Source: Candidatus Krumholzibacteriia bacterium
GTDB lineage: Bacteria > Krumholzibacteriota > Krumholzibacteriia > LZORAL124-64-63
Length of the DNA: 64,000 bases
Assembly: GCA_963848505.1 (NCBI GenBank)
Contig: CAWKEB010000002.1
Span: forward strand, 845,840 to 909,839
Direction: 5' to 3'
The notes beneath the pieces were generated by a model that saw nothing but the letters and a program-made list of their open reading frames with translations, searched no databases and was not told where the DNA came from. The translations under genes were made by a program, and so were the position numbers. Shown here in pieces: positions 1 through 64,000 of this stretch; positions within the stretch are counted from its first letter, which is position 1, and each line of letters opens with the position of its first letter.

Positions 1-169
1 AACCGGGGGAACCCACGGAGTCGTGACTATATAGCGACCAGACAAGGATTTCTGGAACAATGCGGCCACATGGAGGTCCCGGGCCCGAGGTCCGGTTTCC
101 ACCCGTGCGGATCGGTCTGCGCTGATCATTGAATCATGTTCAACCTGTCCTTACGGAAAGGCGAATATC

Positions 170-3100
170 ATGGGGGATGTGTCCTTGACCCTGCGCAAAT
201 GCGCGCTCATCGGCCTGGCCCTGCTGCTGCCCGTCGCGGTCCTGGCCCAGAATGAGATCTCCGCGGAGAACGCGCTTCAGGGCAACCCGGCCTCAGAGTG
301 GGACATCGCCGGAGCCGGCGACTTCAGCATCCAGGGTTACGCCACCGAGTTGAGCGTCAACCAGGGCGAGACCGTCTCCTTCAAGGTCAAGACCGACGCC
401 AGCGACTACCGCCTGGACATCTACCGCCTGGGCTACTACAACGGCGACGGCGCGCGCCTGGTGGCCACGGTCCAGCCCACGGCGACCCTGCCCCAGGAAC
501 AGCCCTTCTGCGGCTTCGCCTCCGAAGGCAAGCTGGTGGACTGCGGCAACTGGGACGTGTCCGCCGAATGGAGCGTGCCGGCGACCGCCGTCTCGGGCGT
601 CTACCTGGCCAAGCTCGTGCGCGAGGACGCCACCCCCGGCGCCAGCCACATCGCCTTCGTGGTGCGCGACGACGACGGCGCGAGCGAGCTGCTCTTCCAG
701 ACCTCCGACACCACCTGGCAGGCCTACAATCGTTGGGGCGAGGGCGGCGCGACCGCGGGCTACAGCCTGTACGAGGGCCCCGACGGCAAGGCCTCGAAGG
801 TCAGCTACAACCGTCCGTTCGGCACCCGCGCGTATCCCACCGAGGACTGGGTGTTCAACGCCGAGTACCCCATGATCCGCTGGCTCGAGCGCAACGGCTA
901 CGACGTCAGCTACTGCACCGGCATCGACACCGACCGCTACGGCGCCGAACTTCTCGAGCACGGCGTCTTCCTGTCCGTGGGCCACGACGAGTACTGGTCG
1001 CGGGCCATGCGCGAGAACGTCGCCGCCGCCCGCGACGACGGCACGAACCTGGCCTTCTTCAGCGGCAACGAGGTCTACTGGAAGGTGCGCTGGGAAGACA
1101 GCATCGACGCCACCCCCGATCCCTACCGCACCCTGGTCTGCTACAAGGAAGGCACTCTGGGCGAGAACCAGTGCGGCACCAAATGCGACCCCCTGACCGA
1201 CGTGTGGACCGGCCTCTGGCGCTCGGGCTGCGAGTGGCCCCTGGCCGACGGCTGCGAGCCGGAAAACTCCCTGACCGGCCAGATCTCCTGGGTGGGCACT
1301 ACGCGGGCCATGTCCGTGCCGGCCGCCTACGGCTACCTGCCCTTCTGGCGCAACACCAGCATCGCGACCCTGACCTCCGAGGAATCAGCGACCCTGCCCG
1401 ACGGTACCCTGGGCTACGAGTGGGACTTCGAGCAGTTCGCGGAGACCTACCCGGCGCGCCGCATCCGCATGTCCGAGACCGTGGCCGACGGCGAGACCCA
1501 TCATCTGTCCCTGTACGAGGCCCCGAGCGGGGCCCGCGTGTTCGGCGCGGGCACGGTGCAGTGGTCCTGGGGCCTGGATTCGGTCCACGACCGCGGCAAC
1601 GGCGCCCCGAGCACCGACATGCAGCAAGCCACAGTCAACCTGTTCGCCGACATGGGTGTGGAACCGGCCACGCTGCAGGAGGGCCTGCAGGTGACGGCGT
1701 TGACGGATGCCGACCTGCCGGTCTCGGCCATCACCTTCCCCGTCGGCGGCGAGACCTTCGAGCTCAGCGCCACGGTCACGGTGCAGGGCACCGCGAGCGA
1801 CAGCGGCGGCAGCGGCCTCGTCCTGGTGGAAGTCTCCACTGACGGCGGACTGACCTGGCGGCCGGCCAGCGGGCTGGGGAACTGGATCTTCAACTACACG
1901 CCGACGGCCACCGGCCCGGTGACCATCCAGAGCCGAGCCATGGACGCCGAGTTCAACCTGGAGGTTCCGGGAGCAGGCGTTGCGGCGATCATCGTTGCGC
2001 GGATCTGCCCGTGCACCTTGTGGAGTGACGCCACCCTGCCCGGCACGGTCACGGTCAACGACACCGGTTCGGTCGAACTGGGCATGAAGTTCCAGACCGA
2101 CACCGACGGCTACATCACCAGCATCCGCTTCTACAAGGGCCCCAGCAACACCGGGACCCACACCGGCCACCTTTGGGACGCGACCAGCCAGGCCCTGCTG
2201 GGCAGCGTGACCTTCGCCGGCGAGACATCGACCGGGTGGCAGGAGGCGCCGCTGATCCCGGCAGTCGCGGTGACCGCCGGCACCACCTACATCGTGTCCT
2301 ACTTCGCGCCCAACGGGTTCTACTCCGTCGACGGCGCCTTCTTCGCTGCCGGCGGCCTGGACAACCCGCCCCTGCGCGCCCTCGCCAACGGCGAGAACGG
2401 GGCCAACGGCGTCTACACCTACGGTGAGACGAGTAGCTTCCCGGCCTCCGACTACAACTCCTCCAACTACTGGGTGGATGTGCGCTTCGACACAAGCGCG
2501 GAGGACGAGTCCGCACCGACGGTGGTCCTGCGCACGCCCGCGCCGTCGTCCCTGGGCGTGGCCATCGGCACCAATGTCACGGCCACCTTCAGCGAGCTGG
2601 TCAACCCGGCGACGGTGGATCTGCAAGTGGTCGACAGCTTCTTCGCACCGGTCGCCGGCACCGTGACCTACGATGCGCCCACGCGCACCGTCACCTTCGA
2701 CCCGGCTGCGGACCTCGACTACAGCACCCAGTACACCGCGTCCCTGGCTCCGGCGACCGACCTGGCCGGCAACGCCATGGCCACCGGCGTGGCCTGGACC
2801 TTCACCACCCGCGATCTGCCGCCGCCGCCGCCGGACGAGGGCCCGGGCGGGCCGATCCTGGTGATCGGCGACGCCACCAATCCGTTCACCCGCTACCCGG
2901 CCGAGATCCTGCGCGCCGAGGGCCTGAACTCGTTCACCGCCACGGACATCTCCGCCGTCGACGCCACGCTGCTGTCGACCCACGACGTGGTCGTGCTGGG
3001 CGAGATGAGCCTCAGCGCCGCCCAGGTCACCATGCTCAGCGACTGGGTCGATGGGGGCGGCAACCTGATCGCCCTGCGCCCGGACAAGCAGCTGGCCGGC

Positions 3101-3808
3101 CTGCTGGGCCTGACCGACGCCGCGACCACGCTGAGCGAGGGCTACCTGCTGGTGGACACGGCCTCGGGGCCGGGCGCCGGCATCGTGGGCCAGACCATGC
3201 AGTTCCACGGCACGGCCGACGCCTACACCCTGGCCGGGGCGACCGCGCTGGCCACCCTGTACGGCGACGCGACCACGGCCACCACGCACCCGGCCGTGAC
3301 CCTGGTAGCGGTCGGCAGCAACGGCGGCCAGGCCGCGGCCTTCACCTACGACCTGGCCCGGTCCGTGGTCTACACGCGCCAGGGCAACCCGCTGTGGGAA
3401 GGCCAGGACCGCGACGGCCGGCCGCCCCTGCGGGCCAACGACATGTTCTACGGCGCCGCCGCCGGCGATCCCCAGCCCGACTGGGTGAACCTGGACAAGG
3501 TGGCCATCCCCCAGGCCGACGAGCAGCAGCGGCTGCTGGCCAACCTGATCCTGGAGATGAACGCCGACCGGCTGCCGCTGCCGCGCTTCTGGTACTTCCC
3601 CCGGGGGCTGAAGGCCGTCGTGGTGATGACCGGCGACGAGCACGGCACCGGCGCCAACTCGGTGGCGCGCTTCCCCATCTATCAGGCGGCCGATCCGGTG
3701 GACTGCTCCCTGGCCGACTGGGAGTGCGTGCGCGCCAGCACCTACCTGTACCCGGGCACCGGCATGAGCGACGCCCAGGCGGCTGGCCTTCACCAACGCC
3801 GGCTTTGA
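170..3808 (+). CDS. Giant secreted surface protein, N-terminal segment. Signal peptide, a large N-terminal domain, a DUF4082-like domain, a bacterial Ig-like (Big_5/SbsA-like) domain and the start of an esterase/deacetylase-like region. The reading frame continues downstream after frameshifts.
   Basis: Seen in sequence: 1212-aa ORF starting MGDVSLTLRKCALIGLALLLPVAVLAQ (signal peptide). DUF4082-like block GSVELGMKFQTD...YWVDVRF. Ig-like block APTVVLRTPAPSS...VAWTFTT. The frame-2 stop at 3808 is followed immediately by in-frame-looking protein sequence in frames 0 and 1 and then frame 2 again. Confidence 0.7.
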   Translation: MGDVSLTLRKCALIGLALLLPVAVLAQNEISAENALQGNPASEWDIAGAGDFSIQGYATELSVNQGETVSFKVKTDASDYRLDIYRLGYYNGDGARLVATVQPTATLPQEQPFCGFASEGKLVDCGNWDVSAEWSVPATAVSGVYLAKLVREDATPGASHIAFVVRDDDGASELLFQTSDTTWQAYNRWGEGGATAGYSLYEGPDGKASKVSYNRPFGTRAYPTEDWVFNAEYPMIRWLERNGYDVSYCTGIDTDRYGAELLEHGVFLSVGHDEYWSRAMRENVAAARDDGTNLAFFSGNEVYWKVRWEDSIDATPDPYRTLVCYKEGTLGENQCGTKCDPLTDVWTGLWRSGCEWPLADGCEPENSLTGQISWVGTTRAMSVPAAYGYLPFWRNTSIATLTSEESATLPDGTLGYEWDFEQFAETYPARRIRMSETVADGETHHLSLYEAPSGARVFGAGTVQWSWGLDSVHDRGNGAPSTDMQQATVNLFADMGVEPATLQEGLQVTALTDADLPVSAITFPVGGETFELSATVTVQGTASDSGGSGLVLVEVSTDGGLTWRPASGLGNWIFNYTPTATGPVTIQSRAMDAEFNLEVPGAGVAAIIVARICPCTLWSDATLPGTVTVNDTGSVELGMKFQTDTDGYITSIRFYKGPSNTGTHTGHLWDATSQALLGSVTFAGETSTGWQEAPLIPAVAVTAGTTYIVSYFAPNGFYSVDGAFFAAGGLDNPPLRALANGENGANGVYTYGETSSFPASDYNSSNYWVDVRFDTSAEDESAPTVVLRTPAPSSLGVAIGTNVTATFSELVNPATVDLQVVDSFFAPVAGTVTYDAPTRTVTFDPAADLDYSTQYTASLAPATDLAGNAMATGVAWTFTTRDLPPPPPDEGPGGPILVIGDATNPFTRYPAEILRAEGLNSFTATDISAVDATLLSTHDVVVLGEMSLSAAQVTMLSDWVDGGGNLIALRPDKQLAGLLGLTDAATTLSEGYLLVDTASGPGAGIVGQTMQFHGTADAYTLAGATALATLYGDATTATTHPAVTLVAVGSNGGQAAAFTYDLARSVVYTRQGNPLWEGQDRDGRPPLRANDMFYGAAAGDPQPDWVNLDKVAIPQADEQQRLLANLILEMNADRLPLPRFWYFPRGLKAVVVMTGDEHGTGANSVARFPIYQAADPVDCSLADWECVRASTYLYPGTGMSDAQAAGLHQRRL

Positions 3809-4320
3809 GGTGGCCCTGCACGTCAACACCAACTGCGCCGACTGGACCCCGGCCCAACTGGAGGACTTCTACACGACTCCAACTGGCCAGCCTGGCCGGG
3901 TTCATGCCCAGCATCCCGGCGCCGTCGTCCGAGCGCACCCACTGCATCAGCTGGGCCGACTGGGCCAGCCAGGCCACGGTCAAGCTGCAGCACGGCATCC
4001 GGCTGGACACCAACTACTACTTCTGGCCGCCGGAGTGGGTGCTGGATCGGCCGGGCCTGTACACCGGCTCGGGCATGCCCATGCGCTTCGCCGACCTGGA
4101 CGGCGCGATGATCGACGTCTACCAGGTCACGACCCAGATGACCGACGAATCGGGCCAGAGCTTCCCCTACACCATCGACACCCTGCTGGACCGCGCGCTG
4201 GGCAGCGAGGGCTACTACGGCGCCTTCTGCGCCAACATGCACGTCGACGCGCCGACCAGCGCCGGCGCGCACGGCGATCATCGCCTCGGCCCAGGCCCGC
4301 GGCGTGCCCATCATCTCGGG
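3785..4320 (+). other. Frameshifted junction of the giant surface-protein gene, with three apparent indels near 3790, 3885 and 4268. It joins ORF 170-3808 to ORF 4304-8815 (GTG at 4304 is reported as the start but lies inside a continuing frame).
   Basis: Seen in sequence: a continuous protein-like translation hops frames 2->0 (AFTNAGFEVALHVNTNCADWTPAQLEDFYT), 0->1 (LASLAGFMPSIPAPSSERTHCISWADW...GAFCANMHVDAPTSAGA) and 1->2 (AIIASAQARGVPIISGRQLLTWLD). There are no stop-rich stretches and no motif decay. Confidence 0.5.
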
Positions 4321-7300
4321 CCGGCAGCTGCTGACCTGGCTCGATGCGCGCAACGCCTCGTCTTTCGACGATCTGGCCTGGACCGGAAATACCCTGACCT
4401 TCGGCGTCACCACCACCGCCAACGCCCGCAACCTCGAGGGCATGCTGCCCCTGCAGTCGGGCGCAGCCAGCCTGGTGTCCCTGTCTCGTGACGGCGGCGG
4501 CGTCTCGTTCCGCACCGAGACCATCAAGGGCGTGGCCTACGCTATCTTCACGGCCGAGGCCGGCTCCTACCAGGCCGACTACGACATCGACGACGTGGCC
4601 CCGGTGATCGCAGGCCTGACCGCGACGCCCCACGGCGACGGCACCGCGACCGTGAGCTGGACCACCACCGAGCCCTCCAGTTCGCGGGTCGACTTCGGCG
4701 TCGATGCGCTGATCCTGGGTTCGCAGGTCGCCGCGGCGGCCCTGGTCACCAGCCATGCGGTGACGCTGACCGGGCTGACGGCCGAGACCATCTATTACTT
4801 CCGCGCGACTTCGGTCGATGCGGCGGCCAACAGCGCCACCGAGCCGGTCGCCGGCAATCCTGCGGCGCAGTTCACGACCCCGGTCGCGCCCGAGGCCCCG
4901 TGCCTGCTGGTGACCACGGCGGCGGACTTCGCCGGCGGCAGCAGCGACGGCGGCATCATGGTGGCCGAGACCGAGGGCGGCGAGCTGATCCTGGCGCCGA
5001 CCGAAGGCTCGAACTTCAACGGCACGGCGTTGCCCGCGGGCTGGGGCAGCGGCATCTGGAACGTTGGCGGTTCGGCCACGGTGGCCGGCGGCCAATTGCT
5101 GTTGGACGCGGCCTACGCGTCGACCATCAACGCCTATTCGCCGGGCCGGGTGGTCGAGTTCGTGGCCACCTTCACGGCGGCCCCGGGACAGCACGCCGGC
5201 ATCGGTGTCGACCTCAACAACGACGGCAACTGGGCCATCTTCAGCACAGCTAGCGATGGTGCGAACCTCTACGCCCGCACCAACAACACGGAAAACCACC
5301 TGCTGGGGCCGGCGCTGCTGGGTTCCCCGCACCTGTACCGCATCGAGTGGACGCCCGCGGGCGTGAACTACTTCGTCGACGGCAGCCAGGTGCACACCAG
5401 CAGTCTCAGCGCTACCGTGCCCATGCGGCCCATCGCCAGCGACCTTTTCGCGGGCGGTCTGAACCTTTCGGTCGACTGGCTGCGCATGACGCCGTACGCG
5501 GCGAGCGGCAGTTACGAATCGGCCGTCCACGGCTCGGGCGCCCCGACCGACTGGCAACAGTTGGCCTGGACCGGCGTCACGCCGGCCGGCACCTCCATCG
5601 ACGTCTCGGTGCGCACCGGCGGCGTGGCCATTCCCGACGGCACCTGGTCCGCCTACCTGCCGGTCACGTCGGGTGCGCCGCTGAGCCTGAACTCGGCTTT
5701 CATCCAGTACCGGGTGGAACTGGCCTCGGACGACCCGCTGCTGACACCGGTGGTCAAGGACGTGGGCATCTGGTGCGAGGAAGGCATCGACACCTCGCCG
5801 CCGGTGATCTCCGCCCTGACGGCGGTGCCCGGGGCCGAGGGCACGAGCGCCCTGATCACCTGGACCACCAGCGAACCGGCGGACTCGCGGGTCGACTACG
5901 GCGACGACGCCGGCCTGCTCGACCTGAACGTCAGCGACGGCACGCTCGTGGTCTCGCACAGCGTGGTGCTGGGCGGGCTCCTGCCCGGTCGCACCTACTA
6001 CTTCCGGGCGACTTCGGCCGATGCCGCGGCCAATAGCGCCACCGAGCCGTTGGGCGCCCCGGCCGAGTTCCACACCCCCGAGCAGCCGTGCGCGGTGGTG
6101 ACCTCGGTGGCCGACCTCGACGGCGGTACCCTCGGGGGCACTTACGTGTCCCAGGGCGGCGACGGATCGCTGATGCTGGCCCCTGCGGCGGGGTCGGAGT
6201 TCTTCGGGACGACGGTTCCGGCGGACTGGACGCAGTTCCCCTGGTCCGGCGGCGCGGTGGCGACCGTGGGTGGCGGTCAGCTGGGCGCCGACGGTGTCTT
6301 TGCCGGCACCAGCGCCACCTTCGCCCAGGGCCAGGTCCTGGAGTTCGTCGCCACGTTCACCGCCGACGCGTTCCAGCACATCGGGTTCGCCGTCGACTTC
6401 AGCGACGGCACCGACTGGGCCATGTTCAGCACGGGCAACCAAAATACGAACCTGCTGGCGCGCACCAACGCGGGCGGCACCATGCAGGAATTCAGCCTCG
6501 GCGCCGGCCTGCTGGGCACACCCCACCTGTTCCGCATCGCTTGGCTGAGCACGGGCGTCGAGTTCTCTATCGACGGCGCGGGGCCGCTGCACACCTCGAC
6601 CCTCTCGCCGGCCCAGGCCATGCGCCCCATGACCAGCGACTACGCCGCCAACGGCCTGGCGGCCAGCATCGACTGGATGCACCTGCAGCCCTACGCAGCG
6701 TCCGGCACCTGGCAGTCACCGGTCTTCGACGCGGGCACCGATGGTGCGTATTGGCAGAACATGGTCTGGACGGCGACCGAGCCGGCCGGCACTTCGGTCG
6801 GTGTGAGCGTCCGCGGGGGCGACACGCCCACGCCCGACGTCACCTGGACGTCGTGGTCACCGGTCGCCTTGTCGGGCACGGATCTGGCCCTGACGGCCCG
6901 CTATCTGCAGGTCGAGGCCGAGTTGGGCACGAGCGACCCCGCGGTCAGCCCGCTGCTGGCGGACTTCTCGGTGGCCTGCGGCTGCTGCGCCGACGCCCCC
7001 AACACCATCGCGTTCGACGCGGCGGCGGTCGGGGCCCTGACCTCGGTCGTGCCCTGTGCGACGGCGGTGCCGGTCAAGATCACCCGCAGCGACGCCACGC
7101 CGGTGCGCGGGTTCTCGGTCACCTTCGGGCTCAGCCCCGAGCTGGAGTTGTGCGGTGACGCAGGCAGCAGCATCCTCGAGAGCACGTTGCTGGCCGGTTT
7201 CGGCACGGGCACGCAGTTCGTGGTCACCGATCACCAAGACGGGACCTACACCGTCGACAACGTGATCCTGAACGCACCCTGCGGCTCGACCGCGGCGCTG

Positions 7301-8815
7301 GACACCCTGTTCACGGTCGATCTGGCCGGGGCCGTGGCCGAGGGCATCGGCACCGTGACCATCCTGGCAGTGGAGTTGCGCGACTGCGCCAGTCAGCCCT
7401 TGCCGGTGGGTGCGGGCCCGAACGCGGCGCTCACCATCGACATGGTGGCGCCGCTGCCGGTGACCGAATTCGCCGCGGCGCAGGCCCTGGCCGGCAGCGG
7501 ACCGGGCCGGACCCTGGTGATGAACATCGGCTGGACGGCTTCGGCCTCGCCCGACGCCGCGGCCGTGGCGGTCTACCGCAACGACTTCGGGTCCTATCCG
7601 GAGTACGACGACGGCGGCGGCACGGTGCCGACCCTGGCGCCCGACGCGACGCCCGCCGAGGCCGTGCTGGCCGGCTGGACCCTGGTCGATCTGACGGTCG
7701 AGTCCCTGACCGCCGACCTGCAGACCAGCCGCGACGTGTGGTCGTACACCGCGTTCTGCCTCGACCAGCACGGCAATCCCTCGCCGCCGGCCGCGGTGAC
7801 GGTGGGCCTGCCCAACTACATCCTGGGTGACGTGTCCGACGGCGTCGTGGTCGAGGGCGAGACCCTGCCCGGCGATGGCGACAACCAGGTCGGCACCCTC
7901 GACATCTCGCTGCTGGGCAGCTACTACGGCATGTCCATCGGCCCGGATCACGTGGCCAATCGGCTGGACATCGGCCCGTTGGTGGGGCACCCGCTGCTGG
8001 GCCGCCCGGCCACCGACAACGAGATCGAGTTCGAGGACCTGATCCTGTTCGGCATCAACTACGGCCAGAGCGGCCTGCTGCTGAAGCAGGAAGCGCTGGC
8101 CTTCACGACCCCGCCGCCGTCCGACCGCAACAGCCTCGCGGTGCTGGTCGGCACGCTGCCCGCCCCGGGCAACGTGTTCCCGGTGCGCCTGGAGATGAGC
8201 GGCGACGGCGGGATCCAGGCCCTGAGCGTGCCCCTGACCTGGGACCCGGCGGTGGTCGAACCGGTGGCCGTGCAGGGCGGAGACCTGCTGGAGGCCCAGG
8301 GCGGCACCGGCCTGGCGCTGTCGCCGGTGCCCGGGACCGTGGACATCGGCCTGATGGGCGTGCGCGAGCGCGGCATCGCGGGCCAGGGCGTCGTCGCCAC
8401 CGTGACGTTCCGGGTCCTTACCGACGGTGATCCGGCGATCGGCGTGGGCGAGGTCCGTGCCCGCTCGCCTCGCAATGCGATCGTCGAACTGGGCAGCGAA
8501 GTGCGGACCGACGGCCCGACGCCCGGCGCCGTGCCCATGGTCACGTCGCTGCATCCGGCGGCGCCGAACCCGTTCAACCCGTCGACCACGATCGCCTACG
8601 ATCTGGCCGACGCCGGCCGGGTGACCGTCAAGATCTACAGCATCGACGGCCGCCTGGTGCGGACGCTGGTGGACGAGCAGGCCGCAGCCGGTCGCTACAG
8701 CCGCGTGTGGCAGGGCCGCGACGAATCGGGCCGCGGCGTGGCCTCGGGTGCGTACGTGGTGCGCATGGTGGCACCGGGCCGGACGGAGACGCGGCGGGTG
8801 ATGCTGCTGAAGTAG
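4304..8815 (+). CDS. Giant surface protein, C-terminal segment: two tandem (Fn3-like + LamG/concanavalin-like) units, a Cys-rich linker, a dockerin-like module, a cohesin-like module and a T9SS (Por) C-terminal sorting domain.
   Basis: Seen in sequence: duplicated blocks (VSWTTTEPSSSRVDFG...YYFRATSVDAAANSATEP vs ITWTTSEPADSRVDYG...YYFRATSADAAANSATEP; LEFVATFTA...HLYRIEW vs LEFVATFTA...HLFRIAW). Dockerin-like LGDVSDGVVV...DNQVGTLDISLLGSYYG...TDNEIEFEDLILFGINYG. Cohesin-like LAVLVGTLPAPGNVFPVRLEMSGDGGIQALSVPLTWDPAVVEPVAV...VVATVTFRVL. CTD PNPFNPSTTIAYDL...GRVTVKIYSIDGRLVRTLV...SGAYVVRM...RRVMLLK matches the TIGR04183-type Por sorting domain. Confidence 0.75.
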   Translation: MPIISGRQLLTWLDARNASSFDDLAWTGNTLTFGVTTTANARNLEGMLPLQSGAASLVSLSRDGGGVSFRTETIKGVAYAIFTAEAGSYQADYDIDDVAPVIAGLTATPHGDGTATVSWTTTEPSSSRVDFGVDALILGSQVAAAALVTSHAVTLTGLTAETIYYFRATSVDAAANSATEPVAGNPAAQFTTPVAPEAPCLLVTTAADFAGGSSDGGIMVAETEGGELILAPTEGSNFNGTALPAGWGSGIWNVGGSATVAGGQLLLDAAYASTINAYSPGRVVEFVATFTAAPGQHAGIGVDLNNDGNWAIFSTASDGANLYARTNNTENHLLGPALLGSPHLYRIEWTPAGVNYFVDGSQVHTSSLSATVPMRPIASDLFAGGLNLSVDWLRMTPYAASGSYESAVHGSGAPTDWQQLAWTGVTPAGTSIDVSVRTGGVAIPDGTWSAYLPVTSGAPLSLNSAFIQYRVELASDDPLLTPVVKDVGIWCEEGIDTSPPVISALTAVPGAEGTSALITWTTSEPADSRVDYGDDAGLLDLNVSDGTLVVSHSVVLGGLLPGRTYYFRATSADAAANSATEPLGAPAEFHTPEQPCAVVTSVADLDGGTLGGTYVSQGGDGSLMLAPAAGSEFFGTTVPADWTQFPWSGGAVATVGGGQLGADGVFAGTSATFAQGQVLEFVATFTADAFQHIGFAVDFSDGTDWAMFSTGNQNTNLLARTNAGGTMQEFSLGAGLLGTPHLFRIAWLSTGVEFSIDGAGPLHTSTLSPAQAMRPMTSDYAANGLAASIDWMHLQPYAASGTWQSPVFDAGTDGAYWQNMVWTATEPAGTSVGVSVRGGDTPTPDVTWTSWSPVALSGTDLALTARYLQVEAELGTSDPAVSPLLADFSVACGCCADAPNTIAFDAAAVGALTSVVPCATAVPVKITRSDATPVRGFSVTFGLSPELELCGDAGSSILESTLLAGFGTGTQFVVTDHQDGTYTVDNVILNAPCGSTAALDTLFTVDLAGAVAEGIGTVTILAVELRDCASQPLPVGAGPNAALTIDMVAPLPVTEFAAAQALAGSGPGRTLVMNIGWTASASPDAAAVAVYRNDFGSYPEYDDGGGTVPTLAPDATPAEAVLAGWTLVDLTVESLTADLQTSRDVWSYTAFCLDQHGNPSPPAAVTVGLPNYILGDVSDGVVVEGETLPGDGDNQVGTLDISLLGSYYGMSIGPDHVANRLDIGPLVGHPLLGRPATDNEIEFEDLILFGINYGQSGLLLKQEALAFTTPPPSDRNSLAVLVGTLPAPGNVFPVRLEMSGDGGIQALSVPLTWDPAVVEPVAVQGGDLLEAQGGTGLALSPVPGTVDIGLMGVRERGIAGQGVVATVTFRVLTDGDPAIGVGEVRARSPRNAIVELGSEVRTDGPTPGAVPMVTSLHPAAPNPFNPSTTIAYDLADAGRVTVKIYSIDGRLVRTLVDEQAAAGRYSRVWQGRDESGRGVASGAYVVRMVAPGRTETRRVMLLK
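4592..6990 (+). repeat. Internal tandem duplication of ~1.2 kb x2 inside the giant protein gene. Each unit encodes an Fn3-like plus a LamG-like domain, and the copies are diverged.
   Basis: Seen in sequence: paired protein blocks with conserved anchors (SRVD(F/Y)G, YYFRATS(V/A)DAAANSATEP, EFVATFTA, FSTxxxxxNLxARTN, PHL(Y/F)RI(E/A)W) at matching spacing. Confidence 0.5.
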
Positions 8816-8837
8816 CGGCAGATACAAGGAGTCGAGG

Positions 8838-8854
8838 GGAGAGCCCAGGCCCCC
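8838..8854 (+). terminator. G/C-only palindromic hairpin (ggccccccc/gggggggcc) just after the giant gene stop. Possible terminator or attenuator, but no U-tract follows.
   Basis: Seen in sequence. Confidence 0.25.
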
Positions 8855-8931
8855 CCGGGGGGCCCTGGCCTCGACCAAGATTCAATAGTGCAGGACGTAT
8901 CGGGATTCACATCAACGGGGGGGTAGGTTCC

Positions 8932-11900
8932 ATGACGTACCGGGATCATAAGAACAACATGGCCGGATGGGCGGCGCTGCTGGGTGTGCTGCTGCTGGTC
9001 GTTGGTGCGGGGGTGGCGGGGGCGCAGACGTTGAGCTTCCAGCCGGTGGCCGGAAGCACCGTGGACTGCGGTGGGACCGTGGACGTCGACGTCATGCTTT
9101 CCGGTGTCGCAAACCTGCGCGGGTATTCGCTCTACGTGCAATTCGATCCGGCGATCGTCACCGAGGCCGGCGTCGCTCCGGGCCCGGACTTTGCAGCGGC
9201 TTGCGCCGATCCCGCATTTTTCGATTACGATCCCGTTGCGGGGCTCCTGCGCGTGGACGCCACCCTGCTGGGGTGCTTCCTGGATGCGACGACCGCGAAG
9301 TCCCTGCTGCGGATCACCTTCGCGCCTGGAGCGATCAAGGATGTCAGCGTCCTGACGTTTGACGGACAGACTCTGCTGCGCGACTCGGCAAACAACACCA
9401 TCATCTACGGGTCCACCGAAGGCAGCGTGGAGAACATCTGCAATACGGCGCCCGTGGTTGCGCCGGCGACCTTCGGCGTGGATGAGAACGGCGCGATCAG
9501 CACGGCGGTCGGCACCGTCCTGGCCAGCGACATCGACACCGTCCGGCCGGACGCCTGGACCTTCGCCATCACCGCCGGCAACGACGGCGGCGAGTTTGCC
9601 ATCGACGCGAACACAGGCGCGATCACCGTCGCCGGGGCGCTCGACTTCGAGACGACTGCGCAGTACGTCCTGACGGTGACGGCCACGGACGACGACACGC
9701 ACACGGCGAAGACCGGTTCGGCGACCATCACCATCAATGTGAACGATGTGAACGAGGCGCCGGTGCTCGATGGTATCGGCGACAAGTCCGTGAACGAGTT
9801 GGTCGCACTGACGTTCACGGCGACGGCCAGTGATGTGGACGCGGGGGCCGCCTTGACGTTCAGCCTCGACGGAACCATCCAGGCACCTGGCATGGCAATC
9901 ACCGCCGGGGGCGTTTTCACTTGGACGCCGACCGAAGCCCAGGGTCCGGGCATCTATCAGGTGATGATCATCGTGTCGGACGGGACGCTGACGGATGACG
10001 AGACGATCAGCATCACGGTGGGCGAAGTGAACCTTGCGCCGGTGTTGGGTGCGCTCGGCAACAAGTCGGTGGCTGAGGAGAACGAACTGGCCTTCACTGC
10101 GACCGCGACCGACGACGACTTCCCGACTCAGGGCCTAACCTTCAGCCTCGACGGCACCATCCAGGCATCCGGCATGGCGATCACCGCCGGGGGTGCTTTC
10201 ACTTGGACCCCGACCGAAGCCCAGGGTCCGGGGCTCTACCAGGTGATGATTATTGTGTCGGACGGGACGCTGACGGACTTCGAAACAATCAGCATCGACG
10301 TTTCCGAGGTGAACGTCGGCCCGACCGTCAGCGACATCCCCGGCCAGAGCGTCGCCGAGGGCGACCCCTTCGCGACGATCAGCCTCGACGCCTACGTCGC
10401 CGACCCGGACCACGCCGACAATCTGCTGACGTGGACGACCTCGGACCCGACCCCCTTGACGGTCGTCATCATCGACCGCGTGGCGACGATCACCGCGCCG
10501 GCGGACTGGAACGGCGACGTGACCATCACGTTCACCGCGACCGATCCCGGTTCGCTCTTCAGCGCGGACGCGGCCACCTTCACCGTCACCGGCGTCAACG
10601 ACCCGCCGGTCGTCGTTCAGCCGCTCGACCAGGAAAGCACCGTGCTCACCGGCCCGACCCTGCAGATCGTGGCCACGGACATCGACAGCGGCACCCTGAC
10701 CTACGCCGCCACGGGCCTGCCCAACGGCCTGGCCATCGACGGTACGGGTCTGATCAGCGGTATGATCGCCTGCAACGCGGTCACCAGCATCGTCCAGGTC
10801 ACCGTTACCGACGACGGCACTCCGGGCCTGTCGGGCTCGAAGACGTTCACCTGGACCATCAATCCCATCGCCACCCCCGTCGCCCTGGCCGGCCTGACCG
10901 CCGCCCAGGTCACCGACGACAACGACGCCGACGGAACCACGAAGATCAACCTCACCTGGACCGTGCCGACCGACACCGGGGCCGACGTCCTGCTCTACCG
11001 CAAGGGCTACGACAGCTACCCGCGCTACCAAGGTGCAGCGCCGGCGCTGCCGATCGACGGCTCCTGGACCCCGGTCGCGACCGTTGCCGCGAGCGCGGGT
11101 GCCTACGTCGACGAGCACACGACTCGCGGCTTCTGGTACTACACCGCCGTCGTCGCCAACTCCTGCGGCGGCGAGTCCGTCGCGGCTCCGCTGACCGGCG
11201 GTACCCTCAACTACCACCTGGGCGACGTGGCCGACGGCATAACCCCAGGTGCGGGCAACAATGTAGTCACCACGGCTGACATCTCCGCTCTGGGTGAGGA
11301 CTACGCGGAGGTTCCGACCGTCGCCAACGACTACCTCGACATCGGCCCCACCACCGACTACCGCATCTGGAGCCGCCCGGTGCCCGACAACATCCTCGAC
11401 TTCGAGGACCTGATCCTCATGGCCATCAACTTCGGCGCCGTCGGCAAGAGCCTGGGCGGCCCCGAGCCCGCCGATCGCAACGAACTGATGGTGTTCGTGC
11501 CCGAGGGCGTTGCCAGCGACGGCAAGCTGGTCGTCAGCCTGTGGCTCAGCGCCGACGGGACCCTCAAGGGCACCAGCATTCCCCTGACCTGGAACGCCGA
11601 CGTGGTCAAGCCCATCGGCTTCGAGCGCGGCGGCCTGGTCGCGGCGCAGGACGGGCAGGGCCTGCTCCTGTCGCCGGCGCCCGGTACGGTGGACTTCGCG
11701 CTCTTCGGGGCCATCGACCGGGGCATCAGCGGCGAAGGCCTGCTGGCGACGGTCACCTTCGAGGTGCTGAAGGACGGCGACGCCGGCATCGGCATCGGCG
11801 CGGTCAAGGCCCGCGACCTGGAGAACATGACGCTGGACCTGGACGCCTCGGTCACCTTCGGCGCGCCCGAGTCCATGGACGTGCCCCTGGTCAGCGTGCT

Positions 11901-12165
11901 GCACCACAACTTCCCCAACCCCTTCAACCCGACGACCACCTTCAAGTACGGCGTCGCGGTCGAGGGTCGGGTCTCGATCGAGGTCTATGACGTCCGCGGA
12001 CGCCTGGTGACGACCCTGCTGGACGAGGTCGTCCGTCCGGGCACCTACGCGGTGATCTGGGACGGCACCGACAACGGCGGTCGACGCGCGGCCTCGGGCG
12101 TGTACCTGGCCCGCTTCAAGGCCGTGGACAAGACCGAGATGCAGCGGATGACGCTGCTGAAGTAG
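8932..12165 (+). CDS. Secreted surface protein: signal peptide, N-terminal cohesin-like module, a cadherin-like repeat, two tandem Ig-like (He_PIG/putative-Ig-like) repeats, further Ig-like region, then the same dockerin-like + cohesin-like + T9SS CTD cassette as the preceding giant protein.
   Basis: Seen in sequence: start MTYRDHKNNMAGWAALLGVLLLVVGAGVAGAQT (ATG at 8932, same frame as ORF 8707). Cadherin-like VDENGAISTAVGTVLASDIDT...YVLTVTATDDDTHTAKTGSATITINVNDVNEAPV. Dockerin-like LGDVADGITPG...DISALGEDY...PDNILDFEDLILMAINFG. Cohesin-like LMVFVPEGVASDGKLVVSLWLSADGTLKGTSIPLTWNADVVKPIGF...LLATVTFEVL. CTD FPNPFNPTTTFKYGV...VSIEVYDVRGRLVTTLL...GVYLARF...QRMTLLK. Confidence 0.8.
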   Translation: MTYRDHKNNMAGWAALLGVLLLVVGAGVAGAQTLSFQPVAGSTVDCGGTVDVDVMLSGVANLRGYSLYVQFDPAIVTEAGVAPGPDFAAACADPAFFDYDPVAGLLRVDATLLGCFLDATTAKSLLRITFAPGAIKDVSVLTFDGQTLLRDSANNTIIYGSTEGSVENICNTAPVVAPATFGVDENGAISTAVGTVLASDIDTVRPDAWTFAITAGNDGGEFAIDANTGAITVAGALDFETTAQYVLTVTATDDDTHTAKTGSATITINVNDVNEAPVLDGIGDKSVNELVALTFTATASDVDAGAALTFSLDGTIQAPGMAITAGGVFTWTPTEAQGPGIYQVMIIVSDGTLTDDETISITVGEVNLAPVLGALGNKSVAEENELAFTATATDDDFPTQGLTFSLDGTIQASGMAITAGGAFTWTPTEAQGPGLYQVMIIVSDGTLTDFETISIDVSEVNVGPTVSDIPGQSVAEGDPFATISLDAYVADPDHADNLLTWTTSDPTPLTVVIIDRVATITAPADWNGDVTITFTATDPGSLFSADAATFTVTGVNDPPVVVQPLDQESTVLTGPTLQIVATDIDSGTLTYAATGLPNGLAIDGTGLISGMIACNAVTSIVQVTVTDDGTPGLSGSKTFTWTINPIATPVALAGLTAAQVTDDNDADGTTKINLTWTVPTDTGADVLLYRKGYDSYPRYQGAAPALPIDGSWTPVATVAASAGAYVDEHTTRGFWYYTAVVANSCGGESVAAPLTGGTLNYHLGDVADGITPGAGNNVVTTADISALGEDYAEVPTVANDYLDIGPTTDYRIWSRPVPDNILDFEDLILMAINFGAVGKSLGGPEPADRNELMVFVPEGVASDGKLVVSLWLSADGTLKGTSIPLTWNADVVKPIGFERGGLVAAQDGQGLLLSPAPGTVDFALFGAIDRGISGEGLLATVTFEVLKDGDAGIGIGAVKARDLENMTLDLDASVTFGAPESMDVPLVSVLHHNFPNPFNPTTTFKYGVAVEGRVSIEVYDVRGRLVTTLLDEVVRPGTYAVIWDGTDNGGRRAASGVYLARFKAVDKTEMQRMTLLK
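9769..10322 (+). repeat. Near-identical tandem repeat, two units of ~276 bp, encoding two Ig-like (PF05345-like) domains. Estimated ~85-90% nucleotide identity.
   Basis: Seen in sequence: units FSLDGTIQAPGMAITAGGVFTWTPTEAQGPGIYQVMIIVSDGTLTDDETISITVGEVNLAPV and FSLDGTIQASGMAITAGGAFTWTPTEAQGPGLYQVMIIVSDGTLTDFETISIDVSEVNVGPT. The nucleotide strings are visibly near-identical (cagcctcgacgg[a/c]accatccaggca...). Confidence 0.7.
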
Positions 12166-12176
12166 TGCGAGCGAAG

Positions 12177-12209
12177 GCCGGGAGGGGGCGCCACCGTCCC
12201 CTCCCGGCC
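12177..12209 (+). terminator. Hairpin after the 8932-12165 gene, with a 12-bp GC stem (ggccgggagggg ... cccctcccggcc). Candidate intrinsic terminator with a weak U-tract.
   Basis: Seen in sequence. Confidence 0.35.
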
Positions 12210-12253
12210 GCAACGAACCGCCTCAGCGGCGAAAGTGAGACAGCGACGAAGAC

Positions 12254-13066
12254 ATGAAACGCATCAACCCCTTCGCCAGGCCCGCCGGGGTCATCCTGCT
12301 GCTGATGTTCGCCTCCGTCGCCCTGGCGGACGTGGACCTGGCGGTGCTGCCGGCGGTGATCAACGTCCAGCCGGGCGAGGTCTTCGACGTCGAGTTGACG
12401 ATCACGCCGGCCGGTGGGGCCTTCAACGGCTACGACGCGGTGGTCGCCTTCGATCCTGCGGTCATGACCTTCATCCAGCGCCCGCGGGCCGACCAGGAAG
12501 GTCCGCTGATGACCTCGGTCTGCTCGAACCGCTTCCATGTCTTCAACGTGGCGCCGTCCGGCGACACCCTGAACCTGAGCCATGTGCTGCTGTGCGCCGG
12601 CACCAGCGTCACCGGCCCCGGCGTGGTCTACCGCCTGCGCTTCCAGGCGGGGCTGACTCCGGCGACCACCAGCATCCGCCTGGTCACCGGCACGGCCTTC
12701 TACCTGGCCGGCATCTTCGTCAACCCCGTCCACACCCACGATGCGGAGGTGCGGATCGGCGGCCAGAGCGGCGTGCCGGTTGCCCCGGCCACCGACCCGC
12801 GGCTGACCGCGGCGCCCAATCCTTTCAACCCGTCGACGATGATCTCCTTCGAGGCGGCCGCGGCCATCCGCGCCCGGGTCACCGTCCTCTCCCTGCGCGG
12901 GGAGCGCGTCGCCGAGCTGCTGAACGGCGAGGTCCCTGCCGGCCGCAGCACCGTCACCTGGGACGGGCGCGACGAGCGCGGCCAGAAGCGGGCTTCGGGC
13001 GTCTATACGGTCCGGCTCGAGCTGGGCGACGAATCATTCCAGCAGCAGATCACGCTCATCAAGTAA
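12254..13066 (+). CDS. Small secreted cohesin-like protein with a T9SS C-terminal sorting domain. Candidate anchoring or adaptor partner for the dockerin-bearing proteins upstream.
   Basis: Seen in sequence: signal peptide MKRINPFARPAGVILLLMFASVALA. Cohesin-like DVDLAVLPAVINVQPGEVFDVELTITPAGGAFNGYDAVVAFDPAVMTF...VVYRLRF. CTD APNPFNPSTMISFE...RVTVLSLRGERVAELL...SGVYTVRLE...QQITLIK. Confidence 0.75.
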   Translation: MKRINPFARPAGVILLLMFASVALADVDLAVLPAVINVQPGEVFDVELTITPAGGAFNGYDAVVAFDPAVMTFIQRPRADQEGPLMTSVCSNRFHVFNVAPSGDTLNLSHVLLCAGTSVTGPGVVYRLRFQAGLTPATTSIRLVTGTAFYLAGIFVNPVHTHDAEVRIGGQSGVPVAPATDPRLTAAPNPFNPSTMISFEAAAAIRARVTVLSLRGERVAELLNGEVPAGRSTVTWDGRDERGQKRASGVYTVRLELGDESFQQQITLIK

Positions 13067-13072
13067 CCTCGG

Positions 13073-13118
13073 GTCCGCGCCCGACGTCTCTTTGGGCGGC
13101 GGGCGCGGACGGCTTTTC
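13073..13118 (+). terminator. Rho-independent terminator-like hairpin (gtccgcgcccg ... cgggcgcggac) followed by cttttcc.
   Basis: Seen in sequence: 11-bp perfect stem plus a T-run. Confidence 0.5.
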
Positions 13119-13441
13119 CGCTGGTCGCAGCCAACCCGGCCCCGATCGGCACCGCGTTCGAGGAGCCGTCCCGCCCGCCGCCTCCGCAAGACCATCCAGC
13201 ATGAATCATGACCTGCCGTCAGATTTCCTTCCCCCGGGGGAAGGCCGCGCCACGCATCTGCCAACTCTGCCAGGTCGCCGCCAACCTGGCATGTCAACCT
13301 GGCATGATCCTTTCCTTGGTTGGCTGAATACTGTATGCGGAAACAGCTAAATATGATAAATGAAACGAGTTATAAATTACCATCCCGCTGGCCCCGCGAA
13401 TGCAATCCCCTCCCCGAACAATCGACCCCGAGGAGATCCCC

Positions 13442-16057
13442 ATGAAGAACCTGACCGTCAACGCCATGGAAGCCCTGCAGCGGGCCCAGTCCAAGGCTTA
13501 CGCACTGAAGCACGCGGAGCTGGAGCCCCTGCACCTGCTGTGGGCCCTGCTGGCCGAGACCGGCCTGGCCACCAACACCCTGCGCGGCCTGGAGCTGGAT
13601 CCGGCCCTGATCGCCCGCACCGCCGAGCAGGAGCTGCGCTCCCTGCCCACGGTCCAGCATGTGGACGTGCCCAACGCCGGCCGCGACCTGCAGCGCCTGC
13701 TGCTGGAAGCGGAGAAGCTGGCCAAGAACGCCGGCGGCATGGTGGGCACCCGCGAGCTGCTGCTGGCCCTGGCGACCGATCCCGGCCGCGCCGGCAGCGT
13801 GCTGAAGACCTTTGACGTCACCGCCAGGAAGCTGGCCCAGGCCCTGGAGCAGACCGGCGCCGACCAGGCCTATCAGGGCGACGATGAAGCGGGCGTCGGC
13901 GACGGCCAGCAGTCCGCCCTGGCGACCTATGCCCGCGACCTGTGCGCCGCCGCGCGCGCCGGCAAGATCGACCCCATCATCGGCCGCGACGAGGAGATCC
14001 GGCGCACCATCCAGATCCTCAGCCGCCGCACCAAGAACAACCCCGTGCTGATCGGCTCCCCCGGCGTGGGCAAGACCGCCGTGGCCGAGGGCCTGGCCCG
14101 CCGCCTGGTCGAGGGCGACGTGCCCGAGGGCCTGAAGGACAAGCACCTCTACGCCCTGGACCTGGGCGCACTGATCGCCGGCACCAAGTACCGCGGCGAG
14201 TTCGAGGAGCGGCTCAAGAAGGTCATCAAGGAGGTCACCGAGCAGGAAGGCCAGGTGCTGCTGTTCATCGACGAGATGCACACCCTGGTCGGCGCCGGCG
14301 CCACCGGCGGCGCCATGGACGCCAGCAACATCCTCAAGCCGGCGCTGGCCCGGGGCGAGCTGCACTGCATCGGCGCCACCACCATCGACGAATACCGGCA
14401 GCACATCGAGAAGGATCCCGCCCTCGAACGGCGCTTCCAGCCCGTCATGGTGGAAGAGCCCACCTGGGAGCAGGCCGTGGCCATCCTGCGCGGCCTCAAG
14501 GAGCGCTACGAGGTTCACCACGGCATCCGCATCACCGATGGCGCCATCGTCGCGGCGGTGAAGATGTCCCAGCGCTACATCGCCGACCGCATGCTGCCGG
14601 ACAAGGCCATCGACCTGATGGACGAGGCCGCCAGCCGCCTGCGCATGGAGATCGACAGCGTGCCGGCCGAGGTGGACGACCTGCAGCGGCAGCTCAATCA
14701 GCTGGAGATGGAGCGCCTGGCCCTGGAGAAGGAGACCGACCGCTCGGCCGTGGCGCGCCGCGAGACCATCGACCGCCACCTGGCCGAACTGCGCGACGAA
14801 CTGGGCCAGGTCCAGGCCCGCTGGCAGCAGGAGAAGGCAGCCATCGAGGTGATCCGCACCCTGCAGAAGGAGCAGGAGAACCTCCTGCTGGAGATGGAGG
14901 CCGCCGAGCGCCGTGGCGACCTCGCGAAAGCAAGCGAGCTGAAGTACAGCGGCCTGAAGAGCCTCGAAAAGCGCCTGGCCGCGGCCCGCGACGAACTGAA
15001 GACGGTCCAGGGCGCGCGCCCGCTGCTGAAGGAGGAGGTCGACGAGGACGACATCGCCGAGCTGGTGGCCAAGTGGACCGGCATCCCCGCCCAGCGCCTG
15101 GTCGAGGACGAGATGGCCAAGCTGCGCGACCTGGAGCAGCGCATCGGCGGCCGCGTGGTGGGCCAGGACGAGGCGGTCGGCAAGGTCGCCCGCACCATCC
15201 GCCGAGCGCGCGCGGGCCTCACCGACCGCAACCGGCCCCTGGGCTCGTTCCTGTTCCTGGGCCCCACCGGCGTGGGCAAGACCGAGCTCGCCAAGGCCCT
15301 GACCGAGCAGATGTTCGGCGACGAGACGCACATGGTGCGCCTGGACATGTCCGAGTACATGGAGCGGCACGCGGTGGCCCGCATGATCGGCGCGCCCCCG
15401 GGCTACGTGGGCTTCGAGGCCGGCGGCCAGCTGACCGAGGCGGTGCGCCGCCACCCCTACAGCGTGATCCTGCTGGACGAGGTGGAGAAGGCCCACCCCG
15501 AGGTGATGAACGTGCTGCTGCAGCTGCTGGACGACGGCCGCCTGACCGACGGCAAGGGCCGCGTGGTGGACTTCCGCAACACGCTGGTCATCATGACCAG
15601 CAACCTGTGCCAGGGTCCGGAGTTCGAATCGCGTCCCGGAGATGACCGCGCCGAGGCGCGGCTGATGGAGGGTCTGCAGGGCCACTTCCGCCCCGAGCTG
15701 CTGAACCGCCTGGACGGTATCGTGCGCTTCGGCGCCCTGGGTCGCGAGCTGGTGGCGCAGATCGTCAAGCTGGAGCTGGCCAAGGTCGCCCGCAGCCTGG
15801 CCGAGCAGGAGATCGGACTGGAGGTCACCGACGCGGCCGTGGCGCTGCTGGCCGAGCGGGGGTTCGATCCGCAATTCGGCGCGCGGCCGGTCAAGCGCGT
15901 CATCCAGCGCGAGGTGCAGGACCGGGCGGCGGACCTGATCCTGGCCGGCGAGGTGCGGCCGGATGCGACGATCGTGCTGGATGTCGACGGCGAGGGGTTC
16001 GTGGCGCGGGTGCAGGAGACCCGCGCCGGGGAGGCGGCGCAGCATGGGCAGGGGTAG
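13442..16057 (+). CDS. clpB: ATP-dependent chaperone ClpB (AAA+ disaggregase).
   Basis: Seen in sequence: Clp N-domain [37 protein letters not shown]. Two Walker A motifs ([16 protein letters not shown]). A long coiled-coil M-domain between NBD1 and NBD2. 872 aa from ATG 13442. Confidence 0.95.
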
Positions 16058-16244
16058 GCTCCGGTCCGCCCGGCAGCCTTGTCGCCGTTCGATTGGCTTT
16101 TGACACAGCGAAGTCAGTTTGTGCCAGAATGCACGCAGGCGCGGGGATTGGTGCCTGCTTGATTCCATCTGCCCATCATCGATCGATCGCACACGCCTGC
16201 CGTTTTCTCCGGCTCGATTTCTGTATCCGGAAAGGAGCCCGGCC

Positions 16245-17684
16245 ATGAAGAAACTCGCGATCCTGTTTGCCTGCTTCCTCCTCATTCCCCTCATCGCCTG
16301 CCAGGAAGAGACCCCGAACGCGCCGCCCGATGCGCCGGCGAGCACCGGGCTCGTCGGCGTCGATGCCGAGCGGATCGCCGCCTCCATCCTGGAGCGCACG
16401 GGCTGGCCGGCCATCGATGAGGACGGCAATCCCCTTGAGCCGGTCGGCGGTCAGCTGCCCGGGACCGACAAGTGCCTGGTGATCGCCGTCGAGCGGACGA
16501 TGATCACCGGCGACATCGCGCACTACGCGTTCCTCGTCCAGGTCGGTCGCGGTCAATACGACCGGATCGGCATCCATCGCGTCGTGAAGGAGAGCAGGCC
16601 GCACTGTCCGATCAGGACGAAGAAGGCCGTGTTCATGCAGCACGGGGCCTCCACGGATTTCGCCTATTGCTTCCTCCCCGGCCAGGTCTCCGCCTCCACG
16701 CCGGACGACTTCGGCCTGGCCGTGTATCTGGCCGGCAACGGCGTCGACGTGTGGGGAATCGACCAGCGCTGGACCCTGATCCCGCCCGAGGAAACCGCTG
16801 TCGACTACATGGCCGCCTGGGACATGCAGATGCACATCGACGACCTCGGCGTGGGTGTCGATCTGGCCCGCTTCCTGAGGTTCATGACCGGCAACGGCTG
16901 GGACCAGATGCACCTGCTCGGCTTCAGCTTCGGTGCCGAGTTCAGCTTCGGCCTGGTCGATGGCGACTCGCAGCTGCCGCCGGGCCTGCGGCGGATCAAG
17001 GGATTCATCCCGGTCGACATGGTGATCAAGGTGCCCGAGGACTCGCCGTGGCGAGAGTTGATGTGCTCGTTCATTCCTTACTACGAGGAAGTGCTCCCCG
17101 AGGGCCTCTATGGCGAAGGTGCGCTCTTCAGGCCCCTGGGCATCCTGGCCCGCGACGATCCGGACGGCGAATCCCCGGTCTTCCCCGGCATGACCAACCA
17201 CCAGGCCGCGATCGCGTTCGGAACCACCCTGATCTACGGAGTACCACCGTTCCATCTGCTGGCGGGAGTGTTCGACGGCGAAATGCCGATCGGTATGCAG
17301 AATCTCTCCGACGAGGCATGGATCGAGTTCCTCTGTTCGATGTCGTCGCTCGAGTCGAACGTGGCCGGCATGGGCCAGGCCCAGGAGATCTGCGGTTATG
17401 ACGTGCCGTGGAGCCGGCACTGGGCCGATATCCGCATTCCCGTGTTCTACGTGGGTGCGCGGGGAGGCTTCGGAGAGGCGGGTCTCCACCAGCTGGGCCT
17501 GCTCGGCAGCACTGAAGTGTCCTCGCTGATGATCAGCACGAATGCCGATGAACTGCTCGACTTCGGGCATCTCGACCTCTTCCTCAGCGAAGACGCGGAG
17601 GCTCTGGCCTGGCGGCCGATTCTCGATTGGCTCGTGGCACACTCGCCGGGCGGGCGCGGCCCGGCCCGACGGGATGCTTCCTGA
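16245..17684 (+). CDS. Hypothetical lipoprotein of ~480 aa, possibly with an alpha/beta-hydrolase-like fold.
   Basis: Seen in sequence: RBS aaaggag at 16231-16237, ATG at 16245, lipobox-type signal MKKLAILFACFLLIPLIAC. The fold assignment is weak. Confidence 0.55.
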   Translation: MKKLAILFACFLLIPLIACQEETPNAPPDAPASTGLVGVDAERIAASILERTGWPAIDEDGNPLEPVGGQLPGTDKCLVIAVERTMITGDIAHYAFLVQVGRGQYDRIGIHRVVKESRPHCPIRTKKAVFMQHGASTDFAYCFLPGQVSASTPDDFGLAVYLAGNGVDVWGIDQRWTLIPPEETAVDYMAAWDMQMHIDDLGVGVDLARFLRFMTGNGWDQMHLLGFSFGAEFSFGLVDGDSQLPPGLRRIKGFIPVDMVIKVPEDSPWRELMCSFIPYYEEVLPEGLYGEGALFRPLGILARDDPDGESPVFPGMTNHQAAIAFGTTLIYGVPPFHLLAGVFDGEMPIGMQNLSDEAWIEFLCSMSSLESNVAGMGQAQEICGYDVPWSRHWADIRIPVFYVGARGGFGEAGLHQLGLLGSTEVSSLMISTNADELLDFGHLDLFLSEDAEALAWRPILDWLVAHSPGGRGPARRDAS

Positions 17685-17743
17685 CGGCCCGGCTGCGGGA
17701 TGAGCCCGGATAGCAGCGAGTCCTATCGCAGCGATGCCGGCAG

Positions 17744-17775
17744 TTGAGCGCCGGGGCCCCGGTCCCGGCGCTCAA
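17744..17775. promoter_or_regulatory. Perfect 12-bp-arm palindrome (ttgagcgccggg-N8-cccggcgctcaa), 60 nt downstream of the lipoprotein gene and upstream of the metal-efflux locus. Either a terminator hairpin without a U-tract or an operator.
   Basis: Seen in sequence. Confidence 0.35.
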
Positions 17776-17863
17776 TTCCGCCCCGAACTTGCCGATCCCT
17801 GCCGGAGCCCCTAGATTTCCGGGACCGCGGCCGCAGCCGATCCGCGGGGAAACAGCAGGAAGC

Positions 17864-18214
17864 ATGAACCGCAGCACCATCAGCCACATCTGCCTGATCC
17901 TGGCGACCATCCTCATGGCCGCCTCGCTGCCCGTGCCCTCCACCTGCGAGATGACCGCCCATCCCGACGCCGCGCCCTGCGCCTCCGGGACCACCGACGC
18001 GGGGACCACCGACACGGGCGCCCCCGCCGGCAGCACCCACTGCGAAACCGGCTGCACCGACTGCAGCCTGCCCTGCTGCGTCGGCACCGCCGTGATCCTG
18101 GCGGTCGCGCCGACCCTGGCCCCGATCGCGCCGGTCCAGACGCAGCTGCCGCCCGACGCCCCTGCACGCCCCCAGGCCGATCCCGACACCCTGGGCCGCC
18201 CTCCGCGCGCCTAG
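17864..18214 (+). CDS. Small secreted Cys-rich, Pro/Ala/Thr-rich protein of 116 aa immediately upstream of the HME-RND efflux operon. Possible periplasmic metal-binding or accessory protein.
   Basis: Seen in sequence: signal-like MNRSTISHICLILATILMAASLPVP. Cys cluster CETGCTDCSLPCC. Low-complexity P/A-rich tail. AGGAAG RBS before ATG 17864. Confidence 0.45.
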   Translation: MNRSTISHICLILATILMAASLPVPSTCEMTAHPDAAPCASGTTDAGTTDTGAPAGSTHCETGCTDCSLPCCVGTAVILAVAPTLAPIAPVQTQLPPDAPARPQADPDTLGRPPRA

Positions 18215-18300
18215 CCCCCGCCGACCAAGCTTCCCGTTCGACATCCGATCGCGGCGCCCTGCGCCCTGAAGATCCAGCCATCCTGGAAGGAGTCTGCGTC

Positions 18301-19602
18301 ATGCGGACACGATGGATCCTGCCCTTGCTCGTCCTGACCACGGCCGGCGGCGCCGCAGGTGAGCCCGACAACGAAGGCCCCCCGGGGGGCACGTCGGAGA
18401 TCGCCGCCATCCTGGCCCAGCCCGAGATCGGCCTGGCCGACCTCTTCCGTCTGGCGGAGCTGGCCAACCCCGAGCTGGCGATCGCGCGCAGCGACATCGA
18501 GGCCCAGGCCGGCCGCGCGCGGCAGGCGGGCCTGTACCCCAACCCCGAGCTGGCGCTGGGGGTCGAGGAGATGTCCGTCGACGATCCGGAGCAGCGCAAG
18601 ACCAAGCTCGTGCTGGCGCAGCCCCTGGTGCTGGGCGGTCGGCGCGGCGCCGCGGTCGAGTCGGCGCAGGCCGCGCTGGCGGCGACCACGCAGCAGGCCC
18701 GCACCGCCCGGCGCGAGGCGCTCAGCCACGTGCACAAGCTGTGGGCCGAGCAGATCCACTTCCGCGAGGCCGACCAGGCCTTCGTCGACCTGACCCAGGC
18801 CGCCGACCGCACCCTGGAGATCGCGCGGGCGCGCTTCGAGGCCAAGGCCGGACCCGAGTCCCACGTGACCCGGGCGCTGCTGGAGGTCTATGAGCTGGAG
18901 CTGGCCCGGCAGAACCTGGTCCGGGAGCAGGCCCGCAGCACGGCCATGCTCTCGGCGCTGCTGGGCGGCGTGAAGGTGCCGGCTGAGCGGCTGGGCGGCA
19001 GCCTCGATCCCGATGCCATCGAGGCCCACCTGCCGCCGGACGTCGAGGTCGAGTTGGGCGAGCACCCGGCCCTGCAGGCGGCGCGGTTCGGCATCACGGC
19101 GGCGGACGCCGCAGTCGGCACGGCCGAGAAGGAACGGATCCCCGACCTGACCGTCGTCCTGGGCTACGGCAGCTTCGAGCCCGGCCTGGGCAACTACGTC
19201 GAGGCCGGGGTGGCCCTGCCGCTGCCCCTGTTCAACCGCAACCAGGGTCGGGTGGCCGAGACCCGCGCCCTGGCCGCCCGGGCGCGGCACGAGGCACGCA
19301 TCGTGGCCGGCGAGTTGGACGTCACCCTGGCCACGGCGCAGTTGCGCCACCGGCAGGCCCACGACCAGCTCGAAACCGTCAGCGAACGCATCGCCCCGGC
19401 GGCCGAGCGCGGCCTGGCCCAGGCCCAGGAGGCCTACCGCAGCGGTCGCCTCATGTTCCTGGAGCTGGTCGACGCCCAGCGCATCTTCACCGACGTCCGC
19501 CTGCGGACCCTCGAACTTCGCCGGGACCTGGCCATGTCCGAAGCCGACCTGATGAGTCTGCTCGGGGCCGGTCCCTACGCCGACCCGGGAGTGCAACCAT
19601 GA
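18301..19602 (+). CDS. Outer-membrane efflux factor (TolC/CzcC/CusC family).
   Basis: Seen in sequence: 433 aa, signal peptide, two OEP-like repeat halves. Position directly upstream of the MFP and RND genes, with a 4-nt overlap with the MFP start. Confidence 0.8.
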   Translation: MRTRWILPLLVLTTAGGAAGEPDNEGPPGGTSEIAAILAQPEIGLADLFRLAELANPELAIARSDIEAQAGRARQAGLYPNPELALGVEEMSVDDPEQRKTKLVLAQPLVLGGRRGAAVESAQAALAATTQQARTARREALSHVHKLWAEQIHFREADQAFVDLTQAADRTLEIARARFEAKAGPESHVTRALLEVYELELARQNLVREQARSTAMLSALLGGVKVPAERLGGSLDPDAIEAHLPPDVEVELGEHPALQAARFGITAADAAVGTAEKERIPDLTVVLGYGSFEPGLGNYVEAGVALPLPLFNRNQGRVAETRALAARARHEARIVAGELDVTLATAQLRHRQAHDQLETVSERIAPAAERGLAQAQEAYRSGRLMFLELVDAQRIFTDVRLRTLELRRDLAMSEADLMSLLGAGPYADPGVQP

Positions 19603-21125
19603 ACACGAGCCTGAAGATCATCGCCCTGCTGGGCATCCTGCTGCTGGCCGGCTGCAGCCGGGAAGCGGCCGTCGACGAGCACGCGGGCCACGACCACGCC
19701 GCCGGCGCCGCCGGCGAGCCGGCAGCCGCTGCCGGCGATACCACCGACTGGTGCGCCGAGCACGCCATCGCCGAATCGGCCTGCCCCTTCTGCCATCCAG
19801 ACCTGGTCGAGTCCATGGGCTGGTGCGCCGGCCACGACATCGCCGAGGCCCTGTGCTGGCAGTGCAACCCGGCCCTGATCGCCGCCTACACCGCCGTCGG
19901 CGACTGGTGCGCCGGGCACGGGGTGCCCGAGTCGCGCTGCCTGCTTTGCAATCCCGGGCTGGCCGAACTGCCGACGGCGGCGGCGGCCGACAGCAACCTG
20001 CCCCGCAAGCAGCGCGCACCCTCGGTCACCTGCACCACCCAGCAGCTGACCGTGACCCTCGAGCGGCCGGAGATCGTCGCCGAGGCGGGCTTCGAGTTCG
20101 CCACGGCCCGCGTCGAGGCGATCACCCGCACCCTCGAGTGCAACGCCGAACTGGCCTACGACGGCAACCGCCACGCCCAGCTGGCGCCCCAGGTGGCGGG
20201 CAGCGTGCAGTCGGTGCAGGCGGACCTCGGCGACCGGGTCGCGCCCGGCCAGGTGCTGGCGACCATCGTCTCGCCGGCCTTCGGCGCCGCCAAGGCGGCC
20301 TATCTGCAGGCCGACGCCGTGGTGACCCTGTGGCAGAAGAACCACGCCCGCGAGGCCGACCTGCTGGTCCGCGGCGTCTCCACCGAGAAGGACGTGGTCG
20401 AGGCCGAGACCCACCTGGCCGAGAGCCGCATCGCCCTTTCGCGCGCCGAGCAGGAGCTGATCAGCCTCGGGCTGTCGCCGCAGCAGATCGCCCGGGTGAA
20501 AGAGAGCGGGGACACCACCGCGCGCTACCAGGTGACGGCGCCGTTCGCCGGCGTGGTGGTCGGGCGGCATGCGGTCGTGGGCGAGGTTTGCGATCCCTCG
20601 CAGCCGCTGTTCGCGGTGGCCGACGTGTCGCGCATGTGGGCACTGCTGGACATCTACGAATCCGAGGTTCGCCAGATCAGCGCGGGCCAGCCGGTGATCC
20701 TGCAGGTGGAGGGTCTGCCCGGCCTGCCCCTGGCCGGCGTCGTCACCTGGGTCAGTTCGCAGCTGGACCCGCGCACGCGCACCCTGCGCGCCCGGGCCGA
20801 GGTGGAGAACCCCGACGGCCTGCTGCGGGCCAACATGTTCGCCCGGGCCACGGTGACCGTGCGCCAGGCGGTGCCGACGGTGGTGGTGCCCCGCGAGGCC
20901 GTGCAGTGGGAGGGCTGCTGCAACGTGGTCTTCGTGCAGACCTCGACCACCACGTTCGTGCCGCGCAAGGTCCATCTGGGCCCGGCCGCCGGCGCGGTCT
21001 ACGAAGTTGCCGGCGGTCTCGAGGGCGGCGAGACGGTGGTCACCCAGGGCAGCTTCCTGCTCAAGACCGAGATCCTCAAGGGCAACATCGGGGCGGGCTG
21101 TTGCGAAGCCCAGCCCGGAAAGTAG
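19599..21125 (+). CDS. Membrane-fusion (periplasmic adaptor) protein of an HME-RND pump (CzcB/CusB-like) with an N-terminal triple Cys/His metal-binding repeat.
   Basis: Seen in sequence: lipoprotein-like signal LLLAGC. Repeats WCAEHAIAESACPFCHP / WCAGHDIAEALCWQCNP / WCAGHGVPESRCLLCNP. C-terminal beta-barrel/MP-domain pattern of RND adaptors. Confidence 0.8.
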   Translation: MNTSLKIIALLGILLLAGCSREAAVDEHAGHDHAAGAAGEPAAAAGDTTDWCAEHAIAESACPFCHPDLVESMGWCAGHDIAEALCWQCNPALIAAYTAVGDWCAGHGVPESRCLLCNPGLAELPTAAAADSNLPRKQRAPSVTCTTQQLTVTLERPEIVAEAGFEFATARVEAITRTLECNAELAYDGNRHAQLAPQVAGSVQSVQADLGDRVAPGQVLATIVSPAFGAAKAAYLQADAVVTLWQKNHAREADLLVRGVSTEKDVVEAETHLAESRIALSRAEQELISLGLSPQQIARVKESGDTTARYQVTAPFAGVVVGRHAVVGEVCDPSQPLFAVADVSRMWALLDIYESEVRQISAGQPVILQVEGLPGLPLAGVVTWVSSQLDPRTRTLRARAEVENPDGLLRANMFARATVTVRQAVPTVVVPREAVQWEGCCNVVFVQTSTTTFVPRKVHLGPAAGAVYEVAGGLEGGETVVTQGSFLLKTEILKGNIGAGCCEAQPGK

Positions 21126-21136
21126 GGGGGTCCGGC

Positions 21137-24198
<3,062 letters not shown>

Positions 24199-24202
<4 letters not shown>

Positions 24203-24843
24203 TCGCCCGCCAGCAGCCTGTTCGCGATTTCAGGCCAGGCGGCGATCGGCACGTGGGGCACGCCCTCCTCGGCCAGCCGCCGGGCCAGCCAGCCGGTGAC
24301 GAAGCGCCGTTCGGGCGGGACCATCAGCGCCCCCGCCCGGTCTGTGGTGCTGTCGCCGGCGTAGGCCACCAACGGGTCACGGGCCAGGGCGTCGCGCACC
24401 ACCAGCGCCTTGTCGATGCCCGTCTGCGGATGATGGTAGGGATCCGCAACGTCGGGCGTCATCACCAGCCCCGTCGCCGGCGCGAACTCCCCGGGTGCCG
24501 CGTGCACCTTGATCCGCAGGCCCATCCGCGCCAGCAGCCGCTCGATGTACCAGCCGCACCCTGCCGAGGCGATGATCACCTCCCAACCGGCGATCTGCAG
24601 TGCCTGCACCGCCGCGGCCGTGCCTGGAGCCGGGTCCAGGGCGTCGATCAGGGCGTCGGCTCCGCGTTCGTCGGTGCGCAGGGCGCCGAACACGCCGGCC
24701 AGGCCCGCGGTCAGGGTCAACTCGCCGGCCAGGAAGCCGCGCCAGGCCTCGTGACCTGCCGCCGGGTCGTGCCGCTCGAGGATCAGGTCGAAGAAGTCGC
24801 GCCGGGCGAAGGTGCCGTCGAAGTCGGTGATGAGGATGGGCAT
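24199..24843 (-). CDS. HAD-superfamily hydrolase (phosphoserine-phosphatase-like / MtnX-like).
   Basis: Seen in sequence: MPILITDFDGTF (DxDGT motif I), a later GDSxxD-type motif (AYAGDSTTD). ATG (cat on top strand) at 24841-24843. Confidence 0.7.
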
Positions 24844-24992
24844 CGGTCGGGGTCCTGACGTCGGGGCTGCGGGTGCTGGTCCGGGGCCAATATCCGCGGC
24901 GGCGGCCCGGCCCGTCAACTTCCCTTCCCGGCCGGCGCGCCGTCTGCGATCATCGCCCGGTCCAGGCCGCGGGTAGCCTCCACAACGAAGGG

Positions 24993-27635
24993 ATGGCCAC
25001 GCCCTTGCCCAGCTCCGCGACTCCATCGCTCCTGCGCCGGGAGGCGCCGGCCCTGCTGGCGGTGCTGCTGCTGGCGGCCTGCAGCTGGTGGCTGATCCAC
25101 GCCGCGGCCGTCGCCCGCCAGCGCCCGTTCACCGCGCTGGGCGAACCGCCCCTGCTGCCGCTGGACGGGGTGCCCGGCGCCCCCAGCCAGCTCGGCCCCT
25201 ACGCCTGGATGTGGAGCGAAGCGGCCTTCCACTACCGCACCGCCCTGATGTTCGCCGTCGACGACTACCAGTCGCCGGACCTGCTGCACGCCGACACCTG
25301 GCAGCAGCACCCCGAAGGCGTGGACGCCTGGCGCGAATACGCACTCATGATGGAGCCGGTCTACGGCACGCTCTACCGGCTGCTGGCGCCGCCGGGTCTG
25401 ACGTTTCCATCGTTCCTGCTGATCCTGGTCCCCGCGGTGCACGTGCTGATGTTCCTGCCCCTGTATGCCCTGGGCCGCGTGCTGGGCGCGCCTCGCCGCT
25501 TCGCCCTGGCCGGCCTGCTGGTCTACGCCACCTGCACCCTGGGCTTCAGTGCGCTGCTGACTTCGCTGCTGCTCAAGGAGACTTTCAGTCTGCTGCTGCT
25601 GGCGGTGTTCCTGGTCCTGCACGCGGCGGCCTGGCAGCGGCCCACGCCCGCGCGGCTGGCGGCGGCCGGCCTGGGTTTGGCCGTGCTGCTGGCCAGTTGG
25701 CACCTGGCCCAGTTCCTGGTGCTGGTGGTGCTGGCCGCCAGCGCCGTGGCGGCCACCGCGGGTCCGCGACAGCCAAGGCCCTGGTTGCTGCCGGCAGTCT
25801 ACGCGGCAGCCGGCCTGGCCGCCGGACTGACGCCCGCCTTGGCCGCGCGGGGGTTCGTCTTCAGCCTGCCCATGATTCCGGTGTGGGCCTGGCTGGCCTC
25901 GGCCCCGGTCCGGCGCCCCCGCTTCCGGCTGGGCCTGTTGGCGGTGCTGGCGGTCGGCGGGGCCGCCGCGGTTCTTTTGAACCGCAGCCATGCCGCCGAC
26001 TACGGCCATGTCTCCGGCCTCCTGCTGGAGCGCCTGGCCCACGGTTTCCGCAAACCCGAGGACCCGACCGCGCTGCCCTTCGTCGTGCGTCTGTTCTGGG
26101 CTGCGCCTTTCACCTCGCCCACCTTGTCGGTGGTGTGGATCAAGACCGGACTGAACCTGCTGCCGATCACCGCCGCGGCCGGCTGGGCCCTGTGGGCCGG
26201 CCTGAGGCGGGGCACTGTGCCCCTGGTTCGCGCCATGGCCCTGACCGGCTTGGGCTTCGCTTGCGCCTGGTTGCTGAGCGAGCGGCTCGGCGTGGCCTTC
26301 CTGCTGCTGGTGCCGGCGCTGGTCGCCGTCGCTGTGGGGACGATCACCCGGCCGGCGGCGGCGCGGTGGGTGCTGGTCCTGCTGCTGGTGATCCCGGCGG
26401 CCAACCTGGCGCTGAACCTGAAGGGCGTGCTGCGGACCGCCGCCGCCGCGGCCGCCGGTGCCGAGCCCGTCCTCGGAGGCCTCGACACGGCCGAGGACCG
26501 TTCCCGGGCCGGACTCTTCGCCTGGATCAGCGCCAACACTCCCGGGCCAGGGTCTGACCAGACGGGAGCGCCAGCGGTTTTCGTGGCGAACATCGCCCTC
26601 TCGCCGCAGATCCTGCTCTACGCCGGCCGGCCGGTGATCCTGAACTCCCAGTTCGAGAACACGGTGATCCGCGACAGGTACTCCCATTGGCTGGAGGCGC
26701 TGTTCTCGACTGACGAGCGCGACCTGATGACCTTCGTCGCCCGCTACCGGGCCGACTACGTGGTGATCGGACGCGACCAGGCCACGGCGTCGGGTCGCTC
26801 GTCGGCCTGGTACCTGTCCGGGCGAGGCGGCCGTCCCGTCCTGGCGGCCAACGCCCTGCGCATGCACTTCGCGCCCGGGACCATGCGCGGCCTGCTGCCC
26901 GTCTACGACAACGAGCACTACCGGGTCTTCAAGGTGCGCGTCAGCCGGAACGAGCCGCCGGTGGCCTGGGACCGCGGCCACGGAACCTGGTGGCAGCCGG
27001 GCAATTGGACCATGGCCGATGGGCACCTGGCCGACACCGCCGCGGACCGGGCCCGTCTGCTGGCCGCCGCCGCCCGCCTGGACCAATTGCGTGGCCAGCT
27101 GGAGCACCTGGCCGCGGGGGCGGAGGCGGCCGGGAGCACGCCACTGCTGGAGCTGCAGCGCCGGGCCGCGGAGCCGGACGTCCTGGCGGTCTTCGGCGGT
27201 GTTGTGCCCGGCGTGGCTGAGGCCCTGGACCTGGAGATTACCGCCCGGCTGGCCGCGACCGATCCGGTCTCGGGCGTCACCCTGGCCGCCGGACTGGCCG
27301 CGGTCCTCGACGGTGACCAGGGGTTGATCGCGCTCGCGGACGGCCTGGTCCTGCACCCGCAGGACTCGCTGTTGGCGGGCCAGGTCGCCCTGCTGGCGGG
27401 CCGGCGGGCCGAGGCCGCCGCCCTGTTCGCGCGGTCCGCCGATCTCCTGGGCCCGGCCGATGCCCGCAGCGCCGGCCTTTGGCGGGACGCGGCCTGGTGG
27501 CTGCTGGCGGCCGGCCGCACGGACGCGGCAGCCGAGTTCGCCGCGGCCAGGGTCGACAGGATCCGGTCCGCGTCGCCCGAGGCGGAGTTTCTGGCCCGGG
27601 TGGCGGCCCTGGGGCCGCAAGGATCCCATTATTAA
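24993..27635 (+). CDS. Large polytopic membrane protein of ~880 aa with more than 11 predicted TM helices and a C-terminal soluble, helical/TPR-like region. Possibly a PMT/ArnT-type glycosyltransferase-like protein; family uncertain.
   Basis: Seen in sequence: many hydrophobic helices (LLAVLLLAACSWWLI..., FLLILVPAVHVLMFLPLYAL...). The C-terminal ~330 aa are hydrophilic and Ala/Leu-rich. Confidence 0.5.
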   Translation: MATPLPSSATPSLLRREAPALLAVLLLAACSWWLIHAAAVARQRPFTALGEPPLLPLDGVPGAPSQLGPYAWMWSEAAFHYRTALMFAVDDYQSPDLLHADTWQQHPEGVDAWREYALMMEPVYGTLYRLLAPPGLTFPSFLLILVPAVHVLMFLPLYALGRVLGAPRRFALAGLLVYATCTLGFSALLTSLLLKETFSLLLLAVFLVLHAAAWQRPTPARLAAAGLGLAVLLASWHLAQFLVLVVLAASAVAATAGPRQPRPWLLPAVYAAAGLAAGLTPALAARGFVFSLPMIPVWAWLASAPVRRPRFRLGLLAVLAVGGAAAVLLNRSHAADYGHVSGLLLERLAHGFRKPEDPTALPFVVRLFWAAPFTSPTLSVVWIKTGLNLLPITAAAGWALWAGLRRGTVPLVRAMALTGLGFACAWLLSERLGVAFLLLVPALVAVAVGTITRPAAARWVLVLLLVIPAANLALNLKGVLRTAAAAAAGAEPVLGGLDTAEDRSRAGLFAWISANTPGPGSDQTGAPAVFVANIALSPQILLYAGRPVILNSQFENTVIRDRYSHWLEALFSTDERDLMTFVARYRADYVVIGRDQATASGRSSAWYLSGRGGRPVLAANALRMHFAPGTMRGLLPVYDNEHYRVFKVRVSRNEPPVAWDRGHGTWWQPGNWTMADGHLADTAADRARLLAAAARLDQLRGQLEHLAAGAEAAGSTPLLELQRRAAEPDVLAVFGGVVPGVAEALDLEITARLAATDPVSGVTLAAGLAAVLDGDQGLIALADGLVLHPQDSLLAGQVALLAGRRAEAAALFARSADLLGPADARSAGLWRDAAWWLLAAGRTDAAAEFAAARVDRIRSASPEAEFLARVAALGPQGSHY

Positions 27636-27716
27636 AGTCTTGGGCCGCATGGCCGATCCATGGGGGAAGCGATCCCGTTTCGGGATCCTGCGCGCGCACC
27701 GGTCGGGGAACAGGGG

Positions 27717-28244
27717 ATGACCATGGCGCAGACCAGCTGGAAGACCCAGGACAACACTCACGACTTCACCCGCACCGGCACCTTCGAGGTGGACGGCGAC
27801 GCGGCGGCTTTCGTGACCGGCATCGTGCGCATGGCCGCCGGGGCGCTGGAGCAGGGCGACGTGCGCGAGGCCGAGGCCTACCTGCGCCAGGGCCTCGAGC
27901 GCCACCCCGACCATCCCCACTGCCTGGCCTACCTGTCGGTGTGCGTGGCGGCGAGGGCCCGCCAGTTCGACAAGGCCGAGAAGCTGGCCCGCTCCATCAT
28001 CCGCGACAACGCCCGAGATGCGGTGGCGCACTATGCCCTGGGCATGGTCTACCTGGGCGCCGAGCGCCGGCGGCTGGCCTTCCAGTCCTTCGACAAAGCC
28101 CGCGAACTGGCCCGCGGCGACCGCTACCTGCAGGGCCAGCTGGACCGGGCGGAGCCGCGCCGGCAACCTGTGCTGCCCTTCCTCTCCCGCAACCATGTGC
28201 TGAACATCTGGCTCGGCCGACTGCGTTCGCGCCTCGAGGGCTGA
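27717..28244 (+). CDS. TPR-repeat protein.
   Basis: Seen in sequence: repeated helix pairs with TPR signatures (AEAYLRQGLERHPDHPHCLAYLSV; AVAHYALGMVYLGAERRRLAFQSFDKA). Confidence 0.5.
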   Translation: MTMAQTSWKTQDNTHDFTRTGTFEVDGDAAAFVTGIVRMAAGALEQGDVREAEAYLRQGLERHPDHPHCLAYLSVCVAARARQFDKAEKLARSIIRDNARDAVAHYALGMVYLGAERRRLAFQSFDKARELARGDRYLQGQLDRAEPRRQPVLPFLSRNHVLNIWLGRLRSRLEG

Positions 28245-28405
28245 GCTCCCGCATCCCCGCCTTCTTGCTGATTCCGGACATCCACAATCGTGAACCAGGT
28301 GATGCATCTATTGAATTAGTTGACAGCATTTCCAGTGCTGTGGTATGAGATGTCCGATTCATTTTCAGATCGTCTCCACCGTCGCAATCACCCCCACCGA
28401 AGGAG

Positions 28406-28666
28406 ATGCCGGACATGGACAAGGCCCAACAGTACTGGAAGGCGAACCTGTCACTGGTGATCCTCTGCCTGATCATCTGGTTCCTGGTGTCGTTCGGCTT
28501 CGGCATCCTGTTCGCGCCGGCGCTCAACGGCATCCGGCTCGGCGGCTACAAGCTGGGCTTCTGGTTCGCCCAGCAGGGATCCATCTACATCTTCGTGGCC
28601 CTGATCTTCTTCTACGCCAGGCGCATGAACGTCATCGACAAGAAATTCGAGGTCGACGAGCGCTGA
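28406..28666 (+). CDS. DUF4212-family small membrane protein (putative small subunit of a sodium:solute symporter). The start may instead be the ATG at 28416.
   Basis: Seen in sequence: MDKAQQYWKANLSLVILCLIIWFLVSFGFGILFAPALNGIRLGGYKLGFWFAQQGSIYIFVALIFFYARRMN. RBS aggag at 28401-28405. Lies directly upstream of an SSS transporter gene. Confidence 0.7.
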   Translation: MPDMDKAQQYWKANLSLVILCLIIWFLVSFGFGILFAPALNGIRLGGYKLGFWFAQQGSIYIFVALIFFYARRMNVIDKKFEVDER

Positions 28667-28745
28667 CCGGCCCCCCAGGGACTGATTCTCATTAGCGATT
28701 CCCCCCGGGAATCCCGGGTTAACGAAGACAAAGGGGAGTACACCG

Positions 28746-30506
28746 ATGGATCTGAAAGCCATGACCTTCCTGGTGGTCGGCATCACCTTCGCGATCTACA
28801 TCTACATCGCGTTCCGGTCGCGTGCCACCTCCACCTCCGAATTCTACGTGGCCGGCAAGGGCGTCTCGCCCGTGCTCAACGGCATGGCCACGGGCGCGGA
28901 CTGGATGTCCGCCGCATCGTTCATCTCCATGGCCGGCCTGATCGCCTTCCAGGGCTACGACGCCTCGGCCTACCTGATGGGTTGGACCGGCGGCTACGTG
29001 CTGCTGGCCATGCTGTTGGCGCCCTACCTGCGCAAGTACGGCAAGTTCACGGTGCCGGAGTTCATCGGCGACCGCTACTATTCCAAGGGCGCGCGCGGCG
29101 TGGCCATCCTCTGCCTGATCGTGGCCTCCCTGACCTATGTGATCGGCCAGATGAAGGGCATCGGCGTGGCCTTCAGCCGCTTCCTCGAGGTGCCCATCAA
29201 CACCGGCCTGGTCATCGGCATGGTGATCGTGTTCATCTACGCGGTGTTCGGCGGCATGAAGGGGATCACCTACACCCAGATCGCCCAGTACTGCGTGCTG
29301 ATCTTCGCCTACACGGTGCCCGCGATCTTCATCTCCCTGCAGCTGACCGGCAACCCGATCCCGCAGCTCGGGCTGGGTTCGGCGCTCAACGACGGCAACG
29401 GGGTGATGCTCCTGGACAAGCTGGACCTCATCTGTCGAGATCTCGGTTTTGCCGAGTACACGGCCCAGAAGGGCAACACCCTGGACATCTTCCTGCTGAC
29501 GCTGTCGCTGATGATCGGCACGGCGGGGCTGCCCCACGTGATCACGCGCTTCTTCACTGTGCCCCGCGTGCGTGACGCCCGTTCGTCAGCCGGCTGGGCG
29601 CTGGTCTTCATCGCCATCCTCTACACCACGGCCCCGGCCGTGGGCGCCATGGCCCGCCTGAACCTGATGCACACCATCCAGACCGGCGAAGTGGGCGCGG
29701 TCGACGGCAACGTGGCCTATAGCGACGTGCCGACCTGGTTCAAGAACTGGGAAAAGACCGGCCTGCTGACCTTCGAGGACAAGAATGGCGACGGCCGCAT
29801 CCAGTATTACGGTCCGGGTCTGGAGGCGCAGGCAGCGTCCTACGGCTGGCAAGGCAACGAGATGGTCAAGGTCGACAACGACATCATGGTGCTGGCCAAC
29901 CCCGAAATCGCGAACCTGCCCAACTGGGTGATCGCGCTGGTCGCCGCCGGCGGCATCGCGGCCGCGCTCTCGACGGCCGCCGGCCTGCTGCTGGCCATCT
30001 CGTCGTCCATCTCCCACGACCTGCTCAAGGGCATCTTCACGCCCGACATCAGCGAGAAGAGCGAGTTGCTGGCCGGGCGCATCGCCATGGGCGGGGCCAT
30101 CATCCTGGCCGGCTGGCTGGGCATGAATCCACCGGGGTTCGCCGCCCAGGTGGTGGCCCTGGCCTTCGGTCTGGCCGCCTCGTCCATCTTCCCGGCCATC
30201 ATGATGGGCATCTTCAGCAAGCGCATCAACAACGCCGGGGCCATGGCCGGCATGTTGACCGGCCTGATCAGCACCCTGGTCTACATCTTCTGGTTCAAGG
30301 GCTGGTTCTTCGTCAAGGGGACCAACATGGCCCCCGATGACGCGGCCCACTGGTTCATGGGCATCTCCCCGGGCTCGTTCGGGGCCGTGGGCGCGCTGCT
30401 GAACTTCAGCGTGGCCTATGCGGTCTCGATGGTGACGCCGCCGCCGCCGGCGCGGATCCAGAAGATGATCGAGGAGATCCGGGTTCCCGGCGGGACCATG
30501 AGCTAG
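28746..30506 (+). CDS. Sodium:solute symporter family transporter (ActP / cation-acetate symporter-like).
   Basis: Seen in sequence: SSS hallmarks (FYVAGKGVSPVLNGMATGADWMSAASFISMAGLIAF), 13-14 TM helices, RBS aaaggggag. Confidence 0.85.
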   Translation: MDLKAMTFLVVGITFAIYIYIAFRSRATSTSEFYVAGKGVSPVLNGMATGADWMSAASFISMAGLIAFQGYDASAYLMGWTGGYVLLAMLLAPYLRKYGKFTVPEFIGDRYYSKGARGVAILCLIVASLTYVIGQMKGIGVAFSRFLEVPINTGLVIGMVIVFIYAVFGGMKGITYTQIAQYCVLIFAYTVPAIFISLQLTGNPIPQLGLGSALNDGNGVMLLDKLDLICRDLGFAEYTAQKGNTLDIFLLTLSLMIGTAGLPHVITRFFTVPRVRDARSSAGWALVFIAILYTTAPAVGAMARLNLMHTIQTGEVGAVDGNVAYSDVPTWFKNWEKTGLLTFEDKNGDGRIQYYGPGLEAQAASYGWQGNEMVKVDNDIMVLANPEIANLPNWVIALVAAGGIAAALSTAAGLLLAISSSISHDLLKGIFTPDISEKSELLAGRIAMGGAIILAGWLGMNPPGFAAQVVALAFGLAASSIFPAIMMGIFSKRINNAGAMAGMLTGLISTLVYIFWFKGWFFVKGTNMAPDDAAHWFMGISPGSFGAVGALLNFSVAYAVSMVTPPPPARIQKMIEEIRVPGGTMS

Positions 30507-30533
30507 GTTCCGGATCCGTATCCTGCCTGCAAG

Positions 30534-30568
30534 GGCGCGCCCGTTTCGGCGGGCGCGCCATTTATTAT
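30534..30568 (+). terminator. Strong rho-independent terminator: 10-bp GC stem ggcgcgcccg/cgggcgcgcc followed by atttattat.
   Basis: Seen in sequence. Confidence 0.6.
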
Positions 30569-30667
30569 GCCGAACCGGCGAATAATCGCCGCCCCCCGGG
30601 TTTATGGTTCCCCGTATTCAACGTCCGCGTTACAGTCCGGATGGACCTACGACGCGAGGGGGGAACC

Positions 30668-31267
30668 ATGAGCGAGTGGTGGAGCGGGCTCAGCTTCAGC
30701 CTGCAGGTCTTTCACGGCATCGGCATCCTGGCTTCGATCATCCTGGTCGCGCAGCTGGTGATGACGCTCTTCGGGGCCGACGGCGACGCCGGCGGCAACT
30801 TCGACGCGGACCTGGACCTGGGCGGGGGCGCCGACGTCCTTGGGGTCGGCGAGCACGCCTCGGGCCTGGGCATCCTGTCCACGCGCACGGTGATCGCCTT
30901 CCTGGCCGGCTTCGGCTGGACCGGCGTGATCGCGCTGCAGGGCGGCCGGCCCGTGACCTCGGCGGTGCTGATCGCCGTGGGCGTGGGCATCCTGCTGATG
31001 CTGCTGGTCTTCTGGCTGATGCGCTGGTTGTTCTCCCTGCGCGAGAGCGGCACCATGGACTACCGCAACGCGATCGGCCAGGTGGGCACGGTGTACGTGC
31101 ACATCCCGGCGGCGGGACGGGGCACCGGGCAGATCCAGGTGCTGGTGCAGGGCCGCCTGGCCACGGTCGCAGCCGTGGGCACCGGCACGGCGACCATCGC
31201 CAGCGGCGAAAAGGTGAGGGTGACGGGCCTGGTGGGCGCGAACATCCTCGAGGTCGAGGGAATCTAG
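30668..31267 (+). CDS. NfeD-like membrane protein (OB-fold C-terminal domain), partner of the SPFH/flotillin protein.
   Basis: Seen in sequence: N-terminal TM helices, a Gly-rich linker and a C-terminal beta/OB-like segment (GTVYVHIPAAGRGTGQIQVLVQGRLATVAAV...VRVTGLVGANILEVE). Directly upstream of the flotillin gene. Confidence 0.65.
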   Translation: MSEWWSGLSFSLQVFHGIGILASIILVAQLVMTLFGADGDAGGNFDADLDLGGGADVLGVGEHASGLGILSTRTVIAFLAGFGWTGVIALQGGRPVTSAVLIAVGVGILLMLLVFWLMRWLFSLRESGTMDYRNAIGQVGTVYVHIPAAGRGTGQIQVLVQGRLATVAAVGTGTATIASGEKVRVTGLVGANILEVEGI

Positions 31268-31309
31268 GACCGGCTGTCCCGACGGCCGTCCAAAACGGGG
31301 GGAACCGAC

Positions 31310-32692
31310 GTGCAAGACCTGAGCATCCTGATCCTGGTCGCGACCGTGGTGATGATCTTCTTCGTCACCCTGATCAGCTTCGCGACCCGCTACAAGCGCT
31401 GCCCGTCCGACAAGATCCTGGTGGTCTACGGCAAGATCTCGGGCAAGGGGCCGGCCCAGTCGTCCAAGTGCATCCACGGCGGCGCCACCTTCGTGTGGCC
31501 GGTGCTGCAGGACCACGCTTTCCTGGACCTGACACCCATCCCCATCGACATCAAGCTGGAGAGCGCGCTGTCGCTGCAGAACATCCGCGTCAACACGCCG
31601 TCCACCTTCACCGTGGGCGTCTCGACCGAGTCGGGCGTGATGCAGAACGCGGCCGAGCGCCTGCTGGGCCAATCCCAGCAGAACATCCAGGACCTGGCCC
31701 GCGACATCATCTTCGGCCAGATGCGCGTGGTCATCGCCACCATGTCCATCGAGGACATCAACGCCGACCGCGAGCAGCTGATCGACAACATCACCAAGGG
31801 CGTCGAGAGCGAGCTGCAGAAGGTCGGTCTGCGCCTGATCAACGTGAACATCCAGGACATCACCGACGAGTCGGGCTACATCGAGGCCCTGGGCCAGGAA
31901 GCGGCCGCCCGCGCCATCAACGAGGCCAAGAAGAAGGTGGCCGAGCAGCTGCGCGACGGCGAGATCGGCAAGGCCCAGGCCGAGCGCGAGCAGCGCATCA
32001 AGGTGGCCGCGGCCCACGCCGCCGCCGTCGAGGGCGAGAACACGGCCAAGATCACCATCGCCAACTCGGACGCCAGCCGACGGGAGCGCGAGGCCGAGGC
32101 CGCCCGCCGTGCCGTGGCCTCGGAGAAGGTGCAGTCGGCCCAGGCCCTGCAGGAGTCCTACACGGCCGAGGAGCTGGCCGAGCGCGAGCGCGCCCGCCGC
32201 GAGGAGGCCACCCAGGTGGCCAACATCGTGGTGCCGGCCGAGATCGAGAAGCGCCGGATCGAGACCCTGGCCGAGGCCGAGGCCGAACGCATCCGCCGCA
32301 CCAAGCGGGGCGAGGCGGACGGCGTGCTGTCGATGATGACCGCCGAGGCCGACGGCCTCAAGGCCATCCTGACCCGCAAGGCCGCGGGCTTCGCCGACAT
32401 CGTCAAGGCGGCCGAGAACCAGGCCGAGCTGGCGGCGCTGCTGCTGATCACCGAGCAGATGCCCAAGCTGGTGGAGGAGCAGGTCAAGGCCATCGCCAAC
32501 CTGAAGATCGACCAGATCACCGTCTGGGAAGGCGGGCGCAAGGCCGACGGCAAGACCTCGACCGCCGACTTCCTCAGCGGCATGGTGGGCGCGCTGCCGC
32601 CGCTGCACGAGCTGACCAAGAACGTGGGCATCAACCTGCCCGAGTACCTGGGCAGGGTGCGCGAGACCGCGCCGCCGCCGGCGGCCGAGTAG
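31310..32692 (+). CDS. Flotillin-like SPFH/band-7 protein (FloA/YqiK-like), GTG start.
   Basis: Seen in sequence: N-terminal TM helix, an SPFH domain and a long EA-rich coiled-coil C-terminal region (AEAEAERIRRTKRGEADG...). Confidence 0.8.
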   Translation: MQDLSILILVATVVMIFFVTLISFATRYKRCPSDKILVVYGKISGKGPAQSSKCIHGGATFVWPVLQDHAFLDLTPIPIDIKLESALSLQNIRVNTPSTFTVGVSTESGVMQNAAERLLGQSQQNIQDLARDIIFGQMRVVIATMSIEDINADREQLIDNITKGVESELQKVGLRLINVNIQDITDESGYIEALGQEAAARAINEAKKKVAEQLRDGEIGKAQAEREQRIKVAAAHAAAVEGENTAKITIANSDASRREREAEAARRAVASEKVQSAQALQESYTAEELAERERARREEATQVANIVVPAEIEKRRIETLAEAEAERIRRTKRGEADGVLSMMTAEADGLKAILTRKAAGFADIVKAAENQAELAALLLITEQMPKLVEEQVKAIANLKIDQITVWEGGRKADGKTSTADFLSGMVGALPPLHELTKNVGINLPEYLGRVRETAPPPAAE

Positions 32693-32725
32693 ACGGATCG
32701 ACGCCCGATCCGTGGCGAAGCACGA

Positions 32726-32753
32726 GGGCCCCGGGGCATCCCGGGGCCCTTTG
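32726..32753 (+). terminator. Hairpin gggccccgg-ggcatc-ccggggccc followed by ttt, after the flotillin gene. A second hairpin lies at 32693-32713. The region sits between convergent genes.
   Basis: Seen in sequence. Confidence 0.45.
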
Positions 32754-32772
32754 CGGCCGGGTCGCGGGGCAC

Positions 32773-33483
32773 TCAGCGCACGATGAACCAGTCCTGGGCC
32801 GCACCGGCGGCCAGATGGATGATCACCACCGGCCAGATCGAGCCGGTGCGTCTGGCCACGCCGCCGAAGGCCAGGCCGGCCGGGATCGCCGCCAGGGTTT
32901 CCGGCAGGGGCCGTCCGAAATGGGCGATTACCGACAGCGCGGTCTGGATCACGTTGGCGCCGGCGAAGCCGAATCGGCGCGTGAGCCCGCCGATCAGGAC
33001 GCCGCGGAACAGCAGCTCCCAGCCGAGATAGAAAGCGAACTGACCGGCCATGTGCGCCAGGAAGCCCGCCGCCGTCGGCTGCAGACCGGCCTGCAGCGGA
33101 TAGACCGAACGCATGCCGGGTTCCGCGGCCGAGAGACCACCCAGCAGCACGGCGATCGGCACTCCGATCGCCGTCCATACCAGTGCCGATCGCCAGCGGC
33201 CCAGGCCAAGCCCCACGTCCCGCGGGGACAGACCACCCAGCAAGCGGGCCGCCGCCAGGGGCAGCATGCCGAGCACGACCATCGCGGCGACGTTGTGCTG
33301 CATGAACGACAAGGCGGGCCCGGTCATCGTGCTCAGCTCCCCACCCGCGCCGACCACGCCGATCGTGTCGACCCGCAACCGGTAGTAGAACACGGTCAAC
33401 GTGATGACAGCGAACAGGATAAGGCCGACGGAGCGGTCCAGACCCAGGACCTGCCGCTCAGGCGTGCTGGAGTACGGGCACAT
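32773..33483 (-). CDS. CPBP-family intramembrane metalloprotease (CAAX protease / Abi).
   Basis: Seen in sequence: motif GWELLFRGVLIGGL (EExxxR motif) and a downstream His-containing motif AHFGRP in a polytopic membrane protein. The start was chosen at MCPYSS (33483) and is uncertain. Confidence 0.6.
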   Translation of the reverse strand: MCPYSSTPERQVLGLDRSVGLILFAVITLTVFYYRLRVDTIGVVGAGGELSTMTGPALSFMQHNVAAMVVLGMLPLAAARLLGGLSPRDVGLGLGRWRSALVWTAIGVPIAVLLGGLSAAEPGMRSVYPLQAGLQPTAAGFLAHMAGQFAFYLGWELLFRGVLIGGLTRRFGFAGANVIQTALSVIAHFGRPLPETLAAIPAGLAFGGVARRTGSIWPVVIIHLAAGAAQDWFIVR

Positions 33484-34465
33484 GCCAGGGTCCTTTCTCC
33501 TGGTCCTGCAACCAGGCAATGGTCCGGCGCAGGCCTTCGCGCAGGGGCTGGGGTGCGTAGCCCAGATCTTCGCGGGCCATGCCGCTATCCACAGGACGGT
33601 CCTCGAGGAAGTAGTCAAGCCACTCCGGCGTCAGACTCGCCCTGCCGCCAAGGCGGCACCAGGCTTTGGCCAGGACCGCCGCGGGCAGCACGACGGCCGG
33701 CGCGACGGGCAACAATACGCGCCGGACTGCGGAAACATCGGCGACGGTGTCGAGGAATCGACGCAGGGACGCGTTCTCGCCGCCCAGGTTGTAGGACGCT
33801 CCGCACTGGCCATGGCGTGCGGCCAGTTCGATGCCCCGGGCCACGTCGTCCACGTGGACGTAGTTGGAGCGGACGTCGCCGTCCCGCAGCCGGATGCGCA
33901 GCCTCCCGTTCAGGTACATGGCGATCAGGCGCGTTGTCCCGTTCGCGTCGTTCCAGGGACCGGGGCCGTGCACCCGCGTGGGGCGGACGATCACGGCGTC
34001 GTGGCCGCCGGCGACGTAGCGATGCACAAGGTCTTCGGAGGCGGCCTTGCTCCGCGCGTAGGGTGTCGGGTTCCGGCGCGCGCCGCGGGGGCGGGCGGGC
34101 ACCAGGGGCGGCAGGACGGCCATGGAGGAAACATGGACGAAGCGGGTGATCCGATGTCTTGCGGCCGCGGACAGCAACAGCTGCACCGCACCGGCGTTCA
34201 GCCGGTCGTACTGGGCGTCCTCGCGGGCGCAAGCCGTGGCCAGCGCGGCCAGGTGCAGGACGTGGGTCACGCCGCGCATGGCGCGGTCGGCCGCGTCGGG
34301 ATCGCCGAGTTCACCGCGCACGATCTCCACCTGCGCAGCAAGCGGGCGCGGCAGCTTTTGCGGGTCGCGCACCAGGACCCGCACGGAATGGTCGCCTCCG
34401 ACCAGTCGCGACAGCAAACGGCAGCCGATGAATCCGGTCGCCCCGGTGATGAGGAGGGACTTCAT
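33458..34465 (-). CDS. NAD-dependent epimerase/dehydratase family protein (SDR).
   Basis: Seen in sequence: MKSLLITGATGFIGCRLL (Rossmann GxxGxxG) and YxxxK-type catalytic context (YARSKAASE). Confidence 0.8.
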   Translation of the reverse strand: MKSLLITGATGFIGCRLLSRLVGGDHSVRVLVRDPQKLPRPLAAQVEIVRGELGDPDAADRAMRGVTHVLHLAALATACAREDAQYDRLNAGAVQLLLSAAARHRITRFVHVSSMAVLPPLVPARPRGARRNPTPYARSKAASEDLVHRYVAGGHDAVIVRPTRVHGPGPWNDANGTTRLIAMYLNGRLRIRLRDGDVRSNYVHVDDVARGIELAARHGQCGASYNLGGENASLRRFLDTVADVSAVRRVLLPVAPAVVLPAAVLAKAWCRLGGRASLTPEWLDYFLEDRPVDSGMAREDLGYAPQPLREGLRRTIAWLQDQEKGPWHVPVLQHA

Positions 34466-35337
34466 GTGCGGCTCCTTTCGATGCGCAGGAACGCGGATTC
34501 ATGGCCGCGAACCAGCGCCAGGCGCACGCCGACCGCCACGATGACGCCGGCGAGCGAATCGAGCGCGTAGTGATTCCCGGTGTAGACCGTCGACACGACG
34601 ATCATCGCGGCCCACAGCAGCAGTCCCCGCCGCACCCGTCCCGCCGCGTAGGTGCCGGCCGCCAGGGCGGCAGCCAGCGCGCCCGCGCAATGGGAGCTGG
34701 GGAAGGCAGTGCCGTCCGAATCACCCGTGCGACGCATCCAGTCGGCAATACCGGCCAGGGTGCCGTCCCCGGGCATGGCGGCCGCTCCCAGCAATGCTCT
34801 TGGCCCCTGAACCGGCAGCAGCAGATAGATGGTGAAGCACAGGAGATAGGAGCTCATGACCAGGAGCGTGTAACGTGCGCAGGCGGTGCTGCGGCCGCGC
34901 AGCGCCAGGAGCAGGGGCGGACCCAGGACCAGGACGTAGTAGGACAGGTAGACGAGGTTCATCGCTTCGCCGATCGCAGCACCGGGCAGGATCCGGGTGA
35001 GGTGGTCGTGCCAGTGCACGCCGAAGACCGCCAGGTCGGTCGCGGCAATGCCGGGGTCGTGCGGAGACCTTCCCAGCAGGCCGTAAAGCCAGCCGGTCTC
35101 GATCCAGCAGGCGATCCACAGGGCGTACGGCAGGACCAGTCGCCAGGCACTGCGCCGCTCGTCGGGCAGCGGGCGCGCGAACCGCAGCAGGATCAGCGCC
35201 GCCGCCAGGTTGGCCGCGACGAGGGCGGCCGCCGCGACCGGCCGCGTGGCGAGGCCGACCAGGCAGATGCCCGCAACCGCCACCCGGTGGATGGCGAACA
35301 GCCGCATCACCGCGGCATGGTCGTTGATCAGAGCCAT
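34462..35337 (-). CDS. PAP2-superfamily (phosphatidic-acid-phosphatase type 2-like) integral membrane protein.
   Basis: Seen in sequence: polytopic membrane protein with PSSH (PSGH-like) and GNHYALD (SRxxxxxHxxxD-like) motifs. Start MALINDH at 35337, overlapping the upstream gene by 10 nt. Confidence 0.55.
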   Translation of the reverse strand: MALINDHAAVMRLFAIHRVAVAGICLVGLATRPVAAAALVAANLAAALILLRFARPLPDERRSAWRLVLPYALWIACWIETGWLYGLLGRSPHDPGIAATDLAVFGVHWHDHLTRILPGAAIGEAMNLVYLSYYVLVLGPPLLLALRGRSTACARYTLLVMSSYLLCFTIYLLLPVQGPRALLGAAAMPGDGTLAGIADWMRRTGDSDGTAFPSSHCAGALAAALAAGTYAAGRVRRGLLLWAAMIVVSTVYTGNHYALDSLAGVIVAVGVRLALVRGHESAFLRIERSRT

Positions 35338-36308
35338 TGCTCCCTCCTCAGCCAGTCGGCGGTGTGGCCGACGCCTGCGAGCAGCGGGAAACGGGGGTTG
35401 TAGCTGAGCTCGCCCATGGCGGCGGCGACGTCGCAAACCCAGCCGGTCTGGGCCAGCTCGCGGACCCGGTCGCGGTTCAGGTTCGCGGCGCGACGGCGGA
35501 CCATGGCCACCGCTTCGGCGGCGACGGCGACGGCGTGGGCGGTGCCCACCGAAAGCGCGAATCGCCGAGGGTTGCGGTCCAGGACCAGGGCTACCGCAGT
35601 CACGAACTCGCCCCAGGTTGCCGGCGTCGGATGCGCGATGCAGTAGGTGCGACCCGGTGCGTGGGGCGAAACGCCGGCGCGGACCAGACCGGCGACGGCG
35701 TCCATCACGTGGACGAGACTGACTTGCCGATGCCATGGGCCGACGGTGAAGGCGACGCCGTGCGACACCATCTGGAACAGCTTCAGGACCGCGCGGTCGC
35801 GCGGGCCGTAGACGGCCGGGAACCGGCAGATGACCGCCGGTACGCGGTCGGCGTAGGCGTGCAGGAGCGCTTCGGCCTGCAACTTGGAACGCCCGTAATG
35901 GGACAGCGGCATGGGGACCGAATCGCTGTCCAGCATCAGGCCGGGACGGGCGGGCCCGACCGCGGCCAAGGACGACATGAACACGACCCGCGGTGGAGCC
36001 CCGGCGCTGTCGGCGGCGGCCTGCACCACGTTCGCGGTGCCGATGGTGTTGACGGCATAGCAGTCCTGCGGACGGCGCGCCTCGGTGAGGGCGGCCAGAT
36101 GGTAGACGACCTGCACGCCGCGCATCGCCGCGCGCAGTTCTTGCGTACGGTGGAGGCCGCAGTCGTGGTAGTCGATATCCAGACCCTGCAGCCAGCGCCG
36201 CGGTGCGCCCGGGCGCTCGACGGCGACGACCTCGTCGCCCCGTTCAAGCAACTGTTCCACGAGATGGCTGCCGACGAAGCCGGCGGCACCGGTCACGAGC
36301 GATTTCAT
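35328..36308 (-). CDS. NAD-dependent epimerase/dehydratase family protein (SDR), second copy.
   Basis: Seen in sequence: MKSLVTGAAGFVGSHLVEQLL and YGRSKLQAE. Confidence 0.8.
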   Translation of the reverse strand: MKSLVTGAAGFVGSHLVEQLLERGDEVVAVERPGAPRRWLQGLDIDYHDCGLHRTQELRAAMRGVQVVYHLAALTEARRPQDCYAVNTIGTANVVQAAADSAGAPPRVVFMSSLAAVGPARPGLMLDSDSVPMPLSHYGRSKLQAEALLHAYADRVPAVICRFPAVYGPRDRAVLKLFQMVSHGVAFTVGPWHRQVSLVHVMDAVAGLVRAGVSPHAPGRTYCIAHPTPATWGEFVTAVALVLDRNPRRFALSVGTAHAVAVAAEAVAMVRRRAANLNRDRVRELAQTGWVCDVAAAMGELSYNPRFPLLAGVGHTADWLRREQWL

Positions 36309-37213
36309 GGCGTGCTCCTTTGGGCGGTCCCGGGCAGCAGGGCTACCTGGGAGTGTTGGGCGGCGGCCAGGACCGCCGCGGCCACGGCGTCGGGAATCTC
36401 CTCGAAGAGGTAGTGCCCGGCCCCGGCGAAGGACTGGGTGTGGAAGTTGGCGATCCGTGCGTGGAGCAGCGCGACTTCTGCGGGTGTGGGAGAGCCTTCA
36501 TGGGGTGCGGTACCGAGCAGCAGCGTGACCCTGCAGTCGATGCGGTCGAGATTCGCATGCAGCGATTCGGGCTCTTCGGCGTCGGCCATGGCCCGCAGGG
36601 CAGCAATCGTCCCCGACAGGTCACGGGCCGCTCCCGCGAAGTACCGCTTCACCGTGATGCCGTCGATCCACGAACGATCGCCGGACGCGTCCTCGAGCCC
36701 GGCCTGGAAGCGGTCACGCAGCAGGCGGCTGCCGCCCAGTTTGGCCGCTAGGGAGGCCAGGCCGAGGGATCTCTTCACTGCCGGGGTCGTGCCGTTCTCA
36801 TCGGGCCCGCCTTCGATCAGCACCACGCCCGCCACGAGGTCGGGACGGCGGTAGGCCAGGCGCAGGACCATCGATCCGGACACTCCATGCCCAACCACGA
36901 AGGCCGGTCCGGCGCCCAGTCGGTCCATGACCGCGGCGACGCGGTCGGCCTGAGCGGTCAGGCTGTAGTCGGCGCCCGCAGGCCGGGCCGACGCGCCGAT
37001 GCCCAGCGGTTCGATCACGATCACCCGGCAGCCCGCGGCCGTGAGCCCGGGGATCACCTGCCGAAATCCGAAGGCGCAACCGGTCAAGCCCGGCACCAGC
37101 ACGATCGTTCGGCCTTCGCCCTGGTCGTGGACGCACAGGCGTTCGTCGGGCGCAACCTCGAGGTCCTGGGCCGCTCCAGCCGCCAGCACGGCCATCATCA
37201 GCAAGGCGACCAT
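36305..37213 (-). CDS. Alpha/beta-hydrolase-fold protein (secreted or membrane-anchored).
   Basis: Seen in sequence: signal-like MVALLMMAVLAAGAA and a GHGVSG nucleophile-elbow-type motif (GxSxG variant GHGVSGS). Confidence 0.6.
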   Translation of the reverse strand: MVALLMMAVLAAGAAQDLEVAPDERLCVHDQGEGRTIVLVPGLTGCAFGFRQVIPGLTAAGCRVIVIEPLGIGASARPAGADYSLTAQADRVAAVMDRLGAGPAFVVGHGVSGSMVLRLAYRRPDLVAGVVLIEGGPDENGTTPAVKRSLGLASLAAKLGGSRLLRDRFQAGLEDASGDRSWIDGITVKRYFAGAARDLSGTIAALRAMADAEEPESLHANLDRIDCRVTLLLGTAPHEGSPTPAEVALLHARIANFHTQSFAGAGHYLFEEIPDAVAAAVLAAAQHSQVALLPGTAQRSTP

Positions 37214-37537
37214 GGTCTTCCCCTTTCGTCGGTGATCCGGCGGCGGGTCTGCCGCGCAGGATGCATCCGTGCCAGCGCAAAGGCCGGGCCCACAGGCGAG
37301 ACGACTGACCGACATCAGGGTTAACGGTTGTCGAAGAGGGACTTGGGGAGCTCACGGCGTTGGTCGCCGGCCGCCGACCGGCGCGTCGATCCGGGGGGTG
37401 GTGTGCGCAGCTGTGAACAATCGAGTGCGGGGCCGGTGGCCCCGGCGGTGCGTCACGGCGGCGGCTGCCTGACCGGGAAAGACGACGGCCCCCCGGGGGA
37501 ATCTCCGGGGGGCCGCGTTGCTATCGGTCCGCCGCGA

Positions 37538-39778
<2,241 letters not shown>

Positions 39779-39879
39779 TTATGATAGGCTAGACTTAATA
39801 CAGAAATGGATCAAGTAGAATATTGGAATTAGTAGTCTTGATGATTGCGCTCTGCCAACAGGGGCCTTATGCTCGGGGC

Positions 39880-40296
39880 ATGACCGACCATCAGGACATC
39901 AGCAAACTCCTGCAGGAGCGAGGCATCCAGCCCTCTGCGCAGCGGGTGGCCATCGCCCGGCACGTGCTGGGCACCGATCGGCACCCGACGGCGGACCAGG
40001 TCCTGGCCGGGGTGCGCCACACCTTCCCCATGGTCTCGCGCGCCACGGTCTACAACACGTTGAAGCTGTTCCTGGCCCGGGGGCTGCTGCAGACCTTCCA
40101 GTTCGAGGGCGGGGTCACGGTCTACGATCCCAACGTCGACCGGCACCACCATTTTATCGACGAGGACTCGGGCGAGGTCGTTGATCTGCCCTGGGATTCG
40201 CTCGAGGTCCGGCGCGTCGAGGACCTGCCCGACTTCACCGTCGCTTCCTATATGGTGGTCATGCGCGGCAAGCGCCGGGGCGGGTCACCGGCCTAG
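39880..40296 (+). CDS. Fur-family transcriptional regulator (PerR/CatR-like), divergent from katG.
   Basis: Seen in sequence: SAQRVAIARHVL...HPTADQVL...TVYNTLKLF is a Fur-family winged helix. C-terminal His cluster (DRHHHF). Classic divergent katG-fur arrangement (established knowledge). Confidence 0.75.
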   Translation: MTDHQDISKLLQERGIQPSAQRVAIARHVLGTDRHPTADQVLAGVRHTFPMVSRATVYNTLKLFLARGLLQTFQFEGGVTVYDPNVDRHHHFIDEDSGEVVDLPWDSLEVRRVEDLPDFTVASYMVVMRGKRRGGSPA

Positions 40297-42098
40297 GCCA
40301 GCGCGTTGATCTGGAACCGCGTCGTCGCCGCGTCCTGCAGCTCGCGGATGGCCTGGAACGCCTCCTTCAGGTGCCGCTGCTCCACCGGCGAGAGCTTCTC
40401 CAGCACGATCAGGTTGTCGGGCGCGGCGCCGGCCCGCACCGCGGCCAACTGCTGCCCCAGCCGCACCTGCAGCAGGAAGCGGTAGGTCTCGATCAGGGTC
40501 TCGCCCAGCTCCAGGCTCAGCGCGCCGCCGGCGATGGCGGCTTCCAGGCGCTCGCGGGTGGGCCGCGCCCGGGTGCGCACCTGCAGGCCGTAGACCCGGG
40601 CCATGGACACGATGGGCGCCAGGCCGCCGGTCTTCAGATCCACCCGCCCGTCCTCGGCGCGGATGCGCCGGAACAACCCCAGCGGCGGGCGGAAACCGCG
40701 GGCGACCCGGGCCATGCGGGCCAGGAAGAGCTGGTTGTCGGCCGCGGCCGCCACCAGTTCGTGCAGGGGCTCACAATCCAACTCTCCACACACGCTGCGG
40801 AAATCGAAGAAGATGGCCGCCTCGACCAGCGCCTCGCCACTGGCGCCACGGATCCAGCCGTCGAAGGTGGCCCGCATCTCCGGCAGTGAGCGGCACCAGT
40901 TGGTGGCCATGTAGCCGCCCGGGCAGGGCGGGAAGCCGGCGGCCATGAGGCTGTCCACCACGTGGCGGGCCAGGCGGGCGAAGTAGTCGGTGGCTTCGTC
41001 GGTGGCCTCGGCGTAGACCAGGGCGTTGTCCTGGTCCGTGAGCAGGGCCTGCTCCATGCGGCCCTCCGAGCCGAACACCAGCCAGGCGAAGGCGCAGGGC
41101 GCGGGGCCCAGTTCGGCCTGGGCCAGGGCGACCAGGCGGTGCACCAGCATGTCGTTGACCTGGGCGAAGACCTTGCCGATCTGCGCCACCTTCAAGCCGC
41201 CGGCGAACAGGTCCTCGATCATGGCGGCGGACTCGCCGGCGTACCAACCGAGGGGCTCACCAGGCTCCAGGTTCTCCAGGCGATGCAGCAGCGACAACGG
41301 GCTGCGGGTCTGGTGGCGCAGCAGGTCGGCGGCCGAAACGATGCCCGTGACGCGCTCGCCGTCGGTGACCGGCAGGTGGTGGATGCGGTGCTCCAGCAGG
41401 TAGAGCAGGGCGCCGTGGACGGGAGTGTCGGCGGGCAGGGTCTTGACGGGGCTGCTCATGACCTGCGCCACGGGCGTGTCGGGGCCCCGGCCTGCGGCCA
41501 GGACCTTCACCTGGAAGTCATGGTCGGTCAGGATGCCCGCCGGGTCGCCGTCCACCAGCACCACGTCGGCCCTGCCGTCGCGCATGGCGCGCGCGGCGTC
41601 GGCCACGGTGGCATCCGGCGCGATGCGCAGCGGCGCCTTGGCCAGGCTGCCCACCGGCAGGGTCATACCCCCGCCCATGGCTGCGGCTCCGGAGCGTGGC
41701 CCTCCGCGCAGCCGCTGGCTCAGGCTGGTCAGGAAGAACCCCGCGAACTCGGCGTTGCCCAGCAGCTCGCGAAAGACCGCCGCGGGGATGCGGTGCAGCA
41801 CCAGCTCGCCCGCCGCGATGACATCGCTGCCCGGGGCATTGCCGCCGAGGATGGACGGATAGCCGAAGCACTCGCCCTCCTCGATCTCCTGCAGCACCTG
41901 GCCGTCGCGCACCAGGTGGGCGCTGCCCTTGCCGACGATGTGCAGGAACTCGCTGACGCGCCCGCCCTGGCGCAGGATGATGGTCCCGCCGGGGACCGTC
42001 AGCGTGCCCGCACTGCGGGCGGCCGTCTCCAGTTCGGCCGGCGTCAACCGGTCGAAGGGATGGTGGCGGCTGAGGAACTCGAGATCCTGCGAGGTCAT
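40293..42098 (-). CDS. Signal-transduction protein: cyclic-nucleotide-binding domain + tandem CBS domains + DUF294 putative nucleotidyltransferase domains.
   Basis: Seen in sequence: cNMP-binding (GECFGYPSILGGNAPGSDVIAAGELVLHRIP), CBS pairs, and a nucleotidyltransferase-like region (AWLVFGSEGRMEQALLTDQDNALVY). Confidence 0.65.
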   Translation of the reverse strand: MTSQDLEFLSRHHPFDRLTPAELETAARSAGTLTVPGGTIILRQGGRVSEFLHIVGKGSAHLVRDGQVLQEIEEGECFGYPSILGGNAPGSDVIAAGELVLHRIPAAVFRELLGNAEFAGFFLTSLSQRLRGGPRSGAAAMGGGMTLPVGSLAKAPLRIAPDATVADAARAMRDGRADVVLVDGDPAGILTDHDFQVKVLAAGRGPDTPVAQVMSSPVKTLPADTPVHGALLYLLEHRIHHLPVTDGERVTGIVSAADLLRHQTRSPLSLLHRLENLEPGEPLGWYAGESAAMIEDLFAGGLKVAQIGKVFAQVNDMLVHRLVALAQAELGPAPCAFAWLVFGSEGRMEQALLTDQDNALVYAEATDEATDYFARLARHVVDSLMAAGFPPCPGGYMATNWCRSLPEMRATFDGWIRGASGEALVEAAIFFDFRSVCGELDCEPLHELVAAAADNQLFLARMARVARGFRPPLGLFRRIRAEDGRVDLKTGGLAPIVSMARVYGLQVRTRARPTRERLEAAIAGGALSLELGETLIETYRFLLQVRLGQQLAAVRAGAAPDNLIVLEKLSPVEQRHLKEAFQAIRELQDAATTRFQINALA

Positions 42099-42204
42099 GG
42101 GCTTCCCGTCGGCTGAACGGTGACGATTCCGGGTGATCATCGGCGGCGCGCAGGGGTCCAGGCAAGGGGAAAGCGCCGGGCGATTGAGCATTCGTCAGCA
42201 ATCG

Positions 42205-42218
42205 TGTCCCCGGGGACA
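42205..42218. promoter_or_regulatory. Perfect 14-bp palindrome TGTCCCCGGGGACA in the divergent promoter region between the DUF294 sensor gene (-) and the GNAT gene (+). Candidate operator.
   Basis: Seen in sequence. Confidence 0.3.
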
Positions 42219-42326
42219 GCAAAAAGGTCGAATCGTCAAGCTGCGCCGGACCGGCCGCGTGGTATTGTCGACCGACCCTGGCCGACGTATTGCACTGCGC
42301 GAGGTGAGCCCGTGCCCATTCGACCC

Positions 42327-42800
42327 ATGACCGCCGCCGATTGGCCCGCCGTGCGCGCCATCTACGCCGAGGGCATCGCCACCGGCCACGCCACCTTCGC
42401 CACCGACCCGGGCGACTGGGCACAGTGGGACGCCGGCCACTTCCCGACCTGCCGCCTTGTCGCCTGCGACGGCGCCGCGGTCCTGGGCTGGGCCGCCCTG
42501 AGCCGCGTCTCGGACCGCTGTGTCTACGGCGGCGTGGGCGAAATCTCCGTCTATGTGGCCGGCGCGGCGCGGGGGCGGGGGTTGGGCCGCGAGCTGCTGC
42601 AGGAGTTGATCGACGAATCCGAGCGCCACGGCTTCTGGACCCTGCAGGCCGGCATCTTCCCCGAGAACACCGCCAGCGTGGCCATCCACGAGCGCTGCGG
42701 CTTCCGCCTGGTGGGGCGCCGCGAGCGCCTGGGCAAGTTGGCCGGCATGTGGCGCGATGTGCTGCTGCTGGAACGGCGCAGCGCGGTCACGGGCGGCTGA
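42327..42800 (+). CDS. GNAT-family N-acetyltransferase (phosphinothricin-acetyltransferase-like).
   Basis: Seen in sequence: IRPMTAADWPAVRAIYAEGIATGHATF... and a GNAT acetyl-CoA motif (VAGAARGRGLGRELLQELI). Confidence 0.75.
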   Translation: MTAADWPAVRAIYAEGIATGHATFATDPGDWAQWDAGHFPTCRLVACDGAAVLGWAALSRVSDRCVYGGVGEISVYVAGAARGRGLGRELLQELIDESERHGFWTLQAGIFPENTASVAIHERCGFRLVGRRERLGKLAGMWRDVLLLERRSAVTGG

Positions 42801-42804
42801 ACCC

Positions 42805-44352
42805 ATGCTCGACCTCGTCATCATCGCCGCCTACTTCGTGGTCATCATGGCCATCGGCATCGCTTCGCGCCTGCGGCCGGGTGCCACCGCAGACGAGTAC
42901 TTCATCGCCAGCCGCAGCCTGCGCTGGCCTTCGATCGCGTTCTCCACCATCGCCACCAACATCCACGCCGGCCACTTCCTGGGCATCGCCGGCAGCGCCT
43001 ACCTCTACGGGCTGGCCCAGGCCAACCTGGAGATCAACGCCGTGTTCGGGCTGCTGCTGGCGGCGTTCGTCTTCGTGCCGCTGTACCTGAAGCAGCGGGT
43101 GGTGACCATCACCCAGTTCTTCGAGGCGAAGTTCGGCCCGCAGGTGGCCATCGCCTACTCGGTGCTGACGATGGTGCTATACGGCTTCCTCTATCTGGGG
43201 ACGGCCCTGTTCTGGGGCGCGTATGCGGTCAACGCGCTGTTTCCGGAGCAGGCCGCGCTGATCCACGCCGACCCGGCCACGCGGGTGATGATCATGATGG
43301 TGGCGCTGGGCGCGTTCTCGGCGGTCTACACCTGGCTGGGCGGGCTGACGGCGGTGGTGCGCACGGACATCGTGCAACTGCTGCTGCTGCTGTGCGGCGG
43401 CAGCGTGCTGACGATGCTGGCGGTGCGCGAGGCCGGGGGCTGGGGCGCGCTGCAGCAGAGCGGCCTGATGCACCTGCACCTGGCGGCGGATCATCCCAAG
43501 CTGCCCTGGACCGCCATCGGCGCCATGCTGCTGCTGAACCTGCACTACTGGGGCTGCAACCAGGTGATCCTGCAGCGGGCGCTGGCCGCGCGCTCGGTGC
43601 GCGACGCCCAGCTGGGCCTGCTGGCGGGCGGCGTGCTGAAGTACCTGACCGCCGTGATCACCACCGTGCCGGCGGTCGCGCTGGCGGTGATCCTGCGCGA
43701 CCGGCCGCTGGCCGACCCCGACCTGGCCTACCCGACGTTGGTGGACCTGCTGCTGCCGGCGGGCCTGCGCGGGCTGGTGCTGTGCGGGCTCTTCGCGTCG
43801 CTGATGAGCACCGTCGATTCGATCTTCAACTCGGTGGCGACCCTGTGGTCGGTCGACATCTACCAGCGGCGGCTGCGGCCGGACGCGGACGATGCGCAGA
43901 TCATCCGCATGGGCCGCCGCGCCATCGTCGTGACCCTGGGCACCGGCCTGGCCTTCGGCTTCTTCCAGGCGCATGTGAAGTTCGGCGACCCGGCCTTCGC
44001 CCTGACCCATTGGTTCAACGACATGAGCTACTACATCAAGGTGGGGTTCGTGATCCTGATCTCGGCGGCGGTGTTCCTGCATGGCGCGCGGCCGCGCCTG
44101 GTGCTGGCGATGATGGTGGCCACGGTCGGCATCAAGCTGCTGCTGGAGCGGCTGCTGCCGACCATGGCCTACTTCAACGTCACGGCGTTGACCATCGTCA
44201 TCGGCTTCATGGTGGTCGCGGGCGAGGCCTGGGCGCGCACCCGGCAGGGCGTGGCTTGGCGAGAGCTGTGGCACGCGGCCGACCGCACCGCCGCCCGCGC
44301 GGGCCTGGCCCTGGCGGCCTCGCTGGTGGCCCTGCAGGTGGTGTTCCACTGA
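42805..44352 (+). CDS. Sodium:solute symporter family transporter, second and distinct paralogue.
   Basis: Seen in sequence: MLDLVIIAAYFVVIMAIGIASRL...EYFIASRSL is the SSS N-terminus, with ~13 TM helices. Confidence 0.8.
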   Translation: MLDLVIIAAYFVVIMAIGIASRLRPGATADEYFIASRSLRWPSIAFSTIATNIHAGHFLGIAGSAYLYGLAQANLEINAVFGLLLAAFVFVPLYLKQRVVTITQFFEAKFGPQVAIAYSVLTMVLYGFLYLGTALFWGAYAVNALFPEQAALIHADPATRVMIMMVALGAFSAVYTWLGGLTAVVRTDIVQLLLLLCGGSVLTMLAVREAGGWGALQQSGLMHLHLAADHPKLPWTAIGAMLLLNLHYWGCNQVILQRALAARSVRDAQLGLLAGGVLKYLTAVITTVPAVALAVILRDRPLADPDLAYPTLVDLLLPAGLRGLVLCGLFASLMSTVDSIFNSVATLWSVDIYQRRLRPDADDAQIIRMGRRAIVVTLGTGLAFGFFQAHVKFGDPAFALTHWFNDMSYYIKVGFVILISAAVFLHGARPRLVLAMMVATVGIKLLLERLLPTMAYFNVTALTIVIGFMVVAGEAWARTRQGVAWRELWHAADRTAARAGLALAASLVALQVVFH

Positions 44353-44358
44353 CGGCGG

Positions 44359-45021
44359 CTATTTGGCCTCGACGTTGCCCATGCCCGCCACGTTGATGGT
44401 CTTCTTTTCGGGGCTGCCCCAGTAGGTGACGTTGCCCACGCCGGTGACCTGCACGTCGATGCTGGCGCTGGCGAACGCCTCGCAGTTGCCGACGCCCGAC
44501 AGCACGATGGCCACGTCCTGGGCCTGGAGCTTGCGCGCGTCGCAGTCTCCGGCCCCGGTCAGGAAGATCTGCAGGTCCTGGACCTTGCCGTCCAGCTTCA
44601 CGTCGCCGGCTCCGCGCAGGTAGAAGATCAGGCTCTTGCCGTCGAGGCCCGTGATGCCGACGTTGCCCGCGCCGTGCAGGGTGAACTCCTCGAGGGCCGC
44701 CGTGGTGATGCGCACCGTGCAATGGTCCGACGGGTTGCAGCTCTTCTTCCAGTCCAGGTCCAGGGTGCCGTCCTTGACCAGGGCTTCCAGATTGTCCCAG
44801 AGGTTGTCATCGACGGTGACCTCGACCTTGGGCGTCTTGCCGATGGCCACCTCGACGTCGAAGGCGCCGCCCAGGACGATCTTGTTGAATGTGCCGAATT
44901 CAAGGGTGCGGGTCTCCAGCTTGCCGGAGCCCTCGATGGGATCGCCGGCCTGGGCGGGAGCGGTCAATGCGATCGCCAGCAGCAGCGTGCAGGCGGCCAG
45001 GGCGTGGTTGCGGAAGGGCAT
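44359..45021 (-). CDS. DUF2807 / putative adhesin (GIN domain, beta-helical) secreted protein.
   Basis: Seen in sequence: signal MPFRNHALAACTLLLAIALTAPAQA, then repetitive beta-strand units (GAGNVGITGLD..., GAGDVKLDG..., GVGNCEAF..., GVGNVTYWG). Confidence 0.55.
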   Translation of the reverse strand: MPFRNHALAACTLLLAIALTAPAQAGDPIEGSGKLETRTLEFGTFNKIVLGGAFDVEVAIGKTPKVEVTVDDNLWDNLEALVKDGTLDLDWKKSCNPSDHCTVRITTAALEEFTLHGAGNVGITGLDGKSLIFYLRGAGDVKLDGKVQDLQIFLTGAGDCDARKLQAQDVAIVLSGVGNCEAFASASIDVQVTGVGNVTYWGSPEKKTINVAGMGNVEAK

Positions 45022-45170
45022 CGTCATCCTCCGGATCGGGTGCATCCTTTGCATCTTGGGGGTGCCGTAGAGACGCTTCCCCCGGGGGAAAGGTTTAACA
45101 CGGAAATGCCGGCCATGCTATGGTCGCCGGGCCGGGCCGCACGGGCGCCGGCGGAAGGACGACTCCCCGC

Positions 45171-46766
45171 ATGACGCGCCCGACGACCTGGATCGCCATC
45201 CTGCTGGTGCTCGGCACCTGGCCGTTGTCCTGGACCGACACGGCCCTGGGCGGCCTCTGGCCGCCGTTGGTGGCCCTGGCGGTGATCGCCGCGTCCCGCC
45301 ACGCCCTGGCCGGTCTGCTGGCCGGCGCCTTCTGCGGCGCGGTGATCCTCGCCGGCGGCGACCCCTGGCAAGCCTACCTGGCCCTGTTCCGCGACCACCT
45401 GGCGCCCAGCCTGGGCAGCAGCTGGAAGACCGGCGCAATCCTCTTCACCCTGGTGCTGGGCGGGTTCGCCGCGGTGCTGGACAAGGGCGGCGGCTTCCGC
45501 ACCCTGCTGGGACGCCTGACCGCCGGCCGCGGCGATGCCGACCGGCGCTTCCAGCTGGCGGCCGCGGGCCTGGGCCTGCTTTGCTTTTTCGACGGCCTGG
45601 CCAACAGCATGATGGTGGGAAGGGTTGGCCGCGACCTGGCCGACCGCTGCGGCGTGGCGCGGGTCAAGCTGGCCTACATCGTCGACTCCACCAGCAGCGC
45701 CGTGGCCTGCGTGGCCCTGGTCTCCACCTGGATCGCCTTTCAGCTGACAATGATCCGCGAAGGCTTCGCGCTGGCCGGGCGCGAGGTGAATCCCTACGCC
45801 GAGTTCCTGTCCTCGCTGCCCTCGAACTTCCATTGCTGGTTCACGCTGGTGCTGCTGTTCGTGTCCATCGGGCGGCGCTTCGATCCGGGTCCCATGGGAG
45901 GTTTCGTGGCCGAGGTGCGGGCCCGGGGGCCGCTCCCTCAGGCGGCTGACGCCAGGCCCGCGCCCGCGGCCTCGGCCCTGGTGCCTCTGGCCGTGCTGCT
46001 CGTGGCGTTCTTCGCCGGCTTCTACCTGCTGGGCACCGACGGCGCGCTGCTGCCGGTGACCAGGGAGAAGATCGTGGGGGCCTTCGGCGGCGACGCCGGC
46101 CCCCTGGTCATGGTGCTGGCCGGCCTGGTCGCCACCCTGGCCGCGACGGTGCTGTTTCCGGTGCCCGGCCCGCGGCGCGCGGCCCTGGCCGGGGCCGCGT
46201 TCCTGGACGGCGCCCGCACCATGCTCGGCCCGGTGGTGATCCTGGTGGCGGCCTGGATGCTGGGCAGCGTGCTGGCCGCCCTGGGCACGGCCGAGTCCAT
46301 CACCAGGGCGGCGGCGGCGCTGGACGCCGCGCCGGTGCTGCCCCTGGTCATCTTCGTGACCGGCGCGGTGGTCTCCTTCGCCACGGGCACCTCGTGGGGC
46401 ACCATGGGCATCCTCTTTCCCCTGGCCATCCCGGCGGCGGCCGGGGCCGTGGCCCACCTCGATCCGGCCGCCCAGGCCTCGTTCCTGCATGTGACCGTGG
46501 CCGCGGTCTTCAGCGGGGCCGTGTTCGGCGACCACTGCTCGCCCTTCAGCGACACCACCATCGTCTCGTCCATCTCCTGCGGGGTCGAGCCCCACGACCA
46601 CGTGCGCACCCAGATCCCGTACGCCCTGATCGCCGCGGCGGTGGCGGCGCTGGTGGGGTTCCTGCCGGCCGGATTCGGGGTGCCGGCCTGGGTGTCGCTG
46701 GTGGCCGGGACGGGGATCCTGGTGTCGCTGCCGACGGTCCTACGGCGGCTGGGCTGGACCGGCTGA
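45171..46766 (+). CDS. Na+/H+ antiporter NhaC-family membrane transporter.
   Basis: Seen in sequence: ~530 aa polytopic membrane protein with NhaC-like segments (FDGLANSMMVGRVGRDLADRCGVARVKLAYIVDSTSSAVACV). RBS ggaagga. Confidence 0.6.
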   Translation: MTRPTTWIAILLVLGTWPLSWTDTALGGLWPPLVALAVIAASRHALAGLLAGAFCGAVILAGGDPWQAYLALFRDHLAPSLGSSWKTGAILFTLVLGGFAAVLDKGGGFRTLLGRLTAGRGDADRRFQLAAAGLGLLCFFDGLANSMMVGRVGRDLADRCGVARVKLAYIVDSTSSAVACVALVSTWIAFQLTMIREGFALAGREVNPYAEFLSSLPSNFHCWFTLVLLFVSIGRRFDPGPMGGFVAEVRARGPLPQAADARPAPAASALVPLAVLLVAFFAGFYLLGTDGALLPVTREKIVGAFGGDAGPLVMVLAGLVATLAATVLFPVPGPRRAALAGAAFLDGARTMLGPVVILVAAWMLGSVLAALGTAESITRAAAALDAAPVLPLVIFVTGAVVSFATGTSWGTMGILFPLAIPAAAGAVAHLDPAAQASFLHVTVAAVFSGAVFGDHCSPFSDTTIVSSISCGVEPHDHVRTQIPYALIAAAVAALVGFLPAGFGVPAWVSLVAGTGILVSLPTVLRRLGWTG

Positions 46767-46867
46767 AGGCCTGGAAATCATACGATACAACAAATAGCCG
46801 CGGTCCCCAGCAACTCCTAGCATTCCACTAATATATTTGTCTATAGTATCTTACAGGCTTCGAATTC

Positions 46868-46885
46868 CTGTCAAAAAATTAACAA
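46868..46885 (+). promoter_or_regulatory. Candidate Rex operator CTGTCAA-AAAA-TTAACAA (2 mismatches to the TTGTTAA-N4-TTAACAA palindrome) in an AT-rich island just upstream of rex.
   Basis: Seen in sequence, combined with established knowledge of the Rex box consensus. Confidence 0.3.
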
Positions 46886-46892
46886 TAATTCC

Positions 46893-46921
46893 TTGACCCG
46901 GCTCCGGCAGCGCCGATATTT
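46893..46921 (+). promoter_or_regulatory. Sigma70-like promoter candidate: TTGACC, 16-17 bp spacer, GATATT (-10), ~60 nt upstream of rex.
   Basis: Seen in sequence. Confidence 0.3.
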
Positions 46922-46982
46922 GAGCCCGGATCCATGATGTGATCTTTTTAACGGCGCTTGCGGGCAAACGGAGGCGGGAACC

Positions 46983-47636
46983 ATGGCAAGGAACGCAGTG
47001 CTGCGGCCGCTGACGCCCAGGGCGGTGGGTCGATTGGGTGCCTATCGGCGGGTGTTGGCGGGGCTGGCCGGGCGGGGGATTGCGGCCACCCACTCGCGCG
47101 ACATCGCCGAGCAGACCGGCCTGACCTCGTCACTGGTGCGCCAGGACCTGATGCGGGTCGGCTACCGCGGCAACCCCCAGCACGGTTACGACGTGCAGCG
47201 CCTCGAGGCCGCCATCGCCGAGGCCCTCGGCGCCGAACGGCAGGTGCGGGCCGTGCTGCTGGGGGTGGGCAACCTGGGCCGGGCCATCCTGCAGTACTTC
47301 CGCACGGCCCACCCGGGCCTGGACATGGTGGCGGCGTTCGAGACGGACGTCGACCTGGTGGCCCAGCGCTGCCAGGGCGTGCCGGTGCGGCACCTGGTCG
47401 ATCTCGAATCCATCGTCAAAGAGGAGGGTGTGCGCATCGCCATCCTGGCCATGCCCGCACGCGAGGCGCAGGCGGTGGCCGATCGGCTCGTGGCCGTGGG
47501 CGTGCGCAGCCTGCTGAACTTCACCTCGGGCACGCTGCGGGTGCCGGCCGGCACCTACGTGGAGAACCATGACCTCGGACTTGCCCTGGAGCGGGTCGCC
47601 TACTTCGCCGGCCGGCAGGTGGAGGTCCTCGCATGA
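46983..47636 (+). CDS. rex: Redox-sensing transcriptional repressor Rex.
   Basis: Seen in sequence: N-terminal winged helix (HSRDIAEQTGLTSSLVRQDL) plus a Rossmann NADH-binding domain (LLGVGNLGRAIL). The stop overlaps the hndA start (ATGA). Confidence 0.9.
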   Translation: MARNAVLRPLTPRAVGRLGAYRRVLAGLAGRGIAATHSRDIAEQTGLTSSLVRQDLMRVGYRGNPQHGYDVQRLEAAIAEALGAERQVRAVLLGVGNLGRAILQYFRTAHPGLDMVAAFETDVDLVAQRCQGVPVRHLVDLESIVKEEGVRIAILAMPAREAQAVADRLVAVGVRSLLNFTSGTLRVPAGTYVENHDLGLALERVAYFAGRQVEVLA

Positions 47637-48114
47637 ACGGCCGGCCCAGCACCGTGGCCGAGATCCTGGCGGCCCACCCCGACAGCAGCCGCGAGCACCT
47701 GATCCCCCTGCTGCAGGAGGTGCAGGAAGTCCAGGGCTACGTGTCGCGCGAGGCAGTGGCGCTGCTGGGTGCCCACCTGGGCCTGCCCGCGAGCCGTGTC
47801 TACGGCGTGGCCACCTTCTACAACCAGTTCCGCTTCCAGCCCCTGGGCCGCTACCACGTGCAGGTCTGCCGCGGCACCGCCTGCCACGTCAAGGGGAGCC
47901 AGGGCGTGTTCGCCGCCATCAAGCGCTACCTGCAGGTCGAGGCCGGGCAGACCACGCGCGACGGCGTGTTCAGCCTCGAGGTCGTGGCCTGCCTCGGCGC
48001 CTGCGGCCTGGCGCCGCTGATCTGCGTCAACGGCGAGTTCCATGGCGGCGATCGACAGCGATGCGGCCGTCAGGATCCTGCGCCGCTGCCGGCGAGGAGG
48101 CCGAGACCGCATGA
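47633..48114 (+). pseudogene. HndA / NuoE-like 24-kDa [2Fe-2S] subunit of a NAD(P)-linked [FeFe]-hydrogenase. About two frameshifts near the 3' end.
   Basis: Seen in sequence: NuoE signature ...HVQVCRGTACHVKGSQ...ACLGACGLAPLICVNGEFHG. The frame then hops 2->0->1 before the stop at 48114 (ATGA overlap with the next gene). Confidence 0.6.
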
Positions 48115-50030
48115 ACACCCGGCGACGCATACCCGCCGAACTGGACGCCAGTCGCGCGAGCCGAACTGCGCCGCGAGGTGGTCACCCGTCCGGTGATCCT
48201 CGATCGGCACCGGCACCTGCGGCCTGGGCGCCGGCGCCGCCGCCGTGCTCGAGGCGGTGCGCGGCTTCCCGGTGGTCCAGCGCCACGGGGCCGGGATCGT
48301 CGAGGTCGGCTGCATCGGCCTGTGCGCCAGCGAGCCCATGCTCGACGTGCAGCTGCCGGGCCGGACGCGCCTGTGCTTCGGGCGGGTGGACCGGAGAAGG
48401 CCCGCACCATCCTGGACGCCATGCTGGGCCAGGCGGGCCTGGCCCGAGCTGCCCCTGTTCCAGTTCCCGGTCCCGGGGCTGCAGTCGTGGGAGGGCGTGC
48501 CCACCATCGGCGAGCACCCGTTCTTCGCCCCGCAGACCGCGCTGGGTGCTGCGCAACTGCGGCCTGATCGACCCGCGCAGCCTGGACGAGTACCTGGCCC
48601 GCGGCGGCTACCGCCAGTGGCTGCGGGTGCTGCGGGAGCGTGTCCCCGGCCGAGCGTCTGCGACTTGGTCGAGCGCAGCGGCCTGCGCGGCCGCGGCGGC
48701 GGCGGCTTCCCCACCGGCCGCAAGTGGCGCTTCGCCCAGCAGACGCCTGCCGAGCGCAAGTACCTGATCTGCAACGCCGACGAGGGCGACCCGGGCGCAT
48801 TCATGGACCGCGCCGTGATCGAGGGCGACCCGCACCGCCTGCTCGAGGGCATGGCCATCGCCGCCTACGCCATCGGCGCGACCAAGGCCTACGTCTACAT
48901 CCGCGCCGAGTACCCGCTGGCGATCCGCCGCCTGACGCGGGGCCATCGCCCAGGCCAGGGACTGCGGGCTGCTGGGCCGGCGACATCCTCGGACAGCGGC
49001 TTCGATCTCGACGATCGTCATCAAGAAGGGCGCCGGCGCCTTCGTCTGCGGCGAGGAGACCGCGCTGATCCACCGCATCGAGGGCCGGCGCGGCATGCCG
49101 CGGCCGCGGCCGCCGTTCCCCGCGGTCAGCGGCCTGTTCGGCAAGCCGCACGGTGATCAACAACGTCGAGACCCTGGCCAACCTGCCCGAACATCCTCGC
49201 GCATCGGCGCCGAGGCTTCGCCGCCCTGGGCACCGCCGGCAGCAAGGGCACCAAGGTCTTCGCCCTGTCGGGCAAGGTCGCGCGCACCGGCCTGGTCGAG
49301 GTGGCGATGGGCACCTCCCTGCGCGCAGATCGTCTTCGCCATCGGCGGCGGCATCCCCGGCGGCCGGACGTTCAAGGCCGTGCAGATCGGCGGTCCCTGC
49401 GGCGGCTGCATCCCGGCCAGCCACCTCGACATCCCGGTCGACTACGAGTCGCTCAAGACGCGTGGGCGCCATGATGGGCTCGGGCGGCCTGGTGGTCATG
49501 GACGAGGACAACTGCATGGTCGACGTGGCCAAGTTCTTCATGGACTTCATCCAGCGCGAGAGCTGCGGCAAGTGCATCCCCTGCCGCGAGGGCACGCGCC
49601 ACATGCTGGAGATCCTGCAGGCGATCACCCGCCATCCGCGCAGCGAGCACGACCACAGGCGCTGGAGCGCTTCCAGGGCGTGGTGAACCTGGAGGACCTG
49701 GCCGACGTGATCAAGGACACCCGCCTCTGCGGCCTGGGCAGACCGCGCCCAACCCGGTGCTCAGCACGCTGCGCTGGTTCCGCGACGAGTACGAGGCGCA
49801 CATCTTCGAGCGCCGCTGCCCGGCCGGCGTCTGCACCGAGCTGCTGAGCTACCGCATCGACGCGGCCAAGTGCAACGGCTGCGGTCGCTGCCTGCGCGAG
49901 TGCCCGGCCGACGCCATCGCCGGCGCGCCGCGGCAGCCGCACTACATCGTCCAGGAGCAAGTGCATCGCCTGCGGCACCTGCCTCGACGCCTGCAAGCCT
50001 CGACGCCGTGCTCGTCAGCTGAGGAGACGA
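48111..50030 (+). pseudogene. HndC / NuoF-like 51-kDa flavoprotein subunit (thioredoxin-like [2Fe-2S] N-terminus, NADH/FMN-binding core, C-terminal ferredoxin domains). Broken by more than 12 frameshifts.
   Basis: Seen in sequence: pieces in alternating frames (IGTGTCGLGAGAAAVLEAV; GGGFPTGRKWRFA...KYLICNADEGDPGAFMDR; [20 protein letters not shown]; [12 protein letters not shown]; [13 protein letters not shown]; [23 protein letters not shown]). All motifs are intact but are spread over three frames. Confidence 0.6.
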
Positions 50031-50051
50031 CCATGCCGACGATCGAAGTCA

Positions 50052-51780
50052 ACGGAACCGACGATCGACGCCCGCCAGGGCGAGACCCTGCTGGAGGCGC
50101 TGCGCCGGGCCGGCATCCAGGTGCCCACCCTGTGCCACTTCGAGGGTCTGCCCCCGACCGGCGCCTGCCGCCTGTGCGTGGTGGAGGTGGCGGGCCAGCG
50201 CGGCCTGGTGCCGAGCTGCTCGTACCCGGTCAGCGACGGGATGAAGGTGCAGACCCACTCGCCCGGGCCGTGCGGGCGCGCAAGACCATCGTCGAGCTGC
50301 TGCTGGCCAACCACCCCGACGACTGCCTCTACTGCGTCCGCCACGGCAACTGCGAGCCTGCAGGACCTGGCCGAGGAGCTGGGCGTGCGCTCGCGCCGGC
50401 TGCCGGGCACGCAAGCCGGCACCTGCGGCGGGACATCTCCAGCCCGGCCATCGTGCGCGATCCCGCCAAGTGCATCCTCTGCGGCGCTGCGTGCGGGTCT
50501 GCGAGGAGGTGCAGGGGGTCGGCGGCCATCGACTTCATCGGCCGCGGCAGCGGCGCGCGGGTCGGCACGGCCTTCGGCGAGGGCCTGAACGTCTCGAGCT
50601 GCGTCAACTGCGGCCAGTGCATCATGGTCTGCCCCACCGGGGCGCTGACCGAGCAGCTCGCACCTGGAGCAGGTCGAGGCCGCCCTGCGCGATCCGCGCT
50701 GACGGTCGGTGGTGCAGCACGCGCCGGCGGTCTCGGTCAGCCTGGCCGAGGAGTTCGGCCTGAAGCCGGGCCGGGACGTGGACGGCGCCGCTGAACGCGC
50801 CGCTGCGCCGCCTGGGCTTCGACCAGGGTCTTCGACACCTCGTTCACCGCCGACCTGACGATCATGGAGGAGGCCACCGAGCTGGTGCAGCGGCTGCGGG
50901 GCGGCGGCCCGCTGCCCATGTTCACCAGCTGCTCGCCCGGCTGGGTCAAGTTCGTCGAGACAGTTCTACCCCGAGCTCATCCCCAACCTGTCGACCTGCA
51001 AGAGCCCGCAGCAGATGCTGGGCGCCGTGGTCAAGACCCACTTCGCGGCGCGGCGCGGGCCTCGACCCGGCGCGGATCTTCAGCGTGGCGATCATGCCCT
51101 GCACCGCCAAGAAGTTCGAGGCCGGCCGCCCGGAGATGCTCGCAGCGGCAAGCTGCCGGACGTCGACGCGGTGCTGACCACGCGCGAGCTGGCCCGAGCT
51201 GATCCGCCGGCACGGGCTGCGACCTGGCGCGACCATCGAACCCGAGCCGGCGGACATGCCCTTCGGCGAGCGCTCGCGGCGCGGGCAAGCTCTTCGGCGC
51301 CACCGGCGGCGTGATGGAGGCGGCCCTCCGCACGGCCCACTACCTGGTCACCGGCCGCGAGCTGGCCGACCTCAAGGTCGCGGCGGTGCGCGGGCTCGAC
51401 GGGGTCAAGGAGGCCCGGGTGCAGATCGGCGACCTCGAGCTGGGCGTGGCCGTGGTCAGCGGCCTGGGCAACGCCCGCCGCCTGCTGGAGGAGATCGCGC
51501 GCCGGGCGCCGCGACCTGCACTTCATCGAGGTCATGACCTGCCCCGGCGGCTGCGTCAACGGCGGCGGCCAGCCCATCGGCGTCGACGCGCGCGGCGGTG
51601 CGCGCCCGCATGCAGGCGCTGCTACGCATCGACGCGGCCGAGACCGTGCGCACCGCCCACGGCAACCCGGCGGTGCACCAGCTCTACGCCGAGTTCCTGG
51701 GCGAACCCCTGGGCGAGCGCAGCCACGAGCTGCTGCACACGCACTATGACCCGCGCGAAGGTGCTGAGGTGAGGCCATGA
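50052..51780 (+). pseudogene. hydA: [FeFe]-hydrogenase catalytic subunit HydA/HndD (NuoG-like [2Fe-2S] N-terminus, ferredoxin domains, H-cluster domain). Densely frameshifted.
   Basis: Seen in sequence: MPTIEVNG..., [36 protein letters not shown]-cluster motifs TSCSPGW (L1), MPCTAKKFEA (L2), MTCPGGCVNGGGQP (L3). C-terminal ...LLHTHYDPREG. These lie across all three frames. Confidence 0.65.
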
Positions 51781-53797
51781 ACACCGACACCGCCCTGGTC
51801 TGCGACCATCGGCGAGCGCTGCCGCGTCTGCTACACCTGCGTGCGCGAGTGCCCGGCCAAGGCCATCCGCATCGCGGACGGCCAGGCCGAGGTCATCCCC
51901 GAGCGCTGCATCGGCTGCGGCAACTGCGTGCGCGTGTGCAGCCAGGACGCCAAGCAGGTGCTCGGCTCGCTCGACGCGGCGGCGGCCCTGCTGGCCGGGA
52001 CGGCGCCGGTGGCGGCGGCCGTCGCGCCCTAGCTTCCCGGCCGAGTTCATCGACCTGGCGCCGGAGCAGGTGGTGGGGGCGCTGCGCGCGCTGGGCTTCG
52101 CGCTGGTGCACGAGGTCGGCTTCGGCGCCGACCTGGTGGCCCGGGCCACGCGCCGGCTGCTGGACGCCGATCCCGGCGGCCAGCTGCATCGCACCACGTG
52201 CCCGGCCATCGTGACCTACGTCGAGCAGTTCCAGCCCGGCGCTGGTGGGCAGCCTGCTGCCGATCGTCTCGCCGATGGTGGCCGACGGCCCGCGCACTGC
52301 GCGCAGCTGCACGGCGCGGACCTGAAGGTCGTCTTCATCGGACCCTGCATCGCCAAGAAGGGCGAGGCGGCCGCGACCAGCGGCGCCGGCGAGATCGACG
52401 CCGTGCTGACCTTCGCCGAGCTGCGCGAGCTGCTGGCCAGGGGCGGGATCGATCCGCGGACCGTCGCGCCGGCCGGAGTTCGACCCGCCGCGGGCCGGCC
52501 TGGGCGCGGTCTTTCCGCTTTCGCCGGGGCCTGGTCCAGGCCGCCGGCATGGACGAGGACCTGACCAGCACCGCGGGTCGTCACCGCCGACGGACGCCAG
52601 GATTTTCCCCGAGGCCCTGCGAGGGATTCGCGGCCGGCGACCTCGAGGCCCACCTGCTGGACGTGCTCTGCTGCAACGGCTGCATCATGGGCGCGGGCAT
52701 GACCACCCGCGAGCCCCTGTTCCGCCGGCGCGCCGCGGTCAGCCGCTACGCCGCCAGCGGCGGGCCGAGGGCGACCCGCAGCCCTGGCACGAAGCCATGG
52801 CCCGGCTGGAGGGCCTCGACCTGGCGCGGAGCTTCGCGGCCCGCGACACGCGCATGCCGGTGCCCGGCGAGGACGACATCCGCGCGATCCTGGCCCGCAT
52901 GGGCAAGCGCACGCCGGCCGACGAGCTGAACTGCGGCGCCTGCGGCTACGACACCTGCCGCGAGCACGCCGTGGCCATCTTCGACGGGCATGGCCGAGAG
53001 CGAGATGTGCCTGCCCTACACGATCGAGCAGCTGCGGGCCACGGTCGACGGAGCTGCACGATCTCGCACGCGGAGCTGGCCACGCACCCAGGACGCGCTG
53101 ATGCACAGCGAGACGGCTGGCCAGCATGGGCCAGCTGGCCGCCGGCATCGCCCACGAGGTGAACAACCCGCTGGGCGTGGTCCTGCTCTACGCCCACCTG
53201 CTGCAGGACGAGTGCCGCGGCGACGAGCAGCTGCGGGCCGAGCTGGCCCTGATCGTCGAGCAGGCGGACCGCTGCAAGGGCATCGTCGGCGGCCTGCTGG
53301 ACTTCGCGCGCCAGAACAAGGTGGAGCTGAAACCCGTGGCCCTGGCCGATCTGGTCGAGCGCAGCCTGCAGGGCTGCGTCCTGCCCGACGGCGTGGCGGT
53401 GGCGGCGGAGCACGCCGATCCCGCGCTGTCGGCCGAGCTGGACTCGGGACAGATCGGCCAGGTGCTGGCCAACCTGCTGAGCAACGCCGCGGCGGCCATG
53501 CCCGCCGGCGGCACCATCGTCGTCAGGACCGGATCCGCGGCCGGCGACCGCGTCTGCCTGCAGGTGGTCGACACCGGCAGCGGCATCCCCGAGGCCATCC
53601 GCGCCAGGGTCTTCGAGCCCTTCTTCACCACCAAGGGCCGCGGCACGGGCACCGGTCTGGGCCTGGCCGTCAGCTACGGCATCGTCAAGATGCACCGGGG
53701 CGACCTGGTCTTCACCAGCAACGACGACCCGGCGGCCGGTCCGACCGGGACGACCTTCACCATCACGCTTCCGCGCCACCGCTGGCCGGGGCAGTGA
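51777..53797 (+). pseudogene. HydS-like putative sensory [FeFe]-hydrogenase fused to a histidine kinase: 2x[4Fe-4S] ferredoxin, a degenerate H-cluster domain, a C-terminal Cys cluster, a HisKA domain and an HATPase_c domain. The first ~1.35 kb carry about 10 frameshifts; the kinase part (53126-53797) is in one clean frame.
   Basis: Seen in sequence: CPAKAIRIADGQAEVIPERCIGCGNCVRVCSQ; H-domain-like LVHEVGFGADLVA...TTCPAIV...FIGPCIAKKGE...LDVLCCNGCIMGAG; CGACGYDTCREHA; H-box IAHEVNNPL; G-boxes GTGLGLAVS. Confidence 0.6.
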
Positions 53798-53807
53798 GGA
53801 GAATCGC

Positions 53808-54212
53808 ATGAATGCCGAAGCACGCCCCGTGGTGCTGCTGGTGGACGACGACCAGGACTTCCTGGCGCAGATGGCGCTGCGCTTCGAGCGCGAGGGCTGG
53901 CGCGTCGTGACCGCGCGCAACGAGACCGAGGCCCGGGCCCGGCTGGCCAGCCTGCGCCCCGACCTGGCGGTGCTCGACCTGATGATGGACCAGCTGGACG
54001 GTGGGTTCACCCTGGCCCACCAGATCAAGCAGATGGACGCCGCCATCCCGGTGCTGCTGGTGACCGGGGTCACCGCCGAGACCGGCCTCGCCTTCGAACG
54101 CGCCGGCGCCGGGCAGCGGAGCTGGATCAAGGCCGACGCCGTGCTGGCCAAGCCGGTGCGCTTCGAGCAGATCCGCCGCGAGCTGGACCGCCTGGGCGTG
54201 CGGCATGACTGA
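53808..54212 (+). CDS. Stand-alone response-regulator receiver (REC) protein.
   Basis: Seen in sequence: VVLLVDDDQDF...DLAVLDLMMD...AKPV. Phospho-acceptor Asp context, no output domain. Confidence 0.8.
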   Translation: MNAEARPVVLLVDDDQDFLAQMALRFEREGWRVVTARNETEARARLASLRPDLAVLDLMMDQLDGGFTLAHQIKQMDAAIPVLLVTGVTAETGLAFERAGAGQRSWIKADAVLAKPVRFEQIRRELDRLGVRHD

Positions 54213-55362
54213 GGGGCACGTCCTGCGGGTGCTGGTGGCCGACGACGAGGCGGGCATCCGCAGCGGCGTCAGCCGCGTGGTGTCCCGGTTGTCCGTCGAT
54301 CTCGACGTGTACGGCGGCCCCACGCGCTTCACGGTCGAGGAGGCGGCCGACGGCCTGGCCGCCCGTGCGCGGCTGGATGCCGGCGGCATCGACATCCTGC
54401 TGCTGGACCACTCCATGCCGGGACTGACGGGAATGGAGCTGCTGGAGCAGCTGCGGGCCGCCGGGAGCGAGACGCTGGTGATCATGATCACCGCCTACGC
54501 GTCCCTGGACATGGCCGTGCGGGCCACCAAGCAGGGCGCCTTCGATTTCCTGGGCAAGCCCTTCGCGCCCCATGAGCTGAAGGAGGTCCTGGGCAAGGCC
54601 GCCCGCCACCTGGTGGCCGACCGCGCCGCGCGCCGCCTGGCCGCCGAGCGGCACCGGGTGCGCTTCGAGTTCCTGTCGGTGCTGGCCCATGAGCTGAAGG
54701 CGCCGCTGGGGGCGGTCGAGGGCTACCTGCAGCTGCTGGACGAGGGCGTGACCGACGGCGACCCCGCGACGGTCAAGCACATCGTCGGGCGCTCGCTGGC
54801 CCGGCTCGCGGGCATGCGCAAGCTGATCTTCGACCTGCTGGACCTGACCCGCATCGAGTCGGGGGAGAAGGCGCGCCGCCTGGGGCCGGTCGATGCCGCG
54901 GCCGTGACCGCAGGCGTGGTCGAGACCTTCGCGGCCCGGGCCGCCGAGCGCGGCATCACCGTGCGCACGCAGGTGCGCGGCGATACGGCGCTGACCGGCG
55001 ATCCCGGCGAGCTGGAGATCATGCTCAACAACCTGGTTTCCAACGCCATCAAGTACAACCGGGACGAGGGCCGGGTGGAGATCGGCATCGACGGCAACGA
55101 TCGGCAGCGGCTCGTCGTCACGGTCGCCGACACGGGCATCGGCATGAGCGCCGCCGAGACGGCGCGGCTGTTCGGCGAGTTCGTGCGCATCCGCAACGAC
55201 AAGACCCGCAACATCGAGGGCAGCGGCCTGGGCCTGAGCATCCTGCGCCGGCTGGCCCGCCTCAACGGCGGCGACGTGACCGTCGCCAGCCGGGAAGGCG
55301 ACGGCACGACCTTCACCCTGAGCCTGGCCCGCGACGGCGGCCGACACCGGGAGGCGCCATGA
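54205..55362 (+). CDS. Hybrid REC-histidine kinase (N-terminal receiver, then HisKA and HATPase_c).
   Basis: Seen in sequence: RVLVADDEAGIR...ILLLDHSMPGLTG (REC), LAHELKAPL (H-box), GSGLGLSI (G2). Confidence 0.85.
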   Translation: MTEGHVLRVLVADDEAGIRSGVSRVVSRLSVDLDVYGGPTRFTVEEAADGLAARARLDAGGIDILLLDHSMPGLTGMELLEQLRAAGSETLVIMITAYASLDMAVRATKQGAFDFLGKPFAPHELKEVLGKAARHLVADRAARRLAAERHRVRFEFLSVLAHELKAPLGAVEGYLQLLDEGVTDGDPATVKHIVGRSLARLAGMRKLIFDLLDLTRIESGEKARRLGPVDAAAVTAGVVETFAARAAERGITVRTQVRGDTALTGDPGELEIMLNNLVSNAIKYNRDEGRVEIGIDGNDRQRLVVTVADTGIGMSAAETARLFGEFVRIRNDKTRNIEGSGLGLSILRRLARLNGGDVTVASREGDGTTFTLSLARDGGRHREAP

Positions 55363-56750
55363 GCATCGCCACCGGGCCCCGCATCGACGAGGCCGCCATC
55401 GCCGCGGCCCTGGCCGGCGGCGCCGCCGACGCGGCGCAGGTGCGTGCCATCCTGGCCAAGGCCCGGGACCTGGGCGGCCTGGCGCCGGCGGAGGTGGCCG
55501 CGCTCTGCGGCGTCGAGGACCCGCAGCTGCTGGACGAGATCTTCCACGCCGCCCGCGACGTCAAGGAGACCATCTACGGCCGGCGCCTGGTGCTGTTCAC
55601 GCCGCTGTACGTGTCCAACCTCTGCGCCAACGACTGCGCCTACTGCGCCTTCCGCGCCGGCAACCGCGACCTGGTGCGGCGCGCCCTGACCCGTGACGAG
55701 ATCGCTGCCGAGGTGCGCGCCCTGGTGCGCGAGGGCCACAAGCGGGTGCTGCTGGTGGCGGGCGAGGCGTATCCGGCCGCGGGCTTCGACTACGTGCTCG
55801 AGGCGATCGACACGATCTACGCGGTGCGCGAGGGCCCGGGCGAGATCCGCCGGGTCAACGTGAACGTGGCGCCCCTGGAGGTGGACGAGTTCCGCCGCCT
55901 GGCCGAGCGGCGCATCGGCACCTACCAGATCTTCCAGGAGACCTACCACCGCCCGACCTACGCGCAGGTGCACCGGCGCGGGCGCAAGGCCGACTACGAC
56001 TGGCGGCTGGGCGCCATGGACCGGGCCATGACCGCGGGCATCGAGGATGTGGGCGTGGGCGTGCTCTTCGGGCTGGCGGACTGGCGCTTCGAGCTGCTGG
56101 CCCTGCTGCAGCACGCGGCCCACCTGGAGGAGCGCTTCGGCGTCGGGCCCCACACGGTGAGCGTGCCGCGGCTGGAGCCGGCCCTGGGCTCGGAGCTGGC
56201 CGCCCATCCGCCACGGCCGGTACCGGACCTGGCCTTCCGGCGCATCGTGGCGATCCTGCGGCTGGCGGTGCCCTACACCGGCATCATCATGTCCACCCGC
56301 GAGACGGCGGCCATCCGCCGCGAGACCTTCGCCCTCGGGGTGTCGCAGATCTCCGCCGGCAGCCGCACCAACCCCGGCGGTCATACGGACGGCGACCGGG
56401 ACCACGGCAGCCAGTTCAGCCTGGGCGATCACCGCGACCTGGACGAGGTGGTGCGCGATGTGGCCGAGCTGGGCTACACGCCCTCGTTCTGCACCGGCTG
56501 CTACCGCCTGGGCCGCACCGGGCGCGACTTCATGGACCTGGCCAAGCCGGGACAGATCCGGCGCCATTGCGATCCCAACGGGCTGAGCACCTTCCTCGAG
56601 TACCTGATCGACTACGCCTCGCCGGCGACCGTGGCGGCGGGCGAGCGCGCCATCGCCGCAGCCGTCGCGGCCATGACGGGCGAGCCGCGCCGCCGGGCCG
56701 AGACCATGCTGCTCCAGGTCCGCGGCGGCGGGCGGGACGTGTTCTGCTAG
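55359..56750 (+). CDS. hydG: [FeFe]-hydrogenase maturase HydG (radical-SAM tyrosine lyase), apparently intact.
   Basis: Seen in sequence: CANDCAYCAF radical-SAM motif. 463 aa with a C-terminal CX2CX22C-type cluster (FCTGCYRLGRTGRDFMDLAKPGQIRRHC). Confidence 0.85.
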   Translation: MSIATGPRIDEAAIAAALAGGAADAAQVRAILAKARDLGGLAPAEVAALCGVEDPQLLDEIFHAARDVKETIYGRRLVLFTPLYVSNLCANDCAYCAFRAGNRDLVRRALTRDEIAAEVRALVREGHKRVLLVAGEAYPAAGFDYVLEAIDTIYAVREGPGEIRRVNVNVAPLEVDEFRRLAERRIGTYQIFQETYHRPTYAQVHRRGRKADYDWRLGAMDRAMTAGIEDVGVGVLFGLADWRFELLALLQHAAHLEERFGVGPHTVSVPRLEPALGSELAAHPPRPVPDLAFRRIVAILRLAVPYTGIIMSTRETAAIRRETFALGVSQISAGSRTNPGGHTDGDRDHGSQFSLGDHRDLDEVVRDVAELGYTPSFCTGCYRLGRTGRDFMDLAKPGQIRRHCDPNGLSTFLEYLIDYASPATVAAGERAIAAAVAAMTGEPRRRAETMLLQVRGGGRDVFC

Positions 56751-56761
56751 GAGGCAGGATC

Positions 56762-57985
56762 ATGAGCACGACAAGGGCGACCCGCGGGTTCCGGCTGCAC
56801 GTCGGCCTGGTCGGGCGCCGCAACGTGGGCAAGTCGAGCCTCGTCAATGCGCTGCTGCGCCAGGAGGTGGCCATCGTTTCGCCCACCCCGGGCACGACCA
56901 CCGACCCGGTGAGCAAGCCCATGGAACTGCAGCCCATCGGTCCGGTGCTGCTGATCGACACCGCGGGCGTGGACGACAGCGGCGAACTGGGGGCCCTGCG
57001 GGTCGAGCGCACGCGCGCGCAGCTGGATCGTTGCGACGTGGTCCTGCTGGTGGCTTCCACCGGCATCTGGGGCCGGGTCGAGGAGGAGCTGCTGGCGGAT
57101 CTGCGCCGCCGCGACCTGCCGGTGATCGTGGCCTTCAACCAGGCGGACCGGATCGAGCCCGAGCACTGGCTGGTGCAGGCCCTGCGCGCCCACGGTGCGG
57201 CGGTGGTGGTGGTCTCGGCCACGACCGGCGCGGGTCTTGACGCCCTGCGGGCGGCCATCGTCGCCGCGGCGCCCGCCGACCTGACCCGACCGGCGGCGCT
57301 GTTGGCGGACCTGGTGGGGCCGGGGGGCCTGGCGGTGCTGGTGGTGCCCATCGACAAGGAGGCGCCGGTCGGCCGTCTGATCATGCCCCAGGTCCAGGCC
57401 ATCCGCGATCTGCTGGACGGCGACGCCCACTGCCTGGTGGTCAAGGAGGACGGCCTGGCGGCGGCCCTGGCCCGGCTGCGCACGCCGCCGGACCTGGTGG
57501 TGACCGACAGCCAGGCCTTCGCCCAGGTGGCGGCCATCGTGCCGGCCGAAGTGCCGCTGACCGGATTCTCGGTGCTGATGTCCCGCCAGCGCGGCGACCT
57601 GGCCCTGCAGGCGGCCGGCGCGGCGGCCCTGGATCGCTTGCGGCCCGGCGACCGGGTGCTGATCGCCGAGGCCTGCAGCCATCATCCGGTGGAGGACGAC
57701 ATCGGGCGGGTGAAGCTGCCCCGCTGGCTGGACGAGCTGGCCGGCGGTCCCCTCGAGTTCGAGACCGTGCAGGGCCACGACTTCCCGTCCGACCTGGCGC
57801 CCTACGCCGTAGTCGTGCACTGCGGGGCCTGCACCCTGAACCGGCGCGAGATGACCGCGCGCCTGGAGCAGTGCCGCCGCGCGGGCGTGCCGGTGACCAA
57901 CTACGGCCTGGCCATCGCCCGGCGCTTCGGGGTGTTGGAGCGGGCGCTGGCGCCGTTCTCCCTGCCCGTCGGCGAGGGCTCCTGA
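56762..57985 (+). CDS. hydF: [FeFe]-hydrogenase maturation GTPase HydF, apparently intact.
   Basis: Seen in sequence: GLVGRRNVGKSSLVNALL (P-loop), DTAG, and a C-terminal CSHH...HCGAC cluster-binding motif. RBS aggagg. Confidence 0.85.
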   Translation: MSTTRATRGFRLHVGLVGRRNVGKSSLVNALLRQEVAIVSPTPGTTTDPVSKPMELQPIGPVLLIDTAGVDDSGELGALRVERTRAQLDRCDVVLLVASTGIWGRVEEELLADLRRRDLPVIVAFNQADRIEPEHWLVQALRAHGAAVVVVSATTGAGLDALRAAIVAAAPADLTRPAALLADLVGPGGLAVLVVPIDKEAPVGRLIMPQVQAIRDLLDGDAHCLVVKEDGLAAALARLRTPPDLVVTDSQAFAQVAAIVPAEVPLTGFSVLMSRQRGDLALQAAGAAALDRLRPGDRVLIAEACSHHPVEDDIGRVKLPRWLDELAGGPLEFETVQGHDFPSDLAPYAVVVHCGACTLNRREMTARLEQCRRAGVPVTNYGLAIARRFGVLERALAPFSLPVGEGS

Positions 57986-58086
57986 CGCCGGTCTCCGGCG
58001 GCTGAGGCCGATCTTTTGGGGTCCTGAACCGGTGTCTGTCAGGTTAGTATTACGCGTTGGAAATCAGTAACACCGGAGGTGCCGAA

Positions 58087-58524
58087 ATGCGTTGCGCAGG
58101 GATGTTGGTGCTGCTGCTGGGGCTCGGCCTGCCCGGTAGCGGCCTGGCCCACGGCGTGGACACGGCCGTCGGCGACAGCCGCGCCGTGGTCGTGACCGTC
58201 ACCCATGAGGACGGGTCGCCGCTCGCATTCGAGCCGTTCGAGGTCTTCGCTCCCGAGGGCAGTGCGGTCTTCGCCTCCGGCCGCACCGATCGTCTGGGTC
58301 GCGTGGTCTTCGTGCCCGACCAGGCCGGCGACTGGCGGGTCATGGTCGCCGGCGCCGACGGTCACGGTGCTGCGCTGACGGTGCCGGTGGATGCGGCCAT
58401 GCTGCCGGCGGCCGCGGGCCCGGTCGCTGCGGCCGGCAACCGGCCGTGGCAGGCGGTGACCGGGGTCGCCATCATCTTCGGCGCGTTCGGCCTGGTGGCC
58501 CTGATCCAGGCCCGGCGGCGCTGA
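58087..58524 (+). CDS. Periplasmic or membrane-anchored component of a Ni/Co uptake ECF transporter (CbiN/NikL/DUF4198-like).
   Basis: Seen in sequence: signal peptide, HGVDTAVGDSRAVVVTVTHEDGSP..., C-terminal TM helix. Directly upstream of cbiM. RBS ggaggtg. Confidence 0.5.
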   Translation: MRCAGMLVLLLGLGLPGSGLAHGVDTAVGDSRAVVVTVTHEDGSPLAFEPFEVFAPEGSAVFASGRTDRLGRVVFVPDQAGDWRVMVAGADGHGAALTVPVDAAMLPAAAGPVAAAGNRPWQAVTGVAIIFGAFGLVALIQARRR

Positions 58525-58525
58525 G

Positions 58526-59158
58526 GTGCATATCCCCGACGGCTTCATCGCTCCGCAGGTGTACGGTCCGGCCTACGGCGTGGCGGGCGTGCTGTGGGCC
58601 GTCGGCCTGCGCCGCTTGCGCCGCGTGCTCGATCCGGCGGCCGTGCCGCGCCTGGCGGTTGCGACCGCCGCCGCCTTCGCCCTGATGATGGTGACGGTGC
58701 CGCTGCCCGGCGGCACCACCGTCCACGTCTCGGGCGTGGGCATGATCGCGGCGCTGTTCGGGGTGTGGCAGGCGTTCCTGGCCCTGTCGCTGGTTTTCCT
58801 GATGCAGGCCCTGATGTTCGGCGACGGCGGCGTGACGGCATTGCCGGTCAACGCCCTGGCCATGGGGCTGGGCGGGAGCCTGGCCGCGGCCGGGATGCTG
58901 CGGCTGCTGGGCCGGCGCACCGTGGGCCTGTTCCTGGCGGGGTGGCTGGGCACGGTGGTGCCGGCGGTGATCCTGGCTTTCGTGCTGGGGCTGCAGCCGC
59001 TGCTGGCGAGGGCGGCCGACGGCACGCCGCTGTTCTTTCCCTTCGGCTGGAGCGTGACGCTGCCGGCGGTGATCATTCCGCACCTGGCCGTGGGCGTGGC
59101 CGACGGTGTGCTGACGGTGCTGGCCTGGCGCATCCTGGCGCCGCGGGAGGCCGCATGA
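58526..59158 (+). CDS. cbiM: CbiM/NikM substrate-capture (S) component of the Ni/Co ECF transporter, GTG start.
   Basis: Seen in sequence: N-terminal MHIPDGF, the hallmark of CbiM/NikM. Polytopic. Confidence 0.85.
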   Translation: MHIPDGFIAPQVYGPAYGVAGVLWAVGLRRLRRVLDPAAVPRLAVATAAAFALMMVTVPLPGGTTVHVSGVGMIAALFGVWQAFLALSLVFLMQALMFGDGGVTALPVNALAMGLGGSLAAAGMLRLLGRRTVGLFLAGWLGTVVPAVILAFVLGLQPLLARAADGTPLFFPFGWSVTLPAVIIPHLAVGVADGVLTVLAWRILAPREAA

Positions 59159-59712
59159 GGGATCGCGCGCTGCTCTTGGGGTACCTGGTCGCCGTGGTGG
59201 CCGGCACGTTGGTGCACGATCCGCGGCTGCTGGGTGCTGGCGCCGCGGTGGTGCTGGTGTCGGCCGGCCGCGGCCTGCCGCGGCTGCTGCGGCGGATCCT
59301 GCGGGCGGCGCTGCCCTTCGCGCTGGCGGTGTCGCTGGGTTACGTCGTGGCGGCGCGCGGCGACCTGCCGACCGCCGGCACCGTGCTGCTGCGCCTGAAC
59401 CTGCGGGTGCTGCTGCTGGTCGGCCTCGCCTTCCGGGTGCTGCCGGCGCTGAACCTGCAGCGGGCCGTGGGCTTCTCGGCCACCCTGCGCTTCGTGCTGG
59501 TGCTGGCCACCAGCCAGGTGTTGACCTTCAGACGATTGTTCACCGACTTCCGCCAGGCCCTGGCCGCGCGCACGCCGCGCCGGGTGGGTCTGCTGACCGC
59601 GCTGCGCCATGGTGCGGTCACCGCCGCCTGGTTCCTGCGCCGGGCCGAACACGACGCCACCGCCATGACCCAGGCCCTGGACGCACGGGGGTTCTTCCTT
59701 GATCGCGACTGA
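59155..59712 (+). CDS. cbiQ: CbiQ/NikQ transmembrane (T) component.
   Basis: Seen in sequence: hydrophobic ~185-aa protein between cbiM and the ATPase, with a conserved Arg-rich coupling helix (ALAARTPRR). Confidence 0.7.
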   Translation: MRDRALLLGYLVAVVAGTLVHDPRLLGAGAAVVLVSAGRGLPRLLRRILRAALPFALAVSLGYVVAARGDLPTAGTVLLRLNLRVLLLVGLAFRVLPALNLQRAVGFSATLRFVLVLATSQVLTFRRLFTDFRQALAARTPRRVGLLTALRHGAVTAAWFLRRAEHDATAMTQALDARGFFLDRD

Positions 59713-60475
59713 GCAGCTGCGCCACGCCTACGACCACAACGTCACCCTGGCCGGCGTCGACCTGGTGCTTTCCGCCGGCGAAAAGGTGGTCCTGTTGGGC
59801 AGCAACGGCTGCGGCAAGTCGACGCTGCTGAAGCTGCTGGCCGGCGTGGTGGCGCCGACGTCCGGCCGCGTGCTCTACGCCGGCCGCACCGTGCACGAGG
59901 GCCTGCGCGACAAGGCCTGGCGGGCCCGCTTCCGCCGCGAGGTGGGGCTGCTGTTCCAGCACCCGGACGCCATGCTCTTCAACGCCACGGTGCTGGACGA
60001 GATCGCCTTCGCCCCGCGCCAGCACGGGCAGCTGGACGCCGACGACCGCGCGCGCGACTGGGCCGGCCGCGTGGGCCTGGACGGCGTGCTCGAGCGGGCG
60101 CCCTGGACCCTGAGCGCCGGCCAGAAGCAGCTGGTCTGCCTGGCCTCGCTGCTGGTGCTGGACCCGCGGCTGCTGCTGCTGGACGAGCCGACTTCGGCCC
60201 TGGACCCGCGCAGCACCGGTTGGCTGGTGGATTTCCTGCAGGACCTGCCCCAGACCCTGCTCGTGGCCACCCACAACCTCTCGCTGGCCTCGGAACTGGG
60301 CACGCGCTGCCTGGTGATGGGCGAGGACCACACCATCATCCACGACGGCGACGTCATGGCCCTGCGCGGCGACCACGAGGTGCTCAAGCGGGCCAACCTG
60401 GTGCACATCCACCGCCACCGGCACCAGGACGGCGAGATGGAACACCGCCACTACCACACCCACGATTGGGACTAG
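59699..60475 (+). CDS. cbiO: CbiO/NikO ABC ATPase (A component) with an unusual His-rich C-terminal tail.
   Basis: Seen in sequence: Walker A GSNGCGKST, signature LSAGQKQ, Walker B LLLLDEPTSALD. Tail HIHRHRHQDGEMEHRHYHTHDWD. Confidence 0.85.
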   Translation: MIATEQLRHAYDHNVTLAGVDLVLSAGEKVVLLGSNGCGKSTLLKLLAGVVAPTSGRVLYAGRTVHEGLRDKAWRARFRREVGLLFQHPDAMLFNATVLDEIAFAPRQHGQLDADDRARDWAGRVGLDGVLERAPWTLSAGQKQLVCLASLLVLDPRLLLLDEPTSALDPRSTGWLVDFLQDLPQTLLVATHNLSLASELGTRCLVMGEDHTIIHDGDVMALRGDHEVLKRANLVHIHRHRHQDGEMEHRHYHTHDWD

Positions 60476-60477
60476 CC

Positions 60478-60894
60478 ATGACCGACGCCACCCGCCGCTT
60501 CACCGTCTCGCTGCCGGCCTCCCTGATGGACGAGCTGGACCGGCGCATCACCGACCAGGGCTACGACTCGCGCTCCGAGCTGGTGCGCGACCTGATCCGC
60601 GGCCAATTGGTGCGCGACGAGTGGGAGAAGATCGACGGCGAGGTGCACGGCGTGCTGACCATCTGCTACGATCATCATCGGCGCGAGCTGAAGGATCGCC
60701 TGCACGGCATCCAGCACGCCCACTACGTGCACACCCTCTGCAGCACCCACGTGCACCTGGATCACGACAACTGCCTGGAGGCCATCATCCTGCGGGGCAC
60801 GCCGGGCGAGATCGAGAAGATGGCCCTGGCCATCCGCGGCCTCAAGGGCGTGGTGTTGGCCGATCTGGTGCGGGCGGCTGTGCCGCGGGTCTAG
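60478..60894 (+). CDS. nikR: Nickel-responsive regulator NikR (ribbon-helix-helix + ACT-like metal-binding domain).
   Basis: Seen in sequence: RFTVSLPASLMDELDRRI (RHH). C-terminal His/Cys ligand set HAHYVHTLCSTHVHLDHDNC. Confidence 0.85.
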   Translation: MTDATRRFTVSLPASLMDELDRRITDQGYDSRSELVRDLIRGQLVRDEWEKIDGEVHGVLTICYDHHRRELKDRLHGIQHAHYVHTLCSTHVHLDHDNCLEAIILRGTPGEIEKMALAIRGLKGVVLADLVRAAVPRV

Positions 60895-61967
60895 CGCCGC
60901 AGCCAGCGCAAGGCGTCGCCGCGCTCGCCCCAGCCGACGGTTTCACCGATGTCGTCCGCCAAGGCGACCAGCGCGGCGCGGGGATCCTCGGTGCGCGGCT
61001 TGCCGCGGTAGAGGTCGTAGTCGCCGCGGTGGGCCGCGGGGGTGTGGTTGGGCATGACCACGTTGGCGCCCGCCAGCAGGCCGCGCCGGCGGCCGTCGCC
61101 CGCCAGGGCCTCCAGGGCCGTGGTCGCGGCGATGTTCACGTCCGGCAGCAGCAGGCGCGCGCAGGCGATCATGGCCAGGCCCAGGTCCAGCTGTCGGACC
61201 GGGTCGCAGGGCGCGTCGGCCAGGGGCGTGCCGTCGTGGGGGATGAAGGGGCCCATGCCGATCATGTCGATGTCGCGGTCGCACAGGAACAGCAGGTCGG
61301 CCGCGAGGAGGTCGATGGTCTGGCCCGGCAGGCCGATCATCACGCCGGTGCCCACCTGGTAGTCGGCCGCCCGCAGGTGGTCGAGGCAGGCCGCACGCTC
61401 CTGCCAGGTCTGGTCGTCCGGGTGCAGGGCGCGGAACAGACCCTGATCCGCGGTCTCGATGCGCAGCAGATAGCGGTGGGCGCCGGCGCCGCGCCAGCGG
61501 CGGTAGGCCGCGGGGCTCTGCTCTCCCAGCGAAAGGGTGATGCCCAGCTCGCCGCCGGTGGCGGCGTGGACCGCGGTCAGCACCTCGGCCACGAACTCGA
61601 CGAACGCGGGGTCGCGGCGCTCGCCGGCCTGCAGCACGAGGGAGCCGTAGCCGGCGGCGTGGATCTCGGTGGCGGCGGCGACGATCTCCGCCAGGGAGAG
61701 CTCGTAGCGCTCGACGCTGCGGTTGTCGCGGCGGATGCCGCAGTAGCGGCAGTTCCGGACGCAGTGATTGCTGAACTCGATCAGCCCGCGGGGGCGGATG
61801 ATCGCACCGACGCCGGCGCCCTTCACGGCGTAGGCGGCGGCGTGCAGGGCCGCGCGGTCGGCCGGCAGGTCGGCGGCCAACAGCCGGGTCCACTCGGCAC
61901 GGCCGAGGGCCTTGGGGTTGGCGCGGGCGTGGGCCAGCAGGGCTGGGAATGGCGGCGTGCTGGGCAT
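60891..61967 (-). CDS. hydE: [FeFe]-hydrogenase maturase HydE (radical SAM, biotin-synthase-like), apparently intact.
   Basis: Seen in sequence: CVRNCRYC radical-SAM motif, 358 aa. BioB/HydE-like layout with a conserved Cys-containing C-terminal region (CARLLLPD). Confidence 0.75.
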   Translation of the reverse strand: MPSTPPFPALLAHARANPKALGRAEWTRLLAADLPADRAALHAAAYAVKGAGVGAIIRPRGLIEFSNHCVRNCRYCGIRRDNRSVERYELSLAEIVAAATEIHAAGYGSLVLQAGERRDPAFVEFVAEVLTAVHAATGGELGITLSLGEQSPAAYRRWRGAGAHRYLLRIETADQGLFRALHPDDQTWQERAACLDHLRAADYQVGTGVMIGLPGQTIDLLAADLLFLCDRDIDMIGMGPFIPHDGTPLADAPCDPVRQLDLGLAMIACARLLLPDVNIAATTALEALAGDGRRRGLLAGANVVMPNHTPAAHRGDYDLYRGKPRTEDPRAALVALADDIGETVGWGERGDALRWLRR

Positions 61968-62057
61968 TTCGTTAATCTAATAACACGCGAGCAGTATTCC
62001 AGGATAATCGGGTTGTGCCACGAAGAATGTGTCTGGCCGGAATCTGGGCGGAAAGCC

Positions 62058-62080
62058 AATATATTATATCAATATATTGT
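62058..62080. promoter_or_regulatory. AT-rich inverted repeat CAATATAT-N7-ATATATTG. The related motif AATATATTAT recurs at ~62189. All lie in the 420-bp AT-rich divergent intergenic region between hydE and the group-3-type hydrogenase genes.
   Basis: Seen in sequence. Confidence 0.3.
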
Positions 62081-62389
62081 ACCATAACATCAACCGTGGC
62101 GGCCTCGGAACCGGCCGGGCACAATCCTCGAGGCACAACTGAACGCGTGGGAGTAACGAGGCCTTCCCGGCGCATTCTGACGGAAATGAATATATTATTC
62201 CATCAAGTCGACCCCGCGATAAGTCGATGATATTGTGGGAACTAGACCCCTAACCAGGTTAAGCTGTTTATTTCTTGACATTACCTGTTCCAGAAAAAAC
62301 ATTAGGCTCAGGCGACCGGGATCCTGTCGCAGCCGCCGGCGCCGACTTGTAAGCAGGGCCCCCGGGGCCCAACCGTGAGGGGTGGATGC

Positions 62390-63412
62390 ATGGTCCGATT
62401 CTTCCTGGAACGCGAGCGGGTCGCAGACCTGGTCGCCCATCTCATGGAGCGCCGGCCGGTCTACGCGCCGCACCGCAAGGGACGGCGGTCCTTCGCCTTC
62501 GCCGAGACCGCCGATCCGGCGGCGGTGGTCCTGGACTATCCGCGCACGCTGCACTCGCCCAAGAAGTTCTTCCTGCCCCCGCGGGAGGAGTTGCTGGCCT
62601 TCGATCTGACCGACCAGTCGTTCGCCGCCGCCGAGGTGCAGCCGCTGGACGCCGTGTTCTTCGGGGTCCACTCCTATGACCTGGCCGCGATCCGCCGCCT
62701 CGACCACAACTTCAGCGCCGGCAACCCCGAGCGGAACTACCTGGTCCGCCGCCAGGGCGCGCTCTTCGTGGGCGTGTCCTTCGAGCCGGACAAGTTCCAC
62801 TTCTCCGGTTCGGTGGGCAGCGAGCCCGACGACACCACCGGCTGCGACCTGTTCCTGTCCAAGCTGCTGGACGGCTACGTGCTGGAGGTGCTGACGCCCG
62901 CGGGCCGCGAGCTGCTGGCGGGCTTCGAACTGCCGCCGTACGAGGGGCACGAGCCGCCGGCCCACCCCTTCCACCAGCACATCTACGTGCCCCAGTCGCG
63001 GCTGGGCCGGATCATGGACAAGAGCTACGACCACGCGGTGTGGGCCGAGGCCTCGCGCGACTGCGTCGGTTGCGGGACCTGCAATCTGGTCTGCCCCACC
63101 TGCTACTGCTTCGACGTGACCGAGAACGTGGACATCACCGTCACCCGCGGCAACCGCGAGCGGACCTGGGACGGCTGCATGCTGCGCGGCTTCAGCGAGG
63201 TCGCCGGCGGCGAGGTCTTCCGCGAGCACCTGCCGGCCCGCCAGCGGCACCGGGTGCTGCGCAAGTTCAAGTACCTGAGCGACGAGACCGGCCAGCCCTG
63301 GTGCGTGGGCTGCGGGCGCTGCACGGCGGCCTGCACCGCCGGCATCAGCATCGTCAACATCGTCAACCGGCTGGTCGGCGACGCGGAGCGGACGCCGGTC
63401 GCACCCATCTAG
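62390..63412 (+). CDS. Iron-sulfur beta subunit of a sulfhydrogenase / group-3 NAD(P)-linked hydrogenase or anaerobic sulfite reductase (HydB/AsrA-like).
   Basis: Seen in sequence: CVGCGTCNLVCPTCYC and CVGCGRCTAACTAG clusters. RBS gaggggtgg before ATG 62390. Confidence 0.65.
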   Translation: MVRFFLERERVADLVAHLMERRPVYAPHRKGRRSFAFAETADPAAVVLDYPRTLHSPKKFFLPPREELLAFDLTDQSFAAAEVQPLDAVFFGVHSYDLAAIRRLDHNFSAGNPERNYLVRRQGALFVGVSFEPDKFHFSGSVGSEPDDTTGCDLFLSKLLDGYVLEVLTPAGRELLAGFELPPYEGHEPPAHPFHQHIYVPQSRLGRIMDKSYDHAVWAEASRDCVGCGTCNLVCPTCYCFDVTENVDITVTRGNRERTWDGCMLRGFSEVAGGEVFREHLPARQRHRVLRKFKYLSDETGQPWCVGCGRCTAACTAGISIVNIVNRLVGDAERTPVAPI

Positions 63413-63452
63413 ACGGGCGGCGGCCGCCCGCGGCCCGCCACGGGAGTGGAGC

Positions 63453-64000
63453 ATGAACCTGCAAGCACTGAAGACCCCCTCTGCGGCGCAGGACCTGTAC
63501 CTGCCCCGGCTGGCGGAGATCACCGCGATCCGCAAGCTGACCCCGCTGGAGACCCTCTACACGGTGCGCCTGCCCGGGGGCGCCGAGTTGGGCCACCAGC
63601 CGGGACAGTTCGTCGAGGTCTCGATCTTCGGCGTCGGCGAGGCGCCGTTCTCCATCTCGTCGTCGCCTGCCCGGCGCGGGGAGTTCGAGCTGGGCATCCG
63701 CAGGGTCGGCATGCTGACCGAGGTGCTGGCCGGCTACCGGGTCGGACAGAAGATCGGCATCCGCGGTCCCTTCGGCACGGCATCCCGCTCGACGGCTTCG
63801 CCGGGCGCGACGTGCTGATCGTCGCCGGCGGCATCGGCCTGGTGCCCATGCGCTCGATGATCAACCACGTGCTGGCCCACCCCGGCGATTACGGGCGCCT
63901 GATCATCTGCTACGGCAGCCGCAGCGACCGCGAGCTGCTCTTCACCGACGAGATGGAGCAGTGGCGCGCCAATCCCCGGGTCGACTTCCACGTGACGGTG
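63453..64000 (+). CDS. FAD/NAD(P)-binding gamma subunit (HydG/AsrB-like oxidoreductase), partial (window end). One apparent frameshift near 63785.
   Basis: Seen in sequence: RKLTPLETLYTVRLPGG...GQFVEVSIFGVGEAPFSISS...GIRGPFG. The protein continues in another frame (IPLDGFAGRDVLIVAGGIGLVPMRSM...). Confidence 0.6.

Follow-up and report, generated by a model that had tools for sequence, protein, structure and literature searches.

Roughly 70 frameshifts interrupt the [FeFe]-hydrogenase operon in the window analyzed here, a 64,000-nucleotide stretch of a metagenome-derived 1.04-Mb contig, and they are genuinely part of the deposited sequence. Comparison with short-read contigs and with related operons argues that they are very probably a computational artifact, a chimeric product of consensus calling or polishing. 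The operon beneath them, which encodes a HydABC-type [FeFe] hydrogenase, is Rex linked, includes a HydS-type sensor, and belongs to a known kind. Its features are collected in Table 1.

Table 1. Altered tract and genes of the hydrogenase locus (window coordinates)
Feature	Position	Strand	Basis
Altered tract, all differences (substitutions and indels) from short-read contigs with window-identical flanks	47954..53645		
Indel tract, nested in the altered tract, 60 one-base insertions and 9 one-base deletions	48051..53113		
rex, redox-sensing repressor, intact	46983..47636	+	NCBIfam Rex models passed
hydC (NuoE-like 2Fe-2S subunit), 159 aa corrected	47633..48114	+	Pfam PF01257
hydB (NuoF-like FMN/NADH subunit), 631 aa corrected	48111..50022	+	Pfam PF01512, PF10589 on fragments
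hydA, catalytic [FeFe] hydrogenase subunit, 573 aa corrected	50033..51772	+	NCBIfam NF040763
hydS-like sensory [FeFe] hydrogenase domain fused to histidine kinase, 668 aa corrected	51777..53797	+	
Response regulator, intact	53808..54212	+	Pfam Response_reg; exact protein in Logan short-read contigs
Hybrid response-regulator/histidine kinase, intact	54205..55362	+	No indels vs L086
hydG maturase, intact	55359..56750	+	TIGR03955, 491.7 bits (cutoff, 312)
hydF maturase, intact	56762..57985	+	Pfam HydF_dimer, HydF_tetramer, MMR_HSR1
hydE maturase, intact	60891..61967	-	TIGR03956, 293.9 bits (cutoff, 254.6)

Indels were counted against L086, the closest full-length intact relative (~91% nucleotide identity), and the same positions were found when L001, L084, L085, and L002 served as references. 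They break hydC (2 one-base insertions near the 3' end, at 48,051 and 48,095), hydB (20 insertions and 4 deletions), hydA (21 insertions and 3 deletions), and the hydS-histidine kinase gene (16 insertions and 2 deletions, the last at 53,113, leaving the kinase end free of indels). Their spacing averages 74 bp (standard deviation, 69). As deposited, the hydrogenase DNA encodes fragments only, with the NuoE-like, NuoF-like, HydA, and HydS domains scattered over many short open reading frames (ORFs) in differing frames, as judged from the ORF listing and Pfam. A reference-free GC3 phase tracker registered 8, 10, and 5 switches per 2 kb across 48 to 54 kb and 0 to 4 per 2 kb in the rest of the window, while in 12 kb of flanks aligned with L086 all indels were either intergenic or multiples of three. 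Frameshift-aware protein-to-DNA alignment gave ~48 net frame changes. A preliminary description of this DNA had thus placed the frameshifts correctly, and they greatly exceed what chance would produce, but its figure of about 40 is an undercount.

Removal of the indels restored ORFs of 159, 631, 573, and 668 aa, colinear with those of L086, the outcome that this description had named as indicating an artifact. Three of the corrected genes contain no stops, and the sole apparent stop, in hydS, reflects gap placement, in agreement with the earlier remark that nonsense substitutions are absent. HydA scored 793.9 bits against NF040763 (cutoff, 765) in its indel-corrected form only. The C terminus of HydB carries ferredoxin domains. 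The hydS-histidine kinase product combines Fer4, Fe_hyd_lg_C, FeS (PF04060), HisKA, and HATPase_c domains, as found by Pfam in fragments from the window and in the intact 668-aa orthologue of L086.

Intact alleles of the damaged genes were found in independent short-read contigs whose flanks are 100% identical to those of the window. L001 shows no differences over positions 44,770 to 47,953 (3,184 bp) and then departs from the window by 69 mismatches and 26 indels. At the other end, the final mismatch to L002 and L003 lies at 53,645, and both are identical to the window from 53,646 to 54,680, about 1 kb of right flank. Wherever these three contigs cover the tract, the genes are intact: hydC, at least 479 aa of hydB in L001, and the C-terminal part of hydS (374 aa in L002). 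Their coverage amounts to 47,954 to 49,563 and 52,668 to 53,645, or ~44% of the tract, and the middle was compared solely with relatives of 86 to 91% identity. The 159-aa hydC is intact in L001, L086, and L090, hydB is intact in L086, the 573-aa hydA is intact in L084, L085, and L086, and the operon as a whole is intact in the last three. The native sequence most likely matches the L001, L002, and L003 alleles exactly or almost exactly.

The frameshifted ORF products were found in the deposit itself and nowhere else. Three of them, P0126, P0148, and P0149, appear in a public protein collection (sources NCBI and ENA) on a contig of 1,038,962 bp. Two scans of JGI metagenomes matched neither the tract nor its flank and thus favor neither side, and the 64-kb window holds no second hnd copy. 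Outside the tract, the exact Rex protein is present in at least four independent short-read assemblies; rex lies upstream of the hydrogenase operon, beyond the damage. The hydF gene, whose start was inferred from L086, shows no indels against it up to 57,684. The clean flanks and intact maturases noted earlier were confirmed, HydG, HydE, and HydF all passing family models, and the intact genes in L001, L002, and L003 bear out the view that a localized consensus or assembly error, and not evolutionary decay, is at work.

The damage is not confined to indels, as had been thought, for ~4% substitutions relative to the short-read contigs with identical flanks accompany them across the altered tract, giving an indel-to-substitution ratio of ~1:3. 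At the right end, from 53,114 to 53,645, there are 7 substitutions and no indels relative to L002. The substitutions have a direction: ~80 to 90% of the mismatches to the short-read contigs lead to the base commonest in distant homologues. Directionality was examined with two reference sets. Against 72 distant orthologues, 60 of the 77 hydB mismatches to L001 go to the more frequent base and 16 to the less frequent one, and in the C-terminal part of hydS, 26 differences from L002 go toward the commoner base and 3 toward the rarer. A natural control, L001 compared with L086, gave 38 toward and 39 away. In columns with a family base conserved to at least 90% and another base in L086, the window has the family base in 57 to 65% of cases; the same test on natural relatives gave 2 of 28 for L001 and 3 of 31 for L084 (7 to 10%).

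The proteins follow the same pattern. At amino acid differences between the window and L086, the mean family frequency is 0.34 to 0.44 for the window residues versus 0.13 to 0.19 for those of L086, and controls were symmetric. HydA shows 42 window-specific changes toward the family residue, several of which need two base changes in one codon, while the dS of HydA to L086 is still 0.11. Such a combination of family-ward change and low dS does not fit a tree-like history.

The inserted bases carry a related signal. Fifty of the 60 are singletons and not extensions of homopolymers. With L086 used as the native proxy, because no other relative spans the whole tract, 43 of 57 inserted bases are the same as the base common in the family at an adjacent column where L086 has another one, against a random expectation of 11.3 ± 3.0; examples of such doubled bases are found at 48,656, 48,997, and 49,144. 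Alignment thus indicates that a native base and a foreign one are both retained at the insertions. Indels shun conserved codons in hydB (P = 5e-5) and hydA (P = 6e-4), and no such avoidance was seen for hydS indels (P = 0.42). Amino acid differences in HydA fall on invariant columns in only 1 of 65 cases, versus 22.9 expected. The retention of catalytic motifs that had been reported is thereby upheld and, for hydB and hydA, statistically significant. Motif retention is a by-product of the artifact's origin and says nothing about selection, the motifs being untouched because conserved positions are identical in the native and the foreign sequence.

These observations are best explained by a model in which part of the native sequence of the altered tract gave way to bases characteristic of heterologous hydrogenase operons. 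Where a foreign base was swapped in for the native one, a substitution toward the family consensus would result; where the two were left adjacent, a +1 insertion would; and in 9 cases a missing base, which may be read as the loss of both, would give a -1 deletion. Sites at which the native and the foreign base coincide, the catalytic motifs among them, would be left unchanged. The software step might have been the cross-mapping of long reads from other hnd-bearing community members at the consensus or polishing stage or, alternatively, polishing guided by homologous genomes.

The placement of the tract fits this model. By blastn and megablast, it lies within the sole block of the locus that aligns with 80 cross-phylum hnd loci. 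The depth of these alignments is ~0 in the antiporter gene and rex, is high all the way from hydC to hydS, with 40 to 77 in hydB and hydA, and falls again over the response regulator, the second kinase, and hydG. Cross-mapping from close strains would not stop at the tract, because relatives of ~90% identity are syntenic through the flanks too; the explanation thus requires distant homologues that align in the operon alone. No single donor of the foreign bases fits: at the window-specific sites, the best of 72 loci agrees in 64% and the family majority in 68%.

Several other origins were weighed. If long reads had been of low coverage or left unpolished, or a gap had been filled with a raw read, in a strain-variable region, random residual errors would account for the sharp boundaries and perfect flanks, the Poisson-like spacing of the indels, the excess of insertions over deletions, and the 16:38 ratio of window-specific transitions to transversions, which is near the random 1:2. 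Such errors should, however, be blind to protein conservation and to the states of homologues, whereas here invariant HydA columns and conserved codons are spared, most mismatches go toward the family consensus, and most inserted bases match the adjacent family base. Homopolymer indels are expected from nanopore, 454, and Ion Torrent errors, but most insertions in the tract lie outside homopolymers, and its right end has substitutions with no indels. We regard random error as unlikely, and the proposal of low-coverage long-read noise gives way to a distant-homologue consensus, to which the substitutions and insertions point. Genuine pseudogenization, either as decay in place in this strain or through the import by recombination of a long-dead allele, is less likely still. 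The frameshifts do stand in the deposited record, and the dN/dS of the corrected genes to L086 (0.38 to 0.63) exceeds that of intact relatives (0.19 to 0.29). However, divergence from L001 and L003 is zero over ~4.2 kb of flank, therefore leaving no time for decay in place. The spectrum of bacterial pseudogenes is deletion biased and repeat associated, the opposite of that of the tract, whose 60 insertions and 9 deletions each involve a single base and lie outside repeats. Nor are the indel-to-substitution ratio, the lack of nonsense codons, and the intact maturases, regulators, and sensor-kinase end what decay would be expected to leave, and family-ward changes that spare invariant sites are unlike neutral decay. 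The suggestion of a very recent silencing is accordingly not supported.

A biological mosaic, built from many short patches of gene conversion or homeologous recombination with a divergent paralogue or a foreign hnd operon, would explain the changes toward family-typical residues and codon-level patches such as that at 49,329 to 49,355, where GTG became ATC three times. It would also demand well over 100 alternating patches within 5.7 kb between sequences that are ~30% divergent, when no single donor fits and no second hnd copy lies in the window, and no recombination mechanism known to us would place the two alleles next to each other as +1 insertions; we consider it extremely improbable. Just as little credence attaches to a synthetic tract, the output of a sequence model or profile placed between real flanks. 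The abrupt change from 100% identity to consensus-like sequence, the drift to common codons (window-specific G-to-C changes number 18 and C-to-G changes 7), and the location of indels at low-information positions would suit it, but the frameshifted products P0126, P0148, and P0149 are public, so the tract belongs to the deposited record and was not added to the window. That the tract exists physically in a living strain, as a fine mosaic of native and foreign codons with ~70 single extra bases, either produced by mutagenic homeologous recombination or kept functional by removal or bypass of those bases, is barely conceivable. Under such a reading, the avoidance of conserved positions would be the sole hint of retained selection.

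Taken at face value, the record describes a lineage that has just lost its [FeFe] hydrogenase while keeping intact HydE, HydF, and HydG and an H2-sensing module. This loss is almost certainly false, and metabolic reconstructions or pseudogene surveys based on the genome would carry the error over. The damage coincides with an operon that is conserved, in the same gene order, among relatives of several phyla and is thereby open to alignment with foreign DNA. The useful outcome is a warning about assembly quality and a diagnostic signature that can be read without the reads: perfect flanks, substitutions toward a distant-homologue consensus, insertions that double a mismatch, and spared motifs. 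The same test could flag similarly corrupted tracts in other long-contig metagenome genomes, in which preserved motifs with broken frames would be a mark of artifact and not evidence of recent silencing.

The tract resembles consensus and polishing artifacts known from metagenome assemblies, in which cross-mapped reads give conserved genes a chimeric consensus or polishers make false corrections. As in those, the damage is local between perfect flanks, the changes are confined to a block alignable with foreign DNA, and the edits track the majority state of homologues. Homopolish, a homology-guided polisher, uses aligned genomes of relatives to edit a draft; its classifier is given alignments of RefSeq homologues and returns "insert A/C/G/T" or "delete," and mismatches are stated not to be corrected (PMC8011154). 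An insertion applied alone could yield a doubled base as in the tract, but the many substitutions would call for an insertion paired with a deletion or for some other process. A limited literature search found no published description of the exact damage signature. Pseudogene clusters of reductive decay likewise show many frame disruptions across adjacent genes. In contrast to theirs, the lesions of the tract are insertion biased, of one base, outside repeats, homologue directed, and absent from conserved positions, and the neighboring DNA shows zero divergence from contigs with intact genes.

The operon itself has the gene order, NuoE-like, NuoF-like, and HydA, of HydABC-type trimeric [FeFe] hydrogenases, which are NADH dependent and of the electron-bifurcating type; NF040763 represents NADH-dependent [FeFe] hydrogenase, called "group A6" in NCBIfam naming. 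Thermotoga maritima HydABC and Desulfovibrio fructosovorans Hnd are studied examples. The operon has the H-cluster motifs MPCTAKKFE and MTCPGGCVNGGGQP, with hydE, hydF, and hydG nearby, but the three subunit genes are untranslatable as deposited, and an HndB-like fourth subunit is absent. The first H-cluster motif reads TSCSPGW, as opposed to the TSCCP form of clostridial enzymes; it is native to the subgroup and not a product of damage, because L086 has it, and in an alignment of 121 sequences its columns reach at least 98% conservation. The hydS product, which we take to be a group C sensory [FeFe] hydrogenase of the histidine kinase-linked type, is predicted from its sequence to sense H2. 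It shares with sensory [FeFe] hydrogenases the order N-terminal 4Fe-4S, H-cluster domain, extra FeS domain (PF04060), HisKA, and HATPase_c, and Pfam detected no PAS domain in it. In the deposit, frameshifts affect two thirds of the gene. Next to it come a response regulator and a second kinase, and the same arrangement is found in distant genomes, such as L005.

Between 48 and 53 kb of the window, the Pfam domains of four hydrogenase genes were spread across short ORFs in all three frames. The window has a G+C content of ~70%, and a reference-free tracker that follows the codon phase of highest G+C counted phase switches per 2 kb: 8, 10, and 5 for the bins of 48-54 kb, versus 0 to 4 elsewhere. 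The scattered domains and the phase switches together indicate that the sequence truly contains the frameshifts and that they are confined to this tract. The sole other 2-kb bin with somewhat more switches (4), 34,001-36,000, holds several short minus-strand genes. The frameshifted products are present in the public deposit (a 1,038,962-bp contig, NCBI and ENA) and nowhere else in the collection.

Independent assemblies of the locus were fetched through exact matches to the proteins of rex and its neighboring genes. The closest full-length intact relative, L086 (33 kb, assembled from metagenomic short reads), has ~91% identity to the window across 20 kb, and its operon is wholly intact (217, 159, 631, 573, 668, 134, 385, and 464 amino acids). 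Compared with L086, the window carries 69 one-base indels (60 insertions and 9 deletions) in 48,051-53,113, spaced 74 bp apart on average (standard deviation, 69); in the flanks, all indels are either intergenic or multiples of three. Identical indel positions were obtained with four other references, the short-read contigs L001 (98% identity) and L002 and the relatives L084 (91%) and L085 (86%). A frameshift-aware protein alignment gave ~48 net frame changes. When the inserted bases were removed and the deletions padded, four ORFs colinear with those of L086 were recovered; three lacked stop codons, and the single apparent stop in hydS is due to gap placement. These results bear out the ~40 frameshifts with intact motifs that the preliminary description had reported across the four genes.

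Short-read contigs from the same population provide a direct comparison. L001, a 4,776-bp contig from run ERR4010628, shows 0 differences from the window over 44,770-47,953; from position 47,954 on, there are 69 mismatches and 26 indels of one base each. L001 encodes an intact hydC and a hydB intact over at least 479 amino acids. At the other end, comparison with L002 and L003 places the final indel at 53,112; mismatches end at 53,645, and the sequences are identical from there to 54,680; the C-terminal part of the sensor kinase (374 amino acids) is intact in L002. Thus, in the same population, the allele between the base-identical flanks is intact wherever these three contigs reach into the tract, and zero divergence across ~4.2 kb of flanking DNA excludes decay in place. 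At its end (53,114-53,645), the altered tract has a 530-bp stretch with 7 substitutions and no indel in comparison to L002 and L003; ~7 to 8 indels would be expected at the tract-average density if indels were independent of substitutions, and the low substitution density there (1.3%) may explain their absence.

Several distinct relatives with 86 to 91% nucleotide identity (L084-L091) are spread over samples, and two of them, L086 and L090, come from one ENA assembly (ERZ27258568). Short-read contigs of the locus are mostly short (1.2 to 4.8 kb), which, together with the multiple relatives, suggests high microdiversity around the operon. A scan of genome contigs found no close relative, the best match having 70% amino acid identity. 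JGI metagenome scans were uninformative, since neither a tract string (35 bases) nor a flank string (42 bases) was found. For ClpB, a candidate internal control for cross-mapping, the collection contained no exact copy and thus offered no native sequence for comparison.

The substitutions in the tract are directional. Amino acid differences between the window HydA and that of L086 fell on invariant columns in 1 of 65 cases, compared to 22.9 expected. At 42 HydA residues, the window departs from a state shared by L084, L085, and L086, mostly toward the residue dominant in the wider family; several of these changes require two base changes inside one codon. The mean family frequency at these residues was 0.55 for the window residue and 0.15 for that of the relatives. 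The HydA family had first been fetched with the window's own sequence, a possible source of bias, and hydB, hydA, and hydS orthologues from 55 to 72 genomes of other phyla were therefore collected by using the intact L001 protein and synteny. In this control set, the window residues had mean family frequencies of 0.43 (hydB), 0.44 (hydA), and 0.34 (hydS), versus 0.19, 0.13, and 0.13 for the L086 residues, while natural pairs were symmetric.

The same bias is evident at the nucleotide level, where it rises with conservation in a dose-response manner. In columns where L086 departs from a family base conserved at 90% or more, the window carries that family base in 57 to 65% of cases; among natural relatives, this holds for 2 of 28 such columns in L001 and 3 of 31 in L084. 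Mismatches to the short-read contigs with matching flanks ran toward the commoner family base in 60 of 77 cases in hydB (16 opposite) and 26 of 31 in hydS (3 opposite), compared to a 38:39 split in the natural control. Third codon positions were family-ward in 25 of 34 cases. The dS between the window and L086 hydA (0.11) equals that between L084 and L086, whereas dN is elevated three- to fourfold (0.071 versus 0.020); ordinary dS combined with raised dN fits no tree-like history. A natural early-branching allele was likewise rejected, since dS to L086 is only 0.11 and yet 42 HydA residues are in the family state.

The insertions follow the same family. At 43 of 57 in-gene insertions, the inserted base matches a common family base (frequency of at least 30%) at the adjacent column where L086, the native stand-in as the sole intact reference spanning the whole tract, has a different base; random placement gave 11.3 ± 3.0. 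At 48,656, for example, L086 reads GAG CTG TGC, the family majority is GAG GTC TGC, and the window has GAG C GTC TGC; at 49,144, L086 reads GGC TGC CCC, the family GGC AAG CCG, and the window GGC AAG CCG C. At 48,997, the window carries the family-majority string GACAGCGGCTTC. Together, the family-base results for insertions and substitutions indicate one process, in which native bases were partly swapped for foreign ones, the insertions being substitutions left unresolved; the 9 deletions presumably arose likewise from native/foreign replacement. Catalytic motifs would survive because native and foreign sequences agree there, leaving nothing to swap. The codons hit by indels are less conserved in the family than random codons in hydB (mean conservation of 0.51 versus 0.75 ± 0.06 at random; P = 5e-5) and hydA (0.56 versus 0.75; P = 6e-4); hydS indels showed no avoidance of conserved codons.

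Homopolymer-linked error was rejected, as 50 of the 60 inserted bases are singletons, compared to 57% of background bases. No common motif or slippery site, a requirement of programmed frameshifting, was found at the insertions. A reading of the insertions as doubled natural synonymous polymorphisms (26 versus 17.6 expected; P = 0.018) was weak and gave way to the far stronger family-base test. Placement of indels at length-variable positions of the family was unsupported (4 of 24, 1 of 24, and 0 of 18), and enrichment around nucleotide positions polymorphic in close relatives was marginal (best P = 0.02).

A possible reason why this tract was affected comes from blastn and megablast alignments of L086 to 80 cross-phylum loci. 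Essentially no locus aligned in the antiporter gene or rex; depth rose sharply inside hydC, reached 40 to 77 loci per base in hydB and hydA, was moderate in hydS, and fell over the genes for the response regulator, the second kinase, and HydG. The damaged tract sits within this block. Of the 80 loci, 70 contain exact seeds of 16 bases or more, so it is plausible that foreign long reads or homologous genomes align at this place but at no other in the vicinity. No one donor genome explains the foreign bases: the best of 72 loci accounts for 64% of the foreign bases and the family majority for 68%, which fits a mixture of many homologues.

The localized consensus or assembly error favored in the preliminary description is thus supported, and it is sharpened by the intact alleles with identical flanks, the family-directed damage, and the doubled bases. 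The low-coverage noisy consensus given there as an example of its source fails, since random error would neither avoid homopolymers and the conserved codons of hydB and hydA nor run in one direction and double bases. Real decay, the very recent silencing offered there as the other possibility, fails as well, as does import of a dead allele: the flanks are identical to those of contigs with intact genes, the indels are insertion biased, one base long, and outside repeats, nonsense codons are absent, and the changes are directional toward the family. A natural recombination mosaic would need >100 patches between sequences ~30% divergent, and we know of no recombination mechanism that keeps the two alleles next to each other. 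Against a synthetic tract speaks the fact that the public record contains it.

With a native allele intact wherever it is covered, dose-responsive directionality, doubled bases, sparing of conserved sites, and coincidence with the cross-phylum block all established, we infer the software step responsible, for which two candidates fit. Long reads from unassembled hnd-bearing community members could have been drawn to the contig at consensus or polishing and outvoted native reads at columns where the foreign reads agree with each other. Alternatively, polishing may have been steered by homologous-genome alignments. The Homopolish classifier outputs "insert A/C/G/T" or "delete" from RefSeq homologues and leaves mismatches uncorrected (PMC8011154); edits of this type, paired or unpaired, could in principle produce substitutions and +1 and -1 events. 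The finding, then, is supported as an artefact and not a biological feature; its biological interest is low, but the signature is usable as an assembly-quality check that needs no reads.

Genes of the underlying hydrogenase locus in the window
Feature	Position	Strand	Basis
rex	46,983-47,636	+	
hydC, NuoE-like	47,633-48,114	+	ORFs, Pfam, L086 colinearity
hydB, NuoF-like	48,111-50,022	+	ORFs, Pfam, L086 colinearity
hydA	50,033-51,772	+	NCBIfam model on corrected protein
HydS-like hydrogenase domain fused to histidine kinase	51,777-53,797	+	
Response regulator, second kinase, hydG, hydF	in order 3' of the hydS-kinase gene	+	
hydE	60,891-61,967	- (opposite strand)	

The Na+/H+ antiporter at 45,120-46,766 is 548 amino acids long on the 1.04-Mb contig and 531 in four other assemblies, which looks like a matter of start-codon choice rather than of sequence. 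Two very large secreted-type proteins at 170-8,815, unrelated to the frameshifts, have 1,212 amino acids (DMFA2_C, the N,N-dimethylformamidase beta subunit C-terminal domain, with DUF4082 and Ig-like domains) and 1,503 amino acids (fn3, cohesin, and FlgD-Ig domains). Genes for ABC-transporter ATPases and for a 4Fe-4S dicluster protein (PF17179) at 58,000-60,500 and 62,375-63,412 lie between hydF and hydE and past hydE, setting hydE apart from hydG and hydF.

The corrected HydA scored 793.9 bits against the NCBIfam model for the NADH-dependent group A6 [FeFe] hydrogenase (cutoff, 765). As judged from sequence, the locus is of a known kind, a predicted Rex-associated HydABC-type NADH-dependent [FeFe] hydrogenase with a HydS-type sensor-histidine kinase, a two-component module, and three maturases. 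Within 51,777-55,362, the sensory hydrogenase domain is joined straight to HisKA and HATPase_c, and a response regulator and then a hybrid response-regulator/kinase follow; with rex upstream, one hydrogenase operon would have two separate regulatory inputs, a predicted H2 sensor and a redox (Rex) repressor. The sensor and rex arrangement also occurs in distant phyla (for example, at locus L005), and the gene order is common to Planctomycetota, Hydrogenedentota, and other phyla. The first H-cluster motif of hydA (50,900-50,925) reads TSCSPGW, whereas clostridial-type enzymes have TSCCP, with a second Cys in place of the Ser; since the motif is common to L086 and its columns show conservation of at least 98% in an alignment of 121 sequences, TSCSPGW is native to this subgroup and not damage.

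What the first reader, a model, noticed from the sequence alone, without database searches (positions are those of the whole stretch)
51777..55362. HydS-like sensory [FeFe]-hydrogenase directly fused to a histidine kinase, followed by REC and REC-HK hybrid
Downstream of the catalytic hydA is a second H-cluster-like domain. Its motifs are degenerate (TTCPAIV in place of TSCCPxW, so the proton-relay Cys appears replaced, FIGPCIAKKGE, LCCNGC), as in putative sensory group-C hydrogenases. It is preceded by 2x[4Fe-4S] and followed by a Cys cluster, a HisKA H-box and an HATPase_c domain in one reading frame after indel correction. A stand-alone receiver and a receiver-kinase hybrid follow. Together this looks like an H2-sensing phosphorelay encoded in the same operon as the catalytic hydrogenase and its maturases. 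Kinase-linked [FeFe] sensory hydrogenases are poorly characterised experimentally.
Basis: partly seen in the sequence, partly recalled or inferred. Interest (0 to 1): 0.75.

Follow-up and report, generated by a model that had tools for sequence, protein, structure and literature searches.

The report
Hydrogen-sensor kinase beside a hydrogenase operon
This is a gene for a hydrogenase-like iron-sulfur sensor fused to a histidine kinase, followed by two partner signalling proteins, inside a hydrogenase operon; the type is already catalogued ([FeFe] group C1), widespread and untested, and this copy looks broken only because of sequence errors.

Summary
Window 51777-53797 (+) encodes one 668-aa protein: 2x[4Fe-4S], an H-cluster domain, a Cx2Cx4Cx16C cluster, then HisKA and HATPase_c. 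It reads as one frame only after 15-17 single-base indels are removed. These belong to a 5.06-kb indel-dense block (48051-53113; 58 insertions, 9 deletions against a 91%-identical syntenic contig). The block also breaks hydB and hydA, and is most likely a sequence-quality artefact.

More than 7,000 database proteins share this architecture, and at least 590 species genomes from more than 15 phyla carry a relative. The closest named relatives are Krumholzibacteria. Across 120 homologues the four H-cluster cysteines, K358, E361 and S323/P324 are invariant. The proton-relay Cys299 is never present (T/S/A/N), M353 is always Gly and M497 always Leu.

The gene order rex-hydCBA-sensor-REC-REC/HK-hydG-hydF recurs across phyla. 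A structure model puts the fourth cluster cysteine at the start of one long helix that carries the phospho-accepting His455.

The best reading is an H2-responsive sensor kinase feeding a multi-step phosphorelay. That matches HydDB's "[FeFe] group C1, histidine kinase-linked (putative)", and the kinase fusion was noted in 2020 and 2024 papers. It is a new member of a known but biochemically uncharacterised kind.

The parts
46868..46885 (+). Candidate Rex operator, CTGTCAAAAAATTAACAA
   Evidence: It has 3 mismatches to TTGTGAAN4TTCACAA and is one of only 2 such sites in the window. It is conserved in L001 and L002. Function is inferred.
46893..46920 (+). Sigma-70-like promoter, TTGACC-16-GATATT, upstream of rex
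   Evidence: It is the only + strand promoter-like site in 46600-58600 and is conserved in L001 and L002. This is a consensus match only.
46983..47636 (+). rex, redox-sensing (NADH/NAD+) repressor
   Evidence: NCBIfam Rex NF003995, 180.6 bits against a cutoff of 126; Pfam Put_DNA-bind_N and CoA_binding.
47633..48114 (+). hydC (NuoE-like [2Fe-2S] subunit); its 3' end lies in the noisy block
   Evidence: Pfam 2Fe-2S_thioredx, 7.8e-46. Coordinates were mapped through L001.
48111..50022 (+). hydB (NuoF-like flavoprotein subunit), broken by indels
   Evidence: The corrected protein is 631 aa and 89.7% identical to the L001 protein. The L001 gene carries Complex1_51K and NADH_4Fe-4S.
50033..51772 (+). 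hydA, catalytic [FeFe]-hydrogenase subunit, broken by indels; its L1 motif reads TSCSPGW
   Evidence: The corrected 573-aa protein passes NCBIfam FeFe_hydrog_A6, 794.5 bits against a cutoff of 765. The L1 variant is described.
51777..53797 (+). Sensor gene: a 668-aa [FeFe]-hydrogenase-like sensor fused to a histidine kinase. The frame is broken by 15-17 single-base indels up to 53113.
51820..51939 (+). N-terminal 2x[4Fe-4S] ferredoxin-like domain (Cys15 to Cys54)
   Evidence: Pfam Fer4_10, Fer4 and Fer4_9. Six of the eight cluster cysteines (C15, C18, C21, C25, C44, C47, C50 and C54) are invariant.
52024..52698 (+). H-cluster domain core. APS at 52024-52033; L1 STTCP (Cys141 at 52199); L2 GPCIAKKGE (Cys189 at 52346, Lys192 at 52355); L3 LCCNGC (Cys295, Cys296 and Cys299 at 52669-52683).
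   Evidence: Pfam Fe_hyd_lg_C, 1.4e-42. The ligand cysteines are invariant in 120/120 homologues. The fold matches [FeFe]-hydrogenases, Foldseek E 7e-21.
52932..53010 (+). C-terminal Cx2Cx4Cx16C [4Fe-4S] motif (Cys383, Cys386, Cys391, Cys408)
   Evidence: Pfam FeS PF04060, 8e-10. All four cysteines are invariant. The same motif occurs in M2e/M2f HydS enzymes.
53011..53212 (+). Continuous signalling/DHp helix (residues 409-474) carrying the phospho-accepting His455 (53153-53155)
   Evidence: The AF2 model of P0001 shows one helix over residues 409-474. HisKA scores 1.6e-15. H455 is invariant.
53420..53794 (+). HATPase_c catalytic domain (N-box Asn561, G1 Asp594-Gly598, G2 Gly620-Gly624)
   Evidence: Pfam HATPase_c, 2.7e-24. 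The boxes are invariant.
53808..54212 (+). Single-domain response regulator (134 aa)
   Evidence: Pfam Response_reg, 1e-16. D57, T/S86 and K115 are conserved in 71 loci. A small REC gene lies next to the sensor in 56/70 loci.
54205..55362 (+). REC-HisKA-HATPase_c hybrid (385 aa) with no other sensor domain
   Evidence: Pfam domains. D68, T96, K118, H162 and the N, G1 and G2 boxes are invariant in 75 loci. The gene lies next to the sensor in 65/70 loci.
55359..56750 (+). hydG, H-cluster radical SAM maturase
   Evidence: NCBIfam TIGR03955, 491.7 bits against a cutoff of 312.
56762..57985 (+). hydF, H-cluster maturation GTPase
   Evidence: NCBIfam TIGR03918, 529.4 bits against a cutoff of 326.
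57989..58010 (+). Terminator-like hairpin followed by a T-run, directly after hydF
   Evidence: a consensus match only.
60891..61967 (-). hydE, H-cluster radical SAM maturase, 3 kb downstream on the opposite strand
   Evidence: NCBIfam TIGR03956, 294 bits against a cutoff of 254.6.
48051..53113 (.). Indel-dense block, most likely low-quality sequence: 58 insertions and 9 deletions relative to L001

Best explanation
The gene encodes a cytoplasmic sensor histidine kinase whose input module is a complete but catalytically handicapped [FeFe]-hydrogenase.

Proposed mechanism, all inferred:
1. H2 binds and is slowly split at the H-cluster, which lacks the Cys299 proton relay.
2. The electrons reduce the accessory clusters, including the C-terminal [4Fe-4S] bound by Cx2Cx4Cx16C.
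3. The fourth ligand of that cluster, Cys408, sits at the N-terminal end of one uninterrupted helix that carries His455. The redox or structural state of the cluster is therefore passed directly to the DHp bundle and shifts the balance between autokinase and phosphatase activity.
4. The phosphoryl group goes to the co-encoded receivers: the REC domain of a REC-HK hybrid that has no sensor domain, and/or the 134-aa single-domain REC. This forms a branched or multi-step relay.
5. The final output is probably transcriptional control of the rex-hydCBA-...-hydGF operon or of fermentation genes, and is encoded elsewhere.
6. Rex adds an NADH/NAD+ input at the operon promoter.

The broken reading frame in this window is a sequence artefact, not biology.

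Shown: the architecture, residue conservation, synteny and fold. Inferred: H2 binding, the coupling mechanism, the phosphotransfer order and the target.
For: - One gene, not two: intact 668-aa orthologues occupy the same operon in L001 and L002, and more than 7,000 homologues share the architecture.
- The H-cluster site is preserved. C300, C355, C499, C503, K358, E361, S323, P324, P301 and P354 are invariant in 120/120 homologues. C299 is never Cys, M353 is always Gly and M497 always Leu.
- The hydG, hydF and hydE maturases are in or near the operon.
- The C-terminal Cx2Cx4Cx16C motif is invariant. It matches the motif of TmHydS and TamHydS, whose authors suspected a signalling role for it.
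- The AF2 model (pLDDT 84.7) shows one helix over residues 409-474, running from Cys408 through His455.
- The kinase and receiver catalytic residues are invariant across phyla.
- The neighbourhood is conserved: REC-HK in 65/70 loci, REC in 56/70, hydCBA directly upstream in 47/55 and rex in 33/55.
- The same sensor module is fused elsewhere to sigma54 activators, GGDEF, MCP, PAS or HisKA_3 outputs. A sigma54-fused relative also follows a multimeric hydrogenase cluster.
- Biochemistry of the related TmHydS and TamHydS fits a sensor: low turnover, a stabilised Hred state and CO tolerance.
- The indels look technical. They are insertion-biased (58:9). They lie in one 5.06-kb block whose ends fall inside genes. 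Coding DNA from the end of the block to hydF shows only one in-frame 3-base difference.
Against: - No experiment shows H2 binding or H2-dependent phosphorylation for any kinase-fused member.
- Authors of a Hydrogenedentota survey could 'hardly find' the canonical P1-P3 motifs in group C1 and doubted that these proteins sense H2.
- No DNA-binding response regulator is encoded in the 64-kb window, so the output is unknown.
- The order of phosphotransfer among the three proteins is untested.
- pN/pS against L001 is higher inside the noisy block (0.42-0.65) than in the flanks (0.10-0.34). Substitution errors could cause this, but relaxed selection cannot be fully excluded.
- The model is of the 90%-identical homologue P0001 as a monomer, without cofactors.
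Confidence: 0.65

Rival explanations
1. It is a redox sensor rather than an H2 sensor. The hydrogenase-like module binds only Fe-S clusters, or exchanges electrons with ferredoxin through its N-terminal clusters. The kinase then reports the cellular ferredoxin or electron-pool state, not H2.
For: The N-terminal 2x[4Fe-4S] domain is of the kind that connects catalytic hydrogenases to ferredoxin. The canonical P1-P3 signatures are not matched, and published authors doubted H2 sensing. No biochemical data exist for this subclass.
Against: Residues that matter only if the 2Fe subcluster is present are invariant: K358, S323/P324, the bridging C503 and an APS motif. The gene is embedded between hydA and the hydG/hydF maturases in many phyla. 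The related TmHydS and TamHydS do assemble an H-cluster and react with H2.
Confidence: 0.15
2. The locus is a decaying pseudogene cluster. The frameshifts in hydB, hydA and the sensor are real mutations, so this organism no longer makes the hydrogenase or the sensor.
For: There are 67 indels in 5.06 kb that break three genes. pN/pS is 0.42-0.65 in the block against 0.10-0.34 in the flanks.
Against: - The block starts inside hydC and ends inside the sensor gene, unrelated to gene borders.
- Flanking genes of the same operon (rex, REC, REC-HK, hydG, hydF) are intact, with no frame-breaking difference between the block and hydF.
- Insertions outnumber deletions 58:9, the opposite of the deletional bias established for bacterial pseudogenes (my own knowledge).
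- The mismatch rate is nearly the same inside and outside the block, 8.1% against 7.6%.
- After indel removal there is no stop codon, and the proteins are 89-90% identical to those of L001.
Confidence: 0.07
3. It is a regulatory or accessory subunit of the HydABC complex, in the manner proposed for 'BfuT' group C3 proteins. It would act mainly by protein-protein contact with the hydrogenase, with the kinase domain secondary or vestigial.
For: The gene lies directly after hydA, with a 4-bp gap, in most genomes. Group C3 proteins have been treated as a fourth subunit of bifurcating hydrogenases.
Against: The kinase catalytic motifs (H455, N, G1, G2) and those of both downstream receivers are invariant across more than 70 loci, which argues for active phosphotransfer. 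The same sensor module is fused to other classical signalling outputs. Some loci have the sensor without hydABC next to it (L004, L012, L062).
Confidence: 0.08

Closest known systems
[FeFe]-hydrogenase group C1, 'histidine kinase-linked (putative)' (Greening 2016 / HydDB, PMC5037454)
   Same: It shares the putative sensory H-domain protein linked to a histidine kinase and encoded next to group A3 bifurcating hydrogenases. HATPase_c-fused C1 proteins next to A3 genes were reported in Hydrogenedentota (PMC11406978) and Elusimicrobia, the latter with Rex nearby (10.1101/765248). Hydrogenedentota and Elusimicrobia genomes are among the loci recovered here.
   Different: I could not run the HydDB classifier, so the C1 label rests on architecture and literature. 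Some HydDB C1 references lack the fused kinase domain. The conserved REC plus REC-HK partner pair and the invariant ligand set documented here are not described in the papers I read.
HydS of Thermotoga maritima (M2f, group C) and TamHydS of Thermoanaerobacter mathranii (M2e, group D)
   Same: It shares the N-terminal 2x[4Fe-4S], the H-domain without Cys299 or the group-A proton pathway, and the C-terminal Cx2Cx4Cx16C cluster. It is also encoded beside a trimeric bifurcating hydrogenase. M353 is Gly as in TmHydS and M497 is Leu as in TamHydS.
   Different: There is no PAS domain; the C-terminal cluster domain runs straight into the DHp helix of a HisKA/HATPase_c kinase. TmHydS and TamHydS have been characterised spectroscopically, whereas no kinase-fused member has.
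Regulatory [NiFe]-hydrogenase system HoxBC-HoxJ-HoxA (HupUV-HupT-HupR), [NiFe] group 2b
   Same: The logic is the same: a slow, sensor-type hydrogenase controls a histidine kinase and a two-component cascade that regulates hydrogenase genes (Table 1 of PMC5037454).
   Different: The metal centre and protein fold are unrelated. Sensor and kinase are separate proteins there, while here they form one polypeptide. HoxA is an NtrC-type regulator encoded with that system; here no DNA-binding regulator is in the window. NtrC-type genes do flank the cluster in some Planctomycetota and Myxococcota loci.
NtrB/AtoS/ZraS-type (HisKA) cytoplasmic sensor kinases
   Same: The kinase core is most similar to AtoS, ZraS and NtrB models (NCBIfam) and to the ZraS structure 9jfj, 3.2e-27.
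   Different: The input is a hydrogenase-like metallodomain rather than a PAS, periplasmic or HAMP module. It scores far below every curated equivalog cutoff.

Membership tests
[FeFe]-hydrogenase group C1 (histidine kinase-linked, putative sensory) | H-domain (Fe_hyd_lg_C) retaining the four cysteine ligands of the H-cluster | tested here: met
   Pfam Fe_hyd_lg_C scores 1.4e-42. Cys141, Cys189, Cys296 (or Cys295) and Cys299 align to CpI C300, C355, C499 and C503 and are invariant in 120/120 homologues.
[FeFe]-hydrogenase group C1 (histidine kinase-linked, putative sensory) | Loss of the group-A proton-relay Cys299 and proton pathway | tested here: met
   Position 299 is Thr in the window and T/S/A/N in the family. 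E279 is deleted, R286 is Leu and S319 is Ala or Leu.
[FeFe]-hydrogenase group C1 (histidine kinase-linked, putative sensory) | Physical or genetic linkage to a histidine kinase | tested here: met
   HisKA and HATPase_c lie in the same polypeptide, and a second kinase gene is adjacent.
[FeFe]-hydrogenase group C1 (histidine kinase-linked, putative sensory) | Placement with HydDB C1 reference sequences by k-NN or phylogeny | not testable with these tools
   HydDB and its reference set are not available here. As a surrogate, a neighbour-joining tree of 150 unlabelled representatives puts the window protein among kinase-fused sensors and far from group A. A supplement search for a shared contig found nothing usable.
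[FeFe]-hydrogenase group C1 (histidine kinase-linked, putative sensory) | H-cluster incorporation and H2 reactivity | not testable with these tools
   This needs protein chemistry. Indirect support comes from the conserved CN-ligand contacts (K358, S323/P324) and the neighbouring hydE, hydF and hydG.
Catalytic group A [FeFe]-hydrogenase | TSCCPxW motif with Cys299, and a score above the NCBIfam TIGR02512 cutoff | tested here: not met
   The motif reads STTCPAI. TIGR02512 scores 87.5 bits against a cutoff of 405.95.
HydS, M2f type (PAS-containing group C, e.g. TmHydS) | PAS domain after the C-terminal Fe-S cluster domain | tested here: not met
   Pfam finds no PAS domain. The model shows a single helix from residue 409 into the DHp. 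PAS-type relatives form mostly separate branches.
HisKA-type sensor histidine kinase | H-box histidine and the N, G1 and G2 ATP-binding boxes | tested here: met
   HisKA scores 1.6e-15 and HATPase_c 2.7e-24. H455, N561/N565, D594-G598 and G620-G624 are invariant.
Multi-step phosphorelay (His-Asp-His-Asp) | Demonstrated phosphotransfer between the three proteins, or an Hpt intermediate | not testable with these tools
   Only the parts are shown: the receivers with D57 and D68 and the second kinase with H162 are all invariant. No Hpt domain was found by Pfam.

The most novel reading that the evidence does not exclude
The kinase-fused sensor, the NtrC-like receiver of the sensor-less REC-HK hybrid and the single-domain REC would form one conserved three-protein H2 phosphorelay found in more than 15 phyla. 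In it a [4Fe-4S] cluster is wired directly to the DHp helix, with its fourth Cys capping the helix that carries the phospho-His. That would be a signal-input mechanism for histidine kinases needing no PAS, HAMP or GAF adaptor. Together with Rex it would set expression of the electron-bifurcating hydrogenase from both H2 pressure and NADH/NAD+. The papers I read describe neither the partner pair nor this coupling geometry.
Probability: 0.3. Interest if true: 0.6.

Novelty: new member of a known kind. Interest (0 to 1): 0.38.

Why it matters
Whether group C [FeFe]-hydrogenases really sense H2, and how the signal leaves the protein, is still open. The 2022 review calls the role putative, and the evidence it cites comes from four other proteins, none kinase-fused (TmHydS, TamHydS, RaHydS, TsHfsB).

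The kinase-fused form offers the simplest readout, ATP-dependent autophosphorylation under H2 versus inert gas. It also comes with its two likely partners encoded next door.

The family-wide data here give concrete targets for that experiment: the invariant H-cluster ligands, the Gly353/Leu497 pocket, the Cys408-to-His455 helix and the conserved REC plus REC-HK pair. For this window specifically, the practical message is that hydB, hydA and the sensor are not pseudogenes to be discarded. They lie in a 5-kb stretch of poor sequence that needs polishing.

Tried and rejected
- Plain tblastn of P0001 against the window gave long gapped alignments that hid the frameshifts. I replaced it with my own frameshift-aware alignment and a DNA alignment to L001.
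I modelled the 90%-identical P0001 instead.
- I searched the supplements of PMC11406978 for the Hydrogenedentota contig shared with locus L057, hoping for an explicit HydDB C1 label. There was no usable hit.
- I looked for a sigma54 promoter (TGGCAC-N5-TTGC, up to 1 mismatch) near the operon. The single window hit is at 7365, fewer than chance expects, so a sigma54-driven operon in this organism is unsupported.
- The canonical Rex box gave only a 3-mismatch site. I kept it as a candidate because it is conserved in relatives.
- A search for any further REC or kinase ORF in the 64-kb window found none.
- NCBIfam has no curated model that the sensor passes.
- PDB sequence and fold searches found no solved sensory or kinase-fused hydrogenase.
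- I rejected programmed frameshifting or recoding: 67 indels spread over three genes, all absent from relatives.
- I considered mirror-tree or mutual-information tests to assign the cognate receiver. I did not run them because about 70 co-inherited triplets would be dominated by phylogeny.

Full report
**What is in the sequence**

No single ORF covers 51777-53797; translated pieces lie in all three + frames. Stitched pieces hit Pfam as follows:
- Fer4-type domains twice
- Fe_hyd_lg_C, 1.4e-42
- PF04060 'FeS', 8e-10
- HisKA, 1.6e-15
- HATPase_c, 2.7e-24

A search of 5.8 billion proteins returned more than 7,000 hits. The top 120 are all 661-742 aa long and carry the same domain set. The best is P0001 (668 aa, 87% identity to my rough stitch), followed by Krumholzibacteria MAG proteins at 77-78%.

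A frameshift-aware alignment of P0001 to the window runs from ATG 51777 to codon 53792-53794. It needs 15 frame corrections, all before 53114. Downstream, the 134-aa REC (53808-54212), the 385-aa REC-HisKA-HATPase_c hybrid (54205-55362), hydG and hydF are intact. Upstream lie rex, hydC, hydB and hydA.

**The frameshifts are a local sequence problem**

Contig L001, which encodes P0001, is syntenic with window 41734-61985 at 90.7% DNA identity. All of its genes are open.

Relative to L001, the window has 58 insertions and 9 deletions between 48051 and 53113, about one every 77 bases. Coding DNA from 53114 to the end of hydF has only one difference in length, an in-frame 3-base one at 55432; a few indels lie in the two genes upstream of rex. 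A codon-position GC scan shows the same block independently.

Removing the indels gives open hydB (631 aa), hydA (573 aa) and sensor (668 aa) genes. Their products are 89-90% identical to the L001 proteins. The single TAG that remains comes from where one inserted base was placed.

Four features point to a technical artefact rather than gene decay:
- The block begins inside hydC and ends inside the sensor gene.
- It is insertion-biased.
- Its mismatch rate (8.1%) is close to that of flanking coding DNA (7.6%).
- pN/pS stays below 1.

Two observations are unexplained or leave a small doubt. pN/pS is higher inside the block (0.42-0.65) than outside (0.10-0.34). The insertions are mostly not homopolymer extensions, only 8 of 56. 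One consequence is that the raw reading 'GGQLHRTTCP' is partly out of frame; the corrected sequence is 'GASCISTTCP'.

**Is the hydrogenase-like domain a sensor type?**

I aligned 120 homologues with CpI residues 251-573 and the window's own HydA.
- Invariant: the four H-cluster ligands (CpI C300, C355, C499, C503), plus P301, S323, P324, P354, K358 and E361.
- Cys299, the proton relay, is never present. It is T in 51 sequences, S in 48, A in 18 and N in 3; the window has Thr140.
- E279 is deleted, R286 is Leu and S319 is Ala or Leu.
- M353 is Gly in 120/120 and M497 is Leu in 120/120.

This is the pattern published for putative sensory enzymes. TmHydS has M353G, TamHydS has M497L, and neither has C299 or the proton pathway.

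The C-terminal motif Cx2Cx4Cx16C is exactly that of the M2e and M2f HydS classes. Its cysteines (Cys383, Cys386, Cys391, Cys408) are invariant here.

Other tests agree:
- The sensor scores 87.5 bits on the NCBIfam group-A model (cutoff 405.95) and passes no curated model. The neighbouring HydA passes FeFe_hydrog_A6, 794.5 against 765.
- An AF2 model of P0001 (pLDDT 84.7) matches [FeFe]-hydrogenase structures over about 430 residues, Foldseek E 7e-21. No sensory or kinase-fused hydrogenase has been solved.
- A neighbour-joining tree of 150 representatives of the sensor module puts the window protein among kinase-fused forms. They sit on a long branch away from CpI and the window HydA.

**How the signal could leave**

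There is no PAS, HAMP or GAF domain between the cluster domain and the kinase. In the model a single helix spans residues 409-474. It begins immediately after Cys408 and contains the invariant His455. The H-box and the N, G1 and G2 boxes are invariant.

I therefore infer that the state of the C-terminal cluster is passed directly to the DHp helix. Authors of the TamHydS study had already suggested that this cluster serves signalling, because it sits between the H-domain and PAS in M2f enzymes.

**A conserved module**

The best 80 are all MAGs. They include Krumholzibacteriia, Planctomycetota, Hydrogenedentota, Lentisphaerae, Fermentibacteria, Myxococcota, Acidobacteriota, Bacteroidales, Fibrobacteres, Marinimicrobia, Thermoleophilia and Elusimicrobia.

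Labelling the neighbours with the window's own proteins gave these counts:

| Feature | Loci |
|---|---|
| REC-HK hybrid next to the sensor | 65 of 70 with enough flank |
| Small REC next to the sensor | 56 of 70 |
| hydCBA directly upstream | 47 of 55 |
| rex upstream | 33 of 55 |

The phospho-acceptor Asp, the T/S and the K of both receivers are conserved, and His162 and the ATP-binding boxes of the hybrid kinase are invariant, in 71-75 loci.

The window holds no other REC or kinase ORF, so no DNA-binding regulator is nearby. In seven loci that lack rex, an NtrC-type gene lies divergently upstream; Pfam confirmed REC-Sigma54_activat-HTH_8 in two of them. This fits the AtoS/ZraS/NtrB-like kinase core.

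Consensus scans bracket a possible 11-kb transcription unit. A sigma70-like promoter lies at 46893-46920, and a terminator-like hairpin lies right after hydF at 57989-58010. A Rex-like palindrome at 46868-46885 is conserved in relatives.

**Wider family**

Searching the sensor module alone (residues 1-418 of P0001) against 1.84 billion representatives found 879 clusters at E <= 1e-30. The same module is joined to several output domains:
- HisKA kinases, the closest group
- a HisKA_3 kinase
- sigma54 AAA+ activators with HTH_8
- GGDEF
- MCP signalling domains
- PAS only

A sigma54-fused example also sits directly after a multimeric hydrogenase cluster. One input module with interchangeable signalling outputs is the usual signature of a sensor domain. 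It is the strongest comparative argument for a sensing role.

**What is already known**

[quoted passage not shown] - A 2024 Hydrogenedentota study counted 53 C1 genes, 21 of them beside A3 genes, and found HATPase_c in them. Its authors could 'hardly find' motifs P1-P3 and questioned H2 sensing.
- A 2022 review calls the sensory role putative. It cites evidence only for TmHydS, TamHydS, RaHydS and TsHfsB.

The window therefore holds a new member of a catalogued but uncharacterised class. What this analysis adds is family-wide proof that the H-cluster ligands and CN contacts are intact, the conserved REC plus REC-HK partners, and the cluster-to-helix geometry.

**Verdict**

H2 sensing itself and the relay order remain inferences. 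Novelty is low to moderate, and the interest lies in the clean experimental handle this subclass offers.

Noticed in passing
window 48051-53113: A sharply bounded 5.06-kb block carries 58 insertions and 9 deletions relative to a 91%-identical syntenic contig. It breaks hydC (3' end), hydB, hydA and two thirds of the sensor gene. The extra bases are mostly C or G and are not homopolymer extensions (8 of 56), which is unusual for common long-read error profiles. The cause of the noise is unknown.
   Followed up: yes
window 50921-50944 (hydA L1 motif); L001 9157; HydA genes of loci L001-L082: The catalytic HydA has TSCSPGW instead of TSCCPGW, so the position of CpI Cys300, a [4Fe-4S]H ligand, is Ser. 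The variant occurs in 58 of 73 HydA genes next to these sensors across phyla. All PDB group-A enzymes that I aligned have TSCCP. It was noted once for Melainabacteria hydrogenases (PMC3787301). Which residue ligates the cluster in this clade is unclear.
   Followed up: partly
proteins P0149, P0152, P0160, P0165, P0166, P0177, P0132, P0142, P0162, P0147; locus L083 8001-10253: The same hydrogenase-like sensor module is fused in other organisms to sigma54 enhancer-binding AAA+ plus HTH_8 domains (one-component regulators), GGDEF diguanylate cyclases, MCP signalling domains and HisKA_3 kinases. The sigma54 fusion in L083 also sits directly after a multimeric hydrogenase cluster. The papers I read do not mention the sigma54 and GGDEF fusions.
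   Followed up: partly
loci L016, L031, L032, L035, L036, L051, L056 (upstream of hydC): In Planctomycetota and Myxococcota loci that lack rex, an NtrC-type response regulator gene lies divergently upstream of hydCBA-sensor; Pfam confirmed REC-Sigma54_activat-HTH_8 in two of them. It is a candidate terminal regulator of the relay in those lineages.
   Followed up: partly
window 46868-46885 and 46935-46952: A conserved AT-rich palindrome, CTGTCAAAAAATTAACAA, abuts the -35 box upstream of rex. A second, similar element (ATGTGATCTTTTTAACGG) lies downstream of the -10 box. Both are conserved in L001 and L002 and may be lineage-specific Rex operators.
   Followed up: partly
window 58526-60894 (+): Between hydF and hydE lies a CbiM-type metal transporter cluster: CbiM at 58526-59158, a further membrane protein, and an ABC ATPase at 59699-60475. 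A NikR nickel-responsive regulator follows, ending at 60894. The arrangement is conserved in L001 and L002. A nickel/cobalt uptake module with NikR inside an [FeFe]-hydrogenase neighbourhood is unexpected.
   Followed up: no
loci L043 2665-4293 (-), L067 3-1790, L073 412-1977: A different hydrogenase-like protein with an N-terminal anti-sigma-type HATPase domain and a degenerate H-domain (SPVCPAVV ... CDGGC ... C-terminal Cys motif) occurs near some of these clusters. It may be related to the M2e/group D type.
   Followed up: no
loci L066, L071, L074, L077, L079, L080, L081 (Bacteroidales/Bacteroidota): Bacteroidales/Bacteroidota loci carry a second, kinase-less sensor-like gene divergently upstream of the same hydCBA operon, in addition to the kinase-fused sensor; the two inspected (L066, L079) look PAS-type (HydS-like). 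One hydrogenase operon would thus be flanked by two different putative H2 sensors.
   Followed up: no
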